A stretch of 64,000 nucleotides of DNA from positions 15,785 to 79,784 of IMG/VR virus record IMGVR_UViG_3300028603_000032; one strand, 5' to 3'. Made by a program: the position numbers and the translations under genes. Positions within the stretch are counted from its first letter, which is position 1, and each line of letters starts with the position of its first letter. Under the pieces are notes generated by a model. It made no database searches. It was not told the DNA's origin and saw nothing but the letters and a program-made list of their open reading frames with translations. The DNA is from a virus (lineage: Duplodnaviria; Caudoviricetes). Below are positions 1 to 64,000 of this stretch, piece by piece.

Positions 1-1
1 G

Positions 2-187
2 AAGTGCTACTTCTTCCATCGCGATGCGATCGGAAGTGCCTTCGATTCCGGTGAGGGCCTGAACACGGCGGTGGGCTACGATGACGAGCAGGACTACTCC
101 TACGCTCGCGCATCGTCGTTCACGGGCGCGAAGCTCCTGCAGCAGAACGGCATCGTGCAGTTCCTGCATGACGCCTCGGCCATCTGA
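2..187 (+). CDS. Major capsid protein, C-terminal fragment (5' end outside window)
   Basis: Frame 2 reads KCYFFHRDAIGSAFDSGEGLNTAVGYDDEQDYSYARASSFTGAKLLQQNGIVQFLHDASAI*, resembling podovirus capsid C-termini; sits directly upstream of the tail module. Confidence 0.7.
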   Translation, partial: KCYFFHRDAIGSAFDSGEGLNTAVGYDDEQDYSYARASSFTGAKLLQQNGIVQFLHDASAI

Positions 188-204
188 GAAAGGAGGACCT
201 AACC

Positions 205-471
205 ATGGCTTACAAGTCTGACAAGCTGAACCTCCAGTCTCAGTCGATCGCGGGTGTCCGGCACTGGTCCTATACGGACACGGGCTCGGCACTTGCTGCC
301 GTGTCTGACGCCGGCTTCTTCTCCGATGGTCGCACCAAGGGGATGAAGGTGGGCGATGTCGTGTTCTTCACGAGCGCCGGCGCCACCCCCACGTCTGACA
401 CCTTCGTCGTCACTGACGTGCAGGCCGACGATACCGGCGGCCAGTACGCCTCTGTCGGCGATACGGGCTGA
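205..471 (+). CDS. Small virion protein (capsid decoration-like), 88 aa
   Basis: Strong RBS AAGGAGGA; follows the capsid gene; 3 DTG motifs. Confidence 0.65.
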   Translation: MAYKSDKLNLQSQSIAGVRHWSYTDTGSALAAVSDAGFFSDGRTKGMKVGDVVFFTSAGATPTSDTFVVTDVQADDTGGQYASVGDTG

Positions 472-489
472 TAGCCTTCACACGAACGG

Positions 490-520
490 GGCCGGCGCGA
501 TTGTCGCCGGCCTTTCTCTT
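490..520 (+). terminator. Rho-independent terminator after capsid operon genes
   Basis: GGCCGGCG-cgattgt-CGCCGGCC followed by TTTCTCTT. Confidence 0.6.
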
Positions 521-543
521 CATCCACAATCTGAGGGAAACTC

Positions 544-1008
544 ATGTCGACCGTTGCTGCGGCCGCAAAGCCGGCCCGTGTTGTCAAGTCAGAAGCCGCC
601 GCGCCCGCGAAGCCCGAGCAGATGCTCCGCCAGGTGCAGCCCCGCAAGTTCTCGCCCTCCACCCTGCAGTCCATGGGCCACGATTACGACTGGCTCGCCG
701 TGACGGTGCCGGGCGACTGGACGTTTGCCGACGTGATGAAGCCCATCGCATGGTCGAACGTCTGCACGATGGTCTCGCGCGATGCGCTCAATACCCGCCG
801 CGACAAGATCGGATCGTTGATCTATGCGCGCTCGCCGAAGTTCCTCGCCATGCTGGAGATCACGGGCGTCACGCTCGACCACCTCGGCAACCCGAACGGG
901 CTCAACGTCGAGTGTATCGGGCCGAGCGTGGACATCAAGACGGGCGAGGCACGCCCCTTGAACCGGAAGACCCGCAAGGCTTGGGCAGACGAGCCGGACA
1001 CCGAATAA
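544..1008 (+). CDS. Hypothetical phage protein, 154 aa
   Basis: RBS GAGGG, GC3-rich codon usage, position in structural operon. Confidence 0.65.
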   Translation: MSTVAAAAKPARVVKSEAAAPAKPEQMLRQVQPRKFSPSTLQSMGHDYDWLAVTVPGDWTFADVMKPIAWSNVCTMVSRDALNTRRDKIGSLIYARSPKFLAMLEITGVTLDHLGNPNGLNVECIGPSVDIKTGEARPLNRKTRKAWADEPDTE

Positions 1009-1019
1009 GGAGCGGAGCG

Positions 1020-1256
1020 ATGGGCGGTCTCTTGCGAGGCAGGAAAATGAGCGTTCCGGCAGAGCGTGAGCCGAGCCGGCCGCGTCCGGTTCGCTTGCCG
1101 ACAGAGACCGATCCGTCGGCCCTTGCCGCATCACAGAGGACACGTCAGGCGGCGGCGCAACGGAGAGGGCGGCTTTCCACTATCCTTTCCGATGGTGTGC
1201 AGGCCAATCCAGAGAAGGCCACAACCGGATCGTCCGGCGTGAAGCTGGGAGCATAG
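1020..1256 (+). CDS. Small virion-associated protein (MGG-start type), 78 aa
   Basis: RBS AAGGAG then ATG 1020 (MGGLLRGRK...RRGRLSTILSDG...KLGA); it is the 3' part of track ORF 501..1256. Confidence 0.55.
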   Translation: MGGLLRGRKMSVPAEREPSRPRPVRLPTETDPSALAASQRTRQAAAQRRGRLSTILSDGVQANPEKATTGSSGVKLGA

Positions 1257-1259
1257 GAC

Positions 1260-1901
1260 ATGGTTTCCAAGCTGGAGATCTTCAACGCGGCTCTCGACGA
1301 GCTAGGCCACGAGATCCTGAGCGATACCGGCGAAGGCAACAGGGCGGCGCAGGTTCTGGCGAGGCTCTATGACAAGGTGGTCGCGGACTGCCTTGCGGAA
1401 GGTTCGTGGAACTTTGCCATGGAGACCATCAAGGCGGAATCGGACACGGGCGTCGAGCCAGCGTTCGGCTTCAGGCAAGTGTTCGCCAAGCCGTCGGATT
1501 GGGTCAGGACGTTCGCAGTTTCAGAGGACGAGTATTTCACTTATCCGCTCCTGCACTACTACGACGATGCCAACTACTGGTCGGCGGACAATTCCCCGAT
1601 CTATATCCGGTACGTGAGCAACGATACCGGGCTTGGATTGGAGATGAGCCGCTGGCCGGCGGCGTTCCGGCGCTTTGTGGAACTGGAGCTCGCCGCCCGC
1701 GCCTGCATGCCAATAACGCAGAACGCATCCTTGAGAGAGGATGTGGAGGCGGCACGCGACAAGGCACGGAAGAACGCGAAGTCACACGATGCGATGAACG
1801 AGCCGCAGCCCCGCTTCCCGCCTCCATCACCGTGGACGCAGGCGAGGGCCGGCAGGATGGCGCGCGGTGATCGCGGCAGTCGTGGCAGATTGATCGGGTA
1901 G
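1260..1901 (+). CDS. Tail tubular protein A / adaptor (T7 gp11-like)
   Basis: N-terminal SKLEIFNAALDELG, WNFA, YQ-type P-D-W motif (FAKPSDWVR), size 213 aa, position before tubular B. Confidence 0.75.
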   Translation: MVSKLEIFNAALDELGHEILSDTGEGNRAAQVLARLYDKVVADCLAEGSWNFAMETIKAESDTGVEPAFGFRQVFAKPSDWVRTFAVSEDEYFTYPLLHYYDDANYWSADNSPIYIRYVSNDTGLGLEMSRWPAAFRRFVELELAARACMPITQNASLREDVEAARDKARKNAKSHDAMNEPQPRFPPPSPWTQARAGRMARGDRGSRGRLIG

Positions 1902-1906
1902 AAACC

Positions 1907-4900
1907 GTGGCAAGAACCAATGTCCCGCTACTTGCTCTGAATCGCGGCCTTGTATCCCCCAAGGCTCTCGCACGCGTTGATCTTGACCGCACCCGCCTTT
2001 CTGCCGAGGTGCAGACCAACTGGCTTTCGAACACCCAAGGCGCACTGTCCCTCCGCCCCGGTACGAAATACATGGGGTCGGTGGCTTGCGATACCGGAGC
2101 GGAGCTGATCGAATTCGTAGCGTCAACAGACGATGTGGCTCTGCTTGAACTCACCCATGATACCGGCTCCGGTCAAGGAAGAATGCGCGTGTGGCTGGGG
2201 GATGACGCGCATAACCTGCAACTCATGAAGCGGCCTCACGTCGATACACATGTGAGCCTGTCGGATACCGGATGGGAGGATGCTAGTCTGGGTGGCTCCA
2301 TCACCGTAAGTGGTTTTGATCTAATCCCCACGATGGTCGATCAGACAACTTCTGGGGTTAGCATGACGGCATCATCCACTGTGGATGATGAATCAAGCGC
2401 GTGGTCTGCTGGAGATGATGATGTCGACTCGTTGTGGGTATCAGATGATGACCCTCCCCAATGGCTGAAAGTCGATCTAGGTAGCGCACAACAGGTTTCG
2501 AGGTATTCGATAAGAGCTGTATCAATCCCCGAAGGCATCGGAGCAACGCCGTCTGCCTGGACCTTTCAGGGGAACCATTCGGATACGGGATCTGCAGGAA
2601 GTTGGACCACACTTGACACGGTGTCTGGTCAGTCGTCCTGGGCGGTAGGCCAGAAGCGCACGTTTAACATAGGTTCTCCACAGCAGTTCCGTTTCTACCG
2701 CTGGAATATAACGGCCAATGCTGGTGGGTATCCAGTGGTCGCCATTGCTGAGGTCGAGTTGATAGGTCAGGCAAGTGGCTCGTCTGACCAAGGCACGTTC
2801 AACCATGGTAATTTGATTTTGAATGCAGTGGCTCTTGGGTCGGTTGCTCGGGTCAGGAAACGCGTCATCGTTGACACTGGCGATCTCGGATCAGAACACC
2901 AATTGTCGATTGATGTCTCGCACGGCCCCGTCACATTCAGGATCGGCTCATCTGCCGGTGATGATGATTACGTGTCGGAAGCGATGCTCGCCACAGGGCA
3001 CCATTACCTCGCCTTCACGCCCACAAATGATTTCCATATTACCATTCAGAACGACAAAATTGTTAACCGTATCATTGATGGCATCAGTATAGCCGACAGC
3101 GGGGTAACGGCTATACCAACACCATGGTCCGCAGATGATCTCGATGACATCCGCTACGACCAGTCTGCCGATGTCGTCTATGTCGATTGCAGAGGTGTCA
3201 AGCCGCACAAGATCGAGCGCCGCGGAGTTGGCAGGTCATGGTCTGTCGTGGAGTATGACCCGAATGATGGTCCATTACTGACCGCACCATCGTCCTCTGC
3301 GAAGCTAAAACCCAACGGTTATTACGGCAATATCAAGATCCTGTCGGATGTCCCGTTCTTCCAGTCTGGTCATGTCGGAGCTCTCATCCGAATGTTCCAT
3401 TCCGGCCAAAGTGGAGTATGGCCGCTCGGAAACCTCGACACGACGACAGATCCGATCGAGGTAACGGGGATCGGCGACACCGGAACGGACAACGATATCG
3501 ACAACGAGCGCCGCATCATTTTCGATGTGTCCGGGAGCTGGTCGGGCGAGATCACCATCGAGAGATCATTCGATGGCCCCGAGTTCGGATTTCGACCGAT
3601 TGTTCCGAACCTCGGCACGCCGATCGATACGGGCACGTTCACGACCACAATAGACGACCCAGATGACAATATCAGTGCATGGTATCGCGCGAAGATTACT
3701 TCTTATACCTCGGGCGTTGCTGTGGTCCGCGTCAGCTACAAGGGCGGCGGTACGACGGGGATTGCTAGGATCACGGGCTACAATTCTAACCAGGAGGTCG
3801 ATGCCGAGGTTCTCTCCCGTTTCTCCGATACCGGCCCGACGGACAACTGGCAGGAAGGATGGTGGTCGGATCGCAGGGGTTATCCGACGGCAGTTTCCCT
3901 GCATGGCGGCAGACTTTGGCATGCCGGCGGGGCTACCGTGTTCGGCTCGGTTTCCGACGATTACGAAAGCTTCGACGAGTCGGTCGAAGGTGATGCCGGA
4001 CCTATCGTCAAGACGCTCGGCTCAGGTCCCGTCGACAGCGTGCATTACATCGTCTCCTTGCTTCGTCTGATCATCGGCACGGCAGGGGCGGAAATCGCCG
4101 TTCGCTCGTCCTCTCTTGATGAGCCACTGACGCCGACCAACTCCAACGCGATCGCCTTCTCGACGCAAGGCTCCGCCCCGCTCCGCGGCCTCAAGATGGA
4201 CACCCGGTGCATCATGGTGCAGCGATCCAGGCAACGCGTGTTCATGCTGGGAGCCGGAGTGCAGGGCGCATCGTTCGGGGACTACGAAGGGCTTGAGCTT
4301 ACGCTGCTAGTTCCTGATCTCCTGAACGCCAGGGTCAAGTCCGTCGCGATCCAGAGACAGCCTGATACCAGAATTCACTTCGCCCTTGAGGACGGCAAGG
4401 TTGCAATCCTCACCTACGAGCCGACCGAGGAGGTGATCTGCTGGTATCTGTGGGAGACGGACGGAACAGTCGAGCGCGTAGCAGTGCTTCCGGGTATCGA
4501 GGAGGACGCGGTATTCTATCTCATCCGCCGCGAGATCAACGGCCAGACGAAACGCTTCATTGAGAAGTGGGCCAAGGAATCGGAGTGTGTCGGGGATACT
4601 GGCCTGACTTGGCTCATGGACGCGGCCGTTTCGTACACCGACACCGGCCGCACCAACGTGATCTCAGGGCTGGATCACCTCGTCGGTGAAGAGGTCATCG
4701 TCTGGAGCGACGATACGGGCAGCATTCCCGGTGTCGACAGATCTCCTGATATCGACGGCTTGCAGCGCACCTATACTGTGGACACGGGCGGTAGCATTAC
4801 GCTCGACGCAGACGTGCATCATGCGGTCGTGGGACTGCCTTACAGTGCCACGTGGAAGAGCACCAAGCTGGCCTACGCGGCCCAAGCCGGGACCGCCCTC

Positions 4901-5185
4901 AATCAGGCGAAGCGCGTCCCGCAGATGGGCATGATACTCCACCAGACCCACGCGCGGGCTCTCCAGTACGGCAGCGATACGGGCGGGCCGCTCGACTCAT
5001 TGCCGAAGATGTATCGTGGCAAGGCGCTCGATCCGGATCATATCTTCCGCTCCTACGACGAGGTAGCCATCAGCTTTCCGAGCGGATGGGACACGGATGC
5101 TCGTGTCGTGATCAAGGCCAAGGCACCACGTCCCGCCACCATAATGGCCCTCGTGCCGAGTATTCAAACTAATGAAAGGGTGTGA
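1907..5185 (+). CDS. Tail tubular protein B / nozzle (T7 gp12, P22 gp10-like) with inserted F5/8 type C (discoidin) domain
   Basis: N-terminal LNRGLVSPKALARVDL, GYPTAVSLHGGRLWHAG beta-propeller motif, C-terminal PRPATIMAL; discoidin motif PQWLKVDLGSAQQVSRYSI...FRFYRWNIT. Confidence 0.8.
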   Translation: MARTNVPLLALNRGLVSPKALARVDLDRTRLSAEVQTNWLSNTQGALSLRPGTKYMGSVACDTGAELIEFVASTDDVALLELTHDTGSGQGRMRVWLGDDAHNLQLMKRPHVDTHVSLSDTGWEDASLGGSITVSGFDLIPTMVDQTTSGVSMTASSTVDDESSAWSAGDDDVDSLWVSDDDPPQWLKVDLGSAQQVSRYSIRAVSIPEGIGATPSAWTFQGNHSDTGSAGSWTTLDTVSGQSSWAVGQKRTFNIGSPQQFRFYRWNITANAGGYPVVAIAEVELIGQASGSSDQGTFNHGNLILNAVALGSVARVRKRVIVDTGDLGSEHQLSIDVSHGPVTFRIGSSAGDDDYVSEAMLATGHHYLAFTPTNDFHITIQNDKIVNRIIDGISIADSGVTAIPTPWSADDLDDIRYDQSADVVYVDCRGVKPHKIERRGVGRSWSVVEYDPNDGPLLTAPSSSAKLKPNGYYGNIKILSDVPFFQSGHVGALIRMFHSGQSGVWPLGNLDTTTDPIEVTGIGDTGTDNDIDNERRIIFDVSGSWSGEITIERSFDGPEFGFRPIVPNLGTPIDTGTFTTTIDDPDDNISAWYRAKITSYTSGVAVVRVSYKGGGTTGIARITGYNSNQEVDAEVLSRFSDTGPTDNWQEGWWSDRRGYPTAVSLHGGRLWHAGGATVFGSVSDDYESFDESVEGDAGPIVKTLGSGPVDSVHYIVSLLRLIIGTAGAEIAVRSSSLDEPLTPTNSNAIAFSTQGSAPLRGLKMDTRCIMVQRSRQRVFMLGAGVQGASFGDYEGLELTLLVPDLLNARVKSVAIQRQPDTRIHFALEDGKVAILTYEPTEEVICWYLWETDGTVERVAVLPGIEEDAVFYLIRREINGQTKRFIEKWAKESECVGDTGLTWLMDAAVSYTDTGRTNVISGLDHLVGEEVIVWSDDTGSIPGVDRSPDIDGLQRTYTVDTGGSITLDADVHHAVVGLPYSATWKSTKLAYAAQAGTALNQAKRVPQMGMILHQTHARALQYGSDTGGPLDSLPKMYRGKALDPDHIFRSYDEVAISFPSGWDTDARVVIKAKAPRPATIMALVPSIQTNERV

Positions 5186-5776
5186 CTAAGTAAGCCAACC
5201 CCATATTTTTCGCCTCTTTATATCTGATACGGTCCTAGGACTAATTCCGAATTGTCCAGCTATGTTTCTAATGGGAACACCTTGCGAGATCATGTACCTG
5301 ATCATGCATACGTCGTCCTTGCGCAACTTTGATGATGCGACTCGTTCTCCTCTCAGTATGGTGCCATGTCGGAGCGCATCGGCAGAGTTATCTTTGCTCG
5401 TCCCCCAACGTAGGTGTTTGGGGTTCACGCAAGCAAGATGTCCGTTTCCGCAAGTATGTAGAGCTTCGTGCGTAGGCGACGGTGGCGCGCCGTGCGCGAG
5501 TTCGCACATATAACGGTTTGCTCTGAAATGCTTACGGTCGACCCAAAGATCGCCGTATCCCCAACTGCATTTGGCAAATGGCCACAGCAGGCAATCGTTA
5601 CCTTTGTAGGTGGCGTGGGAGATGAGCCAAGCGAGGGGGGCTCCTTTTGGCGTGGCCGTTCGCCCGGCTAGGGGGTCTCCGTATTTGTGCCATTTTGCCC
5701 AGTGCGGGTTACAGTAACTCTTGGCGTAATGCGGCTTGCCACAGCCTTCTACAGAGCATATGCGTTGGGAAGCCAT
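5186..5776 (-). CDS. HNH homing endonuclease (N-terminal Cys-rich motif, HNH core, C-terminal HTH)
   Basis: CSVEGCGKPHYAKSYCNPHW; ALHTCGNGHLACVNPKHLRWGTSKDN HNH motif; antisense within tail operon; lower GC. Confidence 0.85.
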   Translation of the reverse strand: MASQRICSVEGCGKPHYAKSYCNPHWAKWHKYGDPLAGRTATPKGAPLAWLISHATYKGNDCLLWPFAKCSWGYGDLWVDRKHFRANRYMCELAHGAPPSPTHEALHTCGNGHLACVNPKHLRWGTSKDNSADALRHGTILRGERVASSKLRKDDVCMIRYMISQGVPIRNIAGQFGISPRTVSDIKRRKIWGWLT

Positions 5777-5851
5777 TCTCGAACCTCGCTCGTTCGGGTT
5801 TGGTTAGAACGCGCCCAGGTCTGACCACCTGCGGCGCGTTCGTCATTATAG

Positions 5852-6241
5852 GTGAACGAAAAAGAAACATCAATGAAAATGGTCATCATCCGCACCGCCA
5901 CAAGAGAAGACATCGACGCCTTCTCCGACATGGCAAACAAGCCCACTATCCGGGCGCTTGTTGCTGAAATGGATGGGCGGGTTGTCGCCATAGCCGGGGC
6001 GGCTCTGGCAAAAGGTCGGTGGTACGCCTTTGCCGATCTGCCCGAGGAAATCCGTCCCTACAAAATGACGATCATGCGGAACGCGAAGCGCTTCATCGAG
6101 GATCTTCGACGGCAGGGCGTCAGGTTCCTGTACGCGCAACCCGATCTGAATGAGCCGAAGGCAGTCGCGTGGCTATCGAGCCTCGGATTTGAACCAGACC
6201 CGCGTTCTGGGGGAATGCTTTACCGCTGGAGTGCGAAATAG
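5852..6241 (+). CDS. GNAT-fold internal virion/assembly protein (T7 gp13-like); alternative start 5873
   Basis: Size and position after nozzle gene; C-terminal AVAWLSSLGF typical of this GNAT-like family. Confidence 0.6.
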   Translation: MNEKETSMKMVIIRTATREDIDAFSDMANKPTIRALVAEMDGRVVAIAGAALAKGRWYAFADLPEEIRPYKMTIMRNAKRFIEDLRRQGVRFLYAQPDLNEPKAVAWLSSLGFEPDPRSGGMLYRWSAK

Positions 6242-6244
6242 AAG

Positions 6245-6814
6245 ATGGCAGAACTGGCAACAATAGCGATGATCGTCTCGACGGCCGCCACGGCGGCCGG
6301 AACGATTGTCGGCGCTCAGGGCGCTCTGGCGCAAGGCAAGGCGGCCCAGGCGGCTGCTGAATACAAAGCCGAGCAGCTCGACATCCGCGCCAAAGAGGAA
6401 CAGGCCGCAGCGCAACGTGACGCGCAGGAGCTCCGTCGTCGCAAGGATCTCGCCCTTTCCGAGTTGCAGGCCAAGTCTGCGGCGTCAGGATTCTCTGCCA
6501 CCGATCCCACATCGCTTGCCCTTGCCGATGAAATCGCCCGCTACGGGACGATGCAGGAGCAGATGGCGATGTACGGCGGGGCATCACGGCGAAAAGGCTT
6601 GGAGAGCGAAGCCTTCGCCAGTCGTTTCGAGGGAAGGATGGCGCGGCAGGCATCCAAGTACGATGCAGCCTCGACCATACTCGGCGGGGTTTCGACCATA
6701 GCAGGGCGGTTCGCGCCAGCTCCCGGAATGCCAGCCCAATCGAGCTACAGGTACGGCGTCAGTGCTCCGCTGACCGGATGGGAAGCTACAGTCACTCGGT
6801 CTAGGTACGGTTGA
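6245..6814 (+). CDS. Internal virion / DNA ejection protein (T7 gp14-like)
   Basis: Ala/Gly/Gln-rich, hydrophobic N-terminus, AASG..TDPTS motif, synteny. Confidence 0.65.
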   Translation: MAELATIAMIVSTAATAAGTIVGAQGALAQGKAAQAAAEYKAEQLDIRAKEEQAAAQRDAQELRRRKDLALSELQAKSAASGFSATDPTSLALADEIARYGTMQEQMAMYGGASRRKGLESEAFASRFEGRMARQASKYDAASTILGGVSTIAGRFAPAPGMPAQSSYRYGVSAPLTGWEATVTRSRYG

Positions 6815-6818
6815 TAAG

Positions 6819-9281
6819 ATGGCAAAGCTTCCCTCCCGCGAGTCTCTTGGCGGCATGCCCTCGGCGCGCTCCGGTCGCGCCATCGCCACCATAGACGCCA
6901 CTGCCCCTGCACGTGCGATGCAGCGGTTCGGCCGGACCATTGCCGGCGCCGGCCAGGAGATAGGCGATGCCATCCTGAAACTGTCCCAGGACCCGGCCGC
7001 CGAATACGAGACCGAACGCCGGTTCCAGGAGTTCAAGTTCCAGCAGCAGCAGCAGCTTGAAGAGCGCATGCGCTCGGTCCAGCCTGGGCAGGCCGACGGG
7101 TTCGCCGACACGTGGGCTGACGGGTACGGCGAGCAGGCGCGCGGATTTTTCGAAACGGTCCCGGACCGCCTCAAGCCCAAGTACGACAACAAGCTGTTCG
7201 GCGTGGAACGGGATTTCTACCGCAGCGCGGCGACGTTCTCCCGCAATGAGCAGAAGCGGTTTTCCCTCGCCAACCTCGACGACGATGTCAAACGCCTTGC
7301 GCTCACGCCTGATCTTGACACTGCGCGGGCTGACTTCGATAGTCTTATCAATCTCAATCCCTATCTCACCCCGATCGAAAAGGATGAGGTGCGCCGCAAG
7401 GGGCTCGATGTTCTCGAAGAACAGAATCTCGAATGGCGCATCAGGCGGGGCGATGATCTGGATGAAATTATCCGGGATCTGGAAACGGGCGGGATGCCGG
7501 ATCGGGATCCGGCTGGCCGTGTCAGCGAGAACGGTCTCGATTTCATCCGCAAACAGGAAGGCTTTACGCCTGTCGCGAAGTGGGACTTCAAGCAGCATTC
7601 GGTCGGCTACGGAACACGAGGAAAGCCCGGCGAGAGGATCACCGTCGAGGAAGCCGAGCGCCGGCTCCACGTGGAGGCAGGTGCCGTTTCCGACTGGATA
7701 GAGAAGAAGGTCAAGGTGCCTCTATCGCAGGAGCAGCACGACGCGTTGGTGTCGTTCGGCTTCAACCTTGGCACAGGCAATCTGGAGAAGCTGCTTCCCG
7801 ATCTGAACGAAGGCAACTTCGAGCGTGTCGCCGAGCGCATGCTGTCGTTCAACAAGGCAGGCGGCAGGACGCAGGATGGGTTGCGGCGTCGCCGTCAGGA
7901 AGAGGCAATGCTGTTCCTGAGCAGCAGTGAGCCCATGCAGGTCGCACAGGCCCCAACGGCGGGCGATGGAGCGCGCCTCCCCTCTCTCGGCAAGTATCCT
8001 AACCTTTCTCCACAACGCCGCTCGGCCCTGATCAACAAGGCCCGTGTTGCCCGCTCTGCCATTACCCAGCAGGAACTCAGGGACGACGAGGAGCGCATTC
8101 GCAGGACGGGTGAGCCTCTGGTCGGACCCGATGGCAAAACGTCACTCGACCGGGCGAAGACGTTCCTGACCAAGAACCAGGTGGACCAGGCGCGTATATC
8201 TTGGGACGAAGCGCGGATGGAGTACGAGGCGATATCGCCGTTGCGGTCGCTATCGGAGCTTGAGGACGAGGACGGAATGAGTGATGTGGACCGCCACATT
8301 GCGGCGCTGTCCCCGGATGAAAAGGCGCCAGAAGAATCGTATGCCTCACGGGCAAGGGTGCTCGACAAGACACTGGCAGCCTGGAAGAAGATCCAGGAGG
8401 AGCGGCGCAAAGACCCGGCCAAGGCCGTCAACGACCAGCCTGAGGTTCGCGATGCCTTCGAGGTGGTGCAGGCCCGTGTCCCGGAAGCCACGATCGTCCA
8501 GCATGATGACGGTGAGCTTGATGTCGAGGTCGCGGAAGGCCAGCCCGCCGTCAGCGCGTTGAAGGCGCAGGAGATGGTGATGGAGGCTCGCCTTCAGGCT
8601 CAGGCGCGGCTCGGCATCCCGGAGGTCTATCGTTCTCCTATCACACGCAAGCAGGCGAAAAAGCTGCTCGACATGCCTGATCCTGCTCTGCTGAACGACA
8701 AGGAGTTCTATGACAAGCTCCGGGCGGCGGCTGATGCTTCGGAGGAAACCTACGGTCCCCGCTTCGGCCGGCAAGCCTTCGAGTCGGCAGTTCGCTTCAA
8801 GCTGCGTGAGAAGGAGCACAAGGATACGGCTGCCGGCGTGATCCGACAAGTCGTTTGGGGTGAGCCTGTCACCCAACGCGACATCAACCGTCTCCGTATG
8901 ATGAATGAAATCGATTTATCCGACGCAATGTTCTCTGACCCGTTTGCATTCACTGGACCGCGTTCAACACGCGGTGGAGTGCGGCAGATCGAGGATCTGG
9001 ACGCGATAGGGCGAGGTCCAGAAAACCAATTCCTTCCAGCGTTCGCGATGGAGGAGACGGAACGGCCGTTCATCTCGCCTGAGTTCGCGCGGGATACGAT
9101 GCCTGCAATTCAGGAGTATCAGGCGAGACAGGCAGCAAAACGTCCGACCCCAGCGCAGATCGAATGGGTCAGACAGGACCCGAAAAGCCGCCAGCCTATT
9201 TTCGATATGGAGTTCGGTCGTGGGGCGTGGGCGCGCTTTGCGAACGAGCCTGCCGATACCAGCCGAGAACCTTCTCGATAA
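6819..9281 (+). CDS. Internal virion protein with GH24 (phage lysozyme) domain
   Basis: LDFIRKQEGF...SVGYGT...QHDALVSFGFNLG...FNKAGG...GLRRRRQEEAMLF lysozyme signature at about aa 240-370. Confidence 0.8.
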   Translation: MAKLPSRESLGGMPSARSGRAIATIDATAPARAMQRFGRTIAGAGQEIGDAILKLSQDPAAEYETERRFQEFKFQQQQQLEERMRSVQPGQADGFADTWADGYGEQARGFFETVPDRLKPKYDNKLFGVERDFYRSAATFSRNEQKRFSLANLDDDVKRLALTPDLDTARADFDSLINLNPYLTPIEKDEVRRKGLDVLEEQNLEWRIRRGDDLDEIIRDLETGGMPDRDPAGRVSENGLDFIRKQEGFTPVAKWDFKQHSVGYGTRGKPGERITVEEAERRLHVEAGAVSDWIEKKVKVPLSQEQHDALVSFGFNLGTGNLEKLLPDLNEGNFERVAERMLSFNKAGGRTQDGLRRRRQEEAMLFLSSSEPMQVAQAPTAGDGARLPSLGKYPNLSPQRRSALINKARVARSAITQQELRDDEERIRRTGEPLVGPDGKTSLDRAKTFLTKNQVDQARISWDEARMEYEAISPLRSLSELEDEDGMSDVDRHIAALSPDEKAPEESYASRARVLDKTLAAWKKIQEERRKDPAKAVNDQPEVRDAFEVVQARVPEATIVQHDDGELDVEVAEGQPAVSALKAQEMVMEARLQAQARLGIPEVYRSPITRKQAKKLLDMPDPALLNDKEFYDKLRAAADASEETYGPRFGRQAFESAVRFKLREKEHKDTAAGVIRQVVWGEPVTQRDINRLRMMNEIDLSDAMFSDPFAFTGPRSTRGGVRQIEDLDAIGRGPENQFLPAFAMEETERPFISPEFARDTMPAIQEYQARQAAKRPTPAQIEWVRQDPKSRQPIFDMEFGRGAWARFANEPADTSREPSR

Positions 9282-9426
9282 CGAGCAGGTTGGCGACCAT
9301 CACCGGAACGGTGAACCAGCCCGCCGCCCACTCGCTGAATCCTAGAGCCTGAAAGCCCTGAAGGGCCAGCACTGACGGTGTGATCATCAGCACCGCCAGC
9401 ATGATGTGTTTCACCGAAATTTTCAT
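9196..9426 (-). CDS. Possible small two-TM membrane protein, antisense (76 aa from MKISVKHIML)
   Basis: Two hydrophobic stretches; fills the gap between two ejection genes; overlaps the 3' end of 6819..9281. Confidence 0.3.
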   Translation of the reverse strand: MKISVKHIMLAVLMITPSVLALQGFQALGFSEWAAGWFTVPVMVANLLVIEKVLGWYRQARSQSAPTPHDRTPYRK

Positions 9427-9441
9427 CAGAGCCTGCCACGC

Positions 9442-12400
9442 ATGGATGACCAACTCCTGAACGATCTGCGCTCCCTCGGGGAAGAACCGGAAGCTGTCGA
9501 TCCTGGTCTTACCGGACTTCTCCCGCAACAGGAAGAGCCGGTCGGCACGAGCAACACCGCGCGAGAGGTTGCGCCACTGATCGACCGCCTTGCCGAGCAG
9601 CGCCGACGCGAGCGCGAACGGGAGGAGCAGGAGGCGGAGCTTAGGTCCCGCGACGGTGCGCTTGATGCGTTGATGGACCCTCAGCAGTACGTCGAGGGCG
9701 TCAAGGGCATCATCCCCGGCGCCATTCGTTCGGGCGGTCTTGTGCTTCAGGCTCCCGATGTATTCGCCTCACGCGCACAGCACAACGCTGCCCGCTTCGG
9801 TCGCCAGCAGATCGAATTGATGGATCGCATTGATCGCGGCGAGGATGTCTCCGAGGTCGATGACGCCATGGGCTACCGGCAAATGTCGCCGGCCCAACGA
9901 TTGCAGGCCCGTGAACAGCTCACCAAGGCGCAGAGATCCTTCGCCCCGACGCCCATTCAAGAGCGTTCGCTGTTCCGCGCGGGCGAGGATGTCCAGGAGT
10001 TTGCCAAGGGCGTTGCACCGGCTGCACCCGGCTACGAAGAGTCCGTAGGCCGCCAGCTTGGCGAAGGTCTCGGCTCCATGGCGGTCGGCCTGCCGGCATC
10101 GTTCATTGGACCGATGCCTGCCGCTGTCGTCTTTGGTGCGATGGGTGTCGGCGAGGCTGCGGATCGCGCGGTCCAATGGGATCGCAAGGAGCGGGAAGCG
10201 GGTCGCCCCGGTCTGACGCAGGATCAAATTGCGCTTGCCGGTATTCTCGGCACGGCACCTGGCGCGACAGATATGCTGCCATTGGAGGTTATGGTCGGGC
10301 GCCTGCCGATCCCCATGCCGAAGTGGATGCGTGGCGCGGTCGCGCGCGGGATTGGCCGGATCGGCGGACAGGCGTTCATCGAAGGCGTTCAGGAAGGCGG
10401 GCAAGCGTTCCTGCAGAACCTGATCGCCCGCGAGGTCTACGATTCGAACCAGCCGCTGGTTGACGGTCTGGGCAGCGAGGCGGCCATCGGCGGCGGCGTC
10501 GGCGCAATTGCGCAAACCGCCAAGGAGCTTGGTTCCTGGATCATCCGCTCCGCAGCCGGACGCCGCACTCGGTCGACGGAACCTAGCCGTCGCGATGAGC
10601 CCACCCCCGAGACACCCCGCGATTCCGTCGTCGACCTCGACCAGTTTGCAGATCCCATCGAAGAGGAAGGTGAACGCCCCGTAGACGAAGCACCTCTAGG
10701 CCCTCTTGCTCCCGATGTCAGAGGGCAGCAGGGAGAGGAAGGCGAGCTTGCAGCGTCGATGGTGCAGGACCGCCTCTCGGATGAGGCGCGCGATTATCTG
10801 AACGAAGCGTATTCTACCATCGGGCTTGAGCCCGAGACGGACCTTTCGACCGTTCCTGCTTCCGAGCTTCGTCAGATCGCGAGCTACCTGAGAGAGGTGC
10901 AGCAGGACATCCGCACGGAAAGCGGACGATACACCCCAGGTCGCGACGAGCTCAATCCGCCCGACCCTGCCATCACGGAACTGCTTCGCGGCATCAATGC
11001 GGAACTGAGGCGGGATGCAGCAGCCCAGCGTCGCCAGCCGCAGTTGCCGTTGGACGAGACCGCCGCCGAAGCTGCGCCGACGGAGCAGGCCGCGCCGCAA
11101 AGCGTGCCTCAGACCCAATCTCGTGGCAGGCTCGGCACCCGTCTGGAAGACCTCGCGCAGCGCGACTTCAGAGCAGCGGAAGCCGTAGACAGCGTTCGTG
11201 GTGCGGGAGCGCGCCCCGACGTGTCGTCTGAGGGATTTTCATCCCCTACCTTTGACCAGATCTCCTCCGTTCTCCCCCCAGATGCCAATGGCGATCCCGA
11301 CTTCGGACGCCTCAATGCGCGAATGCAGGCCGAGTTCGGCAAGACCGGCTGGAACAATCTCACCCCGGACGAGAAGGTTCAGCTTTACCGCACGTTCGGT
11401 GGCGAGCCTGCACCTGCAACACAGGAAGCCCCTGAGAGCGTCACAGAGGCCGGCGTCTCACCGGAGGTCGTACCCCCCGCAAAAACTGCCGAAGCCGCTC
11501 CTGAGCCGACTGTGGGGCAGGAATCGGCCATTTCTGATGATACCCGCCAAGCCTTCCGCGAAATACTCGCAGGCAAGGCGCCGCGCCGTCAGTGGGCAGA
11601 ACAGCTAGGCGTCGACGAGGGACAACTGCAATCCCTGATCGACGAAGCGGCATCGGAAGGGCTGGTGCGCGTCGATCGCAACGGCGTAGTGAGGCGCACG
11701 GCGCGCGCGAAGGTGGCGGCAACTGCCGCTCAGCCGACACCGCGTCCGACACAGGCTCCGCGTCCGGCGGCTCCGGCTCAGGCCCGGCCTTCCCTCACCA
11801 TCCCGTCTGACATCCGCCTCCGCAACTCAATCGACGCCCGCGAGCGCATCACCGGCAAGCCACTCAATGCCATCGTGCTCGACTATGCCGGCCGCATCGA
11901 GGAAGCGCGGGGCACTGATGCGTTCGACGGCATCATGGCCGAGATCAGGGCAGACCGTCTATTCCTGAAAGCGGATGCCCATGATCTTGCAGCACTGGCA
12001 GGATATCCCGTCACCAAGTCAGCAACGAAGAAAGCTGCACTGGAGACGGTAGAGAAACGGCATCGTGATCTGGCGGAGGGGCTCAATCAGAAATTGTTGC
12101 CGGATCTTGCGGCTCTGTCGATGTCGCAGGCGCCGCCGCAGGTCTCTCGCACGTTTTGGGGTGGGTTCCCGTCTGTCGAAACACTTCTTCCCCGCCATGC
12201 GCTGCGTAACCACAACCCGGAACTCTACGACAAGGCCAAGGCTGGGGATCATGCTGCTGCGGCCCAACTCGTCGATGAGGTTGTGAGAGACGAGGCGATA
12301 GAGCGCTTGCGCGCGACTATCGGCGACCGGCAGCCGGTCATAGTTGCGGTCATGGCAGAGGAAGCCTCGGGCCGCAATGCAATCCCAAGGACGTTTGCGA

Positions 12401-15400
12401 AAATCATTGGCCGCCATCTTGGGTTGCCGGTCGATAGCTCCATCGTGCAGACAGTGCGCGCCCAGCACACGGGCGCCGACGCATTCGCCAGACTGGCACG
12501 TCAGCCTGTGTTCTCCGGTCCTGTCGTCGCGGGCCAGGATTACGTCATCGTCGATGATACCGTCACTATGGGCGGTACATTGGCAAATCTCCGAGGCTAT
12601 ATTGAAAGCCAAGGCGGTCGTGTTATATTAGCGTCCACACTGACAGGTGGACCGCAGCAGAATATCGTCCCATCGGCAGCTCAGCTCGATGCGGTCCGTA
12701 AGAAGCACCCAGATCTTGACGAATGGTGGCAAAATGAATTCGGCTTCCCGCTCGAAACGCTCACGGCCAGCGAGCTTGGTCACCTCAGAAAAGCCGTATC
12801 ACTTGACGCCATCAGAGATCGAATCTCTGCGGCAAGAGGGTCCGAAGATAGACAAGGCGGTGGACGAGTATTACCGCAAGAAGGAGGCGGCGAGGTAGCG
12901 CCGTCTACCAGCACTGGTGACACAGAACCGCCTTCGGGCGGTTTTTCTTTGGCCTCACTGACCGGCCTACCGCGTCTTCCAACGGAACCATCGGCGCCAA
13001 TCGATGCGCTTATCATCACCGCGATAGAGCGCAAGATCGATGCCATGCTCCCGGCTGATGTCGCCACGCGGATCAAGGACAGAATTACCCACCCATCCGG
13101 TGCTGTCCTTAACGCCCAATTCCTCATCGGCAAGCGAATGGTCGAGTTGGGCCTCGTGAATAGCCCGCTCAAGATCTTTCATCTCGGCAAACATGAGGTG
13201 ATCCATGCTCTGCGGATGTCCGGGCTTTTTACGCAGGATGAATGGCAACGGCTCGTCTCCCACGCCAAGAAGATCAACATCGATGAACAGATAACGGCGA
13301 AAGATGCCAACGGCAAGCAGGTACCCGCCATTCCTGGCTACCGGAACCTGTATCGCACGTCCTTTTCTGGAATAGGGCTGAGAGGGAAAGAACTCAACGA
13401 AGTCATCGAGGAGCTTATCGACCAAGAGCGTGTTGCCAAGATGGCGGAGCAATGGGTCGCTCGCGAGGCCAAATTCGGGCGCGCCATAGACCAGATCCTT
13501 GATCGCATCAGTCGATTCATAGAAGCAGCCGCCCGCGCTCTGAACAATCTCGGCATCAGGTCTTTAGATGACTACGTGGAACTGGCGAATGAGCGCGACG
13601 TGCAGCGCATCGCCGAAAGGGTGCTGTCTGGTGAAGTGGGCGGCCGTGCGCGCCCGGATGATCTCGGCCTGCCGATCGGCGTGCAGCAACTGATTGGAGC
13701 CGTGCCTCGTAGCGATGTTGGTCAGATCGTTCCTGCTGCCTCACAGGAAGGCAGAGCAGTGCTGGATGCACTGCTTGCAATCCGCGCGTTTCATGGCAGC
13801 CCGCATGACTTCGACCGCTTTTCAATGGAGAAGATCGGCACGGGTGAGGGTGCTCAGGCGTTCGGCCACGGACTTTACTTTGCCGAGGCAGAGAATGTTG
13901 CGAAAGACTACCAGAGTAAACTTGCGCCTCCTCAAGTCAATACAGGCTATCGCAACATCGATACAGAGCTTTCGAATGTTCATGGGGGTGACTGGGAAGC
14001 ATTCAAGGCGGCCCACCCGAACCCGAGCCCAGGATTGAAAGAGGCAATCGAGGACATCGAGTCGCGCGGCGCGACCGGATCTCAGCAGAAGGGCCGCTTC
14101 TACGAAGTCCGCATCAATGCAGAGCCCGAAGACTTCCTCGATTGGGACGTGCCGATCGCAGAGCAGAGCGAGAAAGTCAGAGCAGCGCTGAGATCCATCG
14201 GCCATCCCGATAACATAAAAACCGAGGAGGATCTGGCGCAACTCTGGCAGCGCAATGTGCGGCTGGCAAACGGTAGAATTCTCGCGTGGTACTTCAGCCC
14301 GCCCCTATCGTCCCCACGTTTTGGATCCGAGGCGCGAGTCTACGAGTCCGGCGGGAAGTGGACAGCGAGCCTTGACATGCCCGGCGGCGGCCTCCGCGAC
14401 TTTGCGACGGAGGCAGAGGCCAAACAGTGGGCCGATGGTATATTACGCCGTAACTTCGGGAGCGGGGATCTCGGCTCTGACGTTGCGCGCCAGCTCACCG
14501 CCCGCGTTTGGCTGTGGAACAGAAAGATCACGGACCCGCGAAAGATCAGCCGGGCGCTGCGGAAAGCCGGGATCAAGGGGATACGCTATCTTGACGGGTT
14601 CTCGCGGCACAAGGGTGAGGGCCATCACAACTATGTCGTCTTCGACGACTCCCTCATCGAGATCACCGCCAAGGACGGCAAGCCTGTATCCAGTCAGGAA
14701 AAGCAGGACTTCGTTGCTGCCTCTCTCGCCAGCGTCCCTTCTCAGCCTCAACCCCGTTCCTTCAACATCGAAGGTTTCAGTGGAACCGTCTCGACTTCAG
14801 AGGATGAGAATGGAAACAGGGTAAGGACGTATCGGGTCAGTGAGGAAGATGTTGGTTCATTCGAGCGTCGAGAGCCCGCTGACGCTGGTTCGGTCAACGT
14901 TCCGTCTTCCGTGGGATTCGCTGTCCTCAAGGAACAGGACGACGGCACATGGTCCGCGTCCATGGTCCGCATCGAGCCGGGCCATCGCAGGCAGGGTGTT
15001 CCCTCACGCCTTCTCCGTGCCATCGAGGAAGACCTTGGCCAGCGTCTCGCTCCACAAGGCTGGCTCACCGCAGAGCAGTACGCAGAGCTTGCCGAAAGCA
15101 ACCCGGATGCCGTCCGGTTCCATCAGCCTGCCGGTCCCGCATTCGACGATATGTGGGTCTCTCCAAAGCAGATGGAGTTCGGCGCGGAGATCCTGAAGGA
15201 GTTCGCCTCACAAGCACCAGATGCAGCATCGGCAAGGGAAGCACTGGATCAGGCACGCCAGCTTGAAGCCATGCGGGCCTTAGTGCCGGCAGAGGCGTTC
15301 GAGCAGGAGCAGGCCATGTTCGCGCTCCGTGGCCTGCCCCATCCCATCAACCTCGGAACTCCATCACGGTCAGGAACCGAAGCCCCAGAGAAAAGCCTGT

Positions 15401-18400
15401 CCGATCTCGTCTCCGATCTGACGGATGCACTAGGTCTCACAGTACGGCACGGCCGACTCAGCCCCGGCCTGAAGGCAGCCGCCGGGCGGCTTGGCATGAG
15501 CGTTGCCGGCCAGTTCTCCCGCGCCACGGGCGTCACCCGCATCGCAATTCCGAATGATCTCGCCACCTTGGCCCACGAAGGCGGCCATGCGCTGGAAACC
15601 CGCAACTCGACACGCGATGACGTGCGCCAGCTTCAGGACGATCACATCGAGGAGTTGATCACCGCACCGTCCCGCAATTTCTCCCCGCCTCAGATGCCGG
15701 CCAGCGGTTTCTCAGGGGTAGAGCTCGACGACGATACCCAGCGCGTCCTGATCGATGCGGTTCAGGCCGACGTGAACCTGCGCGCACAGACATTGCAGGC
15801 CGGCCAGGCTAAGTCCGGCGTCCGCTTCATGCGCGGCAAGATTGACGACGCGGCCTATAAGCAGGCTCAGCGTGAGGCGGGAATGCTCCGGGCCGTGCTG
15901 ATCCGCCGTCTCGGGCAGCGTGTGGCAGATGCCGTTCTCGATGACGTGAAGAAAGCGGCCCCCCGTGACCTGCAGCAGTACATCGCGCAACGGTTCTCAG
16001 CCACGGGAACACCGAAGCCGCGCCCTGCTCCCCCGCAAGCCTCGCGCACGGAGCTGTCCGAAGGCTGGGCCGAGTTCTTCCGGCAGTATGTCACCAATCC
16101 CCGTGAGGCCCGCATTCAGGCTCCTAGGCTCTACGAAGCCTTTGAGGACATGCTGGACGGGGCAGAGCCGGATATGCTGGAGCAGTTGCAAGAGATCCAG
16201 AAGGGCTTCACCGAACTTAAGAACGCCTCTCCTGCCGGTGCGGTGATGAGCCGTGTCCAGTCCTCCGTCAAGCCATCGATGTTCGCGCAGTTCCGCAAGG
16301 ACCTGGCAGAGAAGGGACCACGGGCGACGATCTCCGACAAGCTCTACGGCTTCTATCATGCGGCCGTCGACGGTAGGCATCCCATGAAGCGCGCCGTCAA
16401 GTTCCTGATGGAGCTCGGTGCCGACAATCTCGGTGTGCAGCTCGGCGACAACGAGCGCATGGTGCTCAAGGCGGCCGACGATCCTTACAAGGTCTGGCGT
16501 CTTGCCGAGCACTCCAAGGTCTGGGCCACGGCCACACTGCAGAACGGTGTGCGTCTCAAGGGCGAGGCGGAGCCGTCCGGGCCATCCTTTCACGAGGCTT
16601 TGTCGGAAGCCTTCGGCGGCACCGCCAAGGGCCAGTGGAATGACGAGAAAGCGCAGACGTTCGGTTCCTATCTGGTCGCCCGGCGCATGCTTGCGGAATG
16701 GAAGCGTTACGAGAACGGGGAACTGGAGAACCCGCCGGACAGCCTGATCGAAAAGCGCGTCTGGCAGAAGGCGCGTCAGGACATCGAGAAGGCGCATCCC
16801 GAGTTCGCCAAGGCCGCCCAACTCCTCTACGGCTTCAACAAGCGCCACCTGCAGAACAAGTTCCTCAACGGCTTCCTTACCGAGGATCTGTTCCTTGAGC
16901 TGAACGCGCGCGAGGACTACGTGCCTCTCAACCGCATGATGGACGATGACGGCCCATCAGCCTTGACGAAGCCGCGCGGCCAGAACAAGCGCAAGCTGAT
17001 CTATCGGTTCAAGGGCTCGACGCGGGATTTCATCAACCCGCTCGAAAGCATCGCGCAGGACGTTTATGCAACGCAGGCACGGTTCGCGCTGAACGACGTG
17101 ATCGGCGCCATGGACCGGCTGTCCCGCGCAGTTGGGCCGGGTGGCGGCGTGATTGCCGAGCGTATCCCGCCCAACGACATGCGCGGCACGCGGGTGGACA
17201 TCCGTGAGGCCATGCGCCAGGCGGCGCGTGATCTCGACCCGAACGACGCGCAAGGTCTGATCGAGATGATCGACGACCTGTTCGATCAGGATGCGGCAGC
17301 GACGATCTTCCGTGCGGTTCCAACCGAAGAGAAGGGCGAGCCAATCGTCTACCTGTGGGAGGAGGGCAAGCGGGTTCCGATCCGTCTCGGAGATAATCGC
17401 ATCGCGCGGGACATCTTCGAGACCATGGTGGCGCTGGGGCGTGATAACTCGGACATCGTTACTGATATCTTCTCCTATGGCGCTCAGGCGTTCCGCTTCG
17501 GCGTCACGAAGGCAACATCGTATATCGCGGTCAACTTCATTCGGGATCAGGTTGCCACCTGGATTCTATCGCGCGACTACGTGCCGCTTGTGTCTGGTGC
17601 GAAGGGTTTATGGGGCATAAACAGGGGTGGCACGATAGGTGCTGTGACAGGAGCGGCGCTCGGCACCGGGGTCGGCGTAGCGACCGGCGGCATCGGGTTC
17701 GCCGCCATTCCCATTGGCACCATCTTCGGAATGAGTCTGGGCTCCCGCCTCATCGGAAAACATGCGAAGGATCTTGCACGGTACAACGCCTTCGCTGGGC
17801 TAGCCGGTGTCGAGTCCGGGCTGATCGATTCGCCTTCCACTGACAGGGATATACTGGCGCTCAGGCGAACTGGCTTTCTAGGTGTTCCGTCCAGAGGACG
17901 CTTCATCGGCACTTGGCAGCGCATTCTGCGTGCGGCTGAGGTGACTGAGGCGGCAAGCAGGCTAGGGCATTTCAAGGCAGCCTACGATCGCGCTCTCAAG
18001 GACGGGTTCACGCCGGAGGAGGCGGCAATCGAAGCTGCCTATGCCGCCCACGACGTTCTTGATTTTAGCCGGAAGGGCGCGAAGATGGGTCAAGTTGCGC
18101 GCATCATGGCGTTCACCAACTCTGCGCTTCAAGGTCTCGATGCCGCGTTCAGAACAGCAACAGGCGAGCGGAATATATATCGAAACTACCGCGAAGCTTT
18201 GACGCCATTCATCAAGTCGGCCAATGGCTCCCCGTTGTCAATCGCAGAGAAGGAGGCTCTGCCCAATTCAGTCCGCATGTGGATCAAGATGGTCGCTATC
18301 GGCCTTATGGGAGTGGCGCTGTTTGCACTTGATGACGATGACGAGACTAATGATTACATGCGGGCAACGCATTGGTTCTTCAATCTGTTCGGGATACGGG

Positions 18401-19581
18401 TCAGAATACCTAAGCCGTTCGAGCTTGGTATCTTCTCCAACATTTTTGAGTCTGCGTTCGCCTATTGGTGGCGGCAGGATGAGCGCGCACATATCCGCTT
18501 CCTGGAGAGTTTGAGGCACACTGTCGTGCCGCCTGCAGAGATCCAGGCACTCTATTCGCTAGGTCATATCGCAGCTATCCCCTCGGTGATATGGGAACAT
18601 CTGGTCGCGCAGGACCCATTCAAGAAGCCATTCGACAGTGACATACCTCAGCACTTGAGGGCACTACCCCCGGAACTCCAGTTTAATGCCTACACGTCGG
18701 AGTTCAGCAAGTTGCTCGGGAACGTGATGGGGTGGAGCCCGGCGCAGATTGACAACTTCATCGCTAACACATTTGCCACTCTCGGAAGAGAGTTCTTGAC
18801 CGGATCGGACTATGCTCTTCCCCGCATCAATCAACTGGTCGGCGGACGGTTACCAGGGGTTTCGGTTTCACCAAGAGCAGAGAAGCCGATAGAGGACTAT
18901 TGGTTCATCTCCCGCTTCACGCGCCGTCAGTCCCGTGGTGCCCTTTCCACCCAATACTTCTGGCAACAGATGTCCATGGACGGCGGCAAGTACGTGCAGG
19001 CGGCCAACGGATATCGTGAGCTGCTGCGGGCCGGGAACGAGGTCGGGGCCAAGGATCTCCTCGACGGGCTCGACCAGGAGCGCCGGGCCTATGCCTTGCT
19101 CGAAGGCCACTTCAAGGAGAAGGATCAGGACATCCACCCGATGAACCGGGCGCGTCAGGTGATCGGCGCCATGTCCGGCATCCGCCGCGAAATGGTTCTC
19201 GACCGGCTCGTCAAGCAGTCCACCGCCAACAAGAAGCACACCGAGCCGGAGAAGATCGCGCTCGAACCGTCGAAGCAGAAGATCGTCAACGAGATCCTGG
19301 AAGACATCGCCATGCGCGAGGCAAGGAACGCCCTCGTCGTGGTGCAGCATCCGGGCTGGAAGAACAAGTCCATCCTGCCGACGGACGGCCTTCTGGCAGA
19401 GTTGAGAGCCGCGGTTCCCGAAGTCGCAGATGAATTGGACTACCGGCTGAACAAGGGCCGGTACAAGGTCTACCCGTTCGAAGGCGTTCGCCGGGCCTGG
19501 CCCAAGGCGCGTGATGTCCTGCTGAAGGAAGGCCAAGACGCCATCCTTGCAGAGTTCAGGACCGAAGCCAGGTTCCCCTGA
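9442..19581 (+). CDS. Giant polyvalent internal virion protein (~3,380 aa): PRTase, HExxH, ART-like, GNAT, zincin, LPD38-like domains
   Basis: YVIVDDTVTMGGT (PRTase, ~12540); HEVIH (~13190); AFHGSPHDF...GEGAQAFGHGLYFAE (~13790); HRRQGVPSRLL (GNAT, ~14980); LAHEGGHALE plus ELSEGWAEF (~15570, ~16050); RIPKPFELG (~18400). Confidence 0.8.
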   Translation: MDDQLLNDLRSLGEEPEAVDPGLTGLLPQQEEPVGTSNTAREVAPLIDRLAEQRRREREREEQEAELRSRDGALDALMDPQQYVEGVKGIIPGAIRSGGLVLQAPDVFASRAQHNAARFGRQQIELMDRIDRGEDVSEVDDAMGYRQMSPAQRLQAREQLTKAQRSFAPTPIQERSLFRAGEDVQEFAKGVAPAAPGYEESVGRQLGEGLGSMAVGLPASFIGPMPAAVVFGAMGVGEAADRAVQWDRKEREAGRPGLTQDQIALAGILGTAPGATDMLPLEVMVGRLPIPMPKWMRGAVARGIGRIGGQAFIEGVQEGGQAFLQNLIAREVYDSNQPLVDGLGSEAAIGGGVGAIAQTAKELGSWIIRSAAGRRTRSTEPSRRDEPTPETPRDSVVDLDQFADPIEEEGERPVDEAPLGPLAPDVRGQQGEEGELAASMVQDRLSDEARDYLNEAYSTIGLEPETDLSTVPASELRQIASYLREVQQDIRTESGRYTPGRDELNPPDPAITELLRGINAELRRDAAAQRRQPQLPLDETAAEAAPTEQAAPQSVPQTQSRGRLGTRLEDLAQRDFRAAEAVDSVRGAGARPDVSSEGFSSPTFDQISSVLPPDANGDPDFGRLNARMQAEFGKTGWNNLTPDEKVQLYRTFGGEPAPATQEAPESVTEAGVSPEVVPPAKTAEAAPEPTVGQESAISDDTRQAFREILAGKAPRRQWAEQLGVDEGQLQSLIDEAASEGLVRVDRNGVVRRTARAKVAATAAQPTPRPTQAPRPAAPAQARPSLTIPSDIRLRNSIDARERITGKPLNAIVLDYAGRIEEARGTDAFDGIMAEIRADRLFLKADAHDLAALAGYPVTKSATKKAALETVEKRHRDLAEGLNQKLLPDLAALSMSQAPPQVSRTFWGGFPSVETLLPRHALRNHNPELYDKAKAGDHAAAAQLVDEVVRDEAIERLRATIGDRQPVIVAVMAEEASGRNAIPRTFAKIIGRHLGLPVDSSIVQTVRAQHTGADAFARLARQPVFSGPVVAGQDYVIVDDTVTMGGTLANLRGYIESQGGRVILASTLTGGPQQNIVPSAAQLDAVRKKHPDLDEWWQNEFGFPLETLTASELGHLRKAVSLDAIRDRISAARGSEDRQGGGRVLPQEGGGEVAPSTSTGDTEPPSGGFSLASLTGLPRLPTEPSAPIDALIITAIERKIDAMLPADVATRIKDRITHPSGAVLNAQFLIGKRMVELGLVNSPLKIFHLGKHEVIHALRMSGLFTQDEWQRLVSHAKKINIDEQITAKDANGKQVPAIPGYRNLYRTSFSGIGLRGKELNEVIEELIDQERVAKMAEQWVAREAKFGRAIDQILDRISRFIEAAARALNNLGIRSLDDYVELANERDVQRIAERVLSGEVGGRARPDDLGLPIGVQQLIGAVPRSDVGQIVPAASQEGRAVLDALLAIRAFHGSPHDFDRFSMEKIGTGEGAQAFGHGLYFAEAENVAKDYQSKLAPPQVNTGYRNIDTELSNVHGGDWEAFKAAHPNPSPGLKEAIEDIESRGATGSQQKGRFYEVRINAEPEDFLDWDVPIAEQSEKVRAALRSIGHPDNIKTEEDLAQLWQRNVRLANGRILAWYFSPPLSSPRFGSEARVYESGGKWTASLDMPGGGLRDFATEAEAKQWADGILRRNFGSGDLGSDVARQLTARVWLWNRKITDPRKISRALRKAGIKGIRYLDGFSRHKGEGHHNYVVFDDSLIEITAKDGKPVSSQEKQDFVAASLASVPSQPQPRSFNIEGFSGTVSTSEDENGNRVRTYRVSEEDVGSFERREPADAGSVNVPSSVGFAVLKEQDDGTWSASMVRIEPGHRRQGVPSRLLRAIEEDLGQRLAPQGWLTAEQYAELAESNPDAVRFHQPAGPAFDDMWVSPKQMEFGAEILKEFASQAPDAASAREALDQARQLEAMRALVPAEAFEQEQAMFALRGLPHPINLGTPSRSGTEAPEKSLSDLVSDLTDALGLTVRHGRLSPGLKAAAGRLGMSVAGQFSRATGVTRIAIPNDLATLAHEGGHALETRNSTRDDVRQLQDDHIEELITAPSRNFSPPQMPASGFSGVELDDDTQRVLIDAVQADVNLRAQTLQAGQAKSGVRFMRGKIDDAAYKQAQREAGMLRAVLIRRLGQRVADAVLDDVKKAAPRDLQQYIAQRFSATGTPKPRPAPPQASRTELSEGWAEFFRQYVTNPREARIQAPRLYEAFEDMLDGAEPDMLEQLQEIQKGFTELKNASPAGAVMSRVQSSVKPSMFAQFRKDLAEKGPRATISDKLYGFYHAAVDGRHPMKRAVKFLMELGADNLGVQLGDNERMVLKAADDPYKVWRLAEHSKVWATATLQNGVRLKGEAEPSGPSFHEALSEAFGGTAKGQWNDEKAQTFGSYLVARRMLAEWKRYENGELENPPDSLIEKRVWQKARQDIEKAHPEFAKAAQLLYGFNKRHLQNKFLNGFLTEDLFLELNAREDYVPLNRMMDDDGPSALTKPRGQNKRKLIYRFKGSTRDFINPLESIAQDVYATQARFALNDVIGAMDRLSRAVGPGGGVIAERIPPNDMRGTRVDIREAMRQAARDLDPNDAQGLIEMIDDLFDQDAAATIFRAVPTEEKGEPIVYLWEEGKRVPIRLGDNRIARDIFETMVALGRDNSDIVTDIFSYGAQAFRFGVTKATSYIAVNFIRDQVATWILSRDYVPLVSGAKGLWGINRGGTIGAVTGAALGTGVGVATGGIGFAAIPIGTIFGMSLGSRLIGKHAKDLARYNAFAGLAGVESGLIDSPSTDRDILALRRTGFLGVPSRGRFIGTWQRILRAAEVTEAASRLGHFKAAYDRALKDGFTPEEAAIEAAYAAHDVLDFSRKGAKMGQVARIMAFTNSALQGLDAAFRTATGERNIYRNYREALTPFIKSANGSPLSIAEKEALPNSVRMWIKMVAIGLMGVALFALDDDDETNDYMRATHWFFNLFGIRVRIPKPFELGIFSNIFESAFAYWWRQDERAHIRFLESLRHTVVPPAEIQALYSLGHIAAIPSVIWEHLVAQDPFKKPFDSDIPQHLRALPPELQFNAYTSEFSKLLGNVMGWSPAQIDNFIANTFATLGREFLTGSDYALPRINQLVGGRLPGVSVSPRAEKPIEDYWFISRFTRRQSRGALSTQYFWQQMSMDGGKYVQAANGYRELLRAGNEVGAKDLLDGLDQERRAYALLEGHFKEKDQDIHPMNRARQVIGAMSGIRREMVLDRLVKQSTANKKHTEPEKIALEPSKQKIVNEILEDIAMREARNALVVVQHPGWKNKSILPTDGLLAELRAAVPEVADELDYRLNKGRYKVYPFEGVRRAWPKARDVLLKEGQDAILAEFRTEARFP

Positions 19582-19605
19582 TTTAATTTCCGAGGGATAT
19601 TTCTG

Positions 19606-20937
19606 ATGACGTTCGCCCCACGGCGCTCCGATCTGGAGCGCTTTCTGGGGCCGAATGCGTTGCCTGAATGGGTAGACGCATTCGGCCGCCTGTCGCCAGA
19701 ACTTTGCGAGCACTACGGCTTCAACCGGCTGCGGTGGGTTCACTTCATGGGCCAGATCGCAGCGGAAACCAGCGGGCTTTCGCTGAAGCGCATGGAAGAG
19801 AACATGCGCTACACGTCGGCCGCACGCATCCAGCAGATATTCTCGTATCGGCTTGGGCTTGCGCTGAAAACACCGGAATACAGCCGGTTCAAGACGAAGG
19901 CGGCGCTGGCGCAATTCCTCGTCAACAAGCCTGACGACTTGGCGAAGGTCGTATATTCGAACCGCGAAGGCACCCCACCCGGCAAGGGAAATTTATACAA
20001 AGGCAGGGGACCTCTCCAGACAACCCACCTCAACAACTACCGTGCGGCCGGCAACGAGGTCGCCAAGCAGCCCGGCGGCGAGAAGTTCGACCTCGTAGCT
20101 AACCCGGAACTCCTCTCAACCGATTGCGAGCTTGGCGTCCGGGTCGCCTTCGCCGAATGGAAGCTGAAGGGCCTCAATCTTTGGGCCGACCGGGACGATT
20201 GCGATACGGTCTCCGATGTCCTCAACACGGGCAACCCAAACGATAACGTCAAGCCCCATGGCCTGAACGAGCGCCGTAGATGGACCGCCAAGGCCAAGGT
20301 GATCTGGCCGCATGATGGGTCGCGCGCTCCTGAAATGCCCGTCAGCGAGGCTCCTGTGGCTTCTGACGACGTATTGCGAAGGGGAGCGGAAGGCGAGCGT
20401 GTTCTGGCCCTGCAGAAGAAGCTCCATGATCTTGGCTACTTCTCAGGTCTGCAGGACGGCATCTATGGGCTTCTGACAGAGCGGGCGGTCAAGCTGTTCC
20501 AGTCGGAGCACGGGCTCGACGTGGACGGCATCGCCGGGCCGAAGACGCTCGAAGCGATGGAGAACAGCGCCCCGGCCGACCTTGGCGAGCGTGAGACCGT
20601 AACCGCCAATGACATGAAGAAGCGCGGGTCCCGCATCGTGACGCTGGGCCAGCGCATCCGTGCGTTCTGCCGCTGGCTCTACACGGCGATGTTCGGGACC
20701 GCATTGGCGGAATCGACGGGGCTCGGGGTCATCGACAAGGCTACGTCCACGGCTCACCGCATCAACGGGTTCGTCGACCAGCTCGGGCTTCCGACCGGCG
20801 TCACATCGCCGAAGGTGTGGGTGATCCTCGGTATCACTGGCGTGGGGCTCATGGCCTTCCTCGTGGGCAAGTGGAGCAAGGGGATCGTCGAGGCTCGCGT
20901 GGAAGACGCGCAATCCGGCGCTCATCTCGGGAAATAG
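19606..20937 (+). CDS. Endolysin: GH19-like catalytic domain, peptidoglycan-binding domain, C-terminal TM segments
   Basis: HFMGQIAAETSGL, YKGRGPLQTTHLNNY (GH19); LRRGAEGERVLALQKKL...DGIYGLLTERAVKLFQSEHGLDVDGIAGPKT (PG_binding_1). Confidence 0.85.
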   Translation: MTFAPRRSDLERFLGPNALPEWVDAFGRLSPELCEHYGFNRLRWVHFMGQIAAETSGLSLKRMEENMRYTSAARIQQIFSYRLGLALKTPEYSRFKTKAALAQFLVNKPDDLAKVVYSNREGTPPGKGNLYKGRGPLQTTHLNNYRAAGNEVAKQPGGEKFDLVANPELLSTDCELGVRVAFAEWKLKGLNLWADRDDCDTVSDVLNTGNPNDNVKPHGLNERRRWTAKAKVIWPHDGSRAPEMPVSEAPVASDDVLRRGAEGERVLALQKKLHDLGYFSGLQDGIYGLLTERAVKLFQSEHGLDVDGIAGPKTLEAMENSAPADLGERETVTANDMKKRGSRIVTLGQRIRAFCRWLYTAMFGTALAESTGLGVIDKATSTAHRINGFVDQLGLPTGVTSPKVWVILGITGVGLMAFLVGKWSKGIVEARVEDAQSGAHLGK

Positions 20938-20941
20938 ACCC

Positions 20942-21370
20942 ATGGACATAGCAGACGTTCTTGAGCGCGGTAGAGCGCTGTTTCTGCGTGTCTGGACGCA
21001 TCCCGTCGTGGTGGCTGTCTCTGTGGGCGTCGTGCAGATCTGCACGGCGGTCTCGACACTAGTAATCGGTTCATTCAAGGGGGCTAACAAGATGCCCATT
21101 TGGCTCATCGTCGGCGTGCTTACTGCTGTCGTCACGTTCTTCGGTGTGTGGACCTTCATCGACAACATCAAGGATGAGGTGAGGGCAGAGGAGCAAAGGG
21201 CCTGCACGCTCCGCATTGGTGAGATCGAGAAGAAGATCAACGCCGATGCCGATGCGAAGATCAAAGCCGCTCTGGAGGCTGCCGAGGCAACCTCACCAAC
21301 TCCAGAAGTGCCGGAAGAAATTGCCGCCCTATGCGCTAAGGACGCCGCTTGCAGGGATCGCACGCCATGA
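20942..21370 (+). CDS. Putative inner-membrane spanin (Rz-like); likely alternative start 21092
   Basis: TM segment followed by coiled-coil; overlaps the downstream lipoprotein gene; RBS AAGGGGG before MPIWLIVG. Confidence 0.6.
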   Translation: MDIADVLERGRALFLRVWTHPVVVAVSVGVVQICTAVSTLVIGSFKGANKMPIWLIVGVLTAVVTFFGVWTFIDNIKDEVRAEEQRACTLRIGEIEKKINADADAKIKAALEAAEATSPTPEVPEEIAALCAKDAACRDRTP

Positions 21371-21561
21371 AGAAACTCAGCCTTATCCTACCCTTGTTCG
21401 CCGCTGCTTGTGCGATGGACCAGCCGGTCAACGTGAGCGTAAAGGGAGACGTATCCTGCAAAGCTTTCAACTATCTGTCGTGGTCGAAGAAGGATACCCC
21501 GAAGACCATTGACGGGGTAAGGCGGCATAACGCGGCTTACTACAGGATATGCAAGTCGTAG
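21367..21561 (+). CDS. Putative outer-membrane spanin lipoprotein (Rz1-like)
   Basis: MKKLSLILPLFAAAC lipobox; ATGA overlap with the upstream gene. Confidence 0.65.
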   Translation: MKKLSLILPLFAAACAMDQPVNVSVKGDVSCKAFNYLSWSKKDTPKTIDGVRRHNAAYYRICKS

Positions 21562-21567
21562 ATTGGT

Positions 21568-22182
21568 TCATGCACCCGTTGAATCTGTGCTGGCGTCGGT
21601 GCGGTCAACGCTATGTTGCAGGGTGGGCAAAGGTACGAGTTCTGCCACGGCCCGCGAACTCCAGATGCAGCCGGATGCACAGTCCCACGGGTAATACCAG
21701 CGAACAGTCTGATCCAGCCGGAGAGACCAGACGTACGGCGCAATGATGATGCCACTGTAGCGTTCCGCAACTGCAGCCCAGCGTACAGCATTGCCATCGA
21801 ACAACCCACTATCGCCCATCTTATCGGCGAAGTGAGGGCGGCAACCGTATTCTTGGTGGAAGTTCCTAATTTCCGATTCATCGCGTAGCCGGAGGACATT
21901 CGCGTTATCGCGCAACACAACTTCTGTCGGGTGGGTGAGTTTTCCGAGCTGGAATTGCTCAGCCCTGCACCATGACGGCCAATCATCATCGCCTTCAACG
22001 GAGACCCACAGCCCGAACGGCTTCATGGCGCAGTCTCCCCGCATACCATCACGATCGCGGTCCTGACCTGCGTCGCGAATTTCCGTCAGGTAGTGGTCGC
22101 TGTGGTGAACCAGCCGCATCCTGCACTCCAGTTGGTTGACCGCACCGCCCGTTAGCGGGCACTCGACGTTAGCTTGAACCAA
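21568..22182 (-). CDS. Conserved hypothetical phage protein (likely start MRLVHHSD)
   Basis: KPFGLWVSVEG...WPSWC and WYYPWDCASGCIW Trp-rich motifs; long ORF convergent on lysis genes. Confidence 0.55.
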   Translation of the reverse strand: MVQANVECPLTGGAVNQLECRMRLVHHSDHYLTEIRDAGQDRDRDGMRGDCAMKPFGLWVSVEGDDDWPSWCRAEQFQLGKLTHPTEVVLRDNANVLRLRDESEIRNFHQEYGCRPHFADKMGDSGLFDGNAVRWAAVAERYSGIIIAPYVWSLRLDQTVRWYYPWDCASGCIWSSRAVAELVPLPTLQHSVDRTDASTDSTGA

Positions 22183-22333
22183 TATAGGAATTCAGCCGGC
22201 ATCCCGTCCCTACCCGCTGGCTGAATGAGCCCCCTCCGGTCTTGGTGTCCCTCCCAGGCCGGAGGGGGTGTTCTAGTCCTCACCCGCGTTCAACCCAACC
22301 TCAAAGCTCCGGCTCGATCAGGTGAACAAATGA

Positions 22334-22615
22334 ATGCGCCGCCCCGCCCCCAGACACGTCAATGGTACTCGCACACCATTTACGCCCCTGACCCCGGATT
22401 CGATAATGTTCCATCTTGGGAGACTGGAGGAGCGGACAGACCTCCTCGTTACCCGTATTACGGACCTGGAGCGCACAGCCAAGCGCAAGCGCCTGCCTTC
22501 TTTCCCCTGGCGGGAGATCATGCCATGGGCCTGGGGCATCATCATGTTCATCATGGCCCTCGTGTCCCCACAAACAGTGGATCGGGTAGGCAAACTGATG
22601 GCCCTCGTGAGGTAG
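22334..22615 (+). CDS. Small membrane protein (holin-like candidate)
   Basis: Short coiled-coil followed by TM IMPWAWGIIMFIMALV; near lysis genes. Confidence 0.4.
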   Translation: MRRPAPRHVNGTRTPFTPLTPDSIMFHLGRLEERTDLLVTRITDLERTAKRKRLPSFPWREIMPWAWGIIMFIMALVSPQTVDRVGKLMALVR

Positions 22616-22718
22616 TAAAAACTACGGGGATCATATTCGCCATTATCATGACTGGTATAGCCGCGGCTGCTCTTACGGTCGCGGTTATAGATCACCTGCA
22701 AATCGGGCTATCCGGATT

Positions 22719-24137
22719 TTAGCGTGTAACTCGACGCTCGATAAACTTTCTCGTTGGTGTGGAATCTGCTTCGCGTTGCATGCGTGCGTACTCGTCGTCT
22801 TCGGCATGGCAGACCTCCCACTCGATGTGGTGGAACACGTAATGACAGTTGCCGCAGCCAGGATCGAGACCTTCCAGAACCTTGACGTGGCCATGCTCGT
22901 CGGGCGGGCAGGTGATGACTGGCGCGCGGAAACTGCCTTCGGGGTACTCCCCCTTGCAGTACGGGCATTGGCGCAGCTTGCCAGACTCCATCAACAGCAC
23001 CTTGGCGCGGATGGTGCCGAACGAGTAGCCGCGGCCGGCACGGTTGGCGATCTTGGTCAGCCCGTTGACGGCCTCGGTATAGGCATTCGTCACCGGGTAA
23101 TCGAAGAATGCGAATATCTCGCTGCGCCAGTTCTCGACCATGTTGGCGACAGGCCGGAACTCGGTCTCGATGCGTTCGTCGATCTTCCTTGCCCAAGCGT
23201 CGAAGCGCTTCTCAGCCACGGCACGGCTCTTGGCGGCGAAGATGTCGTAAAACCGCTCTTTGGCGTGCCAAGCAGCATCGAGCAGTGGGTTATTGCCGAT
23301 TAGCCCGTCGAGCATCATGCGGCGCATCGGAGAGAGGCGGTGGCGGCTGGTTTGCAGCAGGAGCTTACCTTGCCTAGGGTTACGCCGAGGGGTCTTGCTG
23401 GCCTTCCTGGCGCGATTGCGCACCCTATCCAACGCGAAGTTCGCCTTGCTCAGGACGTGCCACTTGTCGATCACGATCTGGGCACCGGGTAGCAAGGCGC
23501 GGGCGGCATTCTTGTATGGCCCCCACATATCGATCGCGACGATCTTAATGCTCTCGCGCTTGGGCAGATGCAGCAGCCAGCGCTCAACGCGGCGCCGGTC
23601 CATGCTGTCGATGATGTCAAGCGGGCGGCGGGCGCCAATGTCAACGAAGATGGTGCGCTTGCGGCCCAGAAGCGTCAACTCGTCGATACCGAGCATCAAT
23701 GGCGCCTCGATCTTGCGCTCGGCAATACGCCGTTCCATGGCCTCGTTGCAGATGTTGCGGATCGTCTTCTCGTTGCAGCCGATGTGACGGGAGAGTGCCG
23801 CATAGGTCTGCGGGACGCCCTGTTCTTCAATGTACCGCACGCACCGCTTGGTCATCTGGCGCCGCGAATCCATGTCAGGCAGCGGCTGCATGGACGTGGC
23901 GTTGCACTCTCGACATCTGTAGCGCTGCACCTCGGCGATAATGACCACCTGCTTGCCGAATGCTGGGGCGTCCCGGTACTCGATGGTCTTGGTGCCGTGT
24001 CGGTACAGGCGCCCGACGCAGCCGCACTTGGGGCAAGTGTCAAGCAATCTTTGACAGTTCGCTTTCGCCTCGCGAACATCGCCGACGATGCGCATTTCGC
24101 GCACGTCCCATCCGTCCAGCCAGAGACCGTTGGTCAT
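22719..24137 (-). CDS. ISL3-family transposase
   Basis: zf CPKCG...CRECN; GIDE, AIDM, IDKWHV, TNAYTEAVN DDE motifs. Confidence 0.92.
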   Translation of the reverse strand: MTNGLWLDGWDVREMRIVGDVREAKANCQRLLDTCPKCGCVGRLYRHGTKTIEYRDAPAFGKQVVIIAEVQRYRCRECNATSMQPLPDMDSRRQMTKRCVRYIEEQGVPQTYAALSRHIGCNEKTIRNICNEAMERRIAERKIEAPLMLGIDELTLLGRKRTIFVDIGARRPLDIIDSMDRRRVERWLLHLPKRESIKIVAIDMWGPYKNAARALLPGAQIVIDKWHVLSKANFALDRVRNRARKASKTPRRNPRQGKLLLQTSRHRLSPMRRMMLDGLIGNNPLLDAAWHAKERFYDIFAAKSRAVAEKRFDAWARKIDERIETEFRPVANMVENWRSEIFAFFDYPVTNAYTEAVNGLTKIANRAGRGYSFGTIRAKVLLMESGKLRQCPYCKGEYPEGSFRAPVITCPPDEHGHVKVLEGLDPGCGNCHYVFHHIEWEVCHAEDDEYARMQREADSTPTRKFIERRVTR

Positions 24138-24382
24138 GACCGCAGCCAGCGCTTGATTTTCGACTTCACTTCCGTCGCGTCCGGTCGTCTGTCAAACTCA
24201 TCGTGCCACTGGATCAGTTCGTCTATTTCCTGCATCAGGGCGGCCATGCGCGGATTCCAGTTCTTCCGTCTCGTCGTCGAGGTCGTCGGGCTCGTAGCCG
24301 AAGCAGTGCGCGCAGGCATAGGTTTCGATCCCGTATTGATCGCAGCGAGAGATGCTGACGTTGGTCCTGCCGCAGCAGTCAC
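24134..24382 (-). CDS. IS passenger ORF (probable short start MAALMQEIDE at 24247)
   Basis: ATGA overlap with the transposase start. Confidence 0.35.
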   Translation of the reverse strand: MTAAAGPTSASLAAINTGSKPMPARTASATSPTTSTTRRKNWNPRMAALMQEIDELIQWHDEFDRRPDATEVKSKIKRWLRS

Positions 24383-24401
24383 ATGATCCGAAAGCCATCA
24401 T
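24198..24401 (-). CDS. IS passenger ORF, Cys-rich Zn-ribbon-like
   Basis: CDCCG...CAHC; ATGA overlap with 24398 ORF. Confidence 0.5.
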   Translation of the reverse strand: MMAFGSCDCCGRTNVSISRCDQYGIETYACAHCFGYEPDDLDDETEELESAHGRPDAGNRRTDPVAR

Positions 24402-24646
24402 TCTTCCTCATCGCAAAGCTCTAGCCCCGCGTCGATCCGCGCACCCGGCCACGTCTTCTCCGCCTTAGCGACGGCCTCATCCTCGGTGCAGCCGCGCTTC
24501 ATTGTGAAGAAGCCATCCGGAACGGCGCCATTGCTCCAGTCGTGGTCGTCCCAATCACGCGCATCAACGTACAGATCGCCTTGCCAAAACCCCTTCTCGT
24601 GGAAGGACACCACGACGACATCGGCTGCATGATCCTTAGGTGTCAT
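24398..24646 (-). CDS. IS passenger ORF, acidic 82 aa
   Basis: RBS AAGGAG; first ORF inside the IS left end. Confidence 0.55.
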   Translation of the reverse strand: MTPKDHAADVVVVSFHEKGFWQGDLYVDARDWDDHDWSNGAVPDGFFTMKRGCTEDEAVAKAEKTWPGARIDAGLELCDEEE

Positions 24647-24869
24647 AAGTGACTCCTTATCCCGGTTTGCGCGTCATATTTGACGACTAAACTATTCAGC
24701 AGGATGCGGGTCAGCGCCCACCAGTCGGCTCCACTATTCCACATCAAGTTCCGAAATTAATACAGGTGCCAGCGGACCCCATGTCAACACCTAAATCCGG
24801 AAAGCCGCAAATCGTTGCTGGGTGATGGCAGGCGTGGTGCTGGTGGTCTAGCTCAGAAGAGGCAACTCT

Positions 24870-24980
24870 TCAGAGCCCCCATTTGATCAGAACGTCGAGG
24901 AAGCGTGCGATCAATCGCTCGATCATAGGCCGGGCCAGGAATCCAAGCGTAAACGCGACGACGAGAAATGGCCACTCCAT
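24870..24980 (-). CDS. Small membrane peptide (36 aa, MEWPFLVVAFTLGFLARP...)
   Basis: Read manually; RBS GGAGGT; single TM. Confidence 0.45.
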   Translation of the reverse strand: MEWPFLVVAFTLGFLARPMIERLIARFLDVLIKWGL

Positions 24981-25196
24981 GATGGGTCTACCTCCCTCAA
25001 CCACTCGTCCGCTGTGCGTCGAGCCTGCGTTGTGCATCGCGCTGAAACGGACGCATATACCGGCGGCAATCCCTGCAGGCTACGGCGTAGCCGGCGAATG
25101 CGCCAACAACGAACGTCCAAGCTGTAAATTCCATCGTCTCTTTCCTCTACCCCCCACGCCTGCTGTCTTCGCTAGTTCATCGTATTTGTCCATGCT

Positions 25197-25514
25197 CTAG
25201 CCCCTTGCCCGCAAGTCTGCGGATATCCCCACCATCGCCTCATTGGACGACAGACCGCCGGTACGCCACAGTTCTTCGGCTAGCTTTGCTTTAGCCAGTG
25301 CAGCACGTAGGCGCCTGATCTCTGCGGCGGCATTCTGTGCAGCAGTCTCGGCGCGACGGTCAAATCCGCATTTACAGACGTGATATCGCGCATCGCAGCC
25401 GCGTTCGTGGTCGCCAGCATAAACCTCCCGCAGCCTCTCCACTATGTCTGTTGGTTCCATCGGGCGGCCTCGGCCTTTCGTGTCATTCGGGCAGTTGGTC
25501 AAAACACCCGTCAC
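25197..25514 (-). CDS. Hypothetical phage protein
   Basis: TDIVERLR...AAAEIRRLRAAL motif common in phage small proteins. Confidence 0.55.
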   Translation of the reverse strand: MTGVLTNCPNDTKGRGRPMEPTDIVERLREVYAGDHERGCDARYHVCKCGFDRRAETAAQNAAAEIRRLRAALAKAKLAEELWRTGGLSSNEAMVGISADLRARG

Positions 25515-25704
25515 ATAAGAAGTGCATGCTCGGCTTGAATAGATCGTAGACCTTGCGCTTCCTGTGCTGTCCGTGAGGCAGCGTGTTCCCGCACCGTGCG
25601 CAACAGGTCAGTTGCTGGACTGATCCAAAAAAGCCTGGCTTGCGACACGCCCATCGTGCGGTGCTTTCGCCATCAGCAGTCTGCTCGTGGGCGGTGTCTG
25701 CCAT
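25483..25704 (-). CDS. Hypothetical Zn-finger-like protein
   Basis: CARCG...LCDGC; preceded by leader motif A and RBS GGGAG. Confidence 0.55.
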   Translation of the reverse strand: MADTAHEQTADGESTARWACRKPGFFGSVQQLTCCARCGNTLPHGQHRKRKVYDLFKPSMHFLCDGCFDQLPE

Positions 25705-25720
25705 CCCCATCTCCCTATGC

Positions 25721-25742
25721 TGTGCCGGTACTCTCCCGGATG
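25721..25742 (-). repeat. Intergenic motif A, copy 1 (CATCCGGGAGAGTACCGGCACA)
   Basis: Directly after stop codon of 25743 ORF; matches copies at 26138, 27508, 28291. Confidence 0.85.
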
Positions 25743-26111
25743 TCACGGCTGGGCTTCGGCCAGCTTGGCCTTTCTGATCGCTCTCCGCAGCATCATGACA
25801 TTCGCCCGATTGAGCTGCTTCGGGCGGAACTCATCTGGCAGCTCCTTAGCCATTGCCAGCAATTTAGGGCGTCTCATGTCGGTCAGCCCCATGCGATCGA
25901 AGTCCATCATCTCGCGGGCATCTTCCACCACGTCGAGAAGACCGCACCACTCTGGCGTGGTTCGATCGTCCGGCACCTTCCTTCCCATCTTGTCTTCCGT
26001 GCAGCGGCCACCACTAAGAAAACCGCAGTAAATCGTGCGAGTTGAGCATTTGACAACGGGCTCGCCTGACTCGCGATCAAAATACACTGAGGGTCCATGC
26101 GACCTTTGCAT
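25743..26111 (-). CDS. Hypothetical protein
   Basis: Start MQRSHG with RBS GGAGAG downstream of motif A. Confidence 0.55.
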   Translation of the reverse strand: MQRSHGPSVYFDRESGEPVVKCSTRTIYCGFLSGGRCTEDKMGRKVPDDRTTPEWCGLLDVVEDAREMMDFDRMGLTDMRRPKLLAMAKELPDEFRPKQLNRANVMMLRRAIRKAKLAEAQP

Positions 26112-26137
26112 TGAGTTCCGTCTCTCCATAGTTGGTG

Positions 26138-26159
26138 GTGCCGGTGCTCTCCCGGATGA
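26138..26159 (-). repeat. Intergenic motif A, copy 2
   Basis: TCATCCGGGAGAGCACCGGCAC. Confidence 0.8.
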
Positions 26160-26167
26160 CACTGCAG

Positions 26168-26395
26168 TCAGATAACCTCGATCTTGAAGCGGCCACCGCA
26201 GTGCATGCCGCACGAAATGAAGCCCTCGCCCTTCTGAAGATCCACTTCGACGTCGTAATCACGCGAGCGGAGATGAGGGCGAGCATACTTGTGGATCTCG
26301 GCAGCAAGCTCGTCAGCATCGGCTGCCTCGACGCCGAGACTCGCGACGTTGCGGTTGCGGCCGATCCTCTCAAAAGTGACATCGTAGCAAATCAT
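26168..26395 (-). CDS. Hypothetical protein, 75 aa
   Basis: Preceded by motif B/RBS. Confidence 0.6.
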   Translation of the reverse strand: MICYDVTFERIGRNRNVASLGVEAADADELAAEIHKYARPHLRSRDYDVEVDLQKGEGFISCGMHCGGRFKIEVI

Positions 26396-26402
26396 CGGGC
26401 GG

Positions 26403-26430
26403 GTCTCTCCTCTATCCTCAGCCTCGGGGG
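26403..26430 (-). repeat. Intergenic motif B (CCCGAGGCTGAGGATAGAGGAGAGAC)
   Basis: Near-identical to 26944-26975; shares GCTGAGGATA core with three other copies. Confidence 0.8.
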
Positions 26431-26433
26431 CTT

Positions 26434-26751
26434 TCAGAGATCATCCACTATCTGGTTGATGGAGGCGCTTAGTGCCTCGCGAAGTTCCTTCTTCATGTCG
26501 CGCTTCAAAGCGCGCTTGATAAGCTCCGGCCGAGTTGGCTTGGCGGCGCGGACCGGAGGGCCGATGCTTTGCCTCTCGTCGAGCAGCCGATACAGTTCAT
26601 TCCAGACAGCATCGCACGCCTCGCCGTGCTCATCTATCGCCGCCTCCATGTTAGTCTTCCACGCAGGCGAGACGCGCGCTGCTCTTTCTCGTGCAACAAG
26701 CGAAAGCAGAAACGACAGGTCGTCGTCGCCTAGTGCCGTGGCTGTTTCCAC
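26434..26751 (-). CDS. Hypothetical protein (GTG start)
   Basis: 3' part of track ORF 26434..26850; RBS AAAGGG. Confidence 0.5.
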   Translation of the reverse strand: METATALGDDDLSFLLSLVARERAARVSPAWKTNMEAAIDEHGEACDAVWNELYRLLDERQSIGPPVRAAKPTRPELIKRALKRDMKKELREALSASINQIVDDL

Positions 26752-26762
26752 TTCCCGGCCCT

Positions 26763-26939
26763 TTATTGCTTGACGTTGGCACCGTTCAGCACGGCCGCTA
26801 TCTTCTCCTGAACCAGCGGGTTCGCAAACTCGCGCTGCAGACGCTTGCACGCGAGCTTGGTCTGCTCTCGCCGCTGCTCTGGCGTCATCTCGCCGATTTT
26901 CATGTTCCGCCCGTCTGGGTGCTTCGGCCAGTTGCTCAT
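26763..26939 (-). CDS. Hypothetical protein, 58 aa (MSNWPKHPDGRNMKIGEMT...)
   Basis: Read manually; follows motif B/RBS. Confidence 0.55.
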   Translation of the reverse strand: MSNWPKHPDGRNMKIGEMTPEQRREQTKLACKRLQREFANPLVQEKIAAVLNGANVKQ

Positions 26940-26943
26940 CGCC

Positions 26944-26975
26944 GTCTCTCCCTCTCTATCCTCAGCCTCGGGCCT
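26944..26975 (-). repeat. Intergenic motif B copy
   Basis: AGGCCCGAGGCTGAGGATAGAGAGGGAGAGAC, directly after a stop codon. Confidence 0.8.
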
Positions 26976-27203
26976 TCATTGTACGTTGCTCTGTGAGTAC
27001 GGCTTAAGGGCTTCCGTAGCCTTCTGGCGTAACTCGGCGGCGGCTTCCTCCAGCGCTGCGGCGGCATTCTTGAGTTCCCCTGTCCCGACGACGCGCCGCT
27101 TATGGTCTGCCAACGCACGCAACACTTTGGCTCCAGCCTCCAAGCCAGATGCTTTGCCTATGTCAGCAGTCGCAGAGGCGACTATTGCATGCGCGTTACC
27201 CAT
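26976..27203 (-). CDS. Hypothetical Ala-rich protein
   Basis: Start MGNAHAIV, RBS AAAGGG. Confidence 0.5.
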   Translation of the reverse strand: MGNAHAIVASATADIGKASGLEAGAKVLRALADHKRRVVGTGELKNAAAALEEAAAELRQKATEALKPYSQSNVQ

Positions 27204-27217
27204 GGTTCCGGCCCTTT

Positions 27218-27472
27218 CTATGCGGCGTTGCGCTTCGCTTTGTGGGCGGCGCGGATTTCCTCGCAACGCCTGAACACTTCCTGCGCAATCACATCCGGTC
27301 CGACCACATCGCGGACCACGTACAGCTTCTCGTTGCCGCCGCGCCACTTGTTCTTAATGAATGCGCCAGGGCCGTACAGCTCGGCCAAAACGCCAGCATC
27401 CTCAACGTCCTTGCAAGCCGCCTTGTACTCGCCGGCCGCGTTGTGGACCTTCCACTCTGGTGTCGCCGCCAT
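27218..27472 (-). CDS. Hypothetical protein, 84 aa
   Basis: Follows motif A+B/RBS. Confidence 0.6.
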   Translation of the reverse strand: MAATPEWKVHNAAGEYKAACKDVEDAGVLAELYGPGAFIKNKWRGGNEKLYVVRDVVGPDVIAQEVFRRCEEIRAAHKAKRNAA

Positions 27473-27480
27473 CCCCGTCT

Positions 27481-27529
27481 CTCCTCATATCCTCAGCTAC
27501 CATAGCTGTGCCGGTACTCTCCCGGATGA
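27481..27529 (-). repeat. Intergenic motif A+B
   Basis: TCATCCGGGAGAGTACCGGCACAGCTATGGTAGCTGAGGATATGAGGAG. Confidence 0.9.
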
Positions 27530-27982
27530 TTACGACTGTGATGGCGGTGGCAGCAGCTTCGCCTCCTGAACGCGCTCGATCAGAGGGCGACCATCGCTGG
27601 TCAAAATGTACGGCATAAATACCGCCTCGAATGATAGGATGCCGCACTCGACGGCCGTCACCTGCCCCTTTACCCAATCCCGCAGAATTGAGTTCACGGC
27701 GATCAGACCCTGCTGCAAAGCGCGCTGCTCGTGCTGCTGACAGGTGACGCGCATGCTAGTGCTCCACGGTTTGGCCTTAAGGTACATCTGAGCCCAGCCC
27801 TTGGCGGAGGCTTTGAGCTGTATCTGTCGGCCTCGGTGGGTGAACGCGAGCAGCACCGAATGGTCGCCAAAATCGTCCATGAAGCCGACGCTTTCGCAGC
27901 CGAACCGGCGAAGTATCTTCACAACTTCGTCGCGGGCAGCGGCTCCGCTTGTCGCGCTCTCGTATGGGACCTGAGTTGCCAC
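27530..27982 (-). CDS. Conserved hypothetical phage protein, 150 aa
   Basis: ILRDWVKGQVTAVECGILSFEAVFMPYILT..G motif recurrent in phage proteins. Confidence 0.65.
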   Translation of the reverse strand: MATQVPYESATSGAAARDEVVKILRRFGCESVGFMDDFGDHSVLLAFTHRGRQIQLKASAKGWAQMYLKAKPWSTSMRVTCQQHEQRALQQGLIAVNSILRDWVKGQVTAVECGILSFEAVFMPYILTSDGRPLIERVQEAKLLPPPSQS

Positions 27983-27988
27983 AGACCT

Positions 27989-28258
27989 CTACTCCACAGG
28001 CTTCAATCTAGGCGTCCCGTCAGTCACTTCGCGAACGCGCGCTGCAATCGCCGCATGGCGATCGTCGTGGCAGCTTCCGATAGGATCGTCACCTAGTATA
28101 GCGCGTATGGCTTCAGGATCATCGCGTTGCGTCATCTCGTATACGCGATCATTAGGGGCGCGCTCGTCCACGACGAAAAGACGAAACCGCTCGTCTCCGC
28201 AGATCAGGTAGTCCGCAGAGCCGTCTTCCTTAATGTGGACTACCGCAACAGCTTCCAT
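27989..28258 (-). CDS. Hypothetical protein, 89 aa
   Basis: Follows motif A+B/RBS GGAGG. Confidence 0.6.
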   Translation of the reverse strand: MEAVAVVHIKEDGSADYLICGDERFRLFVVDERAPNDRVYEMTQRDDPEAIRAILGDDPIGSCHDDRHAAIAARVREVTDGTPRLKPVE

Positions 28259-28265
28259 GCTTGGC

Positions 28266-28311
28266 CTCCTCTATCCTCAGCTACCATAGCTGTGCCGGTC
28301 TCTCCCGGATG
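28266..28311 (-). repeat. Intergenic motif A+B
   Basis: CATCCGGGAGAGACCGGCACAGCTATGGTAGCTGAGGATAGAGGAG. Confidence 0.9.
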
Positions 28312-28314
28312 TCA

Positions 28315-28539
28315 TCAGGCGAGCTTACCGCTGCACTGCCGAACGTCGATCTCGTTCCAGACCACGAACGTAGCTCCGCAGTGGTCGCAGATGACTGCGG
28401 TTCGTTCACCAGTTGAAGGGTGGTGCTGACCGTTATCTTTCAGACAGTGAGGGCAGCAATAGCCGCAATCTTCCGCATTGGAGTGATCACGTGAAGCGTC
28501 CCATACGGCGTCTTCATCATAGAGATCAGCGAGTTTCAT
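28315..28539 (-). CDS. Zn-ribbon hypothetical protein
   Basis: CPHC...CDHCG; first gene of leftward accessory operon. Confidence 0.6.
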   Translation of the reverse strand: MKLADLYDEDAVWDASRDHSNAEDCGYCCPHCLKDNGQHHPSTGERTAVICDHCGATFVVWNEIDVRQCSGKLA

Positions 28540-28549
28540 TGGCAGTTGC

Positions 28550-28610
28550 CCTCTCTATCCTCAGCTAACATAGCATTCCCATTGACGACAAGCAAGACTT
28601 GTCATACACT
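28550..28610. promoter_or_regulatory. Overlapping divergent sigma70 promoters with palindromic operator, plus motif B
   Basis: Plus: TTGACG(28582)-17-TACACT(28605). Minus: TTGCTT-17-TATGTT (28595 to 28567). Operator GACAAG-N5-CTTGTC at 28587-28603. Confidence 0.7.
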
Positions 28611-28616
28611 GCCAAC

Positions 28617-28814
28617 ATGGAAATTTGCAGTGGTGACATGGTACGACCCCCGGTAACGGTGCGACTTGACCCGCGTCTACTAGAGCGGGTGGAGCGCTTT
28701 ATGGCGAAGCAGAAAGTGCGGGTGAGCCGGACGGCCGTCTTCGAAGCTGCCCTGACGAAATTCCTCGACGAGCAAGAACCCGCCGACCAGAAGCCCAAGA
28801 GGAAGGGGAAGTGA
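28617..28814 (+). CDS. Ribbon-helix-helix (Arc/CopG-like) regulator; start 28617 (leaderless) or 28638
   Basis: VTVRLDPRLLERVERF...SRTAVFEAALTKFL RHH pattern. Confidence 0.75.
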   Translation: MEICSGDMVRPPVTVRLDPRLLERVERFMAKQKVRVSRTAVFEAALTKFLDEQEPADQKPKRKGK

Positions 28815-28996
28815 TGCCGAAGACATCACCAAGCGAAGATGACCTTCGACATGAACCAATAGGCCCGGTTCTTGATTTGTGGGAGGCTCTTGCGAAGGCG
28901 GGAGGCATGCCGCCGTTGGGGCCAGATCACGTCCGTGCCATCGTCGTGGCCTTCTGGCGCGTGAAGCAGGAAGAGCGCCGGCAGCGGAATGACTGA
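28811..28996 (+). CDS. Hypothetical protein
   Basis: GTGA/ATG coupling to RHH gene. Confidence 0.5.
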   Translation: MMPKTSPSEDDLRHEPIGPVLDLWEALAKAGGMPPLGPDHVRAIVVAFWRVKQEERRQRND

Positions 28997-29005
28997 GGAG
29001 GCAGC

Positions 29006-29215
29006 ATGCGCAGGACGATGGGCGATACTTGGTGGTCTGAGTTGCGGTGGCGTGTAGCGCTTCAGTTTCTGCTGTGGGGGACGAAGATCGCCCCTGCCGG
29101 AGACGCCCGCGGTTATCTGATTGATCTCCATTTGCGGTGGATCGAGGAGTGCAAAAAGCAGTGGCGGATGCGCTACCCCCAATCCGATAGCCGCCAGCGG
29201 AAGCAACAGGAGTGA
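29006..29215 (+). CDS. Hypothetical protein
   Basis: RBS GGAGG. Confidence 0.5.
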   Translation: MRRTMGDTWWSELRWRVALQFLLWGTKIAPAGDARGYLIDLHLRWIEECKKQWRMRYPQSDSRQRKQQE

Positions 29216-29516
29216 GGAGGAAGGAGATGCGCGAGTGGGCCGTGATTTGTCTAAATGGAACGTCAACGACGGAGTTGATTGTCACTGTGTTCGCGTGCTC
29301 GTCCGGTAGCGCGTTCTGGAAATGCAGGCGCGCGGGGTTCCAGCCACTGGGACTGATCCCTGGCCCGGCGATATTCATCTAAGGAGGCATGTGGCGGGGG
29401 CTGTGACACGGTGACAAATCTGCCTGCCGTAGCACGTGGAAATCCACGGAGCGCTTTGCGGGGTTCAAGGCAGGCCCCGCCAGCCCCCTCCAGATGCTTC
29501 AGGAAAGGAGCCACCA

Positions 29517-29651
29517 GTGGACCCAATTGTTGTCCCGATCCCGATCCGTCCTGATCTGGTCGTGAAGGTGCAGATGCCCATTGACATCTCGCGCCAAGAA
29601 GCAGAGCGCGTTGCGCGTGTCGTGGCGGCGTTGGCCGGGGTCAAGAGATAG
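29517..29651 (+). CDS. Small hypothetical protein
   Basis: RBS AAGGAG plus GTG. Confidence 0.45.
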   Translation: MDPIVVPIPIRPDLVVKVQMPIDISRQEAERVARVVAALAGVKR

Positions 29652-29715
29652 GAACGAGGGATGAACTTTCACGAGTTCCGCCACGAGATGAAGAACCCTA
29701 ACACCTGATTCATAC

Positions 29716-30111
29716 ATGGAGCGCAAGATGGGCGATGGACGGGGCATCTACATAGCAAGCAAAACTAAACACGCAGACCGCTGGCGATTTCTTCGCGATA
29801 AGGTGGGAGAGCCGATTATCTCCACCTGGATTGACGAGGCAGGGCCGGGTGAGAGCGCGGACCTAGATGATCTCTGGAGCCGCTGCATCTCTGAGGCGTC
29901 ATCGTGCCAAGTGCTGATCGTCTACCGGGAGCGCGATGAGATCCTGAAGGGTGCGTGGGTTGAGGTTGGCGCGGCGCTCGCATCCGGCATTCCTGTTTAT
30001 GCCATTGGGCTGGACGAGTTCTCGCTCGCGAAGCACAAGCGACTGACCCACTTCAGGGACATGGCCGAGGCGATCGGGGCCGCGCGGTCATTGCGAAAAG
30101 CTGCGGCGTGA
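29716..30111 (+). CDS. Nucleoside 2-deoxyribosyltransferase-like protein
   Basis: IYIAS...IISTWID...LWSRCISE...LKGAWVEVGAALASGIPVY, with the family catalytic Glu motif. Confidence 0.65.
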   Translation: MERKMGDGRGIYIASKTKHADRWRFLRDKVGEPIISTWIDEAGPGESADLDDLWSRCISEASSCQVLIVYRERDEILKGAWVEVGAALASGIPVYAIGLDEFSLAKHKRLTHFRDMAEAIGAARSLRKAAA

Positions 30112-30206
30112 GTCTCAGGAATGGAGCGAGGGATGCACGACGTGATGCGATACGCACGGCGCCTCCGGGATGAGGCCCGCGCCGCCCTGAGCCAGGAGGA
30201 GAAGCC

Positions 30207-30392
30207 GTGATCGATGTCATCATTCGTTTACTCGGTTTAGCGGTATCGTTGGCCGGGAGCGTGATAGTCCTCGCGATGTCCATTGGCGGCTACGAGCCGG
30301 ACATGAGAATAGTCGCGTACATGGCAGCCGTTGCCATGATCCTGGGTGGCGGCGCACGGGCGCGTGTCAGGAGCCAGGAGGAGAAGCCGTGA
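30207..30392 (+). CDS. Small two-TM membrane protein
   Basis: RBS GGAGGAG; hydrophobic. Confidence 0.55.
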   Translation: MIDVIIRLLGLAVSLAGSVIVLAMSIGGYEPDMRIVAYMAAVAMILGGGARARVRSQEEKP

Positions 30393-30724
30393 GTGATGAT
30401 AAAATGACACAGCAGGATCTCGCGTCGATATTCGGGGAAGAAATCCCCATGGAGGCGGTGCAACTCCTTTTCAGTGCGCCGGATCACATGCCAGTTCCGG
30501 TTCTGAGGGAAAAGCTCAATGATCTTGCCCGCAAGTACAAGAGGGCACCAAACGAGATCGAGGTCGTCTACGGCTACTTGCTGAATCGCTACATCAAGGC
30601 AGTTCGGGATGGCGACAAGGAACTCTCAGAGGAGATATTCGCTGCCACTCGCACCTACCAGAAAATCTGGCCAGAGGATACGGCGCGGTGGGAAGCGCGG
30701 ATGGACGCGAAAAAGGGGCAGTAG
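30389..30724 (+). CDS. Hypothetical protein
   Basis: GTGA overlap, RBS GGAGGAG. Confidence 0.55.
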   Translation: MSDDKMTQQDLASIFGEEIPMEAVQLLFSAPDHMPVPVLREKLNDLARKYKRAPNEIEVVYGYLLNRYIKAVRDGDKELSEEIFAATRTYQKIWPEDTARWEARMDAKKGQ

Positions 30725-30873
30725 CAGAGGCAAGGCGGGTGAGCCCACAGATTACCGGGTGAAGGTACCAGCAAGGGGGTTTAAGCGGCACGACCATGGA
30801 CCCAAGATCGCCCAGCAAGGATCTAGCCAGCCGTGGTTCCGAGCCCCCACACACAGATAGAGGGAGAGAAGAC

Positions 30874-31092
30874 GTGAGCCAGTTGCTGACGACACCGTGT
30901 CCGTACTGCGGACGCCAGCCTGACGTAGACAAATGCGAGCCGTGGCCGAAGGATGCGGGGCCTCAGCCTTGGTATGCCCACTGCTACGTGAGCGGCAGCC
31001 GAGAGCACTTCATTGGCGTGAATGGCGACACCCGAGCTGACGCATTGAAGAATTGGGAGATCGAGGTGCGTGACCATAGGGCGGTTCGATAA
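30874..31092 (+). CDS. Lar-like (restriction alleviation) Zn-finger protein
   Basis: LLTTPCPYCG N-terminus and ALKNW C-terminus typical of the Lar family. Confidence 0.45.
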   Translation: MSQLLTTPCPYCGRQPDVDKCEPWPKDAGPQPWYAHCYVSGSREHFIGVNGDTRADALKNWEIEVRDHRAVR

Positions 31093-31456
31093 AAGGAGCG
31101 AGACCACTGACTGACGAGAAGGGCAGCGGCGTGGAAGGACACGCGGGCGGTCTGGGAAGGGAATCGCCTCTAGCCAAGGCTATCCTACCGCGCCTGGGCG
31201 AGCCAACAGCTCGGTGGCCCCGTGAGGCGAAGTCAAGCCGGTATCAAGCCCGGCCTGCCCTTCTGGTCAGTCACTACCGCCCAGGTCTGAGGCTATCTCA
31301 GGCGATGCAACGGGGGATATGGGTTGCACTCAGTCGCGGCCGGCGGCCCCCAACTTCGTCAGAAGCAGGATCACCTCGGCCTCGCTGCTAAACGCTCCCT
31401 ATAGCTACACCAGGTGGCAGGGGCGTAAGTAAAGGCAGGAACTAAGGACCAGAGCT

Positions 31457-31909
31457 ATGCACGCCATCTGTCTCAAGGAAAGCAAATCGGTCCCCGTGAA
31501 GTACCTGCGCGCCCGTTGCGGTGTACGCTATTGGGAGGACGGCACCGTGAACGGCGAGGAGGACGCGGATGGATCACGCATCCCGTGCCGTGAGGGAACG
31601 GCCGCCGATAATGACCATTTCGGCGGCGGCAACTGGCGCCCCGTGATCGATCTTGACACTGGTAAGATCGAAGGATGGCCGGAGGGCACGATCGCCAGCA
31701 TCCACTATAAGGTTTGCGATGATGGCGACTACGAGTTGCTGGACGAGGAGCGCAATGTCGTGAAGGCGATTGATGGGTATGTGCCGTCAATCATGTGCCC
31801 CGAGGGTCAAGGGCATGGTGATTACGTGATCATGGAGATCGCGGCAGACGGCACGATCGCCAACTGGCGCGCCGATCTGTCAGATTTTGAGGAATACACA
31901 TGCACCTGA
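31457..31909 (+). CDS. Conserved hypothetical phage protein
   Basis: [11 protein letters not shown]...[15 protein letters not shown]...HYKVCDDG.Y...GDYVIMEI motif. Confidence 0.65.
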
Positions 31910-32148
31910 CCTGCGGCACCCGCCTCTCCTCCGACCGCGCCTGCAAGATGATAGCGAACTGGTGCGGGGTAGAGGGGGACATTCCTCAGTCTGAGGCCAT
32001 TGCTGCTGTTCGTCGTGTCCCGAGCGACTTCGAGGCGGCCAAGGCGGGTGGGTTCGTGACCGAGGGTTGCGACGAGCGCGACTTCCGGGTTGCGCTTGCA
32101 TTCCTTCGCAAGACCGCCTTCGATCCAGGTGGGATCAGGAGCGCCTAG
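31900..32148 (+). CDS. Hypothetical protein
   Basis: Overlaps the upstream gene; RBS GAGG. Confidence 0.45.
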
Positions 32149-32413
32149 AGCGGCAAGCCTCGTAGACCTCCCGCACCCGATCCGCAGCTTGCTGCTTCGT
32201 CGCCTCCCGCCCGTAGGTTGTCACATCGAGACCCCAACCGATTCTGCCGTACATGCTCCACTGCCACTCACCCGCTGCAGGGCCGTGTTCGACCCTTGTA
32301 ATCCTTCCGACAGGTGTATCACCATCCTTTGCGCAGTAGTCGTAAGGGGCAGTCTCGCCTCCGATGACGGTGTGGGCCCAGGTGATGGTGTGACGATCTC
32401 TCGTGTTGCTCAT
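32135..32413 (-). CDS. Hypothetical protein
   Basis: ORF convergent on the rightward accessory genes. Confidence 0.5.
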
Positions 32414-32448
32414 GGAACGTCAACAGGCATCATGAACATGTCCCGAAC

Positions 32449-32702
32449 GCGCTCCGGGACCATTCCGGGACAACCTTGCCCGTGGTGTCCGTTTGTTCTC
32501 CCAATGTCCATTTGCAAAGCACGTTGGAACTGCTAAAAAGCCCATGGTTTCCGGCCTTCGCGGGCGTAGTTCAGTGGTAGAACGTCAGCTTCCCAAGCTG
32601 TCAGCTACGAAAGCGACCTGACTACGCAACCATCTGAAATTACTCTATAATATCCTGATTTCGCGGTATCAAAAAACCTGCGCTCCGGGATCATTCCGGG
32701 AC
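32449..32702. other. attP region: 5' half of tRNA-Gly(CCC) at 32560-32600 flanked by direct repeats (putative integrase arm sites)
   Basis: GCGGGCGTAGTTCAGTGGTAGAACGTCAGCTTCCCAAGCTG then diverges; GCGCTCCGGGA(C/T)CATTCCGGGAC at 32449-32471 and 32680-32702; adjacent to the integrase stop; phage genes on both sides. Confidence 0.8.
32560..32600 (+). pseudogene. tRNA-Gly(CCC) 5' fragment (att core)
   Basis: Acceptor 5' strand, D arm and anticodon arm present; no T arm or 3' acceptor strand. Confidence 0.8.
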
Positions 32703-32706
32703 TCCG

Positions 32707-33945
32707 TTACCCGACCTTCTTGCTCGGTAGCCTGCTAACATTCGGTGGAAGCGTTTTCGTGACCTGGACGTTGGCGCGCATCTGGGTCGTTTCGCTCTGC
32801 AACACGTGGGCGTAGCGGAGTGTCGATTTCAGGTCGGAGTGATCCATCGCATGCATGAGGCGTTTCAGGTTGCCATCGGCCCTCAGTGCGCGTGACCCGA
32901 ACGTGTGGCGGAAGTCGTGCAGGCGGAAGTCCTTGATGCCCGCCTCGATGATCGCCCGCTTCACGTTGTCGTAGAGCATCTGCTTCGTGATCGGGATGCG
33001 CTTGCCCTTGTCGCTGGGACGCTGCGAGCGGGCCGTGAACAGGTACGGGCAGTCAGGCGCTTCATCCCATGCCGCGTTGACGATCTCCAGTTCGCGCTCC
33101 GTCAGCGTCACCCAATGCCACTCCTCGCGCCGCTTCTTGAGCTTGCGCATGTAGACCCGGCCGCCAACGCGGTCGATCCTCTCCTTCGGCAGGTGGAGCC
33201 AGAGCGACTGGCGCTTGCCCGAGATGATGTACATCTCGGAGATAAGATGATAGTCCTCGGGCAGCTTCTGCCAGAACCGCAGCTCCTCCTCGATCGACAG
33301 CTCCCGGATGCGCTCGGCCGGCTCTTCCAACTTGATGCCGTCGCGGCCGCCCCACTGGAACTGCTCCAGATCCACCGGGATGCCCCAATGCTTGCGGGCT
33401 CGCCGCATGACGCGGCGCAATGGCTCTACAACTTGCCTGTTGACGGTTGCGGGTGATGGAAGCCTTCCAGTCGGGATCGGCAACACCTCGCCGTTGATCT
33501 TGCGCCACTGGACCGTCTCGGTCGAGGCGCGCCGGCTCACGGCCTTAGCTACGTCATCGGGTGAGATGGATACGATCGGCGTCTCTTCGCCGTAGTAGGT
33601 CAGGAGCTCCATCATGCAGTGCTCCTGCTGGCGTCGGGCGTGGCGCTTGGCGGCGATCTCGGGGGAATCTACGGTATCGGCTACTTTCGGCGGAACCTTT
33701 GGCGCAACCTCGTCGATATACCGCTGGGTGGCTTGCGCCAGCGTCATCAGCGTTCCTAGCTTGCCGAGCGCGGCTAGCTCGCGAAGCCTTGCCTCAACGC
33801 GGCGAGCTGCCTTTTCCGTTGTCTGGCCCGTGCTACCAAAGAACCGCTCTGATTTTGACTTGCCCGCAGGCTTGAGACGGAAGTCGAAGTGGTAGAACGC
33901 CGTCTTTGGTTTACCGTCTTTCCCCTTGGGTTGATAGACTGACAT
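32707..33945 (-). CDS. int: Tyrosine recombinase / phage integrase
   Basis: SGKR(R), FRLHDFRHTFGS (HxxR), MDHSDLKSTLRY (H, Y); N-terminal arm-binding domain. Confidence 0.92.
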   Translation of the reverse strand: MSVYQPKGKDGKPKTAFYHFDFRLKPAGKSKSERFFGSTGQTTEKAARRVEARLRELAALGKLGTLMTLAQATQRYIDEVAPKVPPKVADTVDSPEIAAKRHARRQQEHCMMELLTYYGEETPIVSISPDDVAKAVSRRASTETVQWRKINGEVLPIPTGRLPSPATVNRQVVEPLRRVMRRARKHWGIPVDLEQFQWGGRDGIKLEEPAERIRELSIEEELRFWQKLPEDYHLISEMYIISGKRQSLWLHLPKERIDRVGGRVYMRKLKKRREEWHWVTLTERELEIVNAAWDEAPDCPYLFTARSQRPSDKGKRIPITKQMLYDNVKRAIIEAGIKDFRLHDFRHTFGSRALRADGNLKRLMHAMDHSDLKSTLRYAHVLQSETTQMRANVQVTKTLPPNVSRLPSKKVG

Positions 33946-34178
33946 TGGTAGACCTCACGCAGGTAGTCTTCGACGTGCTCGCGCGCGAACAGACGGTGCC
34001 GGGTTTTCTTGAGCCGACAGATGATCTTTCCATCGTTGGCGAGACGCTGCAAGGTTTTGGCCGAGATGGCGAGCGCGGCGGCAACCTTCGACGTGGGTTG
34101 CAGTGGCCCATCCGCGAACACCTTATCGAGCTCGCGGAGGACGCTTTCTGGAATGGAACCGGCCAGGTTCTCACCCAT
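33774..34178 (-). CDS. Excisionase-like HTH protein overlapping int start
   Basis: KVAAALAISAKTLQRLANDGKI...RLFAREHVEDYL MerR/HTH_17 pattern. Confidence 0.7.
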   Translation of the reverse strand: MGENLAGSIPESVLRELDKVFADGPLQPTSKVAAALAISAKTLQRLANDGKIICRLKKTRHRLFAREHVEDYLREVYQCQSINPRGKTVNQRRRSTTSTSVSSLRASQNQSGSLVARARQRKRQLAALRQGFAS

Positions 34179-34204
34179 CTTTCCCCTCCACATACCTGAT
34201 GGCC

Positions 34205-34441
34205 CTATCTCAATGCGTATGCGAGGCCGCCCCAAAGGAGTCCCAGATAGGCAGCCAACCCAACCTGATCAGGAGGTATTCCGTAGCCAAAAAGGTACAT
34301 TCCAAGTACGAATGCAGATACCATGCTGGCGGAAAGCGCTACCAATCGGATAAGTCCATCAACGAAGCGATCCATCTTCTCTCTCCAAGATTCCCACAGT
34401 CCGGGTAGCTCCTGCAGTGATCTGCCATGTGCGATCGACAA
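34205..34441 (-). CDS. Two-TM membrane protein
   Basis: Hydrophobic C-terminal half. Confidence 0.45.
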   Translation of the reverse strand: MSIAHGRSLQELPGLWESWREKMDRFVDGLIRLVALSASMVSAFVLGMYLFGYGIPPDQVGLAAYLGLLWGGLAYALR

Positions 34442-34447
34442 AGGCGG

Positions 34448-34819
34448 TCATTTGTTTGCAAGCTCCAGAAGAACGTCGGCGTGGCACGACTCATCAAGCC
34501 CACACCAGCAGGCCACGTCCTTTCCGCGCAGTTCTTTCTGGGCCGCCTCGATGAGATCGGGTTGATCCTTGATCCATGCCTTGTAGAGAGACATCGCCTC
34601 GCGGTTATCCTTGACCGGCGTGAATGGCCCTTCGATCTCGGCTCTTCCTGGCTCGGCCCAGCCATAAATCTCGCCGACGATGAATGGGTTTCCCCATTTC
34701 GTTGTGCGATCGACGCATACGGCCCCGGCCGGCATCCGCCAGCCTTTCGTCCGTTTCCTCTGAATCCGCTTCGGTGTGGTGCGCTCTAGTACACGGAGGG
34801 CGGTGGTGCTATCGCTCAT
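34448..34819 (-). CDS. DUF4326-like protein
   Basis: RIQRKRTKGWRMP...VDRTTKWGNPF...LRGKDVACWC...CHADVLLELAN. Confidence 0.8.
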   Translation of the reverse strand: MSDSTTALRVLERTTPKRIQRKRTKGWRMPAGAVCVDRTTKWGNPFIVGEIYGWAEPGRAEIEGPFTPVKDNREAMSLYKAWIKDQPDLIEAAQKELRGKDVACWCGLDESCHADVLLELANK

Positions 34820-35633
34820 TGGGGGCCTCCTGCACGAGTATCAATTGCTCTGGCTTTGTCTCAGGTGGGGAGACGAAGAAATCAGGCTGCCGGTATGCTT
34901 CCTCGATCCTTCGACACGCAATGTCGAAGTAGCGTTCTTCGATCTCGATCCCTATGAACCGGCGGCCGAGCTTGACGCAGGCAACGCCAGTGGTGCCGGA
35001 GCCCATGAAGGGATCGAGGATGGTTTCGGCGTCAGCGACACTCTCGATAGCGGCCAGAGGCAAACTGACCGGAAACGGGGCCGGATGGCCGGTTCGATTA
35101 AACTCAGGCGGAAACCGCCACACATCGCCGCGACCAGAAGAGGAATGATCGCACAGCGCGAACTCCGGCTTCGCAAACAGCATCACCCATTCTTGCCGCG
35201 TACAGAACGCCCGCAGATTCACGTCGATACCGGTTCCGCGATCCCAAATGATGATTTGGCGTAGCGGTATTCCATAGTCGAACGACAGTGGGACGCGTAT
35301 CTTCCCGTGTTCCACGCGAGGCCGATGGTTGTAGAAAACCGCAAGACGCGAAAACTTATACATCAGGCGCAGGCAATCCCGCTGCCATGCGTCGTATTCT
35401 TCTTGCGGCAACGCGTCGGAGTGGATGCCGTATCCATCGCGAAAGCGACCACCCTTGTTCCTTGCGCCAGGGCGATACATACCCCGCCCATTGCCGCCCG
35501 GCACCAATCCCATGTTGTACGGGGGGCTTGTAAAGGTAACGTCCACATCACTCAGCAGCGGCAGGATTTTCATGCAATCCCCTAACCACAGCTCGCAGTT
35601 TCCTATGACTTCCTTACGGAAGCTCTCACTCAT
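34809..35633 (-). CDS. Orphan N4-C/N6-A DNA methyltransferase (beta class)
   Basis: LWLGDC, TSPPY motif IV, HPAPFP, DPFMGSGTTG motif I. Confidence 0.9.
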   Translation of the reverse strand: MSESFRKEVIGNCELWLGDCMKILPLLSDVDVTFTSPPYNMGLVPGGNGRGMYRPGARNKGGRFRDGYGIHSDALPQEEYDAWQRDCLRLMYKFSRLAVFYNHRPRVEHGKIRVPLSFDYGIPLRQIIIWDRGTGIDVNLRAFCTRQEWVMLFAKPEFALCDHSSSGRGDVWRFPPEFNRTGHPAPFPVSLPLAAIESVADAETILDPFMGSGTTGVACVKLGRRFIGIEIEERYFDIACRRIEEAYRQPDFFVSPPETKPEQLILVQEAPNER

Positions 35634-35838
35634 TGGGGGCCTCCGTAGTGTGGAAATACACACCTATTGCCTGATAGAGATTGGCACCGTTTTCTTGCAG
35701 TTCATCGAGAGCTTCGAGAAGATCCTTGTGAGCCGCAATAGCCGGGTGATCGACCAACAGCTCTTCGATCATGACGTTGATCGTGTGAGCGCGATCCAGC
35801 GCTTCGTGGTAATGACCGATGTTGGGTGTCTCACTCAT
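35626..35838 (-). CDS. Hypothetical protein, 70 aa
   Basis: Start MSETPNIG with RBS GAGG; overlaps both neighbours. Confidence 0.55.
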   Translation of the reverse strand: MSETPNIGHYHEALDRAHTINVMIEELLVDHPAIAAHKDLLEALDELQENGANLYQAIGVYFHTTEAPNE

Positions 35839-36322
35839 TGGGGGCCTCAGTAGGAATTTCCGGCAGATGCTCTGTCCAGCGCCATTTAGGCTGCTCGTAG
35901 ATGTCCCGCTCTTCACGCTCTCGGCTGGGGCGGTCCCATTGCTGTGGCTCGACTTCTGCTGATGGCTCATGAATACCGGCGCCCCGAAGACTGGCACCGC
36001 TCTCGCGCTTGAGGGTGTAGGTGTGCAGCGTCGTGCCACCCATCTGCTGCCAAATGCGGCGACAGCGGGCATAGAGCTTGGATGCGGCACCCTTCGGCGC
36101 CGCCGGCGACGTGCACAGCCGCAGCACCTCTGCAGCGCCTGGCACCTGCAGGAGACGCGCCACCGGACGCCCGACGATCGCCACTCCGACGAGCTGGCCG
36201 TTGTGTTCCATGCCAATCGCGAATTTACCTCCGTCATTCGACGTGCGAGACGAGTGACGGTGCCACTGCTCGACAAAATCATTCGCCTCTCGGAGTGTTA
36301 GTGGCACGATCCGCTTACTCAT
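35831..36322 (-). CDS. XF1762-family protein (GNAT-like)
   Basis: PLTLREANDFVEQWHRH...LVGVAIVGRPVARLL...EVLRLC...YTLKRESGASLRGAG. Confidence 0.7.
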   Translation of the reverse strand: MSKRIVPLTLREANDFVEQWHRHSSRTSNDGGKFAIGMEHNGQLVGVAIVGRPVARLLQVPGAAEVLRLCTSPAAPKGAASKLYARCRRIWQQMGGTTLHTYTLKRESGASLRGAGIHEPSAEVEPQQWDRPSREREERDIYEQPKWRWTEHLPEIPTEAPNE

Positions 36323-37019
36323 CGCGTCCCTCCGTAGGAGCGGCGGGAAGGGGCTGCCATTTGGTTGGCTCCTTCTCTCTTGCCCATATCTTGCCCTGCC
36401 AAGCGGCGTCTGTTCCGTCCCAATACGGACGTGGGTTCTTGGTGTATTTGTCCTCATTCCATCGGCCGATGGCGACTCTGCCGTTGCGTAGAATAAGGAT
36501 TTCAGTTCCGTCTTTTGGTGCTGTCGAAATGTCCTGCCATCCATTAGGAGTGGCGGGAGCAGCAAGTTGCCTGATATGTCCGACGCGGATGCGGAACGAT
36601 GGAGAACCCGAGCTTTCGTTAATTCGGCCAAGTACGTAATCGTCTGGAAGCGTTTCTCCGAGATCTTGCTCACATGCCTCAAGAGCGCACATGGCGGCCT
36701 TGATCCACAATGGGGCCATTTGCACAGGAGCGGCGGGAGCAGCGGAGATCATGACGCGGTAGATGTCTGTTTCAGTTGCGGCGAACACTAAGCCGCTACC
36801 GCAATCGCTTACTGTGCTCTGCGCACCGCTTCCGGCTCGCACCATTTCTGGGGTCGGCTCTTTCGGCACCGTAACCCACCCTTCAGGTGCAGGAGCGGGC
36901 GGGGTGGCGCCGAGCACGTAAGAAAGGATTGCGCGGGCCTGCTCGTCGCTTATCGCGAGACCGTGGCATTCGCCATCGATTGCGTCTTTCAGATCTGCAA
37001 TTTGCTTTGCGTTGATCAT
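36315..37019 (-). CDS. Hypothetical protein with C-terminal DUF551-like domain
   Basis: GWVTVPKEPTPEM; WQDISTAPKDGTEIL...PTKWQPLPAAP. Confidence 0.65.
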   Translation of the reverse strand: MINAKQIADLKDAIDGECHGLAISDEQARAILSYVLGATPPAPAPEGWVTVPKEPTPEMVRAGSGAQSTVSDCGSGLVFAATETDIYRVMISAAPAAPVQMAPLWIKAAMCALEACEQDLGETLPDDYVLGRINESSGSPSFRIRVGHIRQLAAPATPNGWQDISTAPKDGTEILILRNGRVAIGRWNEDKYTKNPRPYWDGTDAAWQGKIWAREKEPTKWQPLPAAPTEGRDE

Positions 37020-37447
37020 TTCAACCCCCTGTGCGCCATTAGGACGGCGATCATCCGTGGCAGGTCTCCGGTGTTCGCCCAAAGTGCAGCGGCGAGTTCG
37101 TGAGGATCTTCGATGCCGTGCTCTCTGAACCATGCGAGTTCATTGCGTGAGCCGATGCGCTCGATCTCGTCATGCACTGATCTGCAGACAGGCACTGCCC
37201 AGCGATCCGTCGAGCGAAGCCCCATGCCTCGTTCGCCGGTTCCGGCCTTCAAGTGATGCGCCTCACCGGCCGGCACCCGTAACGTCACGCAGCAGGGCAT
37301 TTTTCTGATGAGGGAAAGGTGCGCCTCGCTCATGCCGGGGCGCTTGTCGGCGGCGCGTTCTTTCTTCTTCATCCGCTCGCGGCGAGGCGGCTTGAAATTG
37401 CCGTAAACCCTCTCTTTGCGAAGCTCCTGCGGCCAGTCGCTAGACAT
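37016..37447 (-). CDS. DUF968 / Ref-like HNH-type nuclease
   Basis: HLSLIRKMPCC...EAHHL...DRWAVPVCRSVHDEIE. Confidence 0.65.
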   Translation of the reverse strand: MSSDWPQELRKERVYGNFKPPRRERMKKKERAADKRPGMSEAHLSLIRKMPCCVTLRVPAGEAHHLKAGTGERGMGLRSTDRWAVPVCRSVHDEIERIGSRNELAWFREHGIEDPHELAAALWANTGDLPRMIAVLMAHRGLK

Positions 37448-37450
37448 CTC

Positions 37451-38107
37451 TCACCTTTGGAAGTCTCGGTGCTTGATCTTGGTGATGATCCGGTGGCCTG
37501 ATCTGGTCTTTATCTCGATAGCCGGGCGCGCAACGATGCCTTCGGCGATGAATGGCCCCCAGGTTGAATTGAAGCCCGCCTTGGCCATTTCGACCATTTC
37601 TGTTAGTGTCCCGCGCCCGATAATAGGGACAACATCAAGACCCAGCTTTGCTGCGACGTCCTCGACATTGGGACGTTCTAGCCACCAGTCTCCCACCTTC
37701 ACGTCGAACAGAACAAAGTCCTGATCAGCTCGGTAGTGGCCGCCGCCTTTCTGGATTCTGGCACCGTATCCTTCTCCGTAGAGACAGGCCCCATCGGGGA
37801 ACATCTCGGCGAGCTTTGCGCGCTGGTCGTCTGTGTGAAACCGCGCCTGCAGTCGCTCCACAAGGAACGCCGGTATCTGGGCAGCATCCGTCTTGCCACC
37901 GAACACGACCTCGTATGCTTTGCCCTCCTCCTGATACGGGGAGATCATCACCCGAATGTTCGTGCCGTCCACCTTCTCGGTGAACACCCACTCGTTGTTC
38001 GCGAGATAGGCGAAAGTGTCGTTCGCATAGTCGCCTTCGATGAGTGCCTTGTGGTTGGTCGCAGGGTCGCGCTTAAAAACCGTGTCGATCTTGTGATATT
38101 CTTTCAT
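37451..38107 (-). CDS. ATP-dependent RNA ligase family protein
   Basis: Nucleotidyltransferase motif I FTEKVDGTN; LYGEGYG; FVLFDV; EGIV; KIK. Confidence 0.8.
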   Translation of the reverse strand: MKEYHKIDTVFKRDPATNHKALIEGDYANDTFAYLANNEWVFTEKVDGTNIRVMISPYQEEGKAYEVVFGGKTDAAQIPAFLVERLQARFHTDDQRAKLAEMFPDGACLYGEGYGARIQKGGGHYRADQDFVLFDVKVGDWWLERPNVEDVAAKLGLDVVPIIGRGTLTEMVEMAKAGFNSTWGPFIAEGIVARPAIEIKTRSGHRIITKIKHRDFQR

Positions 38108-38149
38108 GTCGTTCCTATATCGCCTCTCTCTGTACAGGGCGGCGGCGGG

Positions 38150-38341
38150 TCATTGCACGCTCATTTTCTCAAGCCCATTCGCATCGAGGAACCTATCGAG
38201 CGCCGCTTTTGCATCCTCCATCGTCTCGAATGACGGCTCGTTTTGAATTAGGACTGTTCCATCATCCAATTCGAGCTCGATGTGCCATCCGTCCTCTTCG
38301 TGGACGAGAACAGCAGTGGTTCCGACGTGCGGGAAGGTCAT
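38150..38341 (-). CDS. Small acidic hypothetical protein
   Basis: ATGA overlap with marR-like gene. Confidence 0.5.
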   Translation of the reverse strand: MTFPHVGTTAVLVHEEDGWHIELELDDGTVLIQNEPSFETMEDAKAALDRFLDANGLEKMSVQ

Positions 38342-38766
38342 GCCGCTTCCTTCACTTCCCGCACCGGACCCTTCCCAATCCTCTCCAGATTGGCCAGGAA
38401 GGCCCTTCTCTGGCTTTGTGGGATTGCCCCAAGGATCAGGTCGTTTGCCCGTGCTGCGGCTTCTGTGGCCCCTAGGAGGGCTTGCCGTCCTTCATCCGTT
38501 AGGAACGACTGCACCGATCTGGTGTCCTTTTGAGAGCGCCTGCGTTTGATCATCCCAATCTTTGCCAGCCGCCTCAGAACATCGGCCATTGTCGAGCGGT
38601 CTATTCCGGTGGATTGGACGAGGGTGATTTGGTTTACGCCGTCACCGATATCCCGGATTGCCTTCAGGACTAGATACTGCGTGGGTGACAGTTCCGAATC
38701 GAATGCGGTCTTTGCCGCTTGGTGGGCAAGGTGCAGGGAGTGGAATGCAAAAGCGTCGGTTTTCAT
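38338..38766 (-). CDS. MarR-family transcriptional regulator
   Basis: LSPTQYLVL...QITLVQSTGIDRSTMADVLRRL...RRRSQKDTRS...LTDEG. Confidence 0.85.
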   Translation of the reverse strand: MKTDAFAFHSLHLAHQAAKTAFDSELSPTQYLVLKAIRDIGDGVNQITLVQSTGIDRSTMADVLRRLAKIGMIKRRRSQKDTRSVQSFLTDEGRQALLGATEAAARANDLILGAIPQSQRRAFLANLERIGKGPVREVKEAA

Positions 38767-39128
38767 CTGGTCAGCCTCGCTTCATGTCTTGCGGTCGCTT
38801 CGATGCTCTGAGTTTCGGAGAACTTCATCTCGCACCACTTCATCTTGACGCGAGCCAGGTTTGCGGCTGTGCGTGCCTCGACCATCTGCTTGATGAAGTC
38901 GTGCCATTCCTCGCTGGCTTTCACTTCGCGCTCGGCATGTGCTGCGGGCATGTCGCCGAGCGACTTCATCTTCTGGGCTAGAACCGCCGTCTTTGTCTCT
39001 TCAAGCATCCGAGCTGCGCCGTCGAGGGATACCCACTCATTGGCCGAAAGCCGGTATCGCTCCGACCAGCTTTGTTCATTTGTCGGAATCTCTCGGATTA
39101 GGGCAGTTGCTCTCTCGGAAGTGCGCAT
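38763..39128 (-). CDS. Hypothetical coiled-coil phage protein
   Basis: Helical; AEREVKAS.EW pattern typical of recombination-module genes. Confidence 0.6.
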   Translation of the reverse strand: MRTSERATALIREIPTNEQSWSERYRLSANEWVSLDGAARMLEETKTAVLAQKMKSLGDMPAAHAEREVKASEEWHDFIKQMVEARTAANLARVKMKWCEMKFSETQSIEATARHEARLTR

Positions 39129-39130
39129 GG

Positions 39131-39469
39131 CTACTCTGCCGCCTCCATTCTCTTCGACCTCAACATGCCTTTGGCTCTGAGCCTGTGCCCACCTTCGATG
39201 GGCTCGACGTTATTTCCATCCAGATCGTGCCGGTTGTTTCCGTAAAGCATTCGCTTCAGGTAGATCGGATGCGTTGTCCATCGGTGCAGGAAACTCGCCA
39301 GTGCGTCTCTGTCCGCATGGGGGTATTTTGCCTTCAGATCCTCGGCAATTCCGCGCTTGAGGATCATGGGGCACCATAGGGCGAATGGCTTTGGAAGATC
39401 CTCGACTGAGCACCCCAGTGTCGCGGCAAGCTCCTGACGGAGCTTGAGCATGCCGTCTCTTTTGCTCAT
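39131..39469 (-). CDS. ProQ/FinO-domain RNA-binding protein
   Basis: LKRGIAEDL...LASFLHRWTTHPIYL...RHDLDGN...H FinO fold signature. Confidence 0.75.
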   Translation of the reverse strand: MSKRDGMLKLRQELAATLGCSVEDLPKPFALWCPMILKRGIAEDLKAKYPHADRDALASFLHRWTTHPIYLKRMLYGNNRHDLDGNNVEPIEGGHRLRAKGMLRSKRMEAAE

Positions 39470-40803
39470 TCAGCCGCCTCTGCTCTCATGCTGGCCTTTG
39501 CCGTCGTAATACGGGTCGCAGCCTTTCCGATCGCGACAAGGATTTTGCCCTGTCGTTCTTCATCTAGTGCTTCGATTGTAGACTTGTGTTCCTTCTTCAG
39601 CTTGTTGAGTTGGGCAGGCGCCCGCACTTCATCGAAGGCACGGATGATATTTGCGGCAACATCGTCGCGCACGTCGCGCTCTGTCTCGGGATCATCTAGG
39701 TACGGTATTTCATCGACCGGTTCGTCTGGGTTAGGTGCATCTTCGACGCCGTAGCGGCTAGCCTTGCCTTCCAACTCGCGGTGTAGCGCGTCGTAGTAGC
39801 ATTGCAGGTCGTGAAGCGGCATGAGCTTGGATATTTCTGTCCAACTCGTCGTCCTGAAATGCTTCTTGATAAGAGCCGCTTTTGCCTGCTTGTCAGCCGC
39901 GCTGGTTGACGGGTAGTGGTTAACGAGCAGCGCCTCTATCTCATCAAGAACGATGTTGCGGCGGATGCTCTTGATATCCGACAGAGGGGTGTCATCGTCG
40001 GGCATGATGTCATGACTTGTACGCGAGACATCGGCAGACTCGTGCTTGCCGCCAAGTGCCATGAACTCGATGTGAGGCAGAAACGTCCCGAATGTGGGAT
40101 CTGGGAATTGCTTGCCGTCCAGACGCCTAGAGCGGTCCTTGAGAACCGTTGCCGTGCGCGCGATGGCCTTGGTGTGCAGATCCATGTTGCGCTCCATCCA
40201 GACGAGAATGTTCGGCTCGTAGCCGAGTCCCTTCTCGGCCTGCATCTTCGCGCCTGACTTCTCGATCTGCTTCTTCCCGCGCTCGTCCTCAACGTTCTCG
40301 TATTCCCAGCCGAGGCGACCACACAGGATGCAGTGCAGGTTGCTGGTAACGAACGCGTCAGAGAACTTGCGCCACTGACCCTTGATGAAGTTCCAATCCT
40401 GAAACTCCAGCCGCGTCATGGTTCTGCCGCGCCTCTCTGAGAGGGTAGCGAGGTAGGAGTTCTGCAGCTCTTCCCAGAAATGGGTGATGCTGTCTATGAA
40501 CAGCACCGAGGCATTCTGTTCTGCTTCGCGCACGGCCGGCACGAGATCCTTGAACGCCCGCGTCTTCGCGACCAGCAGAGGAATGCCGGCCTCGTCGAAC
40601 ATGGGCTTGATCCACGAACTGCCGTTCTCCGTATCGAGCATGAAGGCTGGCTTGCCAGATCCGGCAATGCCCTTGCTCTTCAGGTACTGGACGAGGCCGA
40701 TAGCAACGAGTGTTGCCGTGTGCGTCTTGCCGGAACCTGCCTCGCCCATGAACCCTGCCTTGAGATAAGCCATCGTGTTCTCTGCAGGCTTGAAAAGTGC
40801 CAT
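39466..40803 (-). CDS. Sak4-like AAA ATPase (single-strand annealing recombinase)
   Basis: GEAGSGKT Walker A, VLFIDSITHFW Walker B, ILCGR. Confidence 0.8.
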   Translation of the reverse strand: MALFKPAENTMAYLKAGFMGEAGSGKTHTATLVAIGLVQYLKSKGIAGSGKPAFMLDTENGSSWIKPMFDEAGIPLLVAKTRAFKDLVPAVREAEQNASVLFIDSITHFWEELQNSYLATLSERRGRTMTRLEFQDWNFIKGQWRKFSDAFVTSNLHCILCGRLGWEYENVEDERGKKQIEKSGAKMQAEKGLGYEPNILVWMERNMDLHTKAIARTATVLKDRSRRLDGKQFPDPTFGTFLPHIEFMALGGKHESADVSRTSHDIMPDDDTPLSDIKSIRRNIVLDEIEALLVNHYPSTSAADKQAKAALIKKHFRTTSWTEISKLMPLHDLQCYYDALHRELEGKASRYGVEDAPNPDEPVDEIPYLDDPETERDVRDDVAANIIRAFDEVRAPAQLNKLKKEHKSTIEALDEERQGKILVAIGKAATRITTAKASMRAEAAE

Positions 40804-41086
40804 TGTCAGTTTACTCCCATTACAATTGCCGCCCCGATCCCGAGGCCCACAGCCATTATCGAAAGAAGGATGGCGCTGATTGCCACCTTGATCCCGTAGT
40901 GTATTTCCAATTCTGTCCCGTGCATTTGTTCATGGTCCTTGTTCTACACACGCGACTGACTTAGTTTTGGGCCGACCCATTCGACAGCAGCGCTTCGCCA
41001 GGGCTGGCTACTAGGTGCGGGGTCTAGGAGGCAAACCCCCTGCCGGCATGGGCGCTAAGTCCCTCATTCGCGCCCCGGCCCAAAAC

Positions 41087-41386
41087 TCAGTAGCTCCTGC
41101 TTTCAACGTAGATCCGAAGGCGCTCCAAGGACTCCAGAACGAATTCCTTCCCGCCCAATGGATGGCCCATCTGTCGATCACACCAGAGCTGAGCATCGGC
41201 GAATTTGTTTCCGCGCCACGTGTCAGCGCAGAACTGATTGGTCATCGCCTGCACTTTGGCCTTCGATGCTTCGCGGTCTCTCCTGATACGATCCACCAGA
41301 GATGAATACGGGCGGGGTGCGACGGGCAGGGGAATTACGTTGTCGTTCATGACCAGTGCTCCATCCTCCTTTGCTGATAGCGACAC
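41087..41386 (-). CDS. Hypothetical protein
   Basis: Probable start MNDNVIPLP. Confidence 0.4.
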   Translation of the reverse strand: MSLSAKEDGALVMNDNVIPLPVAPRPYSSLVDRIRRDREASKAKVQAMTNQFCADTWRGNKFADAQLWCDRQMGHPLGGKEFVLESLERLRIYVESRSY

Positions 41387-41961
41387 TGGTCCTCACACCA
41401 GCATCCCTGCCAATCAGCACGCCTGCCGTACTTGCGCTTTAGGCGCGTCATCTCTGTGAGGTTGTCTGAGCAGATGGTGTCCCAAATGTCGTGCCAGACA
41501 GCGCCGTAATGAACGCCTTTCGGCGGCTTGTAGTCGAAGGCATCGCACTCGATGATATCGACACGATCGCTTGAGTAATGCGGTCCAACCAAGTCGATCA
41601 CATCCGGGTCTATCTCGACCACAGTGATATGTTCGACTTCGGTCTTCTTTAGGATCGCGGCGAGAACCATGCCGATCCCGAGGCCGTTTATGAGGACGTG
41701 CCCGTGTGACTTTTGGACGGCAAGCCTGTGGTCTCTGCGCTCATCTGGCGTATCGCTCATGACAACGCCGCGCTTGGCATGGATTAGTTGCGTATATGTT
41801 CCGGGCGGAATATACCCGCGCCCTCCGCCGACGATCGCCCTCATCTTACTCATGTTGCTATCGCTCTGGTCGACCTGAAAACGCTCCACGCGCCAATGAC
41901 CCTTCGTTCCTTCCGGGATGCTTACTGACTCGATCATCCTATCGGCCTCCGTTTCGGCCAT
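41347..41961 (-). CDS. Class I SAM-dependent methyltransferase (spermidine-synthase-like fold)
   Basis: VMSDT, VLINGLGIGM, VVEIDPDVI, CDAF, WHDIW. Confidence 0.75.
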   Translation of the reverse strand: MAETEADRMIESVSIPEGTKGHWRVERFQVDQSDSNMSKMRAIVGGGRGYIPPGTYTQLIHAKRGVVMSDTPDERRDHRLAVQKSHGHVLINGLGIGMVLAAILKKTEVEHITVVEIDPDVIDLVGPHYSSDRVDIIECDAFDYKPPKGVHYGAVWHDIWDTICSDNLTEMTRLKRKYGRRADWQGCWCEDQCRYQQRRMEHWS

Positions 41962-41962
41962 T

Positions 41963-42163
41963 TCATGCGGACTTCCTTCCCTCGATGATCACCAGGGCAG
42001 ACACCTCTTGTTTCAGGCGGCCTGCGAGCCACTTGATCCGGTCTTGGCGCGCCCTGTTATCAGGACTGGTCGAGAACGACCCGCCGTTCTTCAACTCTGC
42101 CGTAATGGCATTCTCCATCTTGTGGAGCTGTATGCGGGCAGAGCGGATGGCTTCGATTGTCAT
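41963..42163 (-). CDS. Hypothetical protein
   Basis: ATGA coupling. Confidence 0.5.
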   Translation of the reverse strand: MTIEAIRSARIQLHKMENAITAELKNGGSFSTSPDNRARQDRIKWLAGRLKQEVSALVIIEGRKSA

Positions 42164-42420
42164 GGCTTCTCACCGCGGACTTTGGCGCGCTCGGCAATCA
42201 TCCTGTCCGCAATCTCGTATGCTTGAACGGCAATCAGCCGTGGGCTGTCGCCGTGCCACACGTTCTGCCCCGTCAACATCCCAGCCAAAGCCTGCCCGGC
42301 GAACCAGTCCCTGAGCGACATGCCGGGCTCGAAACTCTGGTTCCAAGTCCCGTCCGGGCAATGTCCCTGTTCGGTCGGAAACGCAGGCCCACCATCATCA
42401 ATCTTTTTAGTTCCGCTCAT
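42160..42420 (-). CDS. Conserved phage protein
   Basis: DDGGPAFP...GMSLRDWFAGQAL...AYEIADRMIAER. Confidence 0.75.
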   Translation of the reverse strand: MSGTKKIDDGGPAFPTEQGHCPDGTWNQSFEPGMSLRDWFAGQALAGMLTGQNVWHGDSPRLIAVQAYEIADRMIAERAKVRGEKP

Positions 42421-42710
42421 TTCGCCCTCAATTCCGGTTTGAATGAATACGTCCGCGTATATGGAACTACCGGCTTTGTCCGCATGATCGCCCTTGCCAA
42501 GCGCCTGATATGGTTGTATTTCAGACTTGCTGCGGGGTATTTCGATTGCTCGACCATGTGCAGGAGCTCCGCCGCTGAGGCGCAGATTTCAGATAGTACG
42601 TCGTCGTGCTTCATCTCTTCCCTCATTTTCTCAGCGACGCGTTTCGCAAGCCATCCGCCGATGATGAGCAGCGATCCTCCGAAATAGGAGGCTGCCTCGA
42701 TCGGCATCAT
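42417..42710 (-). CDS. Hypothetical membrane-anchored protein
   Basis: N-terminal TM; ATGA coupling. Confidence 0.5.
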   Translation of the reverse strand: MMPIEAASYFGGSLLIIGGWLAKRVAEKMREEMKHDDVLSEICASAAELLHMVEQSKYPAASLKYNHIRRLARAIMRTKPVVPYTRTYSFKPELRAK

Positions 42711-42825
42711 TGCTTCGCTCTCAGCGCCTTTGCCCACGCAATCAGGGCGACAAAGAAGGCCCCAAAAATCGCCAGCATCAGAAACACGTCGGACCAGTTC
42801 TTAACTGCGAACCACAGGTCAGCCA

Positions 42826-43191
42826 TCACAGCACCTGCGCGCGGTAGTAGGCGAGGTCGCGCTCGTTCTCGTAGGGATCGTCAGCCGGGATCGATGCGAG
42901 CCAATCTCCGAACTGGATTTTTATGGCGTCCTTGATGTTTCCCTCCAGCCCATCGAAGAGCTGGCGCTGCAGGCTGTTGGCGGGCTGCGTGCTGTCAAGG
43001 CGGACGCCAATGTCGATCCAATCGACGTTGAAATCCTCGTCCACCCGGACCTTGCCGGCGAACATGCTCTCGGTAGAAATCCACTCGCCATTTACCGCGT
43101 CGTAGACCTTGAGAGGGATTTCCTCGAATTCGAACTCCGCATATTCAAGATCGCGATTGACGAGGTAATGGGTGGTGTCCAACTCACACAT
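42826..43191 (-). CDS. Acidic hypothetical protein
   Basis: ORF in early leftward operon. Confidence 0.55.
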   Translation of the reverse strand: MCELDTTHYLVNRDLEYAEFEFEEIPLKVYDAVNGEWISTESMFAGKVRVDEDFNVDWIDIGVRLDSTQPANSLQRQLFDGLEGNIKDAIKIQFGDWLASIPADDPYENERDLAYYRAQVL

Positions 43192-43193
43192 GA

Positions 43194-43376
43194 CTAGTGC
43201 CTCCGTTGAGTGGCGAGCTTGATGTTTGCGAGGGCCTTCTGGATGCGCCGGTTGCGAGCTGTCGCAAGGCCCATCTCGTAGCCTTCGATGTATTCAGGGG
43301 TTGAATAGAGATCAGGTGGCAAACCGCGTTCGCCGTGCTGCCAGCCCCGGAATATTTCTCGGTCCTCGCGGGTCAT
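43194..43376 (-). CDS. Hypothetical protein
   Basis: ATGA coupling. Confidence 0.5.
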   Translation of the reverse strand: MTREDREIFRGWQHGERGLPPDLYSTPEYIEGYEMGLATARNRRIQKALANIKLATQRRH

Positions 43377-43663
43377 GGCTGCTCTCCATTAGCCTTGGCG
43401 AGAGCTGCGCGAGCGCCGTTGAGAGTGGCAAGTCCGGGAACATTCAGTCCACCAGAGCGCTCTAGCGGTTCGAGGTGACGCACCAAGTGGCTGAGCTGAC
43501 GCACCAGATCGTCGTGTGCATTGACAGCGCGGACGATGAGGCTGGCGTGCAATTCGCTTAGATGATCGGCCACAGCGTGCCCGTTACCGTCATAGACGAT
43601 GGCGCTGTAGCCCTCGGAGAGCTGGTGAACCTCGTAGGTCCATTGAGTTGCTGAGGTATCCAT
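43373..43663 (-). CDS. Hypothetical protein (first gene of PL operon)
   Basis: Start MDTSATQW with RBS GGAGGAGG; LIVRAVNAHDDLV phage motif. Confidence 0.6.
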   Translation of the reverse strand: MDTSATQWTYEVHQLSEGYSAIVYDGNGHAVADHLSELHASLIVRAVNAHDDLVRQLSHLVRHLEPLERSGGLNVPGLATLNGARAALAKANGEQP

Positions 43664-43857
43664 CTGCGCGCGCCTCCTCCGGTTGAAAGGGGAGGGCGGC
43701 GTCCACGCTGGATGAGCGATCGGGGTCAGCTCATCACTTCCACCGCCCTGCCGCTGGCGGCCTCTCGCTCCGGGGAGAGTGAGGGAGACCGCCAGCGGGC
43801 CGGACAGGGCGCTTTGCACGATCTGCTCGGGGTTGATCTGCGTCCTGCCTGACACGA

Positions 43858-43890
43858 ACACAATACGGAAAATCGGAATAATCGGTCAAG
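43858..43890 (-). promoter_or_regulatory. PL-like promoter with operator
   Basis: Minus strand TTGACC...TATTGT; TCGGAATAATCG at 43873-43884 resembles the operator at 44787. Confidence 0.55.
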
Positions 43891-43983
43891 CAGAAAATGC
43901 GGAAAATCCGAAATCAATACGCAGAAATGAAAACGCCGCGTTGCGTGACGGCAACACGGCGCGGGCGATGATTCGGAGAAACC

Positions 43984-44685
43984 TCAGATTTGGTAGGCGG
44001 TGTACACCCCTACCACCAGCCCCTCCATGATGACCTTCTCAAGATCGTCTTCGGAAGGGTATGCCACGACCGGCCTGGGTGACTGCCGGCTGATGGTGAT
44101 GCAGTGCAGCTCGGTGCGTCCGTCCTGGATCACCACCCGGCGGATCGTGTGCTCTTTCTGTCCGCCGCGGTCCCGGATGACGTGAACCTCGTCCCCTTGG
44201 AGAGGGCTCTGCCTTATCTTGAAGTAAGGTACGCAAATTGCGAATCGGTTAGGATCTTCCTCGTAAGCTACCCAGTATTGGTCCAATCCGACTAATTTCG
44301 GGCTTGGGTCTGCTGGGACGCGTCTTGCTGCGTCCATTGAATGCCCCCCTTCCCGCCACACGCCTGGCGCGATAATAGCTCGTCCAAATATCAGCTTCTG
44401 TACGTCGCCTCCCCTCGGAGGCTCTAACGGCCTCACTGTTGACATATTACCGGCACCGTTTTGGTCTGGTCTACTCACAATTTCAGGGGGAGGATCGACG
44501 CCGAGATACCTGGCGATGATCGGGACCTCGTGCGCAGAGAAGCGCCGTCTGCCGGACTTGAGGTCGGTGATCGCGCTCGGCGGGACTTTCAGTAACCTAG
44601 CTAACTCCTTCTGACTCTTGCCCGAACGGCGTGGCAACGCACTCAGTGCGTCTCTGAACCACTTTGCCAGCGCCTCCTGTTCCAT
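43984..44685 (-). CDS. CI-like repressor (HTH plus degenerate S24-like C-terminal domain)
   Basis: SQKELARLLKVPPSAITDLKSGRRR HTH; divergent from cro-like gene. Confidence 0.8.
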   Translation of the reverse strand: MEQEALAKWFRDALSALPRRSGKSQKELARLLKVPPSAITDLKSGRRRFSAHEVPIIARYLGVDPPPEIVSRPDQNGAGNMSTVRPLEPPRGGDVQKLIFGRAIIAPGVWREGGHSMDAARRVPADPSPKLVGLDQYWVAYEEDPNRFAICVPYFKIRQSPLQGDEVHVIRDRGGQKEHTIRRVVIQDGRTELHCITISRQSPRPVVAYPSEDDLEKVIMEGLVVGVYTAYQI

Positions 44686-44775
44686 GGGCGCTATTCGCCC
44701 CTCAACAGGTTAAAAATCAATCCATCGCGGCTTAGTATTTTCAGAACACATGAATTGTGGATAAACCGAACGGTC

Positions 44776-44805
44776 TTGACTGAGGCTTCGGAATAACCGA
44801 ATATG
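44776..44805 (+). promoter_or_regulatory. PR-like promoter with palindromic operator
   Basis: TTGACT at 44776; TTCGG-AATAA-CCGAA at 44787-44801. Confidence 0.55.
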
Positions 44806-44810
44806 CGAGC

Positions 44811-45053
44811 ATGAAGCCTCGTAGAGACACCATCTATCTTGAGCCGGCCGCTCGCGTCATCCGAACCTTCGGGGGACGAAGCGTAGTTGCTGAGGTATGT
44901 GGAGTGACTGCGCATCGCGTTCATTCGTGGATGCGGCCGAGCGAGGTCGGGGGAACCGACGGTCGCATCCCGACCAAGCACCTGTCGAAACTACTGCAGT
45001 ACGCTGAGCAGAACAAGCTTCCGCTCAAGCCTCGTGACTTCATATCCGCGTAA
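44811..45053 (+). CDS. Cro-like regulator
   Basis: VIRTFGGRSVVAEVCGVTAHRVHSW...GGTDGRIP pattern. Confidence 0.75.
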   Translation: MKPRRDTIYLEPAARVIRTFGGRSVVAEVCGVTAHRVHSWMRPSEVGGTDGRIPTKHLSKLLQYAEQNKLPLKPRDFISA

Positions 45054-45715
45054 CTGTCTGAGTTGCATAGCGTTCCTCGATAGCGTTGGCGTCACGGTCA
45101 CAAGATCCCCGAGAGCCGGTGCGCCGCTAGTGGCGTGGCAATAAGCCGGAATAAGGGGTCGGTCCACTTTGGCGGGTCGCTACCGGCTCTCGGATCGTGA
45201 CGCCAACCGTATCGAGTGGGGCACTGCCAGTGAGCGTAGGCAGCGGCGTAGAGCAGGCGCTCTGGGGAACGCCGCTGTCATTTGAGATGCCGTAGCGAAC
45301 GGCTGGACTTCGATGCTCCATGACAGAGCCGGGGCATCGGGGGGTGAAGGCCAAGTAGGCTCGCCACCGGGCGCACGGTGGCTGCAACGTCTGAGTTAAT
45401 GGACGTGACTTAGCCGAGTGGAGAGGAACTCGGCACCTAAAGTTTCCCGTATCGCGTGTGCGTCGAGAGATCGAAATGACCAAAAGCCGTTTCTCGCCAA
45501 CGGCTGCAGCGTGAGGCGAGGATGCTCCGGAAGAGCGCTCTACCGACGAGGTTATCCGGAAAAGAGATTCTCGGTAGCGGACTGGCAGACGAAACGGGTG
45601 AGTACTGTGAGGCGGTGGTTCGAATCCACCCCTGCGAAAGCGGGAAGCTCAATGGAGGAGCGCGCGAGAAAGCCCGGCCATCCACGTATCGCGTTCGATT
45701 ACTTAGGAGGGACCG

Positions 45716-45910
45716 ATGCGATACGATGCCCACATTGAGCTGCGAAAAATCCTGCTTCGGCAGAGAGGCACAACAGCACGAGATTTCGTCGGTTCTTTGA
45801 CCGGCGATCCGAGGCCCTTGGGTCAGTCCCCTATGGGCGTTTCCTCCCTAAACTCAGGCCGTCCTCAACCGGGGGCGGCCCCTCTTTCTGCTGGGGAGGG
45901 GCGGGGATGA
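45716..45910 (+). CDS. Hypothetical protein
   Basis: RBS AGGAGG; ATGA coupling to gcrA-like gene. Confidence 0.45.
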   Translation: MRYDAHIELRKILLRQRGTTARDFVGSLTGDPRPLGQSPMGVSSLNSGRPQPGAAPLSAGEGRG

Positions 45911-46464
45911 GATTCGACTTCTGGACGAACGACAAAATCGAGCATCTCAAGAAGCTGCATTTCGCCGGGCTTTCGGCCAGCAAGATAGCATCGCGCATCG
46001 GGACAACGCGAAGCGCTGTCATAGGAAAGATCCACCGCCTGGGAATTCAGCGCGGAACATGGGCCACGAAAGCGGCAGCAAGAGAACGCGTGCGCCGCCA
46101 ATCCAAGCCAAGACAGAAAAGACGGGAGGTGAAAATGAAGCCGAATCCACTGATCGAGCTATTGGCGCTCCCGCTACCCGAGGAGCCGAAGGACGAGATC
46201 GCCCGCACCACCATCGTGGATCGCGAGAAGGACCAATGCGCCTGGATCATCGGGCCGTCGAACGAGATGAAGTGCTGCGGAGCCCCGATTGTCCCCGGCC
46301 TCTCGTCTCCGTACTGCATCGACCACGCTAGGCGGGCCTATTCGCTGCCGGCGGTCGAGCGGAAAGAGCTCATTCTGCAAGACATGCAGCAGGCCATTGC
46401 CAGGAAGCAGGCCCGTGAGGCCGGTGAGTTGCAGGACGCAGAGAAAGAAAAGGAAGCCGCGTAA
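45907..46464 (+). CDS. gcrA: GcrA cell-cycle regulator family protein
   Basis: WTNDKIEHLKKLHFAGLSASKIA...TRSAVIGKIHRLG; C-terminal CAWIIG...CCG...PYCIDHARRAY. Confidence 0.85.
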   Translation: MRFDFWTNDKIEHLKKLHFAGLSASKIASRIGTTRSAVIGKIHRLGIQRGTWATKAAARERVRRQSKPRQKRREVKMKPNPLIELLALPLPEEPKDEIARTTIVDREKDQCAWIIGPSNEMKCCGAPIVPGLSSPYCIDHARRAYSLPAVERKELILQDMQQAIARKQAREAGELQDAEKEKEAA

Positions 46465-46467
46465 GAG

Positions 46468-46911
46468 ATGTCCGCATCCGCGTGGAGTCGAGTCAAAAAC
46501 TGGTTCGTAGCTCCTTTCAACCCGCGCGTAGAGCAACGCGTTACCGGGCTGAGCCCGCGCGTGCGTGAGAAAAGCACCTGCGTAGAAGTCCCAGCGTCAA
46601 CGCAGGCCAGCGCGTTCCTCGAATGGTTACGGGAAGACCCCAGACGTACAGGGGACCAGCCACCGCGTTACCTGATGGTCTGTTACCGCGTGTTCTGCGA
46701 CCGCATGAACTGGCGTGTTTTGACGTGGCAACGCGTGGGCCACGAGCTGGCGTTGATAATTGGAGAGGGGTCGAAAGTGGTTTCGTGCGACGGGAGAAAG
46801 CAACGCATGTGGCACATTCCGAGACACGCACCGCCACGCGTAACTACTGCCGCGGCGGCCTCTCATCAACGCGTTCTAGGGCACATGGCAACGAGGGCGG
46901 AGGCGGCATGA
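46468..46911 (+). CDS. Hypothetical protein
   Basis: ORF in rightward early operon. Confidence 0.5.
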   Translation: MSASAWSRVKNWFVAPFNPRVEQRVTGLSPRVREKSTCVEVPASTQASAFLEWLREDPRRTGDQPPRYLMVCYRVFCDRMNWRVLTWQRVGHELALIIGEGSKVVSCDGRKQRMWHIPRHAPPRVTTAAAASHQRVLGHMATRAEAA

Positions 46912-47287
46912 GCCAGGAGCAACGATCAAAATGGCAATGCCTTCTATGGTCCTTCCAGCTCATTCCGCTGCGTGCGAGCGAGGACCAGATCATTCAAGTC
47001 GCGGAGTGGTTGCGTAGCTCGAAATGAGTTGAGCCCCGGTTTGCCGGCCGGGGCTCTGGGAAACGAGTGCCTGAGTAGGTGGGGGTTGTGTCGAGTCTGA
47101 CTGGTATCTCTGCCGGGAGATCCAGCCGCCGATCAAACGCTGACTGACGCGACTAACAAAGAGGTTTCACGCTCATGCTTGTACCCGAAACCGAGACCGC
47201 GCGCAAGAAAGATTTGCACGCTCCCTCAACTGATAATCCACAAGGAGTTCATCGCATTGGTGATCACGCCATCATTTTGGGGAGGGC

Positions 47288-47692
47288 GTGATGGGACTAC
47301 TCGACGATACGATATCCAGAAATTTTTCCGCGATGGAAATGGTAAGCCTGCTCCGTGATGTCCAGGGCAACAACCCGGATAGGCACCCGCTGGGCTTCGT
47401 GTGTTCGTTCGTGCCACCGGAAAGGCCGCCGCTGGACGAGGAGCAGGATGCACCCAACGGGAAGGATGTTGCGTGGGCAGTCTGGCAGAAGACCTACGGG
47501 TCGTGCTCCTACTGTGGTGAGCCTACCAATCCATTCAACAGAACGGCCGCGAATGGATTTCAAATCGACCACATGATCCCACGCGCTCATGGCGGGTCAG
47601 ATGACATCGACAATCTCGTGCCGTCTTGCAGGCGATGCAACAATTCTAAGCTAGCCCGAACGCCTGATCAGTGGGGGGGACGCCATGTCTAA
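47288..47692 (+). CDS. HNH endonuclease
   Basis: CSYCG...QIDHMIPRAHGGSDDIDNLVPSCRRCNNSK. Confidence 0.88.
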   Translation: MMGLLDDTISRNFSAMEMVSLLRDVQGNNPDRHPLGFVCSFVPPERPPLDEEQDAPNGKDVAWAVWQKTYGSCSYCGEPTNPFNRTAANGFQIDHMIPRAHGGSDDIDNLVPSCRRCNNSKLARTPDQWGGRHV

Positions 47693-48698
47693 CACGGCTC
47701 CTATCGGGCATAACGGCGGGCCTGAATTAGACGAGGAAGTCACCTTCCCAGATCGAGAAGGCTTCATCGCCGTTGCCCGCAGCATGCGCGATCACTGGCT
47801 GGTCGGGTTCGGGTCTGAGGGCCGCTTCTCGAAGGCCGAAGCCTGGCAGGACCTCATCATGGAATGCCGGTACGAGCCCGGCAAGATCATGAACGGCGGC
47901 AAGCCAATGCTTCTGAAGCCTGGGCAGCTCGTAGGGGCCGTTTCCTATCTGGCCAGCCGCTGGAACTGGACGCCAAAGGCCGTTCGGATCTTCCTCGATA
48001 AGCTCGAAGCAGAATGTATGATCACCCTCGATTACGGAACTTATGTTGATCCTGAGCACACTCCAAAACAGGGCACCAACTCGGGCAAACACAAGGGCAA
48101 ACAGGCCAAGGTACTAACAGTCTGTAAATACGACATTTATCAGCTTGGGTGGAGGGCGCAAGGGCAAATAAAAGGGCAATCAGAAGGGCAAATGAACGGC
48201 AAACAAGGGGCAAATGAAGGGCAACAATCTAAGAAAGGAAGAAAGGAAGAAGGGAACAAGGAAGAGGATATTCCGCCTAACGGCGGTGATGCCATTGAGG
48301 GAAATGACGATGCAACTCCTGAGCACGTTCAGGCCGAAGGCATCCAGGCTCTCGAAGCCTTCCGCGCCTACAACGACCTTGCCCAGCGGATCGGCTTGCC
48401 AACGGCCCGCACGCTTACGCCGCAGCGCCGGAAGAACCTTTGTGCCCGCCTTCGTGAGCACGGCGGCATGGATGCTTGGCAGACAGCCCTCGCCAACATC
48501 GAGCGATCAGCCTTCCTGCGCGGGAACAACAACCGCGGCTGGCGTGCCGATTTCGATTTTCTTGTGACCGCATCGAGGTTCGCCAAGGTCGTCGATGGCG
48601 TCTACGGCAACGGCGCGCACGCCGATGAGCCGAAGGAAAGCACTGCCGAACGGTTGTCTCGAATGCTCGGGGAAATGGATCTGGAGAAACGTACGTGA
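47685..48698 (+). CDS. Phage replication initiator protein
   Basis: N-terminal wHTH (AWQDLIM...GQLVGAVSYLASRWNW); C-terminal GWRADFDFL...VDGVY; iteron-like AAGGGCAA repeats inside the gene (~48100-48225). Confidence 0.75.
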   Translation: MSNTAPIGHNGGPELDEEVTFPDREGFIAVARSMRDHWLVGFGSEGRFSKAEAWQDLIMECRYEPGKIMNGGKPMLLKPGQLVGAVSYLASRWNWTPKAVRIFLDKLEAECMITLDYGTYVDPEHTPKQGTNSGKHKGKQAKVLTVCKYDIYQLGWRAQGQIKGQSEGQMNGKQGANEGQQSKKGRKEEGNKEEDIPPNGGDAIEGNDDATPEHVQAEGIQALEAFRAYNDLAQRIGLPTARTLTPQRRKNLCARLREHGGMDAWQTALANIERSAFLRGNNNRGWRADFDFLVTASRFAKVVDGVYGNGAHADEPKESTAERLSRMLGEMDLEKRT

Positions 48699-49276
48699 GC
48701 CAGCAGGAAGCCATCTCGAATTTCATCACGTCGCTGGCGCTGCATTTCACCGTCAAGCACGAGACTCCGGAGCACGAGAAAGCCTGGCTCCGGTCCATGG
48801 CGATCAACCTTAAATCATTCCCGGCCGCCGTGCTGAACGAAGCCGCCGACGAAATCATTCGGACCCGCAAGCACCGGAACTTCCCCCTGCCGGCCGAGTG
48901 CCGCGAGGTCTGCATTGCCATCGACAAGCGCGAGCGGGCCGAACTGCCGATCGAGGAAACGGTTCCGGAACGCCACCCGGAGTGGACGAAATGGCGGATC
49001 AGGAACGCCGACATGATGATCCAGTCAGGGTTGGGCCGCGAGGCCGCACAGTCGAACTGGATTCTACAACTCCACGATTTCATCCGCGTGAACCAGCGAC
49101 TGCCGAAGGACCATGAGATTACTCGCCTGAAGGAACAGGCCCGGCTTTTCGATGAAGCCTACGAGGAATGCGTGCGTGGCGGATGGGAGCAGGCGGCAAT
49201 GCTTGAGCGCCTTGGAGCGGCGATGCTGGCGAAGAGGGAGAAATTGATGGCAACGGCAATGGGAGAGACGCGATGA
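48695..49276 (+). CDS. Replication-associated protein (helicase-loader-like, uncertain)
   Basis: Follows the initiator; [11 protein letters not shown]. Confidence 0.5.
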
Positions 49277-49536
49277 CCGCCCAACGCGACGGCGGAGCCT
49301 TGTTCCGGAACGATCGGAAAGAGCGCGATACGCATCCTGACTACCGAGGCGACATCACCATCAACGGCCAGAAATACTGGCTCTCAGCCTGGATCAAGGA
49401 AGGCAAGCGGGGGAAGTTCATGAGCCTTGCCGTGAAGCCGGCCGAGGAAAAGCGAGAAGAGCCTCAGCAGCGCAATTCCTACGCCGACGCAAGGCAGAGG
49501 TATGCCAACCCTCTCGAAGATGAAGTGCCTTTCTGA
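49273..49536 (+). CDS. Small conserved phage protein (SSB-like acidic tail)
   Basis: GALFRN.RK...HPDYRG...WLSAWIKE...MSLAV; C-terminal DEVPF. Confidence 0.65.
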
Positions 49537-49997
49537 TGGACCTCTCAATGAAACCCATCCTCACCATCCTCATCGCCATTGGGATTGCCGGTTGCCAAAC
49601 CTCTACCCCGGCAAAAGCAGGTGACTGGCCTTTGAACCAGTACAACTCTAGGCCAACGGCAAGGCCCCATTACAAGCCGGTGAAGCGGTACAGGCCGAAG
49701 ACGAAGGTCATCTACCGGACGGTCACGAGAACCGTTGTCTCACCGGCAAGGTGTGCATCTTCGCTGACCCGTGAAGGTGATCAGTTCGCCACTGTGGCCG
49801 GGGCAAAGGACGAGGCCAACAAAGCCTGGATGCAGGCGGTGAGGTGGAAGCTGGGTGAGCAATTCATGGATATCGCCCACGCCGATAACGTCACCTACTC
49901 GTGTGGCAGGTCGAGCATTGGATCGGTGGCCGGCAATACGTTTCACCGCTGCGAGGTCACCGCAACTCCGTGCCGGGCTCCGAAGGTGGGGGAATGA
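49536..49997 (+). CDS. Putative lipoprotein
   Basis: ILTILIAIGIAGC lipobox-like. Confidence 0.5.
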   Translation: MDLSMKPILTILIAIGIAGCQTSTPAKAGDWPLNQYNSRPTARPHYKPVKRYRPKTKVIYRTVTRTVVSPARCASSLTREGDQFATVAGAKDEANKAWMQAVRWKLGEQFMDIAHADNVTYSCGRSSIGSVAGNTFHRCEVTATPCRAPKVGE

Positions 49998-50037
49998 TGC
50001 GCTATCTGTCGATCTGTTCCGGTATAGAGGCGGCTGA

Positions 50038-50253
50038 ATGACCGACTGGAAAACCAAATACGAAACCCTCCAGAAGACCCACGAGGATCTTCTTCGCAGG
50101 TTCAACCGGATGGAGCCGAAATACCGCTACGTCTCGCAGAGGCTGGTAGAGCTAGAAGATCAGATTTTCCATGGGAGAGTTTCTGAAAGGCCCGCCAGTC
50201 GCGCCAGGAAGGCCGCAGAGCGGTTTTTTGGTCTGGATGGGCATGTGGACTAG
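50038..50253 (+). CDS. Hypothetical coiled-coil protein
   Basis: RBS GAGG. Confidence 0.5.
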   Translation: MTDWKTKYETLQKTHEDLLRRFNRMEPKYRYVSQRLVELEDQIFHGRVSERPASRARKAAERFFGLDGHVD

Positions 50254-50369
50254 GGGAACCGTGTAAGGGGCCTCAGCGGGCTTCTGAGGGCTTCTGTGAA
50301 GTAGCCGGAAATCCCGGCGAGTTGAAGCCTGTGCTGCGTCCCTGAAACCAAACCGGAGAGGGACCAATT

Positions 50370-50591
50370 ATGCTGAGAATTGGCAAATTCGCGTTAGGTG
50401 TTGCGGTTATGTCATTGCCATTGGCGGGGATTTCCTCATTTTGCGCGCCCGCTGAAAGTCACAGTTGGTACAGCAGCGCCTGCTGCAGTGGATACGACTG
50501 CTCCCCGATCAAAAGCCTGCAGAGGCTTCCTGATGGATCGATGATCATCACGAAGAGGCCGATCTGTCTGTATCTGCCGGCGGAGATATGA
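50370..50591 (+). CDS. Small secreted Cys-rich protein
   Basis: Signal peptide followed by HSWYSSACCSGYDCSPI. Confidence 0.5.
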   Translation: MLRIGKFALGVAVMSLPLAGISSFCAPAESHSWYSSACCSGYDCSPIKSLQRLPDGSMIITKRPICLYLPAEI

Positions 50592-50594
50592 CCC

Positions 50595-51491
50595 ATGTGG
50601 AAACCTGATATCTGCATCTACCACGGGAACTGCGATGACGGCTTTGGTGCCGCTTGGGCAATCTGGCGGCGCTGGCCGGATGTGGAGTTCGTGCCCGGTG
50701 TTTACGGAAAGCCTCTTCCGGACGTGACCGGAAAGCATGTGCTGTTCGTGGATTTCTCGGCCAAGAGGCCGGAGATCGATGCCATGGCGCAGGTCGCGAA
50801 GTCTATCGTCGTCATCGACCACCACAAAACAGCAGAGGCCGATCTGGAGCCGTTTGCTGTGACGCTCTGCGGCAGTGCGCGCCTTTCTCCGGAGGACATC
50901 GGTTCTATGTTTGAGGACCGGGCTGAGTTGGGCATGCCGCCTGTCATCGCTTGGTTCGATATGGCGCAGTCAGGTGCCGTCATGGCGTATGAATTTGCTC
51001 ATGGCGTTGAACATGTCCCGCCCCCGACAATGCTGGCGTACATTCAGGATCGTGATCTCTGGCGCTTCGCTCTCGGAGATCGCACAAAACAATTCTCCGC
51101 TGCTCTCCGCACCTATCCGATGGATTTCGAGACCTGGGACCGAATCGCAGAAAACCCGGAACGATTGGTTGAGGAGGGCAAGATCGTTCTTCGCGCGCAC
51201 CTGGCCAACATCGCGAAATTCGTGGCCGATGCCTACGAGGACGATGTGGCTGGGCACATCGTGCCTGTTGTCAATGTGCCCTACCACTACGCCAGCGACA
51301 CAGCCCACGCGCTTCTGGCGAACTATCCAAAGGCTCCATTCACGGCGTGCTGGTTCCGGCGTGGCGACGGGATGATCCAGTGGTCGCTTCGATCAGAGGA
51401 CCACCGCCTCGACGTTTCAGAGATCGCCAAGCAACTAGGTGGTGGTGGGCATCGTAATGCTGCTGGTTTTCAATATCCAGCGGGCGACTGA
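50595..51491 (+). CDS. DHH/DHHA1 phosphoesterase
   Basis: YHGNCDDG, FVDFS, IDHHKT, IQDRDLW, WSLRS, GGGGHRNAAGF. Confidence 0.88.
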   Translation: MWKPDICIYHGNCDDGFGAAWAIWRRWPDVEFVPGVYGKPLPDVTGKHVLFVDFSAKRPEIDAMAQVAKSIVVIDHHKTAEADLEPFAVTLCGSARLSPEDIGSMFEDRAELGMPPVIAWFDMAQSGAVMAYEFAHGVEHVPPPTMLAYIQDRDLWRFALGDRTKQFSAALRTYPMDFETWDRIAENPERLVEEGKIVLRAHLANIAKFVADAYEDDVAGHIVPVVNVPYHYASDTAHALLANYPKAPFTACWFRRGDGMIQWSLRSEDHRLDVSEIAKQLGGGGHRNAAGFQYPAGD

Positions 51492-51493
51492 GT

Positions 51494-51739
51494 ATGACCA
51501 TTCCCCGTGAAACATCGCTGGCTTTTCACCGCGAGTCCGCTGAGCGCGAGGCGCGATTACTGGCTGATCTCGAACGTGTATTCGGCACCATAGAAGCAAA
51601 CCGCCAGCATTACGATGCAATGCAGGACAGAGCATTCGACGAGCTGGTTCAGGTGCTGGAACGGCGGCGCCCTACGGATGACGAGATAGCCGAAGGCGTC
51701 AATGCTCTGAAGCAGCGGTTCGAGAGAGGGGGGTGGTGA
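51494..51739 (+). CDS. Hypothetical protein
   Basis: ORF in operon. Confidence 0.5.
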   Translation: MTIPRETSLAFHRESAEREARLLADLERVFGTIEANRQHYDAMQDRAFDELVQVLERRRPTDDEIAEGVNALKQRFERGGW

Positions 51740-51978
51740 TGACGGAACGTGAAAAGATAACGGTCTGGATTAGCAAGTACGCGCTCAGCGCTGGAATAGA
51801 GCATAAGGTCGTCGAGGATTGCGGCGGTGACATGGTTAAGGACCGCTGGTCCTACTTCCACAAAGGGCAATGGCATCACGATCGTGCCGATGCGGTGGCA
51901 AAGGCAGAGAAGATGCGACAGCGAAGGATATCTTCTCTCAAGAAGCAGATCTCGAAGTTGGAAGCGATGAAGTTCTAG
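51733..51978 (+). CDS. Conserved hypothetical phage protein
   Basis: VWISKYALSAGI...WH...ADAVAKAEKMRQRRISSLKKQISKLE. Confidence 0.65.
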   Translation: MVMTEREKITVWISKYALSAGIEHKVVEDCGGDMVKDRWSYFHKGQWHHDRADAVAKAEKMRQRRISSLKKQISKLEAMKF

Positions 51979-52182
51979 TGGGTCGTCGACAGCATGAAAT
52001 CACCGATGCTCTGAACCGGCAGTTCGGGAATGGGGAATATTGATGCCAGACTATTACGACGCCACCAGCTACGGCCTGCGGGCAAGGCTCTGGATGTTCG
52101 TCGAGCTTCAGAAGTGGTCATGGGTGGCCCTGTTTCGGCGTCGTAAGGTGAATATCAAATTGGCCGTTAGGCAAGGGGAATA

Positions 52183-52503
52183 TTGATGGGCAGGGAGCGT
52201 CTTCCAGATCGCCGCGGCGGCGAGACCATCAAGTTCCGATGCTGGAACATGTCCTTCCACGCGACCCTCGGGCACTACCCCGAGGGAAGGCTCGGCGAGG
52301 TGTTCCTGTCTGCCGGCAAGCTGACCCTCGATGCCGACATCATCGCCAAGGAGGCGGCCATCATTCTCTCGTTCGCCCTGCAATACGGGGCCTCGGTAGA
52401 GGAAATCAGATCGGCCATGCCGCGGCAGTCGGACGGAGCAGCCCAAGGCCCGATGGGCACGCTCATGGATTTGATCGTCAGCGATGAACCGGGGAGCATG
52501 TGA
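52183..52503 (+). CDS. Stand-alone TSCPD-like domain (class II RNR C-terminal-like)
   Basis: RERLPDRR...GRLGEVFL..GK...AIILSFALQYG. Confidence 0.6.
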   Translation: MMGRERLPDRRGGETIKFRCWNMSFHATLGHYPEGRLGEVFLSAGKLTLDADIIAKEAAIILSFALQYGASVEEIRSAMPRQSDGAAQGPMGTLMDLIVSDEPGSM

Positions 52504-52592
52504 AATTACCCCGCTACCACCGGGGAGGTGGAGCGGCCCTCAGTATAGTGGCGTCACCGCGTAAGCACATCAATAGAGACTAGGGATTAGTC

Positions 52593-53879
52593 ATGACTCT
52601 CAAAACACTCACTGCTGCGTCGGTGGCAGCGATGCTGATGGCATCGCCTGCACTGGCGGCTGATATGAATGGCGTAGGCGGAAATTGCTGCGCCGACCTA
52701 GAGGAAAGGGTTGCTGAGCTTGAGGCTACGGCGGCTCGTAAGGACAATCGGAAGGTTAGCCTGACCGTTTACGGACAGGTCAACTATGGTATCTTGTCAG
52801 TGGATGTCGATCCTCCATTCGAGGGAGCAAAGGGCTTTAGCGAAACCACCATCACAGGGAATAGCAACAGCCAGAGCCGATTTGGCTTCAAGGGGGACGC
52901 GACTATCACCCCTGACTGGTCGGCTGGTTTCTTGATGGAGATCGGTGTTGGCGAGACAGAGCCGATGTTCACCGAGGGCGTCGGTCCTGATGGCATCCTA
53001 GGTGATGGTCTCGTTATCCGCCACTCGGCCCTCTACCTAAAGCATAACCAACTTGGAACCGTATGGCTCGGCAAAACCTCGTCTGCAACGGATGGTATCG
53101 CTGAGATCGCCATCGCCAACACAGCCGTAGCGAGCACCTTGCTCAGCCTTGAACCAGTGTCTGGCGCTTGGCTCGGTGGCATCAACCTTCCATTCGACGG
53201 CGGGCGCACTGAGGTCGTGAAGTGGGTATCTCCCACGGTTGGCGGCTTCACTGCATCTGCCGCTTGGATGGGGAACGATGATGAAGCCTGGGACGCTGCG
53301 CTGAGGTATGCGGGTGAGCTCGGCGGGTTCCAGTTCGCGGCTGGTGTCGGGTATCGGAAGGAAACGAGTCCGTTCTCGACGTGGCTGAATTGGAAAGAGA
53401 TGAGTGATGAGGTCGAAACCATCACTGGCTCCGCGTCCGTCAAGCATGTGGCATCTGGTCTGTTCGTTAATGCCGCCGCCGGCAAGGTGGATGGCATGGC
53501 GGGCAATGGGGTGTTGTTCTCTAGCTGGTTCTTCGGCGATGTTCCCTTCCATTTCGTCGACCCAAAAGCGCTCCATGTGCAGGCAGGCGTAGAACAGAAC
53601 TTCTTTGGCTTCGGCAACACAACACTCTTCGGAGAATGGGCTAGGGCTGAAAGCAGGGTGGTCGATAGCTTTTGGTGCCCTGATCCTGACGAGTATTCGA
53701 AGGGTGAGTTGGATTTTTGGGGCCTCGGCGTGGTCCAGGCGATTGATGCCGCCGCCATGGATCTGTACGTCAGCTATCGCAAGTACGACCTTTCGGAGAA
53801 AAGTGGCAGCGGCGATGAGATCGAGAGCAGCAGCACAGACGCAAGCGCAATCGTGGCTGGTGCAATCATAAGGTTCTAG
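52593..53879 (+). CDS. Outer-membrane porin (alphaproteobacterial, Hyphomicrobium-type)
   Basis: Signal peptide; CCADLEERVAELEATAARKDNRKVSLTVYGQVN; SRFGFKG; alternating beta strands; terminal Phe (GAIIRF). Confidence 0.88.
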   Translation: MTLKTLTAASVAAMLMASPALAADMNGVGGNCCADLEERVAELEATAARKDNRKVSLTVYGQVNYGILSVDVDPPFEGAKGFSETTITGNSNSQSRFGFKGDATITPDWSAGFLMEIGVGETEPMFTEGVGPDGILGDGLVIRHSALYLKHNQLGTVWLGKTSSATDGIAEIAIANTAVASTLLSLEPVSGAWLGGINLPFDGGRTEVVKWVSPTVGGFTASAAWMGNDDEAWDAALRYAGELGGFQFAAGVGYRKETSPFSTWLNWKEMSDEVETITGSASVKHVASGLFVNAAAGKVDGMAGNGVLFSSWFFGDVPFHFVDPKALHVQAGVEQNFFGFGNTTLFGEWARAESRVVDSFWCPDPDEYSKGELDFWGLGVVQAIDAAAMDLYVSYRKYDLSEKSGSGDEIESSSTDASAIVAGAIIRF

Positions 53880-53886
53880 CAGTTAT

Positions 53887-54034
53887 GGGCGGGCGGCGTG
53901 GAAAGCAGACACGCAACTATCAGGCCGTGATGCCGCTAGCTCAAGATTAGAGCTTGCCGGTTGATACGCGTGAAATTCGCGAGGCTGCGGGGATAGAACC
54001 GGATAGCCGGAGTAGCGCCCGGCCCCGCCCACCA
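53887..54034 (+). ncRNA. tRNA-like structured RNA (148 nt) with acceptor stem and encoded CCA
   Basis: GGGCGGG pairs with CCCGCCC-A-CCA; D-like arm GCGTG/CACGC; T-like arm GCCGG/CCGGC; ~90-nt multi-hairpin insert in place of the anticodon arm. Confidence 0.6.
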
Positions 54035-54269
54035 GAGTTATCAGTTTATAGCGCGTTCCAGCTATAAACCCAGCCGATAGCCGCTTATCGGCACAGACAT
54101 AGCCCGGTCTGAACCCTGAGCAAGTTCGGATCGGGCTGAACTTAAAGGAAAAGTCCTCAACCTTTAGATCCTCACAGGGGAATTAAAGATTGGGGATGAA
54201 GATTTGGTTCAAGCAACCGGACTGCCGCCAGCAGGCGCTGGTGCGGTCAACGCAATGGAGCGCCGAGGG

Positions 54270-54587
54270 ATGACAAACAAGGACTTCGACTATCGGGATG
54301 CCATCAAGGCCCTAAACTGCGAGATGAGCGAGATTCTGCCTGCTCTCCATCACCGCATCGCTGAGGAGATTGCGACGTGGTACCGCGAGGACGACGGCAT
54401 AAAGTCACCTCTTGGTTATACGTTCGAGGATCTAAACAAGTTTTCAAATTGCGGTGCCGATTACGAAGAACTCCAGTATGCGTTGCTCGGCGCAGGGATG
54501 GAGGTTGATCGGCTGCTGGAGGAAATTGAACGATTGCGCGGGAACGTTGACCGCACCGACGACAGCCCGAACTCAACGTCAGCATGA
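54270..54587 (+). CDS. Hypothetical protein
   Basis: RBS GAGGG. Confidence 0.55.
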   Translation: MTNKDFDYRDAIKALNCEMSEILPALHHRIAEEIATWYREDDGIKSPLGYTFEDLNKFSNCGADYEELQYALLGAGMEVDRLLEEIERLRGNVDRTDDSPNSTSA

Positions 54588-54593
54588 ACCAAT

Positions 54594-54776
54594 ATGTCCC
54601 ACACTCCTGATCACCGTGAAGACATCAGATCAGCCATAAGGGCATGGATTCGAGATGATGTTCGCTTTGCAGGCAAACTGGCGATCCTCCCATATGAGAA
54701 CCAATTGCTTGAAAAGCTGGTGAAGGTCGTAGAGCAGGCAAAGCAGGCGACTAATGATGGAAATAGACGCGATTAA
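54594..54776 (+). CDS. Hypothetical protein
   Basis: ORF in operon. Confidence 0.45.
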   Translation: MSHTPDHREDIRSAIRAWIRDDVRFAGKLAILPYENQLLEKLVKVVEQAKQATNDGNRRD

Positions 54777-55215
54777 CTCAGGTCTGATCGCCATCACCAA
54801 GGCTATCTACAGGATCGACAAATCTCGATTAAGCTATGGCTTGCTGGGTGGATTGTACGATTACGGCGCAGATTGGGATAACGACGTGTTCATGATGCAC
54901 CCTGCCTGCGGATGTGAATCTACCGCCTGCCCTTGGTGCGCCGAGTGCCACTGCACGGATGATTTTGATTGCCCGAGTTGTTCGCCATCGCACCGCTGGC
55001 CGGAGAAAGGCGCTCTACCCGCGCGTGAGCCGTTCGAGCTGAGCTCGGAGTGGGGGCGCGCTCCTAATTTCTGGCACAAGCCTTCGGGTATGCGGGTGTG
55101 GTGGCACAAGTCGATCGGCAGAGGAATGGAAGTCAGGAGCGCAGATGGCGCTGGTCTGAACGACGTGTTTGCAGAGTGTCTCGCATCACTGAAGCAGGAC
55201 GGCAAGAAATCCTGA
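54754..55215 (+). CDS. Hypothetical Cys-rich protein
   Basis: CGCES..CPWC..CHC...CPSC; PNFWHKPSG. Confidence 0.55.
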   Translation: MMEIDAINSGLIAITKAIYRIDKSRLSYGLLGGLYDYGADWDNDVFMMHPACGCESTACPWCAECHCTDDFDCPSCSPSHRWPEKGALPAREPFELSSEWGRAPNFWHKPSGMRVWWHKSIGRGMEVRSADGAGLNDVFAECLASLKQDGKKS

Positions 55216-55875
55216 ATGTCCACTCCCCTCCAAAAGCAGCGCCAGCGAGAAGCCGCCGAGCTAGAGAAGGCCGCCAGGAAGAAGGGCAAGCGCCTTCCCG
55301 GCCCTCCGCCTCCTGATCTGGACGTGAGGCTCGCTCAGGTGGCTCGTCTCGTGGCTCCCATTCTTCACGCCAATGCGTCGATCCGGGGTCCAAACGCCCC
55401 GACAGATCCCGTTGTTGAAACACATCGGTTCGTATCTATCGTCGATCTTATGGCGACGAACAAGTTGGTCCCCGCCGAGCTCGCAGCGGCAGCCGACAAG
55501 TTCAAGGAACTCTACCTGAAATCTATCGGCCCCAGCAGGGGGGTTGCCGGTTATGGCGAGTTCTTTCAGGCATCTCCTGCGTCACAGAGAATGCCGACAA
55601 ACCAGAGCATGATGGACGCCTCGAAGGAGTTTGCGGCAGCGATTAAGGCGACATGCTGGGTAGAGACGAATGAAGGGAAATGGGTTCCTGATAAGGAGCT
55701 AATGCGGGCCGTCCTGCCGGCAGTCCTCTTTGATACGAAGGGGATGTCTCAAGCGGACATCGGGAGATTGAGAACTCGTTACACGGGACGCGCGCAAGTT
55801 GGGGCGGCAGGGGGCACTGTTCTTATCGAATGGCTGACCCGATTGTGTTTCCATTTCCAATATCGGTGTGATTAA
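55216..55875 (+). CDS. Hypothetical protein (possible late transcription regulator)
   Basis: Position at end of early operon; C-terminal HTH-like segment; function not recognised. Confidence 0.5.
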   Translation: MSTPLQKQRQREAAELEKAARKKGKRLPGPPPPDLDVRLAQVARLVAPILHANASIRGPNAPTDPVVETHRFVSIVDLMATNKLVPAELAAAADKFKELYLKSIGPSRGVAGYGEFFQASPASQRMPTNQSMMDASKEFAAAIKATCWVETNEGKWVPDKELMRAVLPAVLFDTKGMSQADIGRLRTRYTGRAQVGAAGGTVLIEWLTRLCFHFQYRCD

Positions 55876-55905
55876 GTTTTGCGCGTGCAATTGGCACTCT
55901 AGGAG

Positions 55906-55934
55906 TTGAGAAAAAGAATTGGTTTGTGTATATT
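55906..55934 (+). promoter_or_regulatory. sigma70 promoter for array/RAMP locus
   Basis: TTGAGA(55906)-17 bp-TATATT(55929); predicted +1 about 55941, at the first array unit. Confidence 0.75.
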
Positions 55935-55939
55935 GGAAT

Positions 55940-56064
55940 TGCGTCGCTCCGTAGCGCAGTTACTCGCGCAGCTTCGCGCCGCAGTGCTTCGCTCCGCAGC
56001 GTGCCGCCACGCATTGCTTCGCTCCGCGCCGCAACGCTTCGCACCGCATCGCAACTTAGCGCAA
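55940..56064 (+). repeat. Pentamer array 1, (CGC-NN)x25; candidate guide RNA
   Basis: Unbroken 5-nt phase; 17 of 25 units begin with CGC, most others TGC/CGT. Confidence 0.85.
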
Positions 56065-56077
56065 CGAGGATTATTCG

Positions 56078-56674
56078 ATGACCAGAACTCTAGTCGCAAA
56101 CTTAGTTGGTATCAGTCCTTACAGCCAATCTCGCGCTCACGATGAGCCGAAGATTGATGACAAGGAATCGCATGATGCCTATGACCGCCGCACATGGCGC
56201 AGCAAGGCTCATGTCGATGCGGACACCGGACAAGTCGTCATCCCAGCTATGGGGTTGAAACTGGCAATCGCCGAGGCTGCCAGGAGGCTCGCAATCAAGA
56301 TCCCCGGAAAGCGTGGGGCGACTTACACGAAGAATGTGTTGTCTGGTGTTCTCGTCGTGGCAGATATGCCGCTGGGCATCACCCGAGACGATTTACGGGA
56401 AGAGGTTGTTTTCGCGAACGCCGATGGCAAGCGTGGATCAGGCACGCGGGTATTTCGCCGATTCCCAATGGTTCCGACGGGATGGAAGGCAACCGCAGAG
56501 ATCCATCTCATTGACAGTGAAATACCCGAGGAAGTTGTCGAGCGCTGCTTGCGCGAGGCCGGTAACTTGATCGGGATCGGCAGGTTCAGGCCGCAGAATG
56601 GCGGGTACCTAGGACGCTTCGAAGTGACGGCGATGAAGTGGAACAAGACAGCACCCCAAAGGCTTGCGGCTTAG
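56078..56674 (+). CDS. RAMP/Cas7-like RNA-binding protein (198 aa)
   Basis: N-terminal strand LVGISPY; VVIPAMGLKLAIAEAA helix; RRFPMVPTGWKAT; C-terminal Gly-rich loop GIGRFRPQNGGYLGRFEV characteristic of RAMP/Cas7 RRM folds. Confidence 0.75.
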   Translation: MTRTLVANLVGISPYSQSRAHDEPKIDDKESHDAYDRRTWRSKAHVDADTGQVVIPAMGLKLAIAEAARRLAIKIPGKRGATYTKNVLSGVLVVADMPLGITRDDLREEVVFANADGKRGSGTRVFRRFPMVPTGWKATAEIHLIDSEIPEEVVERCLREAGNLIGIGRFRPQNGGYLGRFEVTAMKWNKTAPQRLAA

Positions 56675-56687
56675 AAGCATATGTCTG

Positions 56688-56760
56688 CGCTGCGCTACTC
56701 TCCGCCCCGCTACGCTGCACCCGGCACCGCCCCGCTTCGCCTTGCTTCGCAACTCAACGT
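56688..56760 (+). repeat. Pentamer array 2, (CGC-NN)x~15; candidate guide RNA
   Basis: Unbroken phase; 9 of 15 CGC; ends CGCAA-CTCAA-CG. Confidence 0.8.
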
Positions 56761-56775
56761 CTCCTGTAGGCATTG

Positions 56776-56819
56776 GCGGTGGCGTGAAAGACAGATTTTC
56801 TGTCTTTCATTCAGCCGCC
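56776..56819 (+). other. Hairpin separating arrays 2 and 3
   Basis: TGAAAGACAGA-TTT-TCTGTCTTTCA perfect 11-bp stem, extended by GGCGG/CCGCC. Confidence 0.75.
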
Positions 56820-56825
56820 GAGGAT

Positions 56826-56915
56826 CGCTGCGCATCTCTGCGCCGTGCTGCGCTGCGCGACGCGGTGCCACTTAACGCCACGTGCCGCACCGCTCCTTGA
56901 CGCAACTCAACGCAA
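56826..56915 (+). repeat. Pentamer array 3, (CGC-NN)x18; candidate guide RNA
   Basis: Unbroken phase; 11 of 18 CGC; ends CGCAA-CTCAA-CGCAA-CG. Confidence 0.85.
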
Positions 56916-56941
56916 CGACCAATAGAAAGGAACTGAAAGTA

Positions 56942-57451
56942 ATGGCATTCCCAAATGGTCATAACAAAGGTCCGAGCTGGCGAGAAGCTATAGACGCCCG
57001 CAAGGCCATGCTCCGCAACGTGGTTGAAGGTGAGACGCTCACATATCCCGAGATGACGAAAATTCTCGGGGTGAAGATCACCGGTGGTGGCGAGAACGAA
57101 TTACAGGTTGCTCTCCGTGAGCTGCACAAGGAAGGCATCGCGTTCACAAATGTGTCCGGTGAAGGGTACACTCGCCTTGATCCGACGAAATCGGTTGTCG
57201 TCAAGGGGAACGGTTTCAGGTTGAAGGCTCGTCGGGTAACAAAGCGCGGCCTAACCCTTCTGAACAATATCGACGATAGTGCCGTGGACCGATCATCTCG
57301 GCCGAACAAGTGGGCTCTTGTCGCATTGTTGGAGACGATAAAGAGAACGACACACGGGAACAGTGTCAACGCATCGGTGAAGAAGATGTCAATGGCGGAA
57401 GAGGAGAAGAACAGGTTAAAGCGGCAGTTATCTGGGGAGATCATTGGCTGA
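56942..57451 (+). CDS. Putative winged-helix DNA-binding protein associated with the RAMP locus
   Basis: RBS AAAGGA; GETLTYPEMTKILG...LQVALRELHKEGIAFTNVSGEGYTRL wHTH-like pattern; basic. Confidence 0.55.
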   Translation: MAFPNGHNKGPSWREAIDARKAMLRNVVEGETLTYPEMTKILGVKITGGGENELQVALRELHKEGIAFTNVSGEGYTRLDPTKSVVVKGNGFRLKARRVTKRGLTLLNNIDDSAVDRSSRPNKWALVALLETIKRTTHGNSVNASVKKMSMAEEEKNRLKRQLSGEIIG

Positions 57452-57561
57452 TTTTTCTGAAGCCGTGCCAGATGCGGATAGAACGAATGGCCCGTTCTCA
57501 TTCTAGTCGCGCTACCAGTTACTGATCCCGAAGAAAAACGCCAGCTCAAGGAGATGCTGGA

Positions 57562-57681
57562 ATGACCGCCCAAGAATGGCATCAGTTCTTCTGGCTCGTC
57601 ATTTACGGCCCTATGATGATGCTTATCTTTGGGGGTATTCTGGTGTTACTTGACTGGCTTCTGTTCATCAGAGGGGAATGA
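57562..57681 (+). CDS. Small membrane peptide
   Basis: MTAQEWHQFFWLVIYGPMMMLIFGGILVLLDWLLFIRGE; read manually. Confidence 0.4.
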   Translation: MTAQEWHQFFWLVIYGPMMMLIFGGILVLLDWLLFIRGE

Positions 57682-58155
57682 GTCAGAATGTCGCAGTGTT
57701 TTACTGTTGCTGAGATATGGGATCTTTGGTAAGGGCTTAATTCGCTACTGCTCAGAATTACGGGCCGCGCCGGAAAAACTGGCAGCGGCCTTTGTGTTTC
57801 CAGCCCGCCATCACAGTCCAATGCGCTCCACCGGCATGCGTGCAAACCGGGCGATCACGGACGTGGTGGAGGCTGGTTCCAATTCAAGGCTTGCTCCCAT
57901 GCAGTACGCCGACTCCCTCGCCAACGTAGCTCTGCAAAACTCCATTGGTGGACTGCTTCTGATGGCCCTTGGCGGTATACTGCTTCTCGTTCTGTGGGCT
58001 GCAAAATGAATTACCCTGCACCGCCTCCTAGCGGGTCAGCCGCCGGGTCCGACTAACGAGAAAGACGCGATCCGGTTCGGTGCAGGGCCGCGCTATGCGG
58101 GGTCATCGTCAACGGTAAATCGCGTCATCGGCGGCACTAATTCTGAGGGCGTAAG

Positions 58156-58419
58156 ATGAACTCGCACTGCAGGATCGGCAAGGTCGTCCTGAAAAGCCGC
58201 TTGCCCGACAACGTGGTATTTCTCAGAGACACGACGAGCGATCATGTCCCGCCATTTCGGGTCTTGGGTGGTGCCCTTGAGAAGGACCTGCAGGAGGTGC
58301 TCGTGCTCGGCATCGATAAGGACGGCAGGGATTACTTCGCTGGATCATTCGCGGATATGTTCGAGGTGGTGCTGATCCTCGACAGGTTTCGTAGGAACGC
58401 TATGGGGCTAGGATCATGA
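58156..58419 (+). CDS. Hypothetical protein
   Basis: RBS GAGGG; VLVLGIDKDGRDYFA motif. Confidence 0.55.
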   Translation: MNSHCRIGKVVLKSRLPDNVVFLRDTTSDHVPPFRVLGGALEKDLQEVLVLGIDKDGRDYFAGSFADMFEVVLILDRFRRNAMGLGS

Positions 58420-58549
58420 GCCGCGTAGTTCTTTCGAAGCACTGGAAGCGCAAGGGTCAGGCGAAGCACTTCACCGCCGCCAAGCACGCGAAAGCATCTC
58501 GCGCCGAGAAGGCATGGCTCAAGCTCAGCAAGCCGAAGGTCGATAGCAA

Positions 58550-58747
58550 ATGACGACAGAGCAGATGAACGACCGCATCGAGAAGGCCAAGGCCCTTATG
58601 AGAGACGCGGTGGATCTGCTCTATCCGCTTTTGGGTGAAGAGAACACGGCGCGCGCCATAGCAGAAGCGATAGACGAGCGGCTGGATTACCACTGCGAGG
58701 AAGCCGCTGCCACGATCGCGTATCCGTTTTCGAACATGGTGCATTGA
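58550..58747 (+). CDS. Hypothetical protein
   Basis: ORF in operon. Confidence 0.5.
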   Translation: MTTEQMNDRIEKAKALMRDAVDLLYPLLGEENTARAIAEAIDERLDYHCEEAAATIAYPFSNMVH

Positions 58748-58865
58748 TGACGGTGCTCTGGGTGCTGAAGGCAGTCTTTCTTTTAGGGCTGATCACCGCC
58801 TCGATATGGCACGTGTGGCTTGCGATCTTCATGGATGATGGTACCGATGAAGATCAGTTCGGAGG

Positions 58866-59153
58866 ATGGGGACACCAATGAACCACGAAGACATCGCCAA
58901 GCGCTGTGCTGAATCCATCATGCAGCGTGCAAACGACACGTACCCTCGTACCTTGCACAAAGACATGCTGGTAGACGAGATCGGCAAGGCGATCAGTGAG
59001 GCAACGAAACGGTCGGGCTGGCCCCCGGCAGTAGCGTTGGGGGATTTGGCGGGTGCTCTATTACAGGCCCCGCTTCCGAGAGCCCGTCTCGACAAGAATC
59101 TGTCCGAGTCGGCTTCGGCTTGGGTTTCGTCCTACTATGAAAACCCCGAGTAA
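58866..59153 (+). CDS. Hypothetical protein
   Basis: ORF in operon. Confidence 0.5.
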   Translation: MGTPMNHEDIAKRCAESIMQRANDTYPRTLHKDMLVDEIGKAISEATKRSGWPPAVALGDLAGALLQAPLPRARLDKNLSESASAWVSSYYENPE

Positions 59154-59155
59154 CC

Positions 59156-59551
59156 ATGCCTCTGAACCGTGATGCCGGCGAGCGCATCGAGGGCTTGAGC
59201 GACAACTTCCGCATCGCCCCGCTCGCAAAGTGGAGAGAACTGACGGGTATCCAGGTTCCCTACCAGATACCGGGCAAGTTCCGGCCCCGGACGGCAACCC
59301 GGCCCATGTACGAGGATGCGCTGGAGACGGCGAAGAAAGCTTTTGCCGACGCAGGCGCGTTGATCCCCGTCGTTATCAGCGAAAGCGACGTGCTGGTGCA
59401 GGAGTACCCCGCAGATCAGGCCGTGGTGTTCGTGTTCTACCGGAAGATCGCAGGCGAGGATAAGTTCGTCACCCGTCGCTACGACCTCGACGACAGGCTG
59501 ATCGGGTTTCTCAAGACGACGGGACGGTGGGAAGACACGACAGTCAATTGA
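59156..59551 (+). CDS. Hypothetical protein
   Basis: ORF in operon, GC3-rich. Confidence 0.55.
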   Translation: MPLNRDAGERIEGLSDNFRIAPLAKWRELTGIQVPYQIPGKFRPRTATRPMYEDALETAKKAFADAGALIPVVISESDVLVQEYPADQAVVFVFYRKIAGEDKFVTRRYDLDDRLIGFLKTTGRWEDTTVN

Positions 59552-59850
59552 CCGTGGAGCTCCGTGCCGGTACGAGTCGGGTCATGCCACGAACGCACCG
59601 CCCTCCTGACGATTGGGTGCACCCCGTCAAGGTCTACGACACCGACCGCCGCAGAATGGCGGTGAAGCATTTCGTGCCAGAGATCAAGGCCACAGACTAT
59701 CTCGTCCTCACGGAGACGGACGGAACCCCGAGACGCTATTTCGTGATGGCGAACGAGAGAGTGCCGGAAGCCTCGGGCGTCTGGTACGCCGAGCTGATCG
59801 CCTCGCCCCCGCCGGCAACGGTTCTCGGTGAGACCTATGCAAAAGAATAG
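59527..59850 (+). CDS. Hypothetical protein
   Basis: ORF ends just before the terminator. Confidence 0.45.
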   Translation: MGRHDSQLTVELRAGTSRVMPRTHRPPDDWVHPVKVYDTDRRRMAVKHFVPEIKATDYLVLTETDGTPRRYFVMANERVPEASGVWYAELIASPPPATVLGETYAKE

Positions 59851-59872
59851 CCCCGCCGGAGCGGGGCCTTTT
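59850..59872. terminator. Bidirectional rho-independent terminator
   Basis: GCCCCGC-CGGA-GCGGGGC-CTTTT, A-rich on the left, between convergent genes. Confidence 0.75.
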
Positions 59873-59876
59873 AGTG

Positions 59877-60710
59877 TTATCGCGTGAATGGCAGGACGAC
59901 GCCCTTGGGCTGTGGCGCTGTCTTCCTGACCGTCGAGCGCCGCGTCTTCTGAGACCTGCGCTTCGGCGGAGCCTTTCGGGATGCCTTCCGGGTCGGCGCC
60001 TTGCGCGGCGGCTTCCGGTCCAGCATCGCCCCGGCTCCTACACCGATGAACCCGAGACCGCCAAGGTACATCACGGCGGGCAGGAGCATCGGCTGAACGG
60101 TGGCGACGGTCTTCTCGCTCACCGGCACGAAGTAGGCGACCGAGGCGGCCAGGGTATCGACGGCACGTTCGGCGCCAGCGGTCCTGACCTGGGCAATGGC
60201 CTCGGCAACCCGGACACGGGCTGCGTCGGCCTTGGCCTCCCAGCTCTTGCAAACCGGCCCGCAGCCGCCACGGGTCCGCTCTGCAGCGGCTTCGGCATCG
60301 AACCGGGCCACATCTGCCTTAGCCTCATCCAGTGCCTGACGGGCAAGGGTGGCGGCCATGTTTGCAGACTTCCGCTCGGCGAGTTGGGCCTCACGGGTCT
60401 GACTGGTCCGGTCCAGCGTAGCCGAGAGTGAGAACGTCGTAGCGGCTACGAGAACGCAGGCCAGAAGTCCGGCCTCGAACTTTTTCTTCGCCCGCCATGC
60501 GGCACGAGCGGCCGGCAGGGCGAGCATTGCGGCGACACTGGCAACTGGAACGGCTGCCACCAGTGACGTGAGTCCCTTCTCGGACCCGAGAATGAACTCC
60601 ATGTTGCTCCAGGTATCTGTTCCTGCGAGAGCAACGCCTGTGCCCAAGGCCGCCATTGCAAGCGGCATGGGGACGTGGTACTTAGTCGTGCGAGCCATCG
60701 TGACCTCCAA
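59877..60710 (-). CDS. Membrane coiled-coil protein with basic tail
   Basis: Several TM segments, coiled-coil with CGPVC, Arg/Lys-rich C-terminus. Confidence 0.6.
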   Translation of the reverse strand: MEVTMARTTKYHVPMPLAMAALGTGVALAGTDTWSNMEFILGSEKGLTSLVAAVPVASVAAMLALPAARAAWRAKKKFEAGLLACVLVAATTFSLSATLDRTSQTREAQLAERKSANMAATLARQALDEAKADVARFDAEAAAERTRGGCGPVCKSWEAKADAARVRVAEAIAQVRTAGAERAVDTLAASVAYFVPVSEKTVATVQPMLLPAVMYLGGLGFIGVGAGAMLDRKPPRKAPTRKASRKAPPKRRSQKTRRSTVRKTAPQPKGVVLPFTR

Positions 60711-60885
60711 AGTTGGCGATGGTTTCGGTTCAAGAGCCTGGCAGGGACACCACCCCAGCCGGGCTCATTGCTTTTGGGCCGCCAAACAAAGAGCGGTCCA
60801 CGGAGCAGATTGGTAGCGCCATGCTACCGCGTCAAGCAAATAATGAAGTCATTCATCAAATAGTCGTGAATAACCAAGGATTGCT

Positions 60886-61119
60886 CTAGGCATCGAGCAA
60901 TTCGGCAACACGTTTCGGCCAGTTCTTTTGCGGAACTTCTTCAAGAAGCTCAAGCATATCTACAGTATAGGCGGGCCATCCACCGGCTTCCCATCGATAC
61001 ATCTGCTTCTTGTTTTCCAGGAACAATCTGCCGAGCTTTTCGGAAAGCTTATGCTCCCCGAGCAACCGCGCATAGCGCTGTCTGATCTCTGATGGTGAGT
61101 AGGCAGGAGGCTTCGGCAT
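60886..61119 (-). CDS. Small HTH-like protein
   Basis: [21 protein letters not shown]. Confidence 0.45.
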
Positions 61120-61165
61120 ATCAGGGAGGGTAGTAGCTACTGGCTACACCGGCAAGTGTGAAATC

Positions 61166-61831
61166 ATGGCTCGTGCAGTACGGAAAGGGCGACCGAGGAA
61201 GGCCGACATAAAGGCCGCTGCCGATCGAGCAGAGCGCAGAGCAAAGGGCGAGAAGCCAGCCCCGCCGAAAGATCATGTTCTCGATCCGCCCGAGACAGCC
61301 AAGCGTGATGAGAAGACAGGCCGGTTCCTTCCGGGCAACCGTTTCTGGATGGCGCGATCGAGCGCAGGGCCTAATCCGAAGTTTGCAAAGGCAGATGACC
61401 TCTGGAGCGCCTGCGTCGAGTATTTCGATTGGGTGCAGGCCAACCCGCTCTATGCGGATCACATCGTCACGTTCCAAGGGATGGCAACCCACGAGCCTGT
61501 TGCCAAGATGAGGGCGATGACCATTGCAGGTCTTTGCCTGTTCCTGGACATCAGCCAAGAAACATGGCGGCTCTGGAAAAGAGATCGTTCCGATTTGCTT
61601 GCAGTCATTACGCGAGCGGAGACAGTAATATACTCGCAGAAGTTTGCCGGAGCTGCAGCAGATCTTCTGAATGCCAATATCATCGCACGAGATCTTGGCC
61701 TCGCAGACAAGAATGAACTGACCGGCAAGGACGGCGAGCCTCTGATGCCTGAGTCCTCCAGTCCACGAGATATCGCCCGCGCTATTTTTGACATCCTGCG
61801 CACGGCGCAGATCAACGGAGACCAGAAATGA
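61166..61831 (+). CDS. terS: Terminase small subunit (P22 gp3-like)
   Basis: [10 protein letters not shown]; [18 protein letters not shown]; [12 protein letters not shown]; [23 protein letters not shown]. Confidence 0.9.
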
Positions 61832-62145
61832 TCAGCCGTCACGTCTTCCACGTCGATACGGACACGGGAACATGGGTCGGGGTATCGGCGCCGTTCATGG
61901 GGTCTCTGAGGCAGGTTCGCTGGAATCCAGAAGGAGCCGACACGGGCGGCTCGCTGGAGATGACGATGCTTCTGAATGAGACCGACACGGGAGACGGCTG
62001 GACGTTTCTTCAGAAGGCAGGACTTGGAACCGCGTTCGTGGACACCGGAGTAAACGTCATCGGCGCTGGTGAGAAGTTCAAGGTTTCAGTGAGGCCAGGT
62101 GCGGCCTCACTATCAGGCAAGCTCTATGTGTGGGTGGGGGAGTAG
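61828..62145 (+). CDS. Small beta-rich putative virion protein with 4 DTG motifs
   Basis: ATGA coupling to terS; beta-strand pattern. Confidence 0.6.
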
Positions 62146-62219
62146 GCACGGCGGCGCAGTTACGTGGAATGCGTCGGGGATCTTTGCGCTTTAACGCTTA
62201 CCGGGAAGGTGGTGCTGGA

Positions 62220-62981
62220 TCAGGCCTGATCTCTCGCACAGAGGATGGTCCCGCGGTCGTCGTTCCGAAACATCGGCTTGAAGCCAGTAGACAGTAGAAT
62301 TTTTTGACATTGATCGAGCGTGCTTTTTCCATTGCGCTCTTCGCCTACGTCTACGGCTATGAAGGACGTGAACTTGAGCGTTTCGGTTGCCCCACGTAGC
62401 ACTTCAGGCTCGGCCCCTTCGGCATCCATCTTAATGAGGCGGACGGCAGGAAAATCGCGCCTAGCCATGATGGCGTCGAGCGGCAGGGCGTTGACCTGGA
62501 TGCTTTGCCCGCTATTGCCGATGAACGAGCCGTCTGCTTCATCGGGCGCTGTGAAGAAGCTCAGCGAGGCGGGCTCATGCCAGAGACCGACAGGCTCCAC
62601 TTCAACGACTTTGCCAGAGACATTATCGCGAAGGCAGGCAAGGGTCGTGGGGTCCGGTTCGAACGCGATCACCCGAGCGCCGCGTGCGGCGGCCCAAAGT
62701 GAGAACTCGCCAATGTTGGCGCCGATGTCGAGCACCAGATCGCCGGGTCGGAGCGTGACATGCTGAGCGATGCCGTAGGCGCTCGCCACCTTGTCGATGC
62801 GGGCCTTGATCCCGCGCCTGTAGAGTCCGACACGACGCTCGCTCGCGAGCCTGAGCGTGCCCTCGGGTGTGTCGATGAGTATTCCGTGTTCGGTGCTGCG
62901 CGTGCGGATGCGAACTCCGTCGCGATGCAACCACCAGAGCCATTCATAGCGTATAGCGCGCAAATCCATGGCTGCCCCCAT
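62220..62981 (-). CDS. FkbM-family methyltransferase
   Basis: VLDIGANIGEFS, AFEPDP, LIKMDAEGAEPEVLRG. Confidence 0.88.
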   Translation of the reverse strand: MGAAMDLRAIRYEWLWWLHRDGVRIRTRSTEHGILIDTPEGTLRLASERRVGLYRRGIKARIDKVASAYGIAQHVTLRPGDLVLDIGANIGEFSLWAAARGARVIAFEPDPTTLACLRDNVSGKVVEVEPVGLWHEPASLSFFTAPDEADGSFIGNSGQSIQVNALPLDAIMARRDFPAVRLIKMDAEGAEPEVLRGATETLKFTSFIAVDVGEERNGKSTLDQCQKILLSTGFKPMFRNDDRGTILCARDQA

Positions 62982-63024
62982 GACCGATAAGCCAACAGCC
63001 TAGCTGGCCACTGGAACGTATGCA

Positions 63025-63729
63025 ATGCTGACAATACCACAGCCCTTTGGCGGACTGGTAATCCCCAGATCACGCGTATCGGTGCCAGTTCTTACCTACA
63101 TCGGGCGCGCAACGTCGACGACTGAATCGACAACCATTACGATCTCGGATGTCAGTATCGGGACGGCCTCTGCTGATCGCCTCGTGGTGGTATCGGCTAT
63201 GTGTGTGCACAATGATAACGGCAACTTAACAGTCATTACTGGGGGGTCTATCGGCGGCAGTGCGGCGACTCTGGTTGTGGCGTCAAATGGCATGGATTAC
63301 CCCGCCCTCACTGCGATATTGTCGAGGGTCGTGACCAGCGGAACCACGGCGACAATAACGATCAATCTCAGCGTGGCCGTTCAGCGAACAGCATTGGATG
63401 TCTACACAATAAAGGGCCTGAACTCGACGACGGCGCATCACACGAACACGACCTGGAGCACTAACAATACGAGTTTCCTCGGCACAACACTGAATATCCC
63501 GGCAAACGGGTTCGCTATCGGTGGCCTGGCTGCTCAGGACGAATTTAACGTGTATTCGCACACCTGGTCCGGACTCACCGAGGATGCGGATTCTGCGTCA
63601 GGGCTTAGCTATGGGGGATACACGTCCGCCTCGGGCCAGATGATGTCGGCTGAGAGCGGCCGCAGTATCTCTGTGACCGCTAATGGCAACTCAAGACGGA
63701 AGTCGATGTGTGTCGCGAGCTGGGCATAG
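63025..63729 (+). CDS. Putative virion structural protein (Ser/Thr-rich, beta-rich)
   Basis: Composition and position after terS. Confidence 0.55.
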   Translation: MLTIPQPFGGLVIPRSRVSVPVLTYIGRATSTTESTTITISDVSIGTASADRLVVVSAMCVHNDNGNLTVITGGSIGGSAATLVVASNGMDYPALTAILSRVVTSGTTATITINLSVAVQRTALDVYTIKGLNSTTAHHTNTTWSTNNTSFLGTTLNIPANGFAIGGLAAQDEFNVYSHTWSGLTEDADSASGLSYGGYTSASGQMMSAESGRSISVTANGNSRRKSMCVASWA

Positions 63730-63738
63730 GGGGCCGGC

Positions 63739-64000
63739 ATGCAATACCTTGGTGACAAAAGCCCCGGCGCGACGATTACGTTCTGGTTCACTACGGCCGA
63801 TGCCGATGGCGTGCCGACCGCGCTCACCAGCGGAACGATCAGCGTCTACAAGGACAGTTCGAACACCCAGAGCACGTCGGGCGTCACACTCTCTGCGTCG
63901 GCGGACAGCGTGACGGGAGCGAACCGGGTCGCAATCAACACGTCGGCGGACGGCACGTTTTACAGCGCCGGGAGTGATTTCACGGTGATGCTGACGGCCG
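63739..64000 (+). CDS. Putative virion protein, 5' partial (MQYLGDKSPGATITFWFTT...)
   Basis: RBS GGGGG; open to window end; Ser/Thr-rich. Confidence 0.55.
   Translation, partial: MQYLGDKSPGATITFWFTTADADGVPTALTSGTISVYKDSSNTQSTSGVTLSASADSVTGANRVAINTSADGTFYSAGSDFTVMLTA

Follow-up and report, generated by a model that had tools for sequence, protein, structure and literature searches.

Known glycosylation systems and the DTG tag

The virions of the mycobacteriophages Che8, Corndog and Myrna are glycosylated by glycosyltransferases that the phages themselves encode (Freeman et al. 2023, Cell Host Microbe, summarized in PMC12363180 and cited in PMC12582341), and the targets are capsid and tail-tube subunits (PMC12363180). 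The phage considered here is uncultured and temperate, with an 80-kb genome, and is similar in that soluble phage-encoded glycosyltransferases, with methyltransferases nearby, are found beside the structural genes and would act on its own virion in the cytoplasm. In those three mycobacteriophages, methyltransferases are also situated near the glycosyltransferases. We know of no description, for their virion glycosylation, of a short conserved sequon or of avoidance throughout the proteome. On the other hand, the capsid family here has no Asp-Thr-Gly (DTG) tripeptides, the putative targets being the nozzle, the adaptor, the fibre and small accessory proteins, and this podophage has no tail tube. 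Moreover, glycosylation in the mycobacteriophages is known, whereas the modification in this phage is a prediction. Judging by the prophages of the sister clade, this phage probably infects a Gram-negative alphaproteobacterium, not an actinobacterium.

The Bacteroidota sequon D-(S/T)-(A/I/L/V/M/T) likewise consists of three residues, with Asp directly before the hydroxy-amino acid acceptor. However, position +1 here is a near-invariant Gly, which falls outside the A/I/L/V/M/T set, and Thr is strongly preferred to Ser in this clade. Bacteroidota O-glycosylation proceeds outside the cytoplasm with lipid-linked glycans, and virion proteins assemble in the cytoplasm. Unlike the membrane-protein transfer of the Bacteroidota, the cassette described below has no protein with a clear membrane-spanning segment (the maximal 19-residue Kyte-Doolittle mean is at most 1.62).

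The AAH/TibC heptosyltransferases hyper-glycosylate the repeat adhesins AIDA-I and TibA in the cytoplasm. The modification affects many Ser and Thr residues in short strand-loop-strand elements of a repetitive beta-rich surface protein and improves adhesion and stability. For the fibre with its 35 sites this is our working analogy, although these enzymes are bacterial, belong to another fold and family, and recognize no fixed tripeptide.

DTG-rich virion proteins

The window, that is, the whole stretch of 64,000 nucleotides analysed here, contains four complete DTG-rich genes and the beginning of a fifth (Table 1). The contig ends are joined by a 127-bp terminal overlap. The GC content of the region is moderately high, 59%. 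In this phage and in its whole clade, DTG is about twenty-fold over expectation in six outer virion proteins and about ten-fold under expectation in the remaining sampled late and virion proteins of the clade.

Table 1. Features of the window and of the adjoining genome segment (L001).
Feature	Coordinates	Strand	DTG	DNA positions of DTG	Remarks
dec88, small virion protein, 88 aa	205..471	+	3	277, 430, 460	directly 3' of the capsid gene; last DTG is the C-terminus
Non-target protein, 154 aa	544..1008	+	0		between dec88 and adaptor; GC3 0.87
Tail adaptor, 213 aa	1260..1901	+	3	1323, 1443, 1623	T7 gp11-like, tail tubular protein A; phrog_394 at 4e-41
Tail nozzle, 1,092 aa	1907..5185	+	13	2090, 2159, 2264, 2582, 2873, 3476, 3626, 3827, 4595, 4640, 4712, 4781, 4976	T7 gp12-like; phrog_376 at 6e-135
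Internal/ejected protein, 820 aa	6819..9281	+	0		lysozyme-like domain; negative control
Polyvalent ejected protein, 3,391 aa	9406..19581	+	0		negative control
orf105, 105 aa	61828..62145	+	4	61861, 61939, 61984, 62041	after terS
FkbM-type methyltransferase-like, 253 aa	62220..62981	-			from alignment; orthologues in relatives lie inside the sugar cassette
Repeat fibre, 968 aa	63739..64000	+	35		N-terminus in window; runs on past the circular junction as far as genome position 2772 (L001:37-2772)
GT-A paralogue	L001:4428-5171				between fibre gene and terL
GT-A paralogue	L001:7333-8052				between fibre gene and terL

When the ORFs were translated, the counts given in the earlier note for the 88-, 213-, 1,092- and 105-aa proteins proved exact. 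Together they make 23 DTG in 1,498 aa, for which residue frequencies predict about 1.0, in agreement with its estimate of roughly one, and the two large ejected proteins have none, as it had stated. The observed counts were never reached in 20,000 shuffles of each of the four window proteins, and the Poisson tail probabilities range from 5e-4 (dec88) to 2e-12 (nozzle). Outside the window, there are a further 35 DTG in the fibre and three in a 101-aa ORF. Clade-wide, the target families contain 610 DTG with 30.3 expected; DTA, with 10 observed and 28.8 expected, is not enriched.

All 19 GAYACNGG words in positions 205–5185 are in frame and their codons vary; further, the 413 DTG sites in 26 related nozzle genes use all 32 possible synonymous 9-mers. 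Hence selection acts on the protein and not on DNA, as suggested earlier. We found no support for the DTG excess being a compositional, DNA-level or assembly artefact, and regard this as extremely improbable: it is refuted by the in-frame position of all DNA occurrences in target genes, by the usage of all synonymous versions, and by the counts of permuted tripeptides given below, and the trait holds across relatives of 50% to 70% GC.

The nozzle and adaptor are homologous to T7 gp12 and gp11, respectively, as seen from the matches to phrog_376 and phrog_394, the tblastn matches to 'tail tubular protein B', and Foldseek matches of the nozzle to solved nozzles of phages Carin-1, LME-1 and T7 (gp12). 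The nozzle also has Foldseek matches to CBM32 modules and carries an inserted CBM32/F5-8 type C-like domain. The gene order, portal-scaffold-capsid-adaptor-nozzle-internal proteins, is T7-like. Thus the earlier labels 'nozzle' (PHROG and Foldseek) and 'adaptor' (PHROG) stand, whereas 'decoration protein' was derived only from the position after the capsid gene, and the decoration role of dec88, which matches phrog_18004 (function unknown), is putative.

The DTG sites are conserved across the clade. In the adaptors, two DTG columns are present in 30 of 30 members and the third one in 24 of 30. The 21 members of the dec88 family have two to four DTG each, with two universal columns, and 18 of them have D-T-x as their C-terminus, which leaves no room for a structural turn after it. 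The six orthologues of orf105 are only 33–36% identical, and 4–5 DTG are kept in the same columns. In the fibre, the spacing between DTG is mostly 14–15 or 21–22 residues.

This regular spacing, together with the presence of the motif in tail proteins that touch one another (adaptor, nozzle, fibre), would fit a non-covalent docking motif, with a phage chaperone, cement protein or lectin-like module binding the turns in the tail and fibre assembly; avoidance elsewhere would then prevent mis-binding. We consider docking unlikely, as no candidate reader protein was found, a three-residue epitope offers little binding energy, the motif also occurs in small proteins encoded beside the capsid and terS genes, and the sugar-enzyme cassette would be left unexplained.

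Avoidance of DTG in other proteins

DTG has been purged from the non-target proteins of the clade, which is a new result of this study. The sampled non-target proteins from the DTG-rich clade, 79,642 aa in all, contain two DTG with 19.8 expected, although such depletion statistics overstate independence, since sequences within a family are related. The permuted tripeptides in the same proteins are at expectation (DGT 14, TDG 12, GTD 20, GDT 16, TGD 19), and so is DSG (18 observed, 19.6 expected). In the sister-clade non-targets there is no such depletion, with 20 DTG observed and 16.8 expected. For five complete genomes pooled, the numbers are 11 and 27.6. The capsid family has no DTG in 22 members, and one capsid column is DTG in 11 sister-clade sequences and NLG in the rich clade. 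The gene between dec88 and the adaptor has none in 22 of 22 orthologues.

Enrichment and avoidance show only that something reads the motif. Two results are compatible with an enzyme-read motif, namely, the DTG depletion in non-targets and Ser being the commonest substitute for Thr at conserved sites. As DSG is tolerated at target sites yet not avoided elsewhere, such a reader would have to be Thr-specific.

Structural placement and conservation of the sites

In the monomer model of the nozzle, which is of medium confidence (pLDDT 65.6), 11 of 13 DTG sites are in non-regular structure, mostly beside beta-strands. DTG thus lies mostly in loops, whereas the surface exposure supposed in the earlier note is only approximated by this monomer, as opposed to the assembled hexamer or dodecamer. 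The sites have L, I or F at −2 and an enrichment of Ser at −1. At the first two positions after Gly, the only ones tallied, Thr is the most frequent residue, being enriched only at the first one; Trp is also enriched there. The register of these flanks differs from that of the Asp-box/BNR repeat (S-x-D-x-G-x-T-W), which was rejected. The aspartic-protease D-T/S-G motif was rejected as well: it occurs in one or two copies in the pepsin or retropepsin fold, whereas the nozzle, adaptor and fibre, whose folds are unrelated, hold 3–35 copies and match no protease family.

Close homologues of the nozzle (54–76% identity) have 10–20 DTG in 120 cases out of 120, and DTG is always the commonest tripeptide. 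Some 14 alignment columns are DTG in 85% or more of the sequences that have residues there. At eight of these columns it is most often replaced by DSG, with mixed replacements at the rest, and Asp and Gly are near-invariant at most of them. In the sister-clade nozzles (47 sequences, 35–48% identity), each of the 13 sites is either a gap or a position where the residue varies, and the DTG count is 0–2; therefore the fold does not require DTG. This contradicts the possibility, mentioned in the earlier note, that DTG is a conserved turn of ordinary homologues. None of 44 sister-clade adaptors has a DTG.

An alternative is a lineage-specific structural or metal-binding turn (Asx/ST-type or a Ca/Mg site) that stabilizes extracellular beta-rich proteins and has no enzyme reader. 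The strand-loop junctions, the hydrophobic residue at −2 and Ser at −1 agree with it, the Thr to Ser change is conservative, and the periodic spacing in the fibre could be structural; Ca binding had also been raised in the earlier note. Such a turn seems doubtful, however, given that the sister-clade homologues fold without DTG, the flanks do not fit the Asp-box, and the dec88 C-termini leave nothing to turn into. Moreover, a Ca- or ligand-binding turn gives no reason for the ten-fold, order- and Thr-specific depletion in the capsid, portal, terminase and enzymes.

The distribution of DTG counts has two modes, and the DTG-rich sequences group in a single clade (support 100). Judged from sequences, the trait arose once. 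The DTG-rich clade is also set apart by about 28 kb of other genes.

The predicted glycosyltransferase cassette

The earlier note had suggested a search for glycosyltransferases in the segment missing from the window. Two GT-A paralogues were found there in this phage (Table 1), accompanied by methyltransferases and a P-loop kinase. They belong to a late-operon cassette of co-oriented genes next to the fibre gene, which abut or overlap one another. The cassette is confined to the DTG-rich clade and inherited with the tag; it comprises 2–4 GT-A paralogues, class-I and FkbM-type SAM methyltransferases and a P-loop kinase. In some relatives it also has an SDR and an FAD oxidoreductase, and the cassette of the relative G004 has both of these together with an FkbM methyltransferase; the G004 orthologue of the 253-aa FkbM-type gene matches PF05050 Methyltransf_21 at 2e-11. 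The GT-A homologue is present in all five DTG-rich records and in none of six DTG-poor ones (at least 90% complete). A single branch saw the only origin of DTG richness and the only origin of the cassette, so their co-occurrence counts as a single event. GT homologues from other phages (27–35% identity) have no excess of DTG or other tripeptides in their 10-kb flanks.

Within the cassette, no genes are better conserved or more often duplicated than the GT-A paralogues. The DxD residues D94 and D96 are invariant in the 12 paralogues and orthologues compared. The best Foldseek matches of the AF2 model (pLDDT 82, pTM 0.85) are BoGT6a, glycogenin, ABO GTB and LARGE1, with probability 1.00, E-values from 2e-7 to 3e-6 and TM about 0.55. 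Thus the predicted fold is that of a retaining, GT6/GT8-like enzyme: like the CAZy GT6/GT8 proteins (BoGT6a, ABO transferases, glycogenin, LARGE1), it is GT-A Rossmann-like with an invariant DxD. Unlike them, the family has no match to a Pfam GT family, even at E up to 5, nor a sequence match to a PDB chain, so the assignment is based on the DxD motif, the predicted fold and the sole sequence match, phrog_1962 'glycosyltransferase' (8e-10 and 5e-9). Direct protein glycosylation in the cytosol is known for glycogenin and related GT-A enzymes. A search with positive controls found no thymidylate-synthase-like gene in five genomes, which argues against glycosylation of DNA bases.

The cassette also bears on the possibility that DTG is a target of some other Thr or Asp modification (phosphorylation, methylation, ADP-ribosylation) by a phage or host enzyme, the GT-As serving elsewhere. 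Two or three of its genes are for SAM methyltransferases and another is for a P-loop kinase-like protein, the GT assignment is at the fold level only, and enrichment with avoidance is compatible with any motif reader. Still, we find such a modification improbable. The P-loop protein, with weak AAA_18/AAA_33 matches, resembles small-molecule or nucleotide kinases and is unlike protein kinases. O-methylation of small molecules and sugars is the typical activity of the FkbM and Methyltransf_24/25 types. Finally, it is the GT-A paralogues that are the best conserved and most duplicated.

A putative glycosylation code

DTG is most likely a tag read by the phage's own sugar-transferase cassette, as far as the sequences indicate. 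By a narrow margin we favour D-T-G being a short recognition tag, a putative O-glycosylation sequon with Thr as the acceptor, in outward-facing tail and fibre proteins. The Thr glycosylation proposed earlier gains from the cassette, the depletion and the Ser substitution; given the single evolutionary event and the approximate exposure, it is a candidate reading. The chances seem evenly balanced that D-T-G is a minimal Thr-specific sequon read by a phage-encoded cytoplasmic O-glycosyltransferase and that the proteome has evolved around it, in what may be called a 'tag-and-avoid' glycosylation code.

In such a scheme, late in infection one GT-A, acting in the cytoplasm, would use a nucleotide sugar as donor and the Thr hydroxyl in exposed D-T-G turns as acceptor. 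Paralogous GT-As would extend the glycan, and methyltransferases, the kinase and oxidoreductases would tailor or cap it. Off-target modification would be harmful, leading to the loss of DTG from the capsid, portal, terminase, scaffold and the cassette enzymes themselves. The glycan coat on the tail and fibres may serve for protection or adhesion. If this is true, the tag would have been written dozens of times in the tail and fibre proteins and erased wherever modification must not occur.

Distribution of DTG in the phage genome

The earlier note had drawn attention to an excess of the tripeptide Asp-Thr-Gly (DTG) in probable external virion proteins. The counts it named for four window proteins turned out to be exact on translation, as did the absence of DTG from the 820-aa and 3,391-aa proteins. 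Given the residue frequencies, about 1.0 DTG is expected in these four proteins together; the observed count was not matched in any of 20,000 shuffles per protein, the Poisson tails being 5e-4 to 2e-12. All 19 GAYACNGG words in 205–5185 are in frame. An artefact as the source of the excess is excluded.

The full contig is 79,784 bp long, the window covering bases 15,785–79,784. Its ends overlap by 127 bp, which makes the contig either circular or terminally redundant. An ORF that begins at window position 63739 crosses the junction and encodes a 968-aa repeat fibre, in which a genome-wide scan found 35 DTG, mostly spaced by 14–15 or 21–22 residues; the adjoining 101-aa ORF has three. In total, six proteins (2,567 aa) contain 61 DTG versus three in the rest of the genome (~22,000 aa), and the terminase, portal, scaffold-like and capsid proteins have none. 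The observation of the earlier note thus stands and extends to the fibre, the 101-aa ORF and, as described below, an entire clade, while glycosylation as its explanation is only partly supported.

The phage encodes a tyrosine integrase and a CI-like repressor, and hence is temperate. A transposase of the ISL3 family follows directly after the lysis-like gene; it has the DDE_Tnp_ISL3 domain (8e-49), a zinc ribbon and an HTH, and looks like an insertion sequence carried in the genome of a temperate phage. The ejected protein of 3,391 aa belongs to the 'polyvalent proteins' and has LPD38, ART-PolyVal, GNAT and PRTase-like domains; it has no match to an RNA-polymerase domain and is therefore unlike the N4-type virion RNA polymerase.

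Features of the phage genome and of one relative (L001, genome coordinates of this phage; L175, a related locus)
Feature	Coordinates	Strand	Comment
dec88 (88-aa protein after the capsid gene)	window 205–471		3 DTG in translated ORF
adaptor (T7 gp11-like)	window 1260–1901		3 DTG in translated ORF
nozzle (T7 gp12-like)	window 1907–5185		13 DTG in translated ORF
carbohydrate-binding module of the nozzle	window 2318–2776		residues ~138–290
3,391-aa ejected protein	window 9406–19581	+
ISL3-family transposase	window 22719–24137	-
tyrosine integrase	window 32707–33945	-
CI-like HTH repressor	window 43984–44685	-
orf105 (105-aa protein after terS)	window 61828–62145		4 DTG in translated ORF
FkbM-type methyltransferase-like gene	window 62220–62981	-
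capsid gene	genome 15123–15971
cassette, fibre to terL	L001:3355–9139
222-aa ORF	cassette		no Pfam or PDB match
two GT-A paralogues	cassette		phrog_1962
two SAM methyltransferases	cassette		Methyltransf_25 and Methyltransf_24
144-aa ORF	cassette
P-loop kinase-like protein	cassette
Cys-rich 216-aa ORF	L001:5950–6600	+	cassette; no Pfam match
88-aa ORF	L001:6597–6863	+	cassette
large fibre/spike gene of relative G004	L175:9170–10990	-	606 aa

Conservation of DTG in close relatives

All 120 closest nozzle homologues (54–76% identity) carry 10–20 DTG, and in every one of them DTG is the commonest tripeptide. Their metagenomic contigs reach about 100 kb in length, and several measure close to 80 kb. 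DTG fills about 14 columns of the nozzle alignment in 85% or more of the sequences occupied there, the mean column identity being 39%. In most of these columns Asp and Gly hardly vary; the commonest substitute is DSG at eight of them, with mixed replacements at the others, and a minority of the sites turn over. Since all 32 synonymous nine-base versions are used at 413 sites in 26 nozzle genes, and the codon usage is close to background, selection acts on the peptide. The same pattern is seen in relatives of 50% to 70% GC.

In 20–30 related loci, the partition into target and non-target families is strict: there are 2–4 DTG in dec88, 2–5 in the adaptor, 11–22 in the nozzle and 4–5 in orf105, and none in the terminase, portal, scaffold, capsid, two small internal proteins and every enzyme of the cassette considered below. 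The orf105 family retains its DTG columns at only 33–36% identity, and D-T-x forms the C-terminal end in 18 of 21 members of the dec88 family.

Not all receptor-binding proteins of the clade carry the tag. The large fibre/spike gene of G004, with a faint endosialidase-like match, has no DTG; a neighbouring 284-aa protein has four, and a 108-aa protein has five.

Sister clade and origin of the DTG-rich state

The IMG/VR loci were recruited by alignment-based scans; a scan with a single protein query yielded no match. Loci with the nozzle at least 52% identical to that of this phage are DTG-rich in the nozzle, adaptor and dec88, and those with at most 48% identity are essentially without DTG, many of the latter coming from ~43–57 kb records, several of them complete. 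The nozzle counts are bimodal, 0–2 or at least 7, in 150 representatives (50% clustering). In the FastTree phylogeny, the DTG-rich state forms one clade (support 100), nested among DTG-poor relatives, with P0124, P0128, P0133, P0134, P0137 and P0143 (database nozzle homologues) as its deepest branches; its nearest DTG-poor sisters are P0129–P0132 and P0139.

The earlier note would have been contradicted by DTG sites conserved in ordinary homologues. In 47 nozzles from the sister clade of DTG-poor relatives, the 13 positions are occupied by variable residues (YTT, GT-, SG-, DFD, others) or gaps, and therefore DTG often arrived with small loop insertions. DTG is dispensable for the target folds.

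The nearest isolates for the nozzle and portal, mainly Pelagibacter podophages, are ~24–31% identical, and no isolated phage was matched by the fibre in a tblastn search. All 30 relatives in GTDB representative genomes, most of these being Alphaproteobacteria (Hyphomicrobiales and others), are DTG-poor. Several of the sister-clade relatives are inside large bacterial contigs; the assemblies in which they occur are mostly alphaproteobacterial and include Mesorhizobium, Methylobacterium, Xanthobacter and Bauldia. No member of the DTG-rich clade turned up among GTDB species representatives, and no cultured host was found for it; the host of the phage is probably an alphaproteobacterium.

Avoidance of DTG in non-target proteins

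Avoidance of DTG is new in this analysis. In the non-targets of the rich clade (79,642 aa, 317 distinct sequences) two DTG are observed versus 19.8 expected, the nominal depletion probabilities overstating independence because sequences within a family are related. Permuted tripeptides, having the same relatedness, served as the internal control, and all are at expectation (DGT 14, TDG 12, GTD 20, GDT 16, TGD 19, with 19.8 expected for each); DSG is found 18 times versus 19.6 expected. The target families of this clade have 610 DTG versus 30.3 expected, and the sister-clade non-targets, 20 versus 16.8. In five complete genomes, all proteins outside the targets yield 11 versus 27.6 expected.

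DTG occupies one capsid column in 11 sequences of the sister clade, others having TTG, TVG or NTG there (loci L031–L082); throughout the 23 sequences of the DTG-rich clade the matching column reads NLG, TLG or ALG, possibly an example of a tag erased from a non-target.

Enrichment in some proteins with an order- and Thr-specific purge elsewhere is expected of a motif read by some factor, and we consider the existence of such a factor highly probable. A turn that only stabilises folds would not give this pattern: a lineage-specific structural or metal-binding turn leaves both the avoidance and the C-terminal D-T-x unexplained, and is an unlikely reading of DTG. That the motif serves for non-covalent docking seems improbable as well.

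Placement of DTG in the nozzle structure

Foldseek confirms the identity of the nozzle (Carin-1, LME-1, T7 gp12, others). In the AF2 model of the monomer, whose confidence is medium (pLDDT 65.6), 11 of the 13 DTG are situated in non-regular structure, mostly directly before or after a beta-strand. The flanks, which favour hydrophobic residues at -2, Ser at -1 and either Thr or Trp immediately behind Gly, fit the strand-adjacent placement in the model. Two known motifs were considered and rejected, the Asp-box on the flanks and the aspartic protease on the copy number.

A F5/8 type C / CBM32-like carbohydrate-binding module (Foldseek, TM ~0.8) is inserted in the nozzle. If the virion is glycosylated, the ligands of this lectin-like module could be glycans of the phage itself or of the host. 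Sister-clade matches to this nozzle begin near residue 300, and basal DTG-rich nozzles (904–976 aa) are about as short as those of the sister clade.

The cassette between the fibre and terL genes

The cassette of putative sugar-enzyme genes is tightly packed and co-oriented, without a clear membrane-spanning segment. Its candidate glycosyltransferase paralogues, GT-A, have no match among Pfam and PDB sequences. Modelled by AF2 (pLDDT 82), they match BoGT6a, glycogenin, ABO GTB and LARGE1, all retaining GT-A enzymes (E ~2e-7, TM ~0.55), and the DxD motif is invariant in 12 of 12 paralogues and orthologues. The 222-aa ORF has a weak Atlas match (score 0.83) to a cluster with 16% of members carrying MptE-like/Maf, a lead only. 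The G004 cassette additionally contains an SDR, an FAD oxidoreductase and an FkbM methyltransferase, such variable sugar-tailoring make-up being typical of glycan loci.

GT-A is present in five of five DTG-rich records (1–4 copies) and in none of six DTG-poor records at least 90% complete, this co-occurrence counting as one event because the cassette and DTG both arose once, on the same branch. Only two basal DTG-rich contigs were recovered, L190 (17 kb) and L218 (5 kb), and both stop short of the cassette region. Around distant GT homologues (27–35% identity) of other phage lineages, the flanks have no excess of DTG or any other tripeptide.

The 216-aa ORF, judged by consensus alone, looks like a homing-endonuclease or DNA-binding gene rather than a sugar enzyme; it is present in seven relatives at varying positions among the cassette genes. 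The start of the 88-aa ORF resembles the GT-A paralogues (MSLTVCTYFWFD...), and it looks like a truncated GT-A copy. The adjoining Methyltransf_24 gene has no orthologue in the related loci (BLAST), and this neighbourhood suggests a recent rearrangement of the cassette.

Two other roles of the cassette were rejected: DNA hypermodification (glycosylated hydroxymethyl-pyrimidine DNA), as no thymidylate-synthase-like gene was found in five genomes, positive controls included, and Gtr-type seroconversion, as there are no membrane proteins and the cassette is located in the late operon.

A possible sequon for virion glycosylation

The best-supported reading, to which we assign a somewhat better than even chance, takes D-T-G for an O-glycosylation sequon whose acceptor would be Thr. 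A cassette GT-A would read D-T-G in the cytoplasm and modify Thr, GT-A paralogues would extend the glycan, and methyltransferases, the kinase and oxidoreductases would tailor it. Off-target DTG would be purged because modification there is harmful, and the benefit may be protection or adhesion of the tail and fibres. A different modification of the same tag has a low probability.

The closest known system is that of mycobacteriophages, where phage glycosyltransferases are described as modifying capsid and tail-tube proteins of the virion (Freeman et al. 2023, via PMC12363180); the present one is a prediction from sequences and modelled folds. Unlike in mycobacteriophages, the capsid here is without DTG, a fixed tripeptide is used, and the rest of the proteome avoids the tag. 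The O-glycosylation sequon of Bacteroidota, given as D-(S/T)-(A/I/L/V/M/T) in PMC8550257, shares Asp at -1, whereas the +1 residue and the cellular compartment differ.

If true, virion glycosylation in phages would gain its first defined sequon and its first case from beyond the actinophages, and cytoplasmic O-glycosylation one of its rare minimal sequons of three residues. A glycosyltransferase with a three-residue tag could become a portable means of glycosylating proteins at chosen sites in bacteria, and modified virion proteins could be found straight from metagenomes by tripeptide statistics. Glycan coats of tail proteins would matter for the host range and stability of phages, and for how the immune system recognises therapeutic ones. 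Finally, a modification system would shape the viral proteome both ways, by enrichment in targets and avoidance elsewhere, as restriction sites do with genomes.

Follow-up and report, generated by a model that had tools for sequence, protein, structure and literature searches.

Can a phage gene for a RAMP/Cas7-like protein, set among three arrays of CGC-NN pentamers, be assigned to the VIPR systems, whose guide RNAs have been described on another scaffold, or does it belong to a system of its own? The locus that raises the question occupies positions 55906–57451 of a 64,000-nucleotide stretch of viral DNA, which we call the window. VIPR, short for Viral Interference Programmable Repeat, was introduced in 2026 preprints as a CRISPR-related, RNA-guided DNA silencer (bioRxiv 10.64898/2026.04.26.720920). 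There, the Vipr protein is a stand-alone RAMP that polymerises on vrRNAs made up of GGY-NN units, with each protomer occupying one unit, burying the GGY and presenting the NN to double-stranded DNA (dsDNA) with every third base skipped; the systems silence competing phages and satellites and fall into seven types (I–VII) with varied vap accessory genes, and the published targets of the phage SUSP1 system lie on both strands, self-targets being absent from VIPR. The structures of SUSP1 Vipr (10.64898/2026.04.26.720927; PDB 36pp) have the dsDNA bound as a triplex. Phage RAMP systems with GGY/NN RNAs had been invoked in the original prediction for this DNA, and they are indeed real and published (10.64898/2026.04.26.720920); the same prediction placed the locus in a related but new system. 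The relation to VIPR stands, and the locus is better placed within the published family, in which non-GGY units had already been noted.

Three Pentamer Arrays Interleaved with Two Genes

Periodicity was scored over any three conserved columns in an eight-unit pentamer frame, with a cut-off of at least 20 of 24, across the whole 64 kb. All 162 window positions reaching the cut-off lie within 55935–56075, 56670–56765 and 56810–56925, and ten composition-preserving shuffles gave 0–2 positions at the same level. In-phase CGC in at least five of ten units is confined to the three arrays within the 64-kb window, and to the + strand. Across the arrays, the fixed columns hold C at 81–89%, G at 71–92% and C at 79–88%; in array 1, the counts are 21/26, 24/26 and 21/26, followed by two variable columns. 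The canonical GGY is absent, and the CGC scaffold proposed in its place is borne out by these counts. Each array runs unbroken in its own 5-nt phase, as had been claimed; a phase common to all three does not exist. Open reading frames across the arrays are artefacts, and a coding-repeat interpretation was rejected because a period of five is no multiple of three.

The locus opens with a sigma-70-like promoter on the + strand (TTGAGA-17-TATATT, 55906–55934) that matches the consensus at 10/12 positions and is the best such site in 55000–58200; its predicted +1 at about 55941 falls at about the first unit of array 1, as first proposed. The first array, vrRNA 1 (55940–56069, + strand), consists of 26 pentamer units, about 22 of them variable and followed by the constant 3' units cgcAA cttAG cgcAA cgaGG. 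As the 5' leader of vipr (56078–56674, + strand), this array reaches to the ribosome-binding site (RBS) GAGGA, which its last unit overlaps. Nine nucleotides past the vipr stop codon begins vrRNA 2 (56683–56767, + strand), with 17 units, of which about 13 are variable and the tail reads cgcAA ctcAA cgtCT. The third array, vrRNA 3 (56826–56920, + strand), has 19 units, 15 variable ones and the tail cgcAA ctcAA cgcAA cgaCC, and is followed by the accessory gene (56942–57451, + strand). The three arrays had earlier been given 25, 15 and 18 units; the arrays themselves are as described, and the recount of 26, 17 and 19 includes the constant 3' units. All three share the 3' ending cgcAA ctYAR cgNNN, and a pseudoknot-type tail is not apparent in any of them; array 2 is the only one with a hairpin behind it.

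Arrays 2 and 3 are separated by a hairpin (56774–56820, + strand) in which GGCGG/CCGCC closes a 12-bp stem. Its folding energy is −33.2 kcal/mol (z −4.6), a stability equalled by none of 200 shuffles (0/200). As no U-run follows, the hairpin is probably a processing or boundary element; Rfam gave sub-threshold miRNA-like matches only and no hammerhead ribozyme. We found no second promoter-like site on the + strand between 56674 and 56940, and, with no such site ahead of arrays 2 and 3, a single transcript that is subsequently processed would be the simplest reading.

The Vipr Protein

The 198-aa product of vipr is RAMP/Cas7-like and comprises an RRM core, a thumb at residues ~107–132 and a G-loop, GIGRFRPQNGGYLGRF, at residues 166–181. 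The protein had been described as ending in a Gly-rich motif; the motif is present, at residues 166–183, near the C-terminus and not at it. Searches with the ORF against Pfam and PADLOC gave no match, and the PHROG match (phrog_4652) is to a family of unknown function only. A family profile built from 38 homologs retrieves PDB 36pp chain D, annotated as "SUSP1 Vipr protein", at E 2.5e-8, and in the alignment the two thumbs coincide, as do the two G-loops (GIGRFRP...GRF here, GVGDWRP...GRF in SUSP1). The SUSP1 protein can be aligned by sequence over the C-terminal 85 residues only; the N-terminal half-profile found no Vipr match in the PDB, so that residue 20 can be equated with SUSP1 H17 only tentatively.

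Structure prediction points to a Cas7/Csm3 fold. The AlphaFold2 (AF2) model of the protein has a pLDDT of 92.8, and Foldseek against the PDB places it among Cas7/Csm3 folds at E 1e-9 to 1e-7; the best match is the type VII Cas7 8yhe_J (E 1.3e-9), matches to Csm3 chains of type III-A range from E 1e-8 to 1e-6, and the TM scores to Cas7/Csm3 structures are 0.5–0.6. The RAMP-type fold expected in the original prediction is thus what both the profile and the model return. Homologs are numerous in metagenomes (766), the closest being 84–86% identical and located on short contigs; a tblastn search of 50,697 GenBank phages found no close one.

The Accessory Gene

The gene downstream of array 3 encodes 169 aa, and a protein of this family occupies the place just downstream of vipr in 92/105 loci. 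The family is fast-evolving. Its AF2 model (pLDDT 91.7) consists of an N-terminal winged helix (residues 13–79) and three long helices, which agrees with the wHTH-like gene originally suspected here. The Foldseek matches are weak but consistently to winged-helix proteins (GntR, MarR, ScpB; E ~0.01, probability 0.9–0.99), and the family profile touches MGMT and sigma-4 HTH. On the predicted model, the 169-aa gene is a vap-type accessory gene with a DNA-binding-type fold.

A VIPR System with a CGC Scaffold

Among known systems, the locus comes closest to Type II VIPR as found in Escherichia phage SUSP1 and in a Pseudomonas fulva prophage. As in these, a stand-alone RAMP of ~200 aa with an RRM core, thumb and G-loop is flanked by tandem 5-nt units that have three fixed and two variable bases and, it seems, a constant 3' end, and a DNA-binding-type accessory gene stands beside it; the system is phage-encoded, has neither cas genes nor a CRISPR array and has no self-targets. 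With respect to the last point, our search of the phage's own genome with skips of 0–3 bases matched only the arrays themselves. Within ~3 kb of the locus, searches for CRISPR arrays, for Cas and defence families and for nuclease domains came back empty (seven ORFs, comprising vipr, vap and neighbours, against PADLOC; nine ORFs against Pfam), in keeping with the predicted lack of CRISPR repeats, Cas6 and nuclease. The backbone proteins of class 1 CRISPR systems, such as type VII Cas7 and type III-A Csm3, likewise bind guide RNA periodically by thumb and G-loop; unlike theirs, the locus has neither CRISPR repeats nor cas genes, Cas6 and Cas10 included, and its period is five and not six.

The locus also differs from SUSP1. 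The fixed bases are CGC here and GGY there; the G-loop reads GIGRFRP here and GVGDWRP there, placing an Arg where SUSP1 has the Asp that contacts G1; and the tail consists of a short run of AA-units. Furthermore, the arrays of the window are interleaved with the genes as mRNA leaders, with a hairpin separating the adjacent ones, and the ~22 variable units of array 1 exceed the published 9–16 and may represent more than one guide. Such a scaffold marks a variant and does not exclude the locus from VIPR, since the founding paper, in its methods, allows the alternative units NNNGG, YNNNG and NNNNG as "a related consensus" (10.64898/2026.04.26.720920); read as C-NN-CG, the CGC-NN of the window fits the published YNNNG, although a CGC unit was not found by name in the accessible text. 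A further preprint lists 21 clusters with non-canonical fixed trinucleotides, GAC/NN, CAC/NN, WGT/NN and TGH/NN among them (10.64898/2026.10.21.760802). As in those non-canonical arrays, pentamers with a non-GGY fixed trinucleotide here adjoin a Vipr-like fold, and CAC and GAC relatives of the window's Vipr family occur among our comparison loci. We are confident, short of certainty, in assigning the locus to VIPR, as a system with CGC-type guides carried by a complete, integrase-bearing 79.8-kb phage.

How the system would work we infer from the published SUSP1 work: that the arrays are transcribed and processed, that filaments assemble, that targets follow the 1-nt-skip rule and are DNA rather than RNA, and that they are silenced. 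By analogy with it, one promoter probably drives a transcript that carries vrRNA 1, vipr, vrRNA 2, the hairpin, vrRNA 3 and vap in this order. Vipr protomers would then bind the RNA one per 5-nt unit, with the fixed C-G-C buried and the two variable bases exposed; the exposed dinucleotides would read a DNA target in a register that leaves out every third base, and in this way genes of rival mobile elements would be silenced, with the help of the winged-helix Vap protein. The mechanism was solved for GGY and the scaffold here is CGC, and the skip rule could therefore differ in this clade.

Guide-Like Evolution in Related Loci

We assembled a comparison set of 104 loci (80 viral and 24 genomic) whose encoded proteins are 36–56% identical to the Vipr of the window. 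Same-strand pentamer arrays abut the vipr homolog in 101/104 of them; the linkage of arrays and gene is conserved, as the original prediction required. Upstream arrays end a median of 25 nt ahead of the vipr start codon, and downstream arrays begin a median of 12 nt past its stop codon. Whatever the scaffold, NN is AA in the last two to three units of ~60% of the arrays, and 15/40 inter-array spacers in the related loci fold at z ≤ −2.

Four loci share a vipr gene without a single difference over its 567 nucleotides. Their first arrays have 19, 19, 23 and 32 units and their second arrays 21, 16, 16 and 13; next to the identical genes, units have been duplicated, lost and replaced, and neither phase nor fixed bases nor AA-tail has changed. 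The arrays show fast unit-wise turnover, which is guide-like behaviour.

Switches of the Fixed Trinucleotide

The fixed trinucleotide itself varies within the comparison set: the dominant form is CGC in 47 loci, GGC in 28, CAC in 10, CTC in 5, GTC in 3 and GAC in 2. Several Vipr positions follow this variation. Residue 114, at the base of the thumb, is Pro in 33/33 loci with G-first units; in loci with C-first units, it is Asn or His in 58/62, Ser in one and Pro in three, all of the last being CTC loci. Residue 127 shows the same split, with Lys accompanying G-first and Arg C-first units. In the G-loop, residue 169, which aligns with SUSP1 D177, the Asp in contact with G1, is Gln in three separate CAC lineages and Arg in all other loci, those with G at position 2 among them. 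Where a lineage has switched its scaffold within the opposite clade (loci L015, L102 and L077/66/43), residue 114 has switched too.

On the tree, all independent pairs change in the expected direction; as there are just 2–4 such pairs (p 0.5), no significance can be claimed for the covariation. Judged from the sequences, residues of the thumb and G-loop seem to change along with the fixed trinucleotide, and we regard this as a lead and not as a result. Neither scaffold switches inside one protein subfamily nor co-changing residues are reported in the portions available of 10.64898/2026.04.26.720920 and 10.64898/2026.10.21.760802. Should the scaffold indeed be read by these residues directly, phages could evolve VIPR systems that are orthogonal to one another and safe from the decoy vrRNAs of their rivals, and engineers could build such orthogonal systems by design.

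What the Guides May Read

A statistic that needs no target gives a first indication of what the variable dinucleotides read. In 251 distinct arrays of the family, which together hold 2550 variable dinucleotides, the make-up of NN follows that of codon positions 1–2 read as their reverse complement, with r 0.74 (bootstrap CI 0.59–0.85) against r 0.05 for the sense reading of codons; by regression, an apparent fit to codon positions 2–3 is a by-product only. The signal is a family-wide one, and for the guides of the window taken singly, it amounts to +4.9 bits for vrRNA 1 and ~0 for vrRNAs 2 and 3. The NN composition of the family fits a target period of 3 nt with the skipped base at the wobble position, as published for VIPR. 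It also suggests that the guides of this subfamily are biased antisense to coding sequence, a bias that is unpublished and has not been reported for SUSP1.

One candidate target is of the kind that this statistic would lead one to expect. Guide 3, vrRNA 3, matches a site in another sequence (L123) at 25/30 positions, antisense and with the skipped bases at wobble positions, in the register predicted. The gene hit encodes a 159-aa endonuclease (phrog_2340, E 3e-39), and the site lies in its most conserved, catalytic motif, LDVVWLCPSHHREVH; read antisense, vrRNA 3 spells S-[DE]-V-A-[CW]-[FL]-[CW]-P-S-[HQ]-[HQ]-R-[HQ]-[IM]-[HQ]. This was the one match that extended among 24 obtained with two 8-unit seeds in IMG/VR, the other 23 being chance, and by extension alone, its corrected p is ~0.05. 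Homologous endonuclease genes give additional indications: in other genomes, the best vrRNA 3 site in the locus falls on the same motif in 5/6 cases, at 16–20/30 positions, and among 120 members of the endonuclease family, the best fits 12/15 residue classes of the guide. In another CGC locus (L022), a guide spells LDVVWL, a score that shuffled guides equal in 7/200 trials. The phage of the window carries no phrog_2340-type endonuclease gene. With the number of seeds tried taken into account, we hold it probable, on evidence that is suggestive only, that guide 3 is directed against the endonuclease gene of a rival phage at its catalytic motif, reading the codons of the motif antisense with the skipped base at the wobble position. 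If true, synonymous escape would be impossible, because the guides would be aimed at catalytic-motif codons, here those of an endonuclease.

The strand bias raises the possibility that the same Vipr–vrRNA machine acts in this clade on mRNA, by antisense binding or a translation block, and not on dsDNA. The family NN composition fits the antisense codon reading only, the only candidate target is matched in antisense to its coding strand, and such a bias is unexpected for pure DNA binding, given that the published SUSP1 targets lie on both strands. On the other hand, the relative with a solved structure forms a triplex with dsDNA, and the partner gene is of a DNA-binding type with a winged helix; a better block to transcription from binding on the non-template strand could likewise produce a strand bias, and the composition signal might partly reflect the context of neighbouring bases. 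An action on mRNA strikes us as improbable, and we continue to read the arrays as guides to DNA.

Direct searches for further targets were negative within the data covered. Targets of vrRNA 1 and vrRNA 2, and matches of at least 90% to vrRNA 3, were not found with IMG/VR seeds, one metagenome scan and 401 genomes. Exact 10-unit seeds with a 1-nt skip (two from vrRNA 1, one from vrRNA 2 and two from vrRNA 3) had no match in IMG/VR; the metagenome scan with units 6–15 of vrRNA 1 gave one match (L106), whose flanks agree at 25%, the level of chance; and the full-length vrRNA 3 had no match with up to three mismatches in the 401 genomes, which belong to the order of a related prophage's host. Using 6-unit seeds, we compared 273 guides with all comparison loci and saw no excess over shuffled guides under any skip rule, for which the database is too small.

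That a trans target is missing for two of the three guides would also suit arrays that act mainly in cis, as leaders ending at the RBSs of vipr and vap through which Vipr controls its own translation and that of Vap, with no targets in trans. The geometry is compatible with this, the arrays ending a median of 25 nt ahead of the next start codon and the last unit of array 1 overlapping the RBS; however, autoregulation alone needs no hypervariable dinucleotides, no multiple arrays per locus and no fast turnover next to identical genes, and it leaves the codon-like NN composition unexplained. We give such a purely cis-acting role little credence, and it could coexist with a guide function. Least likely of all, to the point of being negligible, is that the arrays are no RNA genes but iteron-like, DNA-level binding sites for Vipr or for the winged-helix protein, for although a DNA-binding-type protein is encoded beside the arrays in 92/105 loci, DNA sites need no strand and nearly all of the 273 arrays called on the vipr strand have a C- or G-first unit readable on that strand only, iterons keep their whole sequence and these arrays keep three of five positions, and Vipr is homologous to a protein solved on such RNA.

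A wider proposition can be formulated: one Vipr subfamily has seen repeated re-coding of its fixed trinucleotide, seemingly set by a few positions of the protein, and its guides are biased antisense, perhaps towards codons of catalytic motifs. We put it forward tentatively, as a working idea that we hold to be less likely than not.

Implications for VIPR

VIPR is a class only months old and the proposed ancestor of the CRISPR RAMPs, and each well-described natural variant helps to define its rules. Together with its 104 relatives, the locus offers a natural series in which the fixed letters of the RNA vary and the protein stays ~45–55% identical, a material from which scaffold-reading residues could be found and orthogonal systems designed. 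The comparison of NN with codons, being independent of any target, lends support to a target period of 3 nt and hints at a strand bias, and the catalytic motif of a phage endonuclease is a candidate for a natural class of target. The basic picture of VIPR is unchanged by our analysis; for the purposes of annotation, the locus is to be labelled a VIPR system.

The Carrier Phage

The source record is a complete virus of 79,784 bp with terminal repeats. Its phage genes include those for tail proteins, a lysozyme, an endolysin, a polyvalent protein of 3391 aa, an integrase, replication proteins and the small terminase. A porin-like ORF had one match, at 35%, among 401 alphaproteobacterial genomes.

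Strand and internal structure of the arrays

Among the related vipr loci, only L059 offers a clear case of arrays on opposite strands: its upstream array (2771-2907) consists of GAG units on the + strand, equivalent to CTC on the - strand, and its downstream array (4079-5311) of CTC units. In four other related loci (L046, L047, L048 and L052), the arrays begin 571 nt past the vipr start, and blocks of three to four units recur inside these long arrays, the series ggcCG ggcTG ggcTC ggcGC, for example, occurring twice. The window has an instance too, with tgcTT cgcTC found twice within 55985-56030. Such recurring blocks in long arrays suggest either growth via unequal recombination or guides directed against repeated targets.

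Other genes and genome features

On L123, the contig with the candidate vr3 target, two different endonuclease genes lie 1.5 kb apart on the - strand (phrog_2340 at 18-539; phrog_1872/phrog_59 HNH at 2107-2586). The stretch separating the two genes holds a weak match to a Q-like antiterminator.

In the window, the replication-initiator gene (47685-48698) contains tandem repeats of 11 and 22 nt (AAGGGCAAATG, approximately 5.7 copies), followed by 8-nt repeats; together spanning 48160-48265, these are probably origin iterons. Between tail genes on one side and lysis genes on the other lies a 3391-aa ORF (9406-19581, + strand) that has an LPD38 domain and a below-threshold ART-PolyVal match; it encodes a "polyvalent" giant protein, either virion-borne or injected. 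The transposase gene at 22719-24137 (- strand; phrog_5749, E 2e-111) looks like an insertion sequence inside a complete virus record. Finally, a 428-aa ORF (52593-53879, + strand) matched neither Pfam nor PHROG and does not reveal the phage host, since its sole match among the 401 alphaproteobacterial genomes searched is one at 35%.
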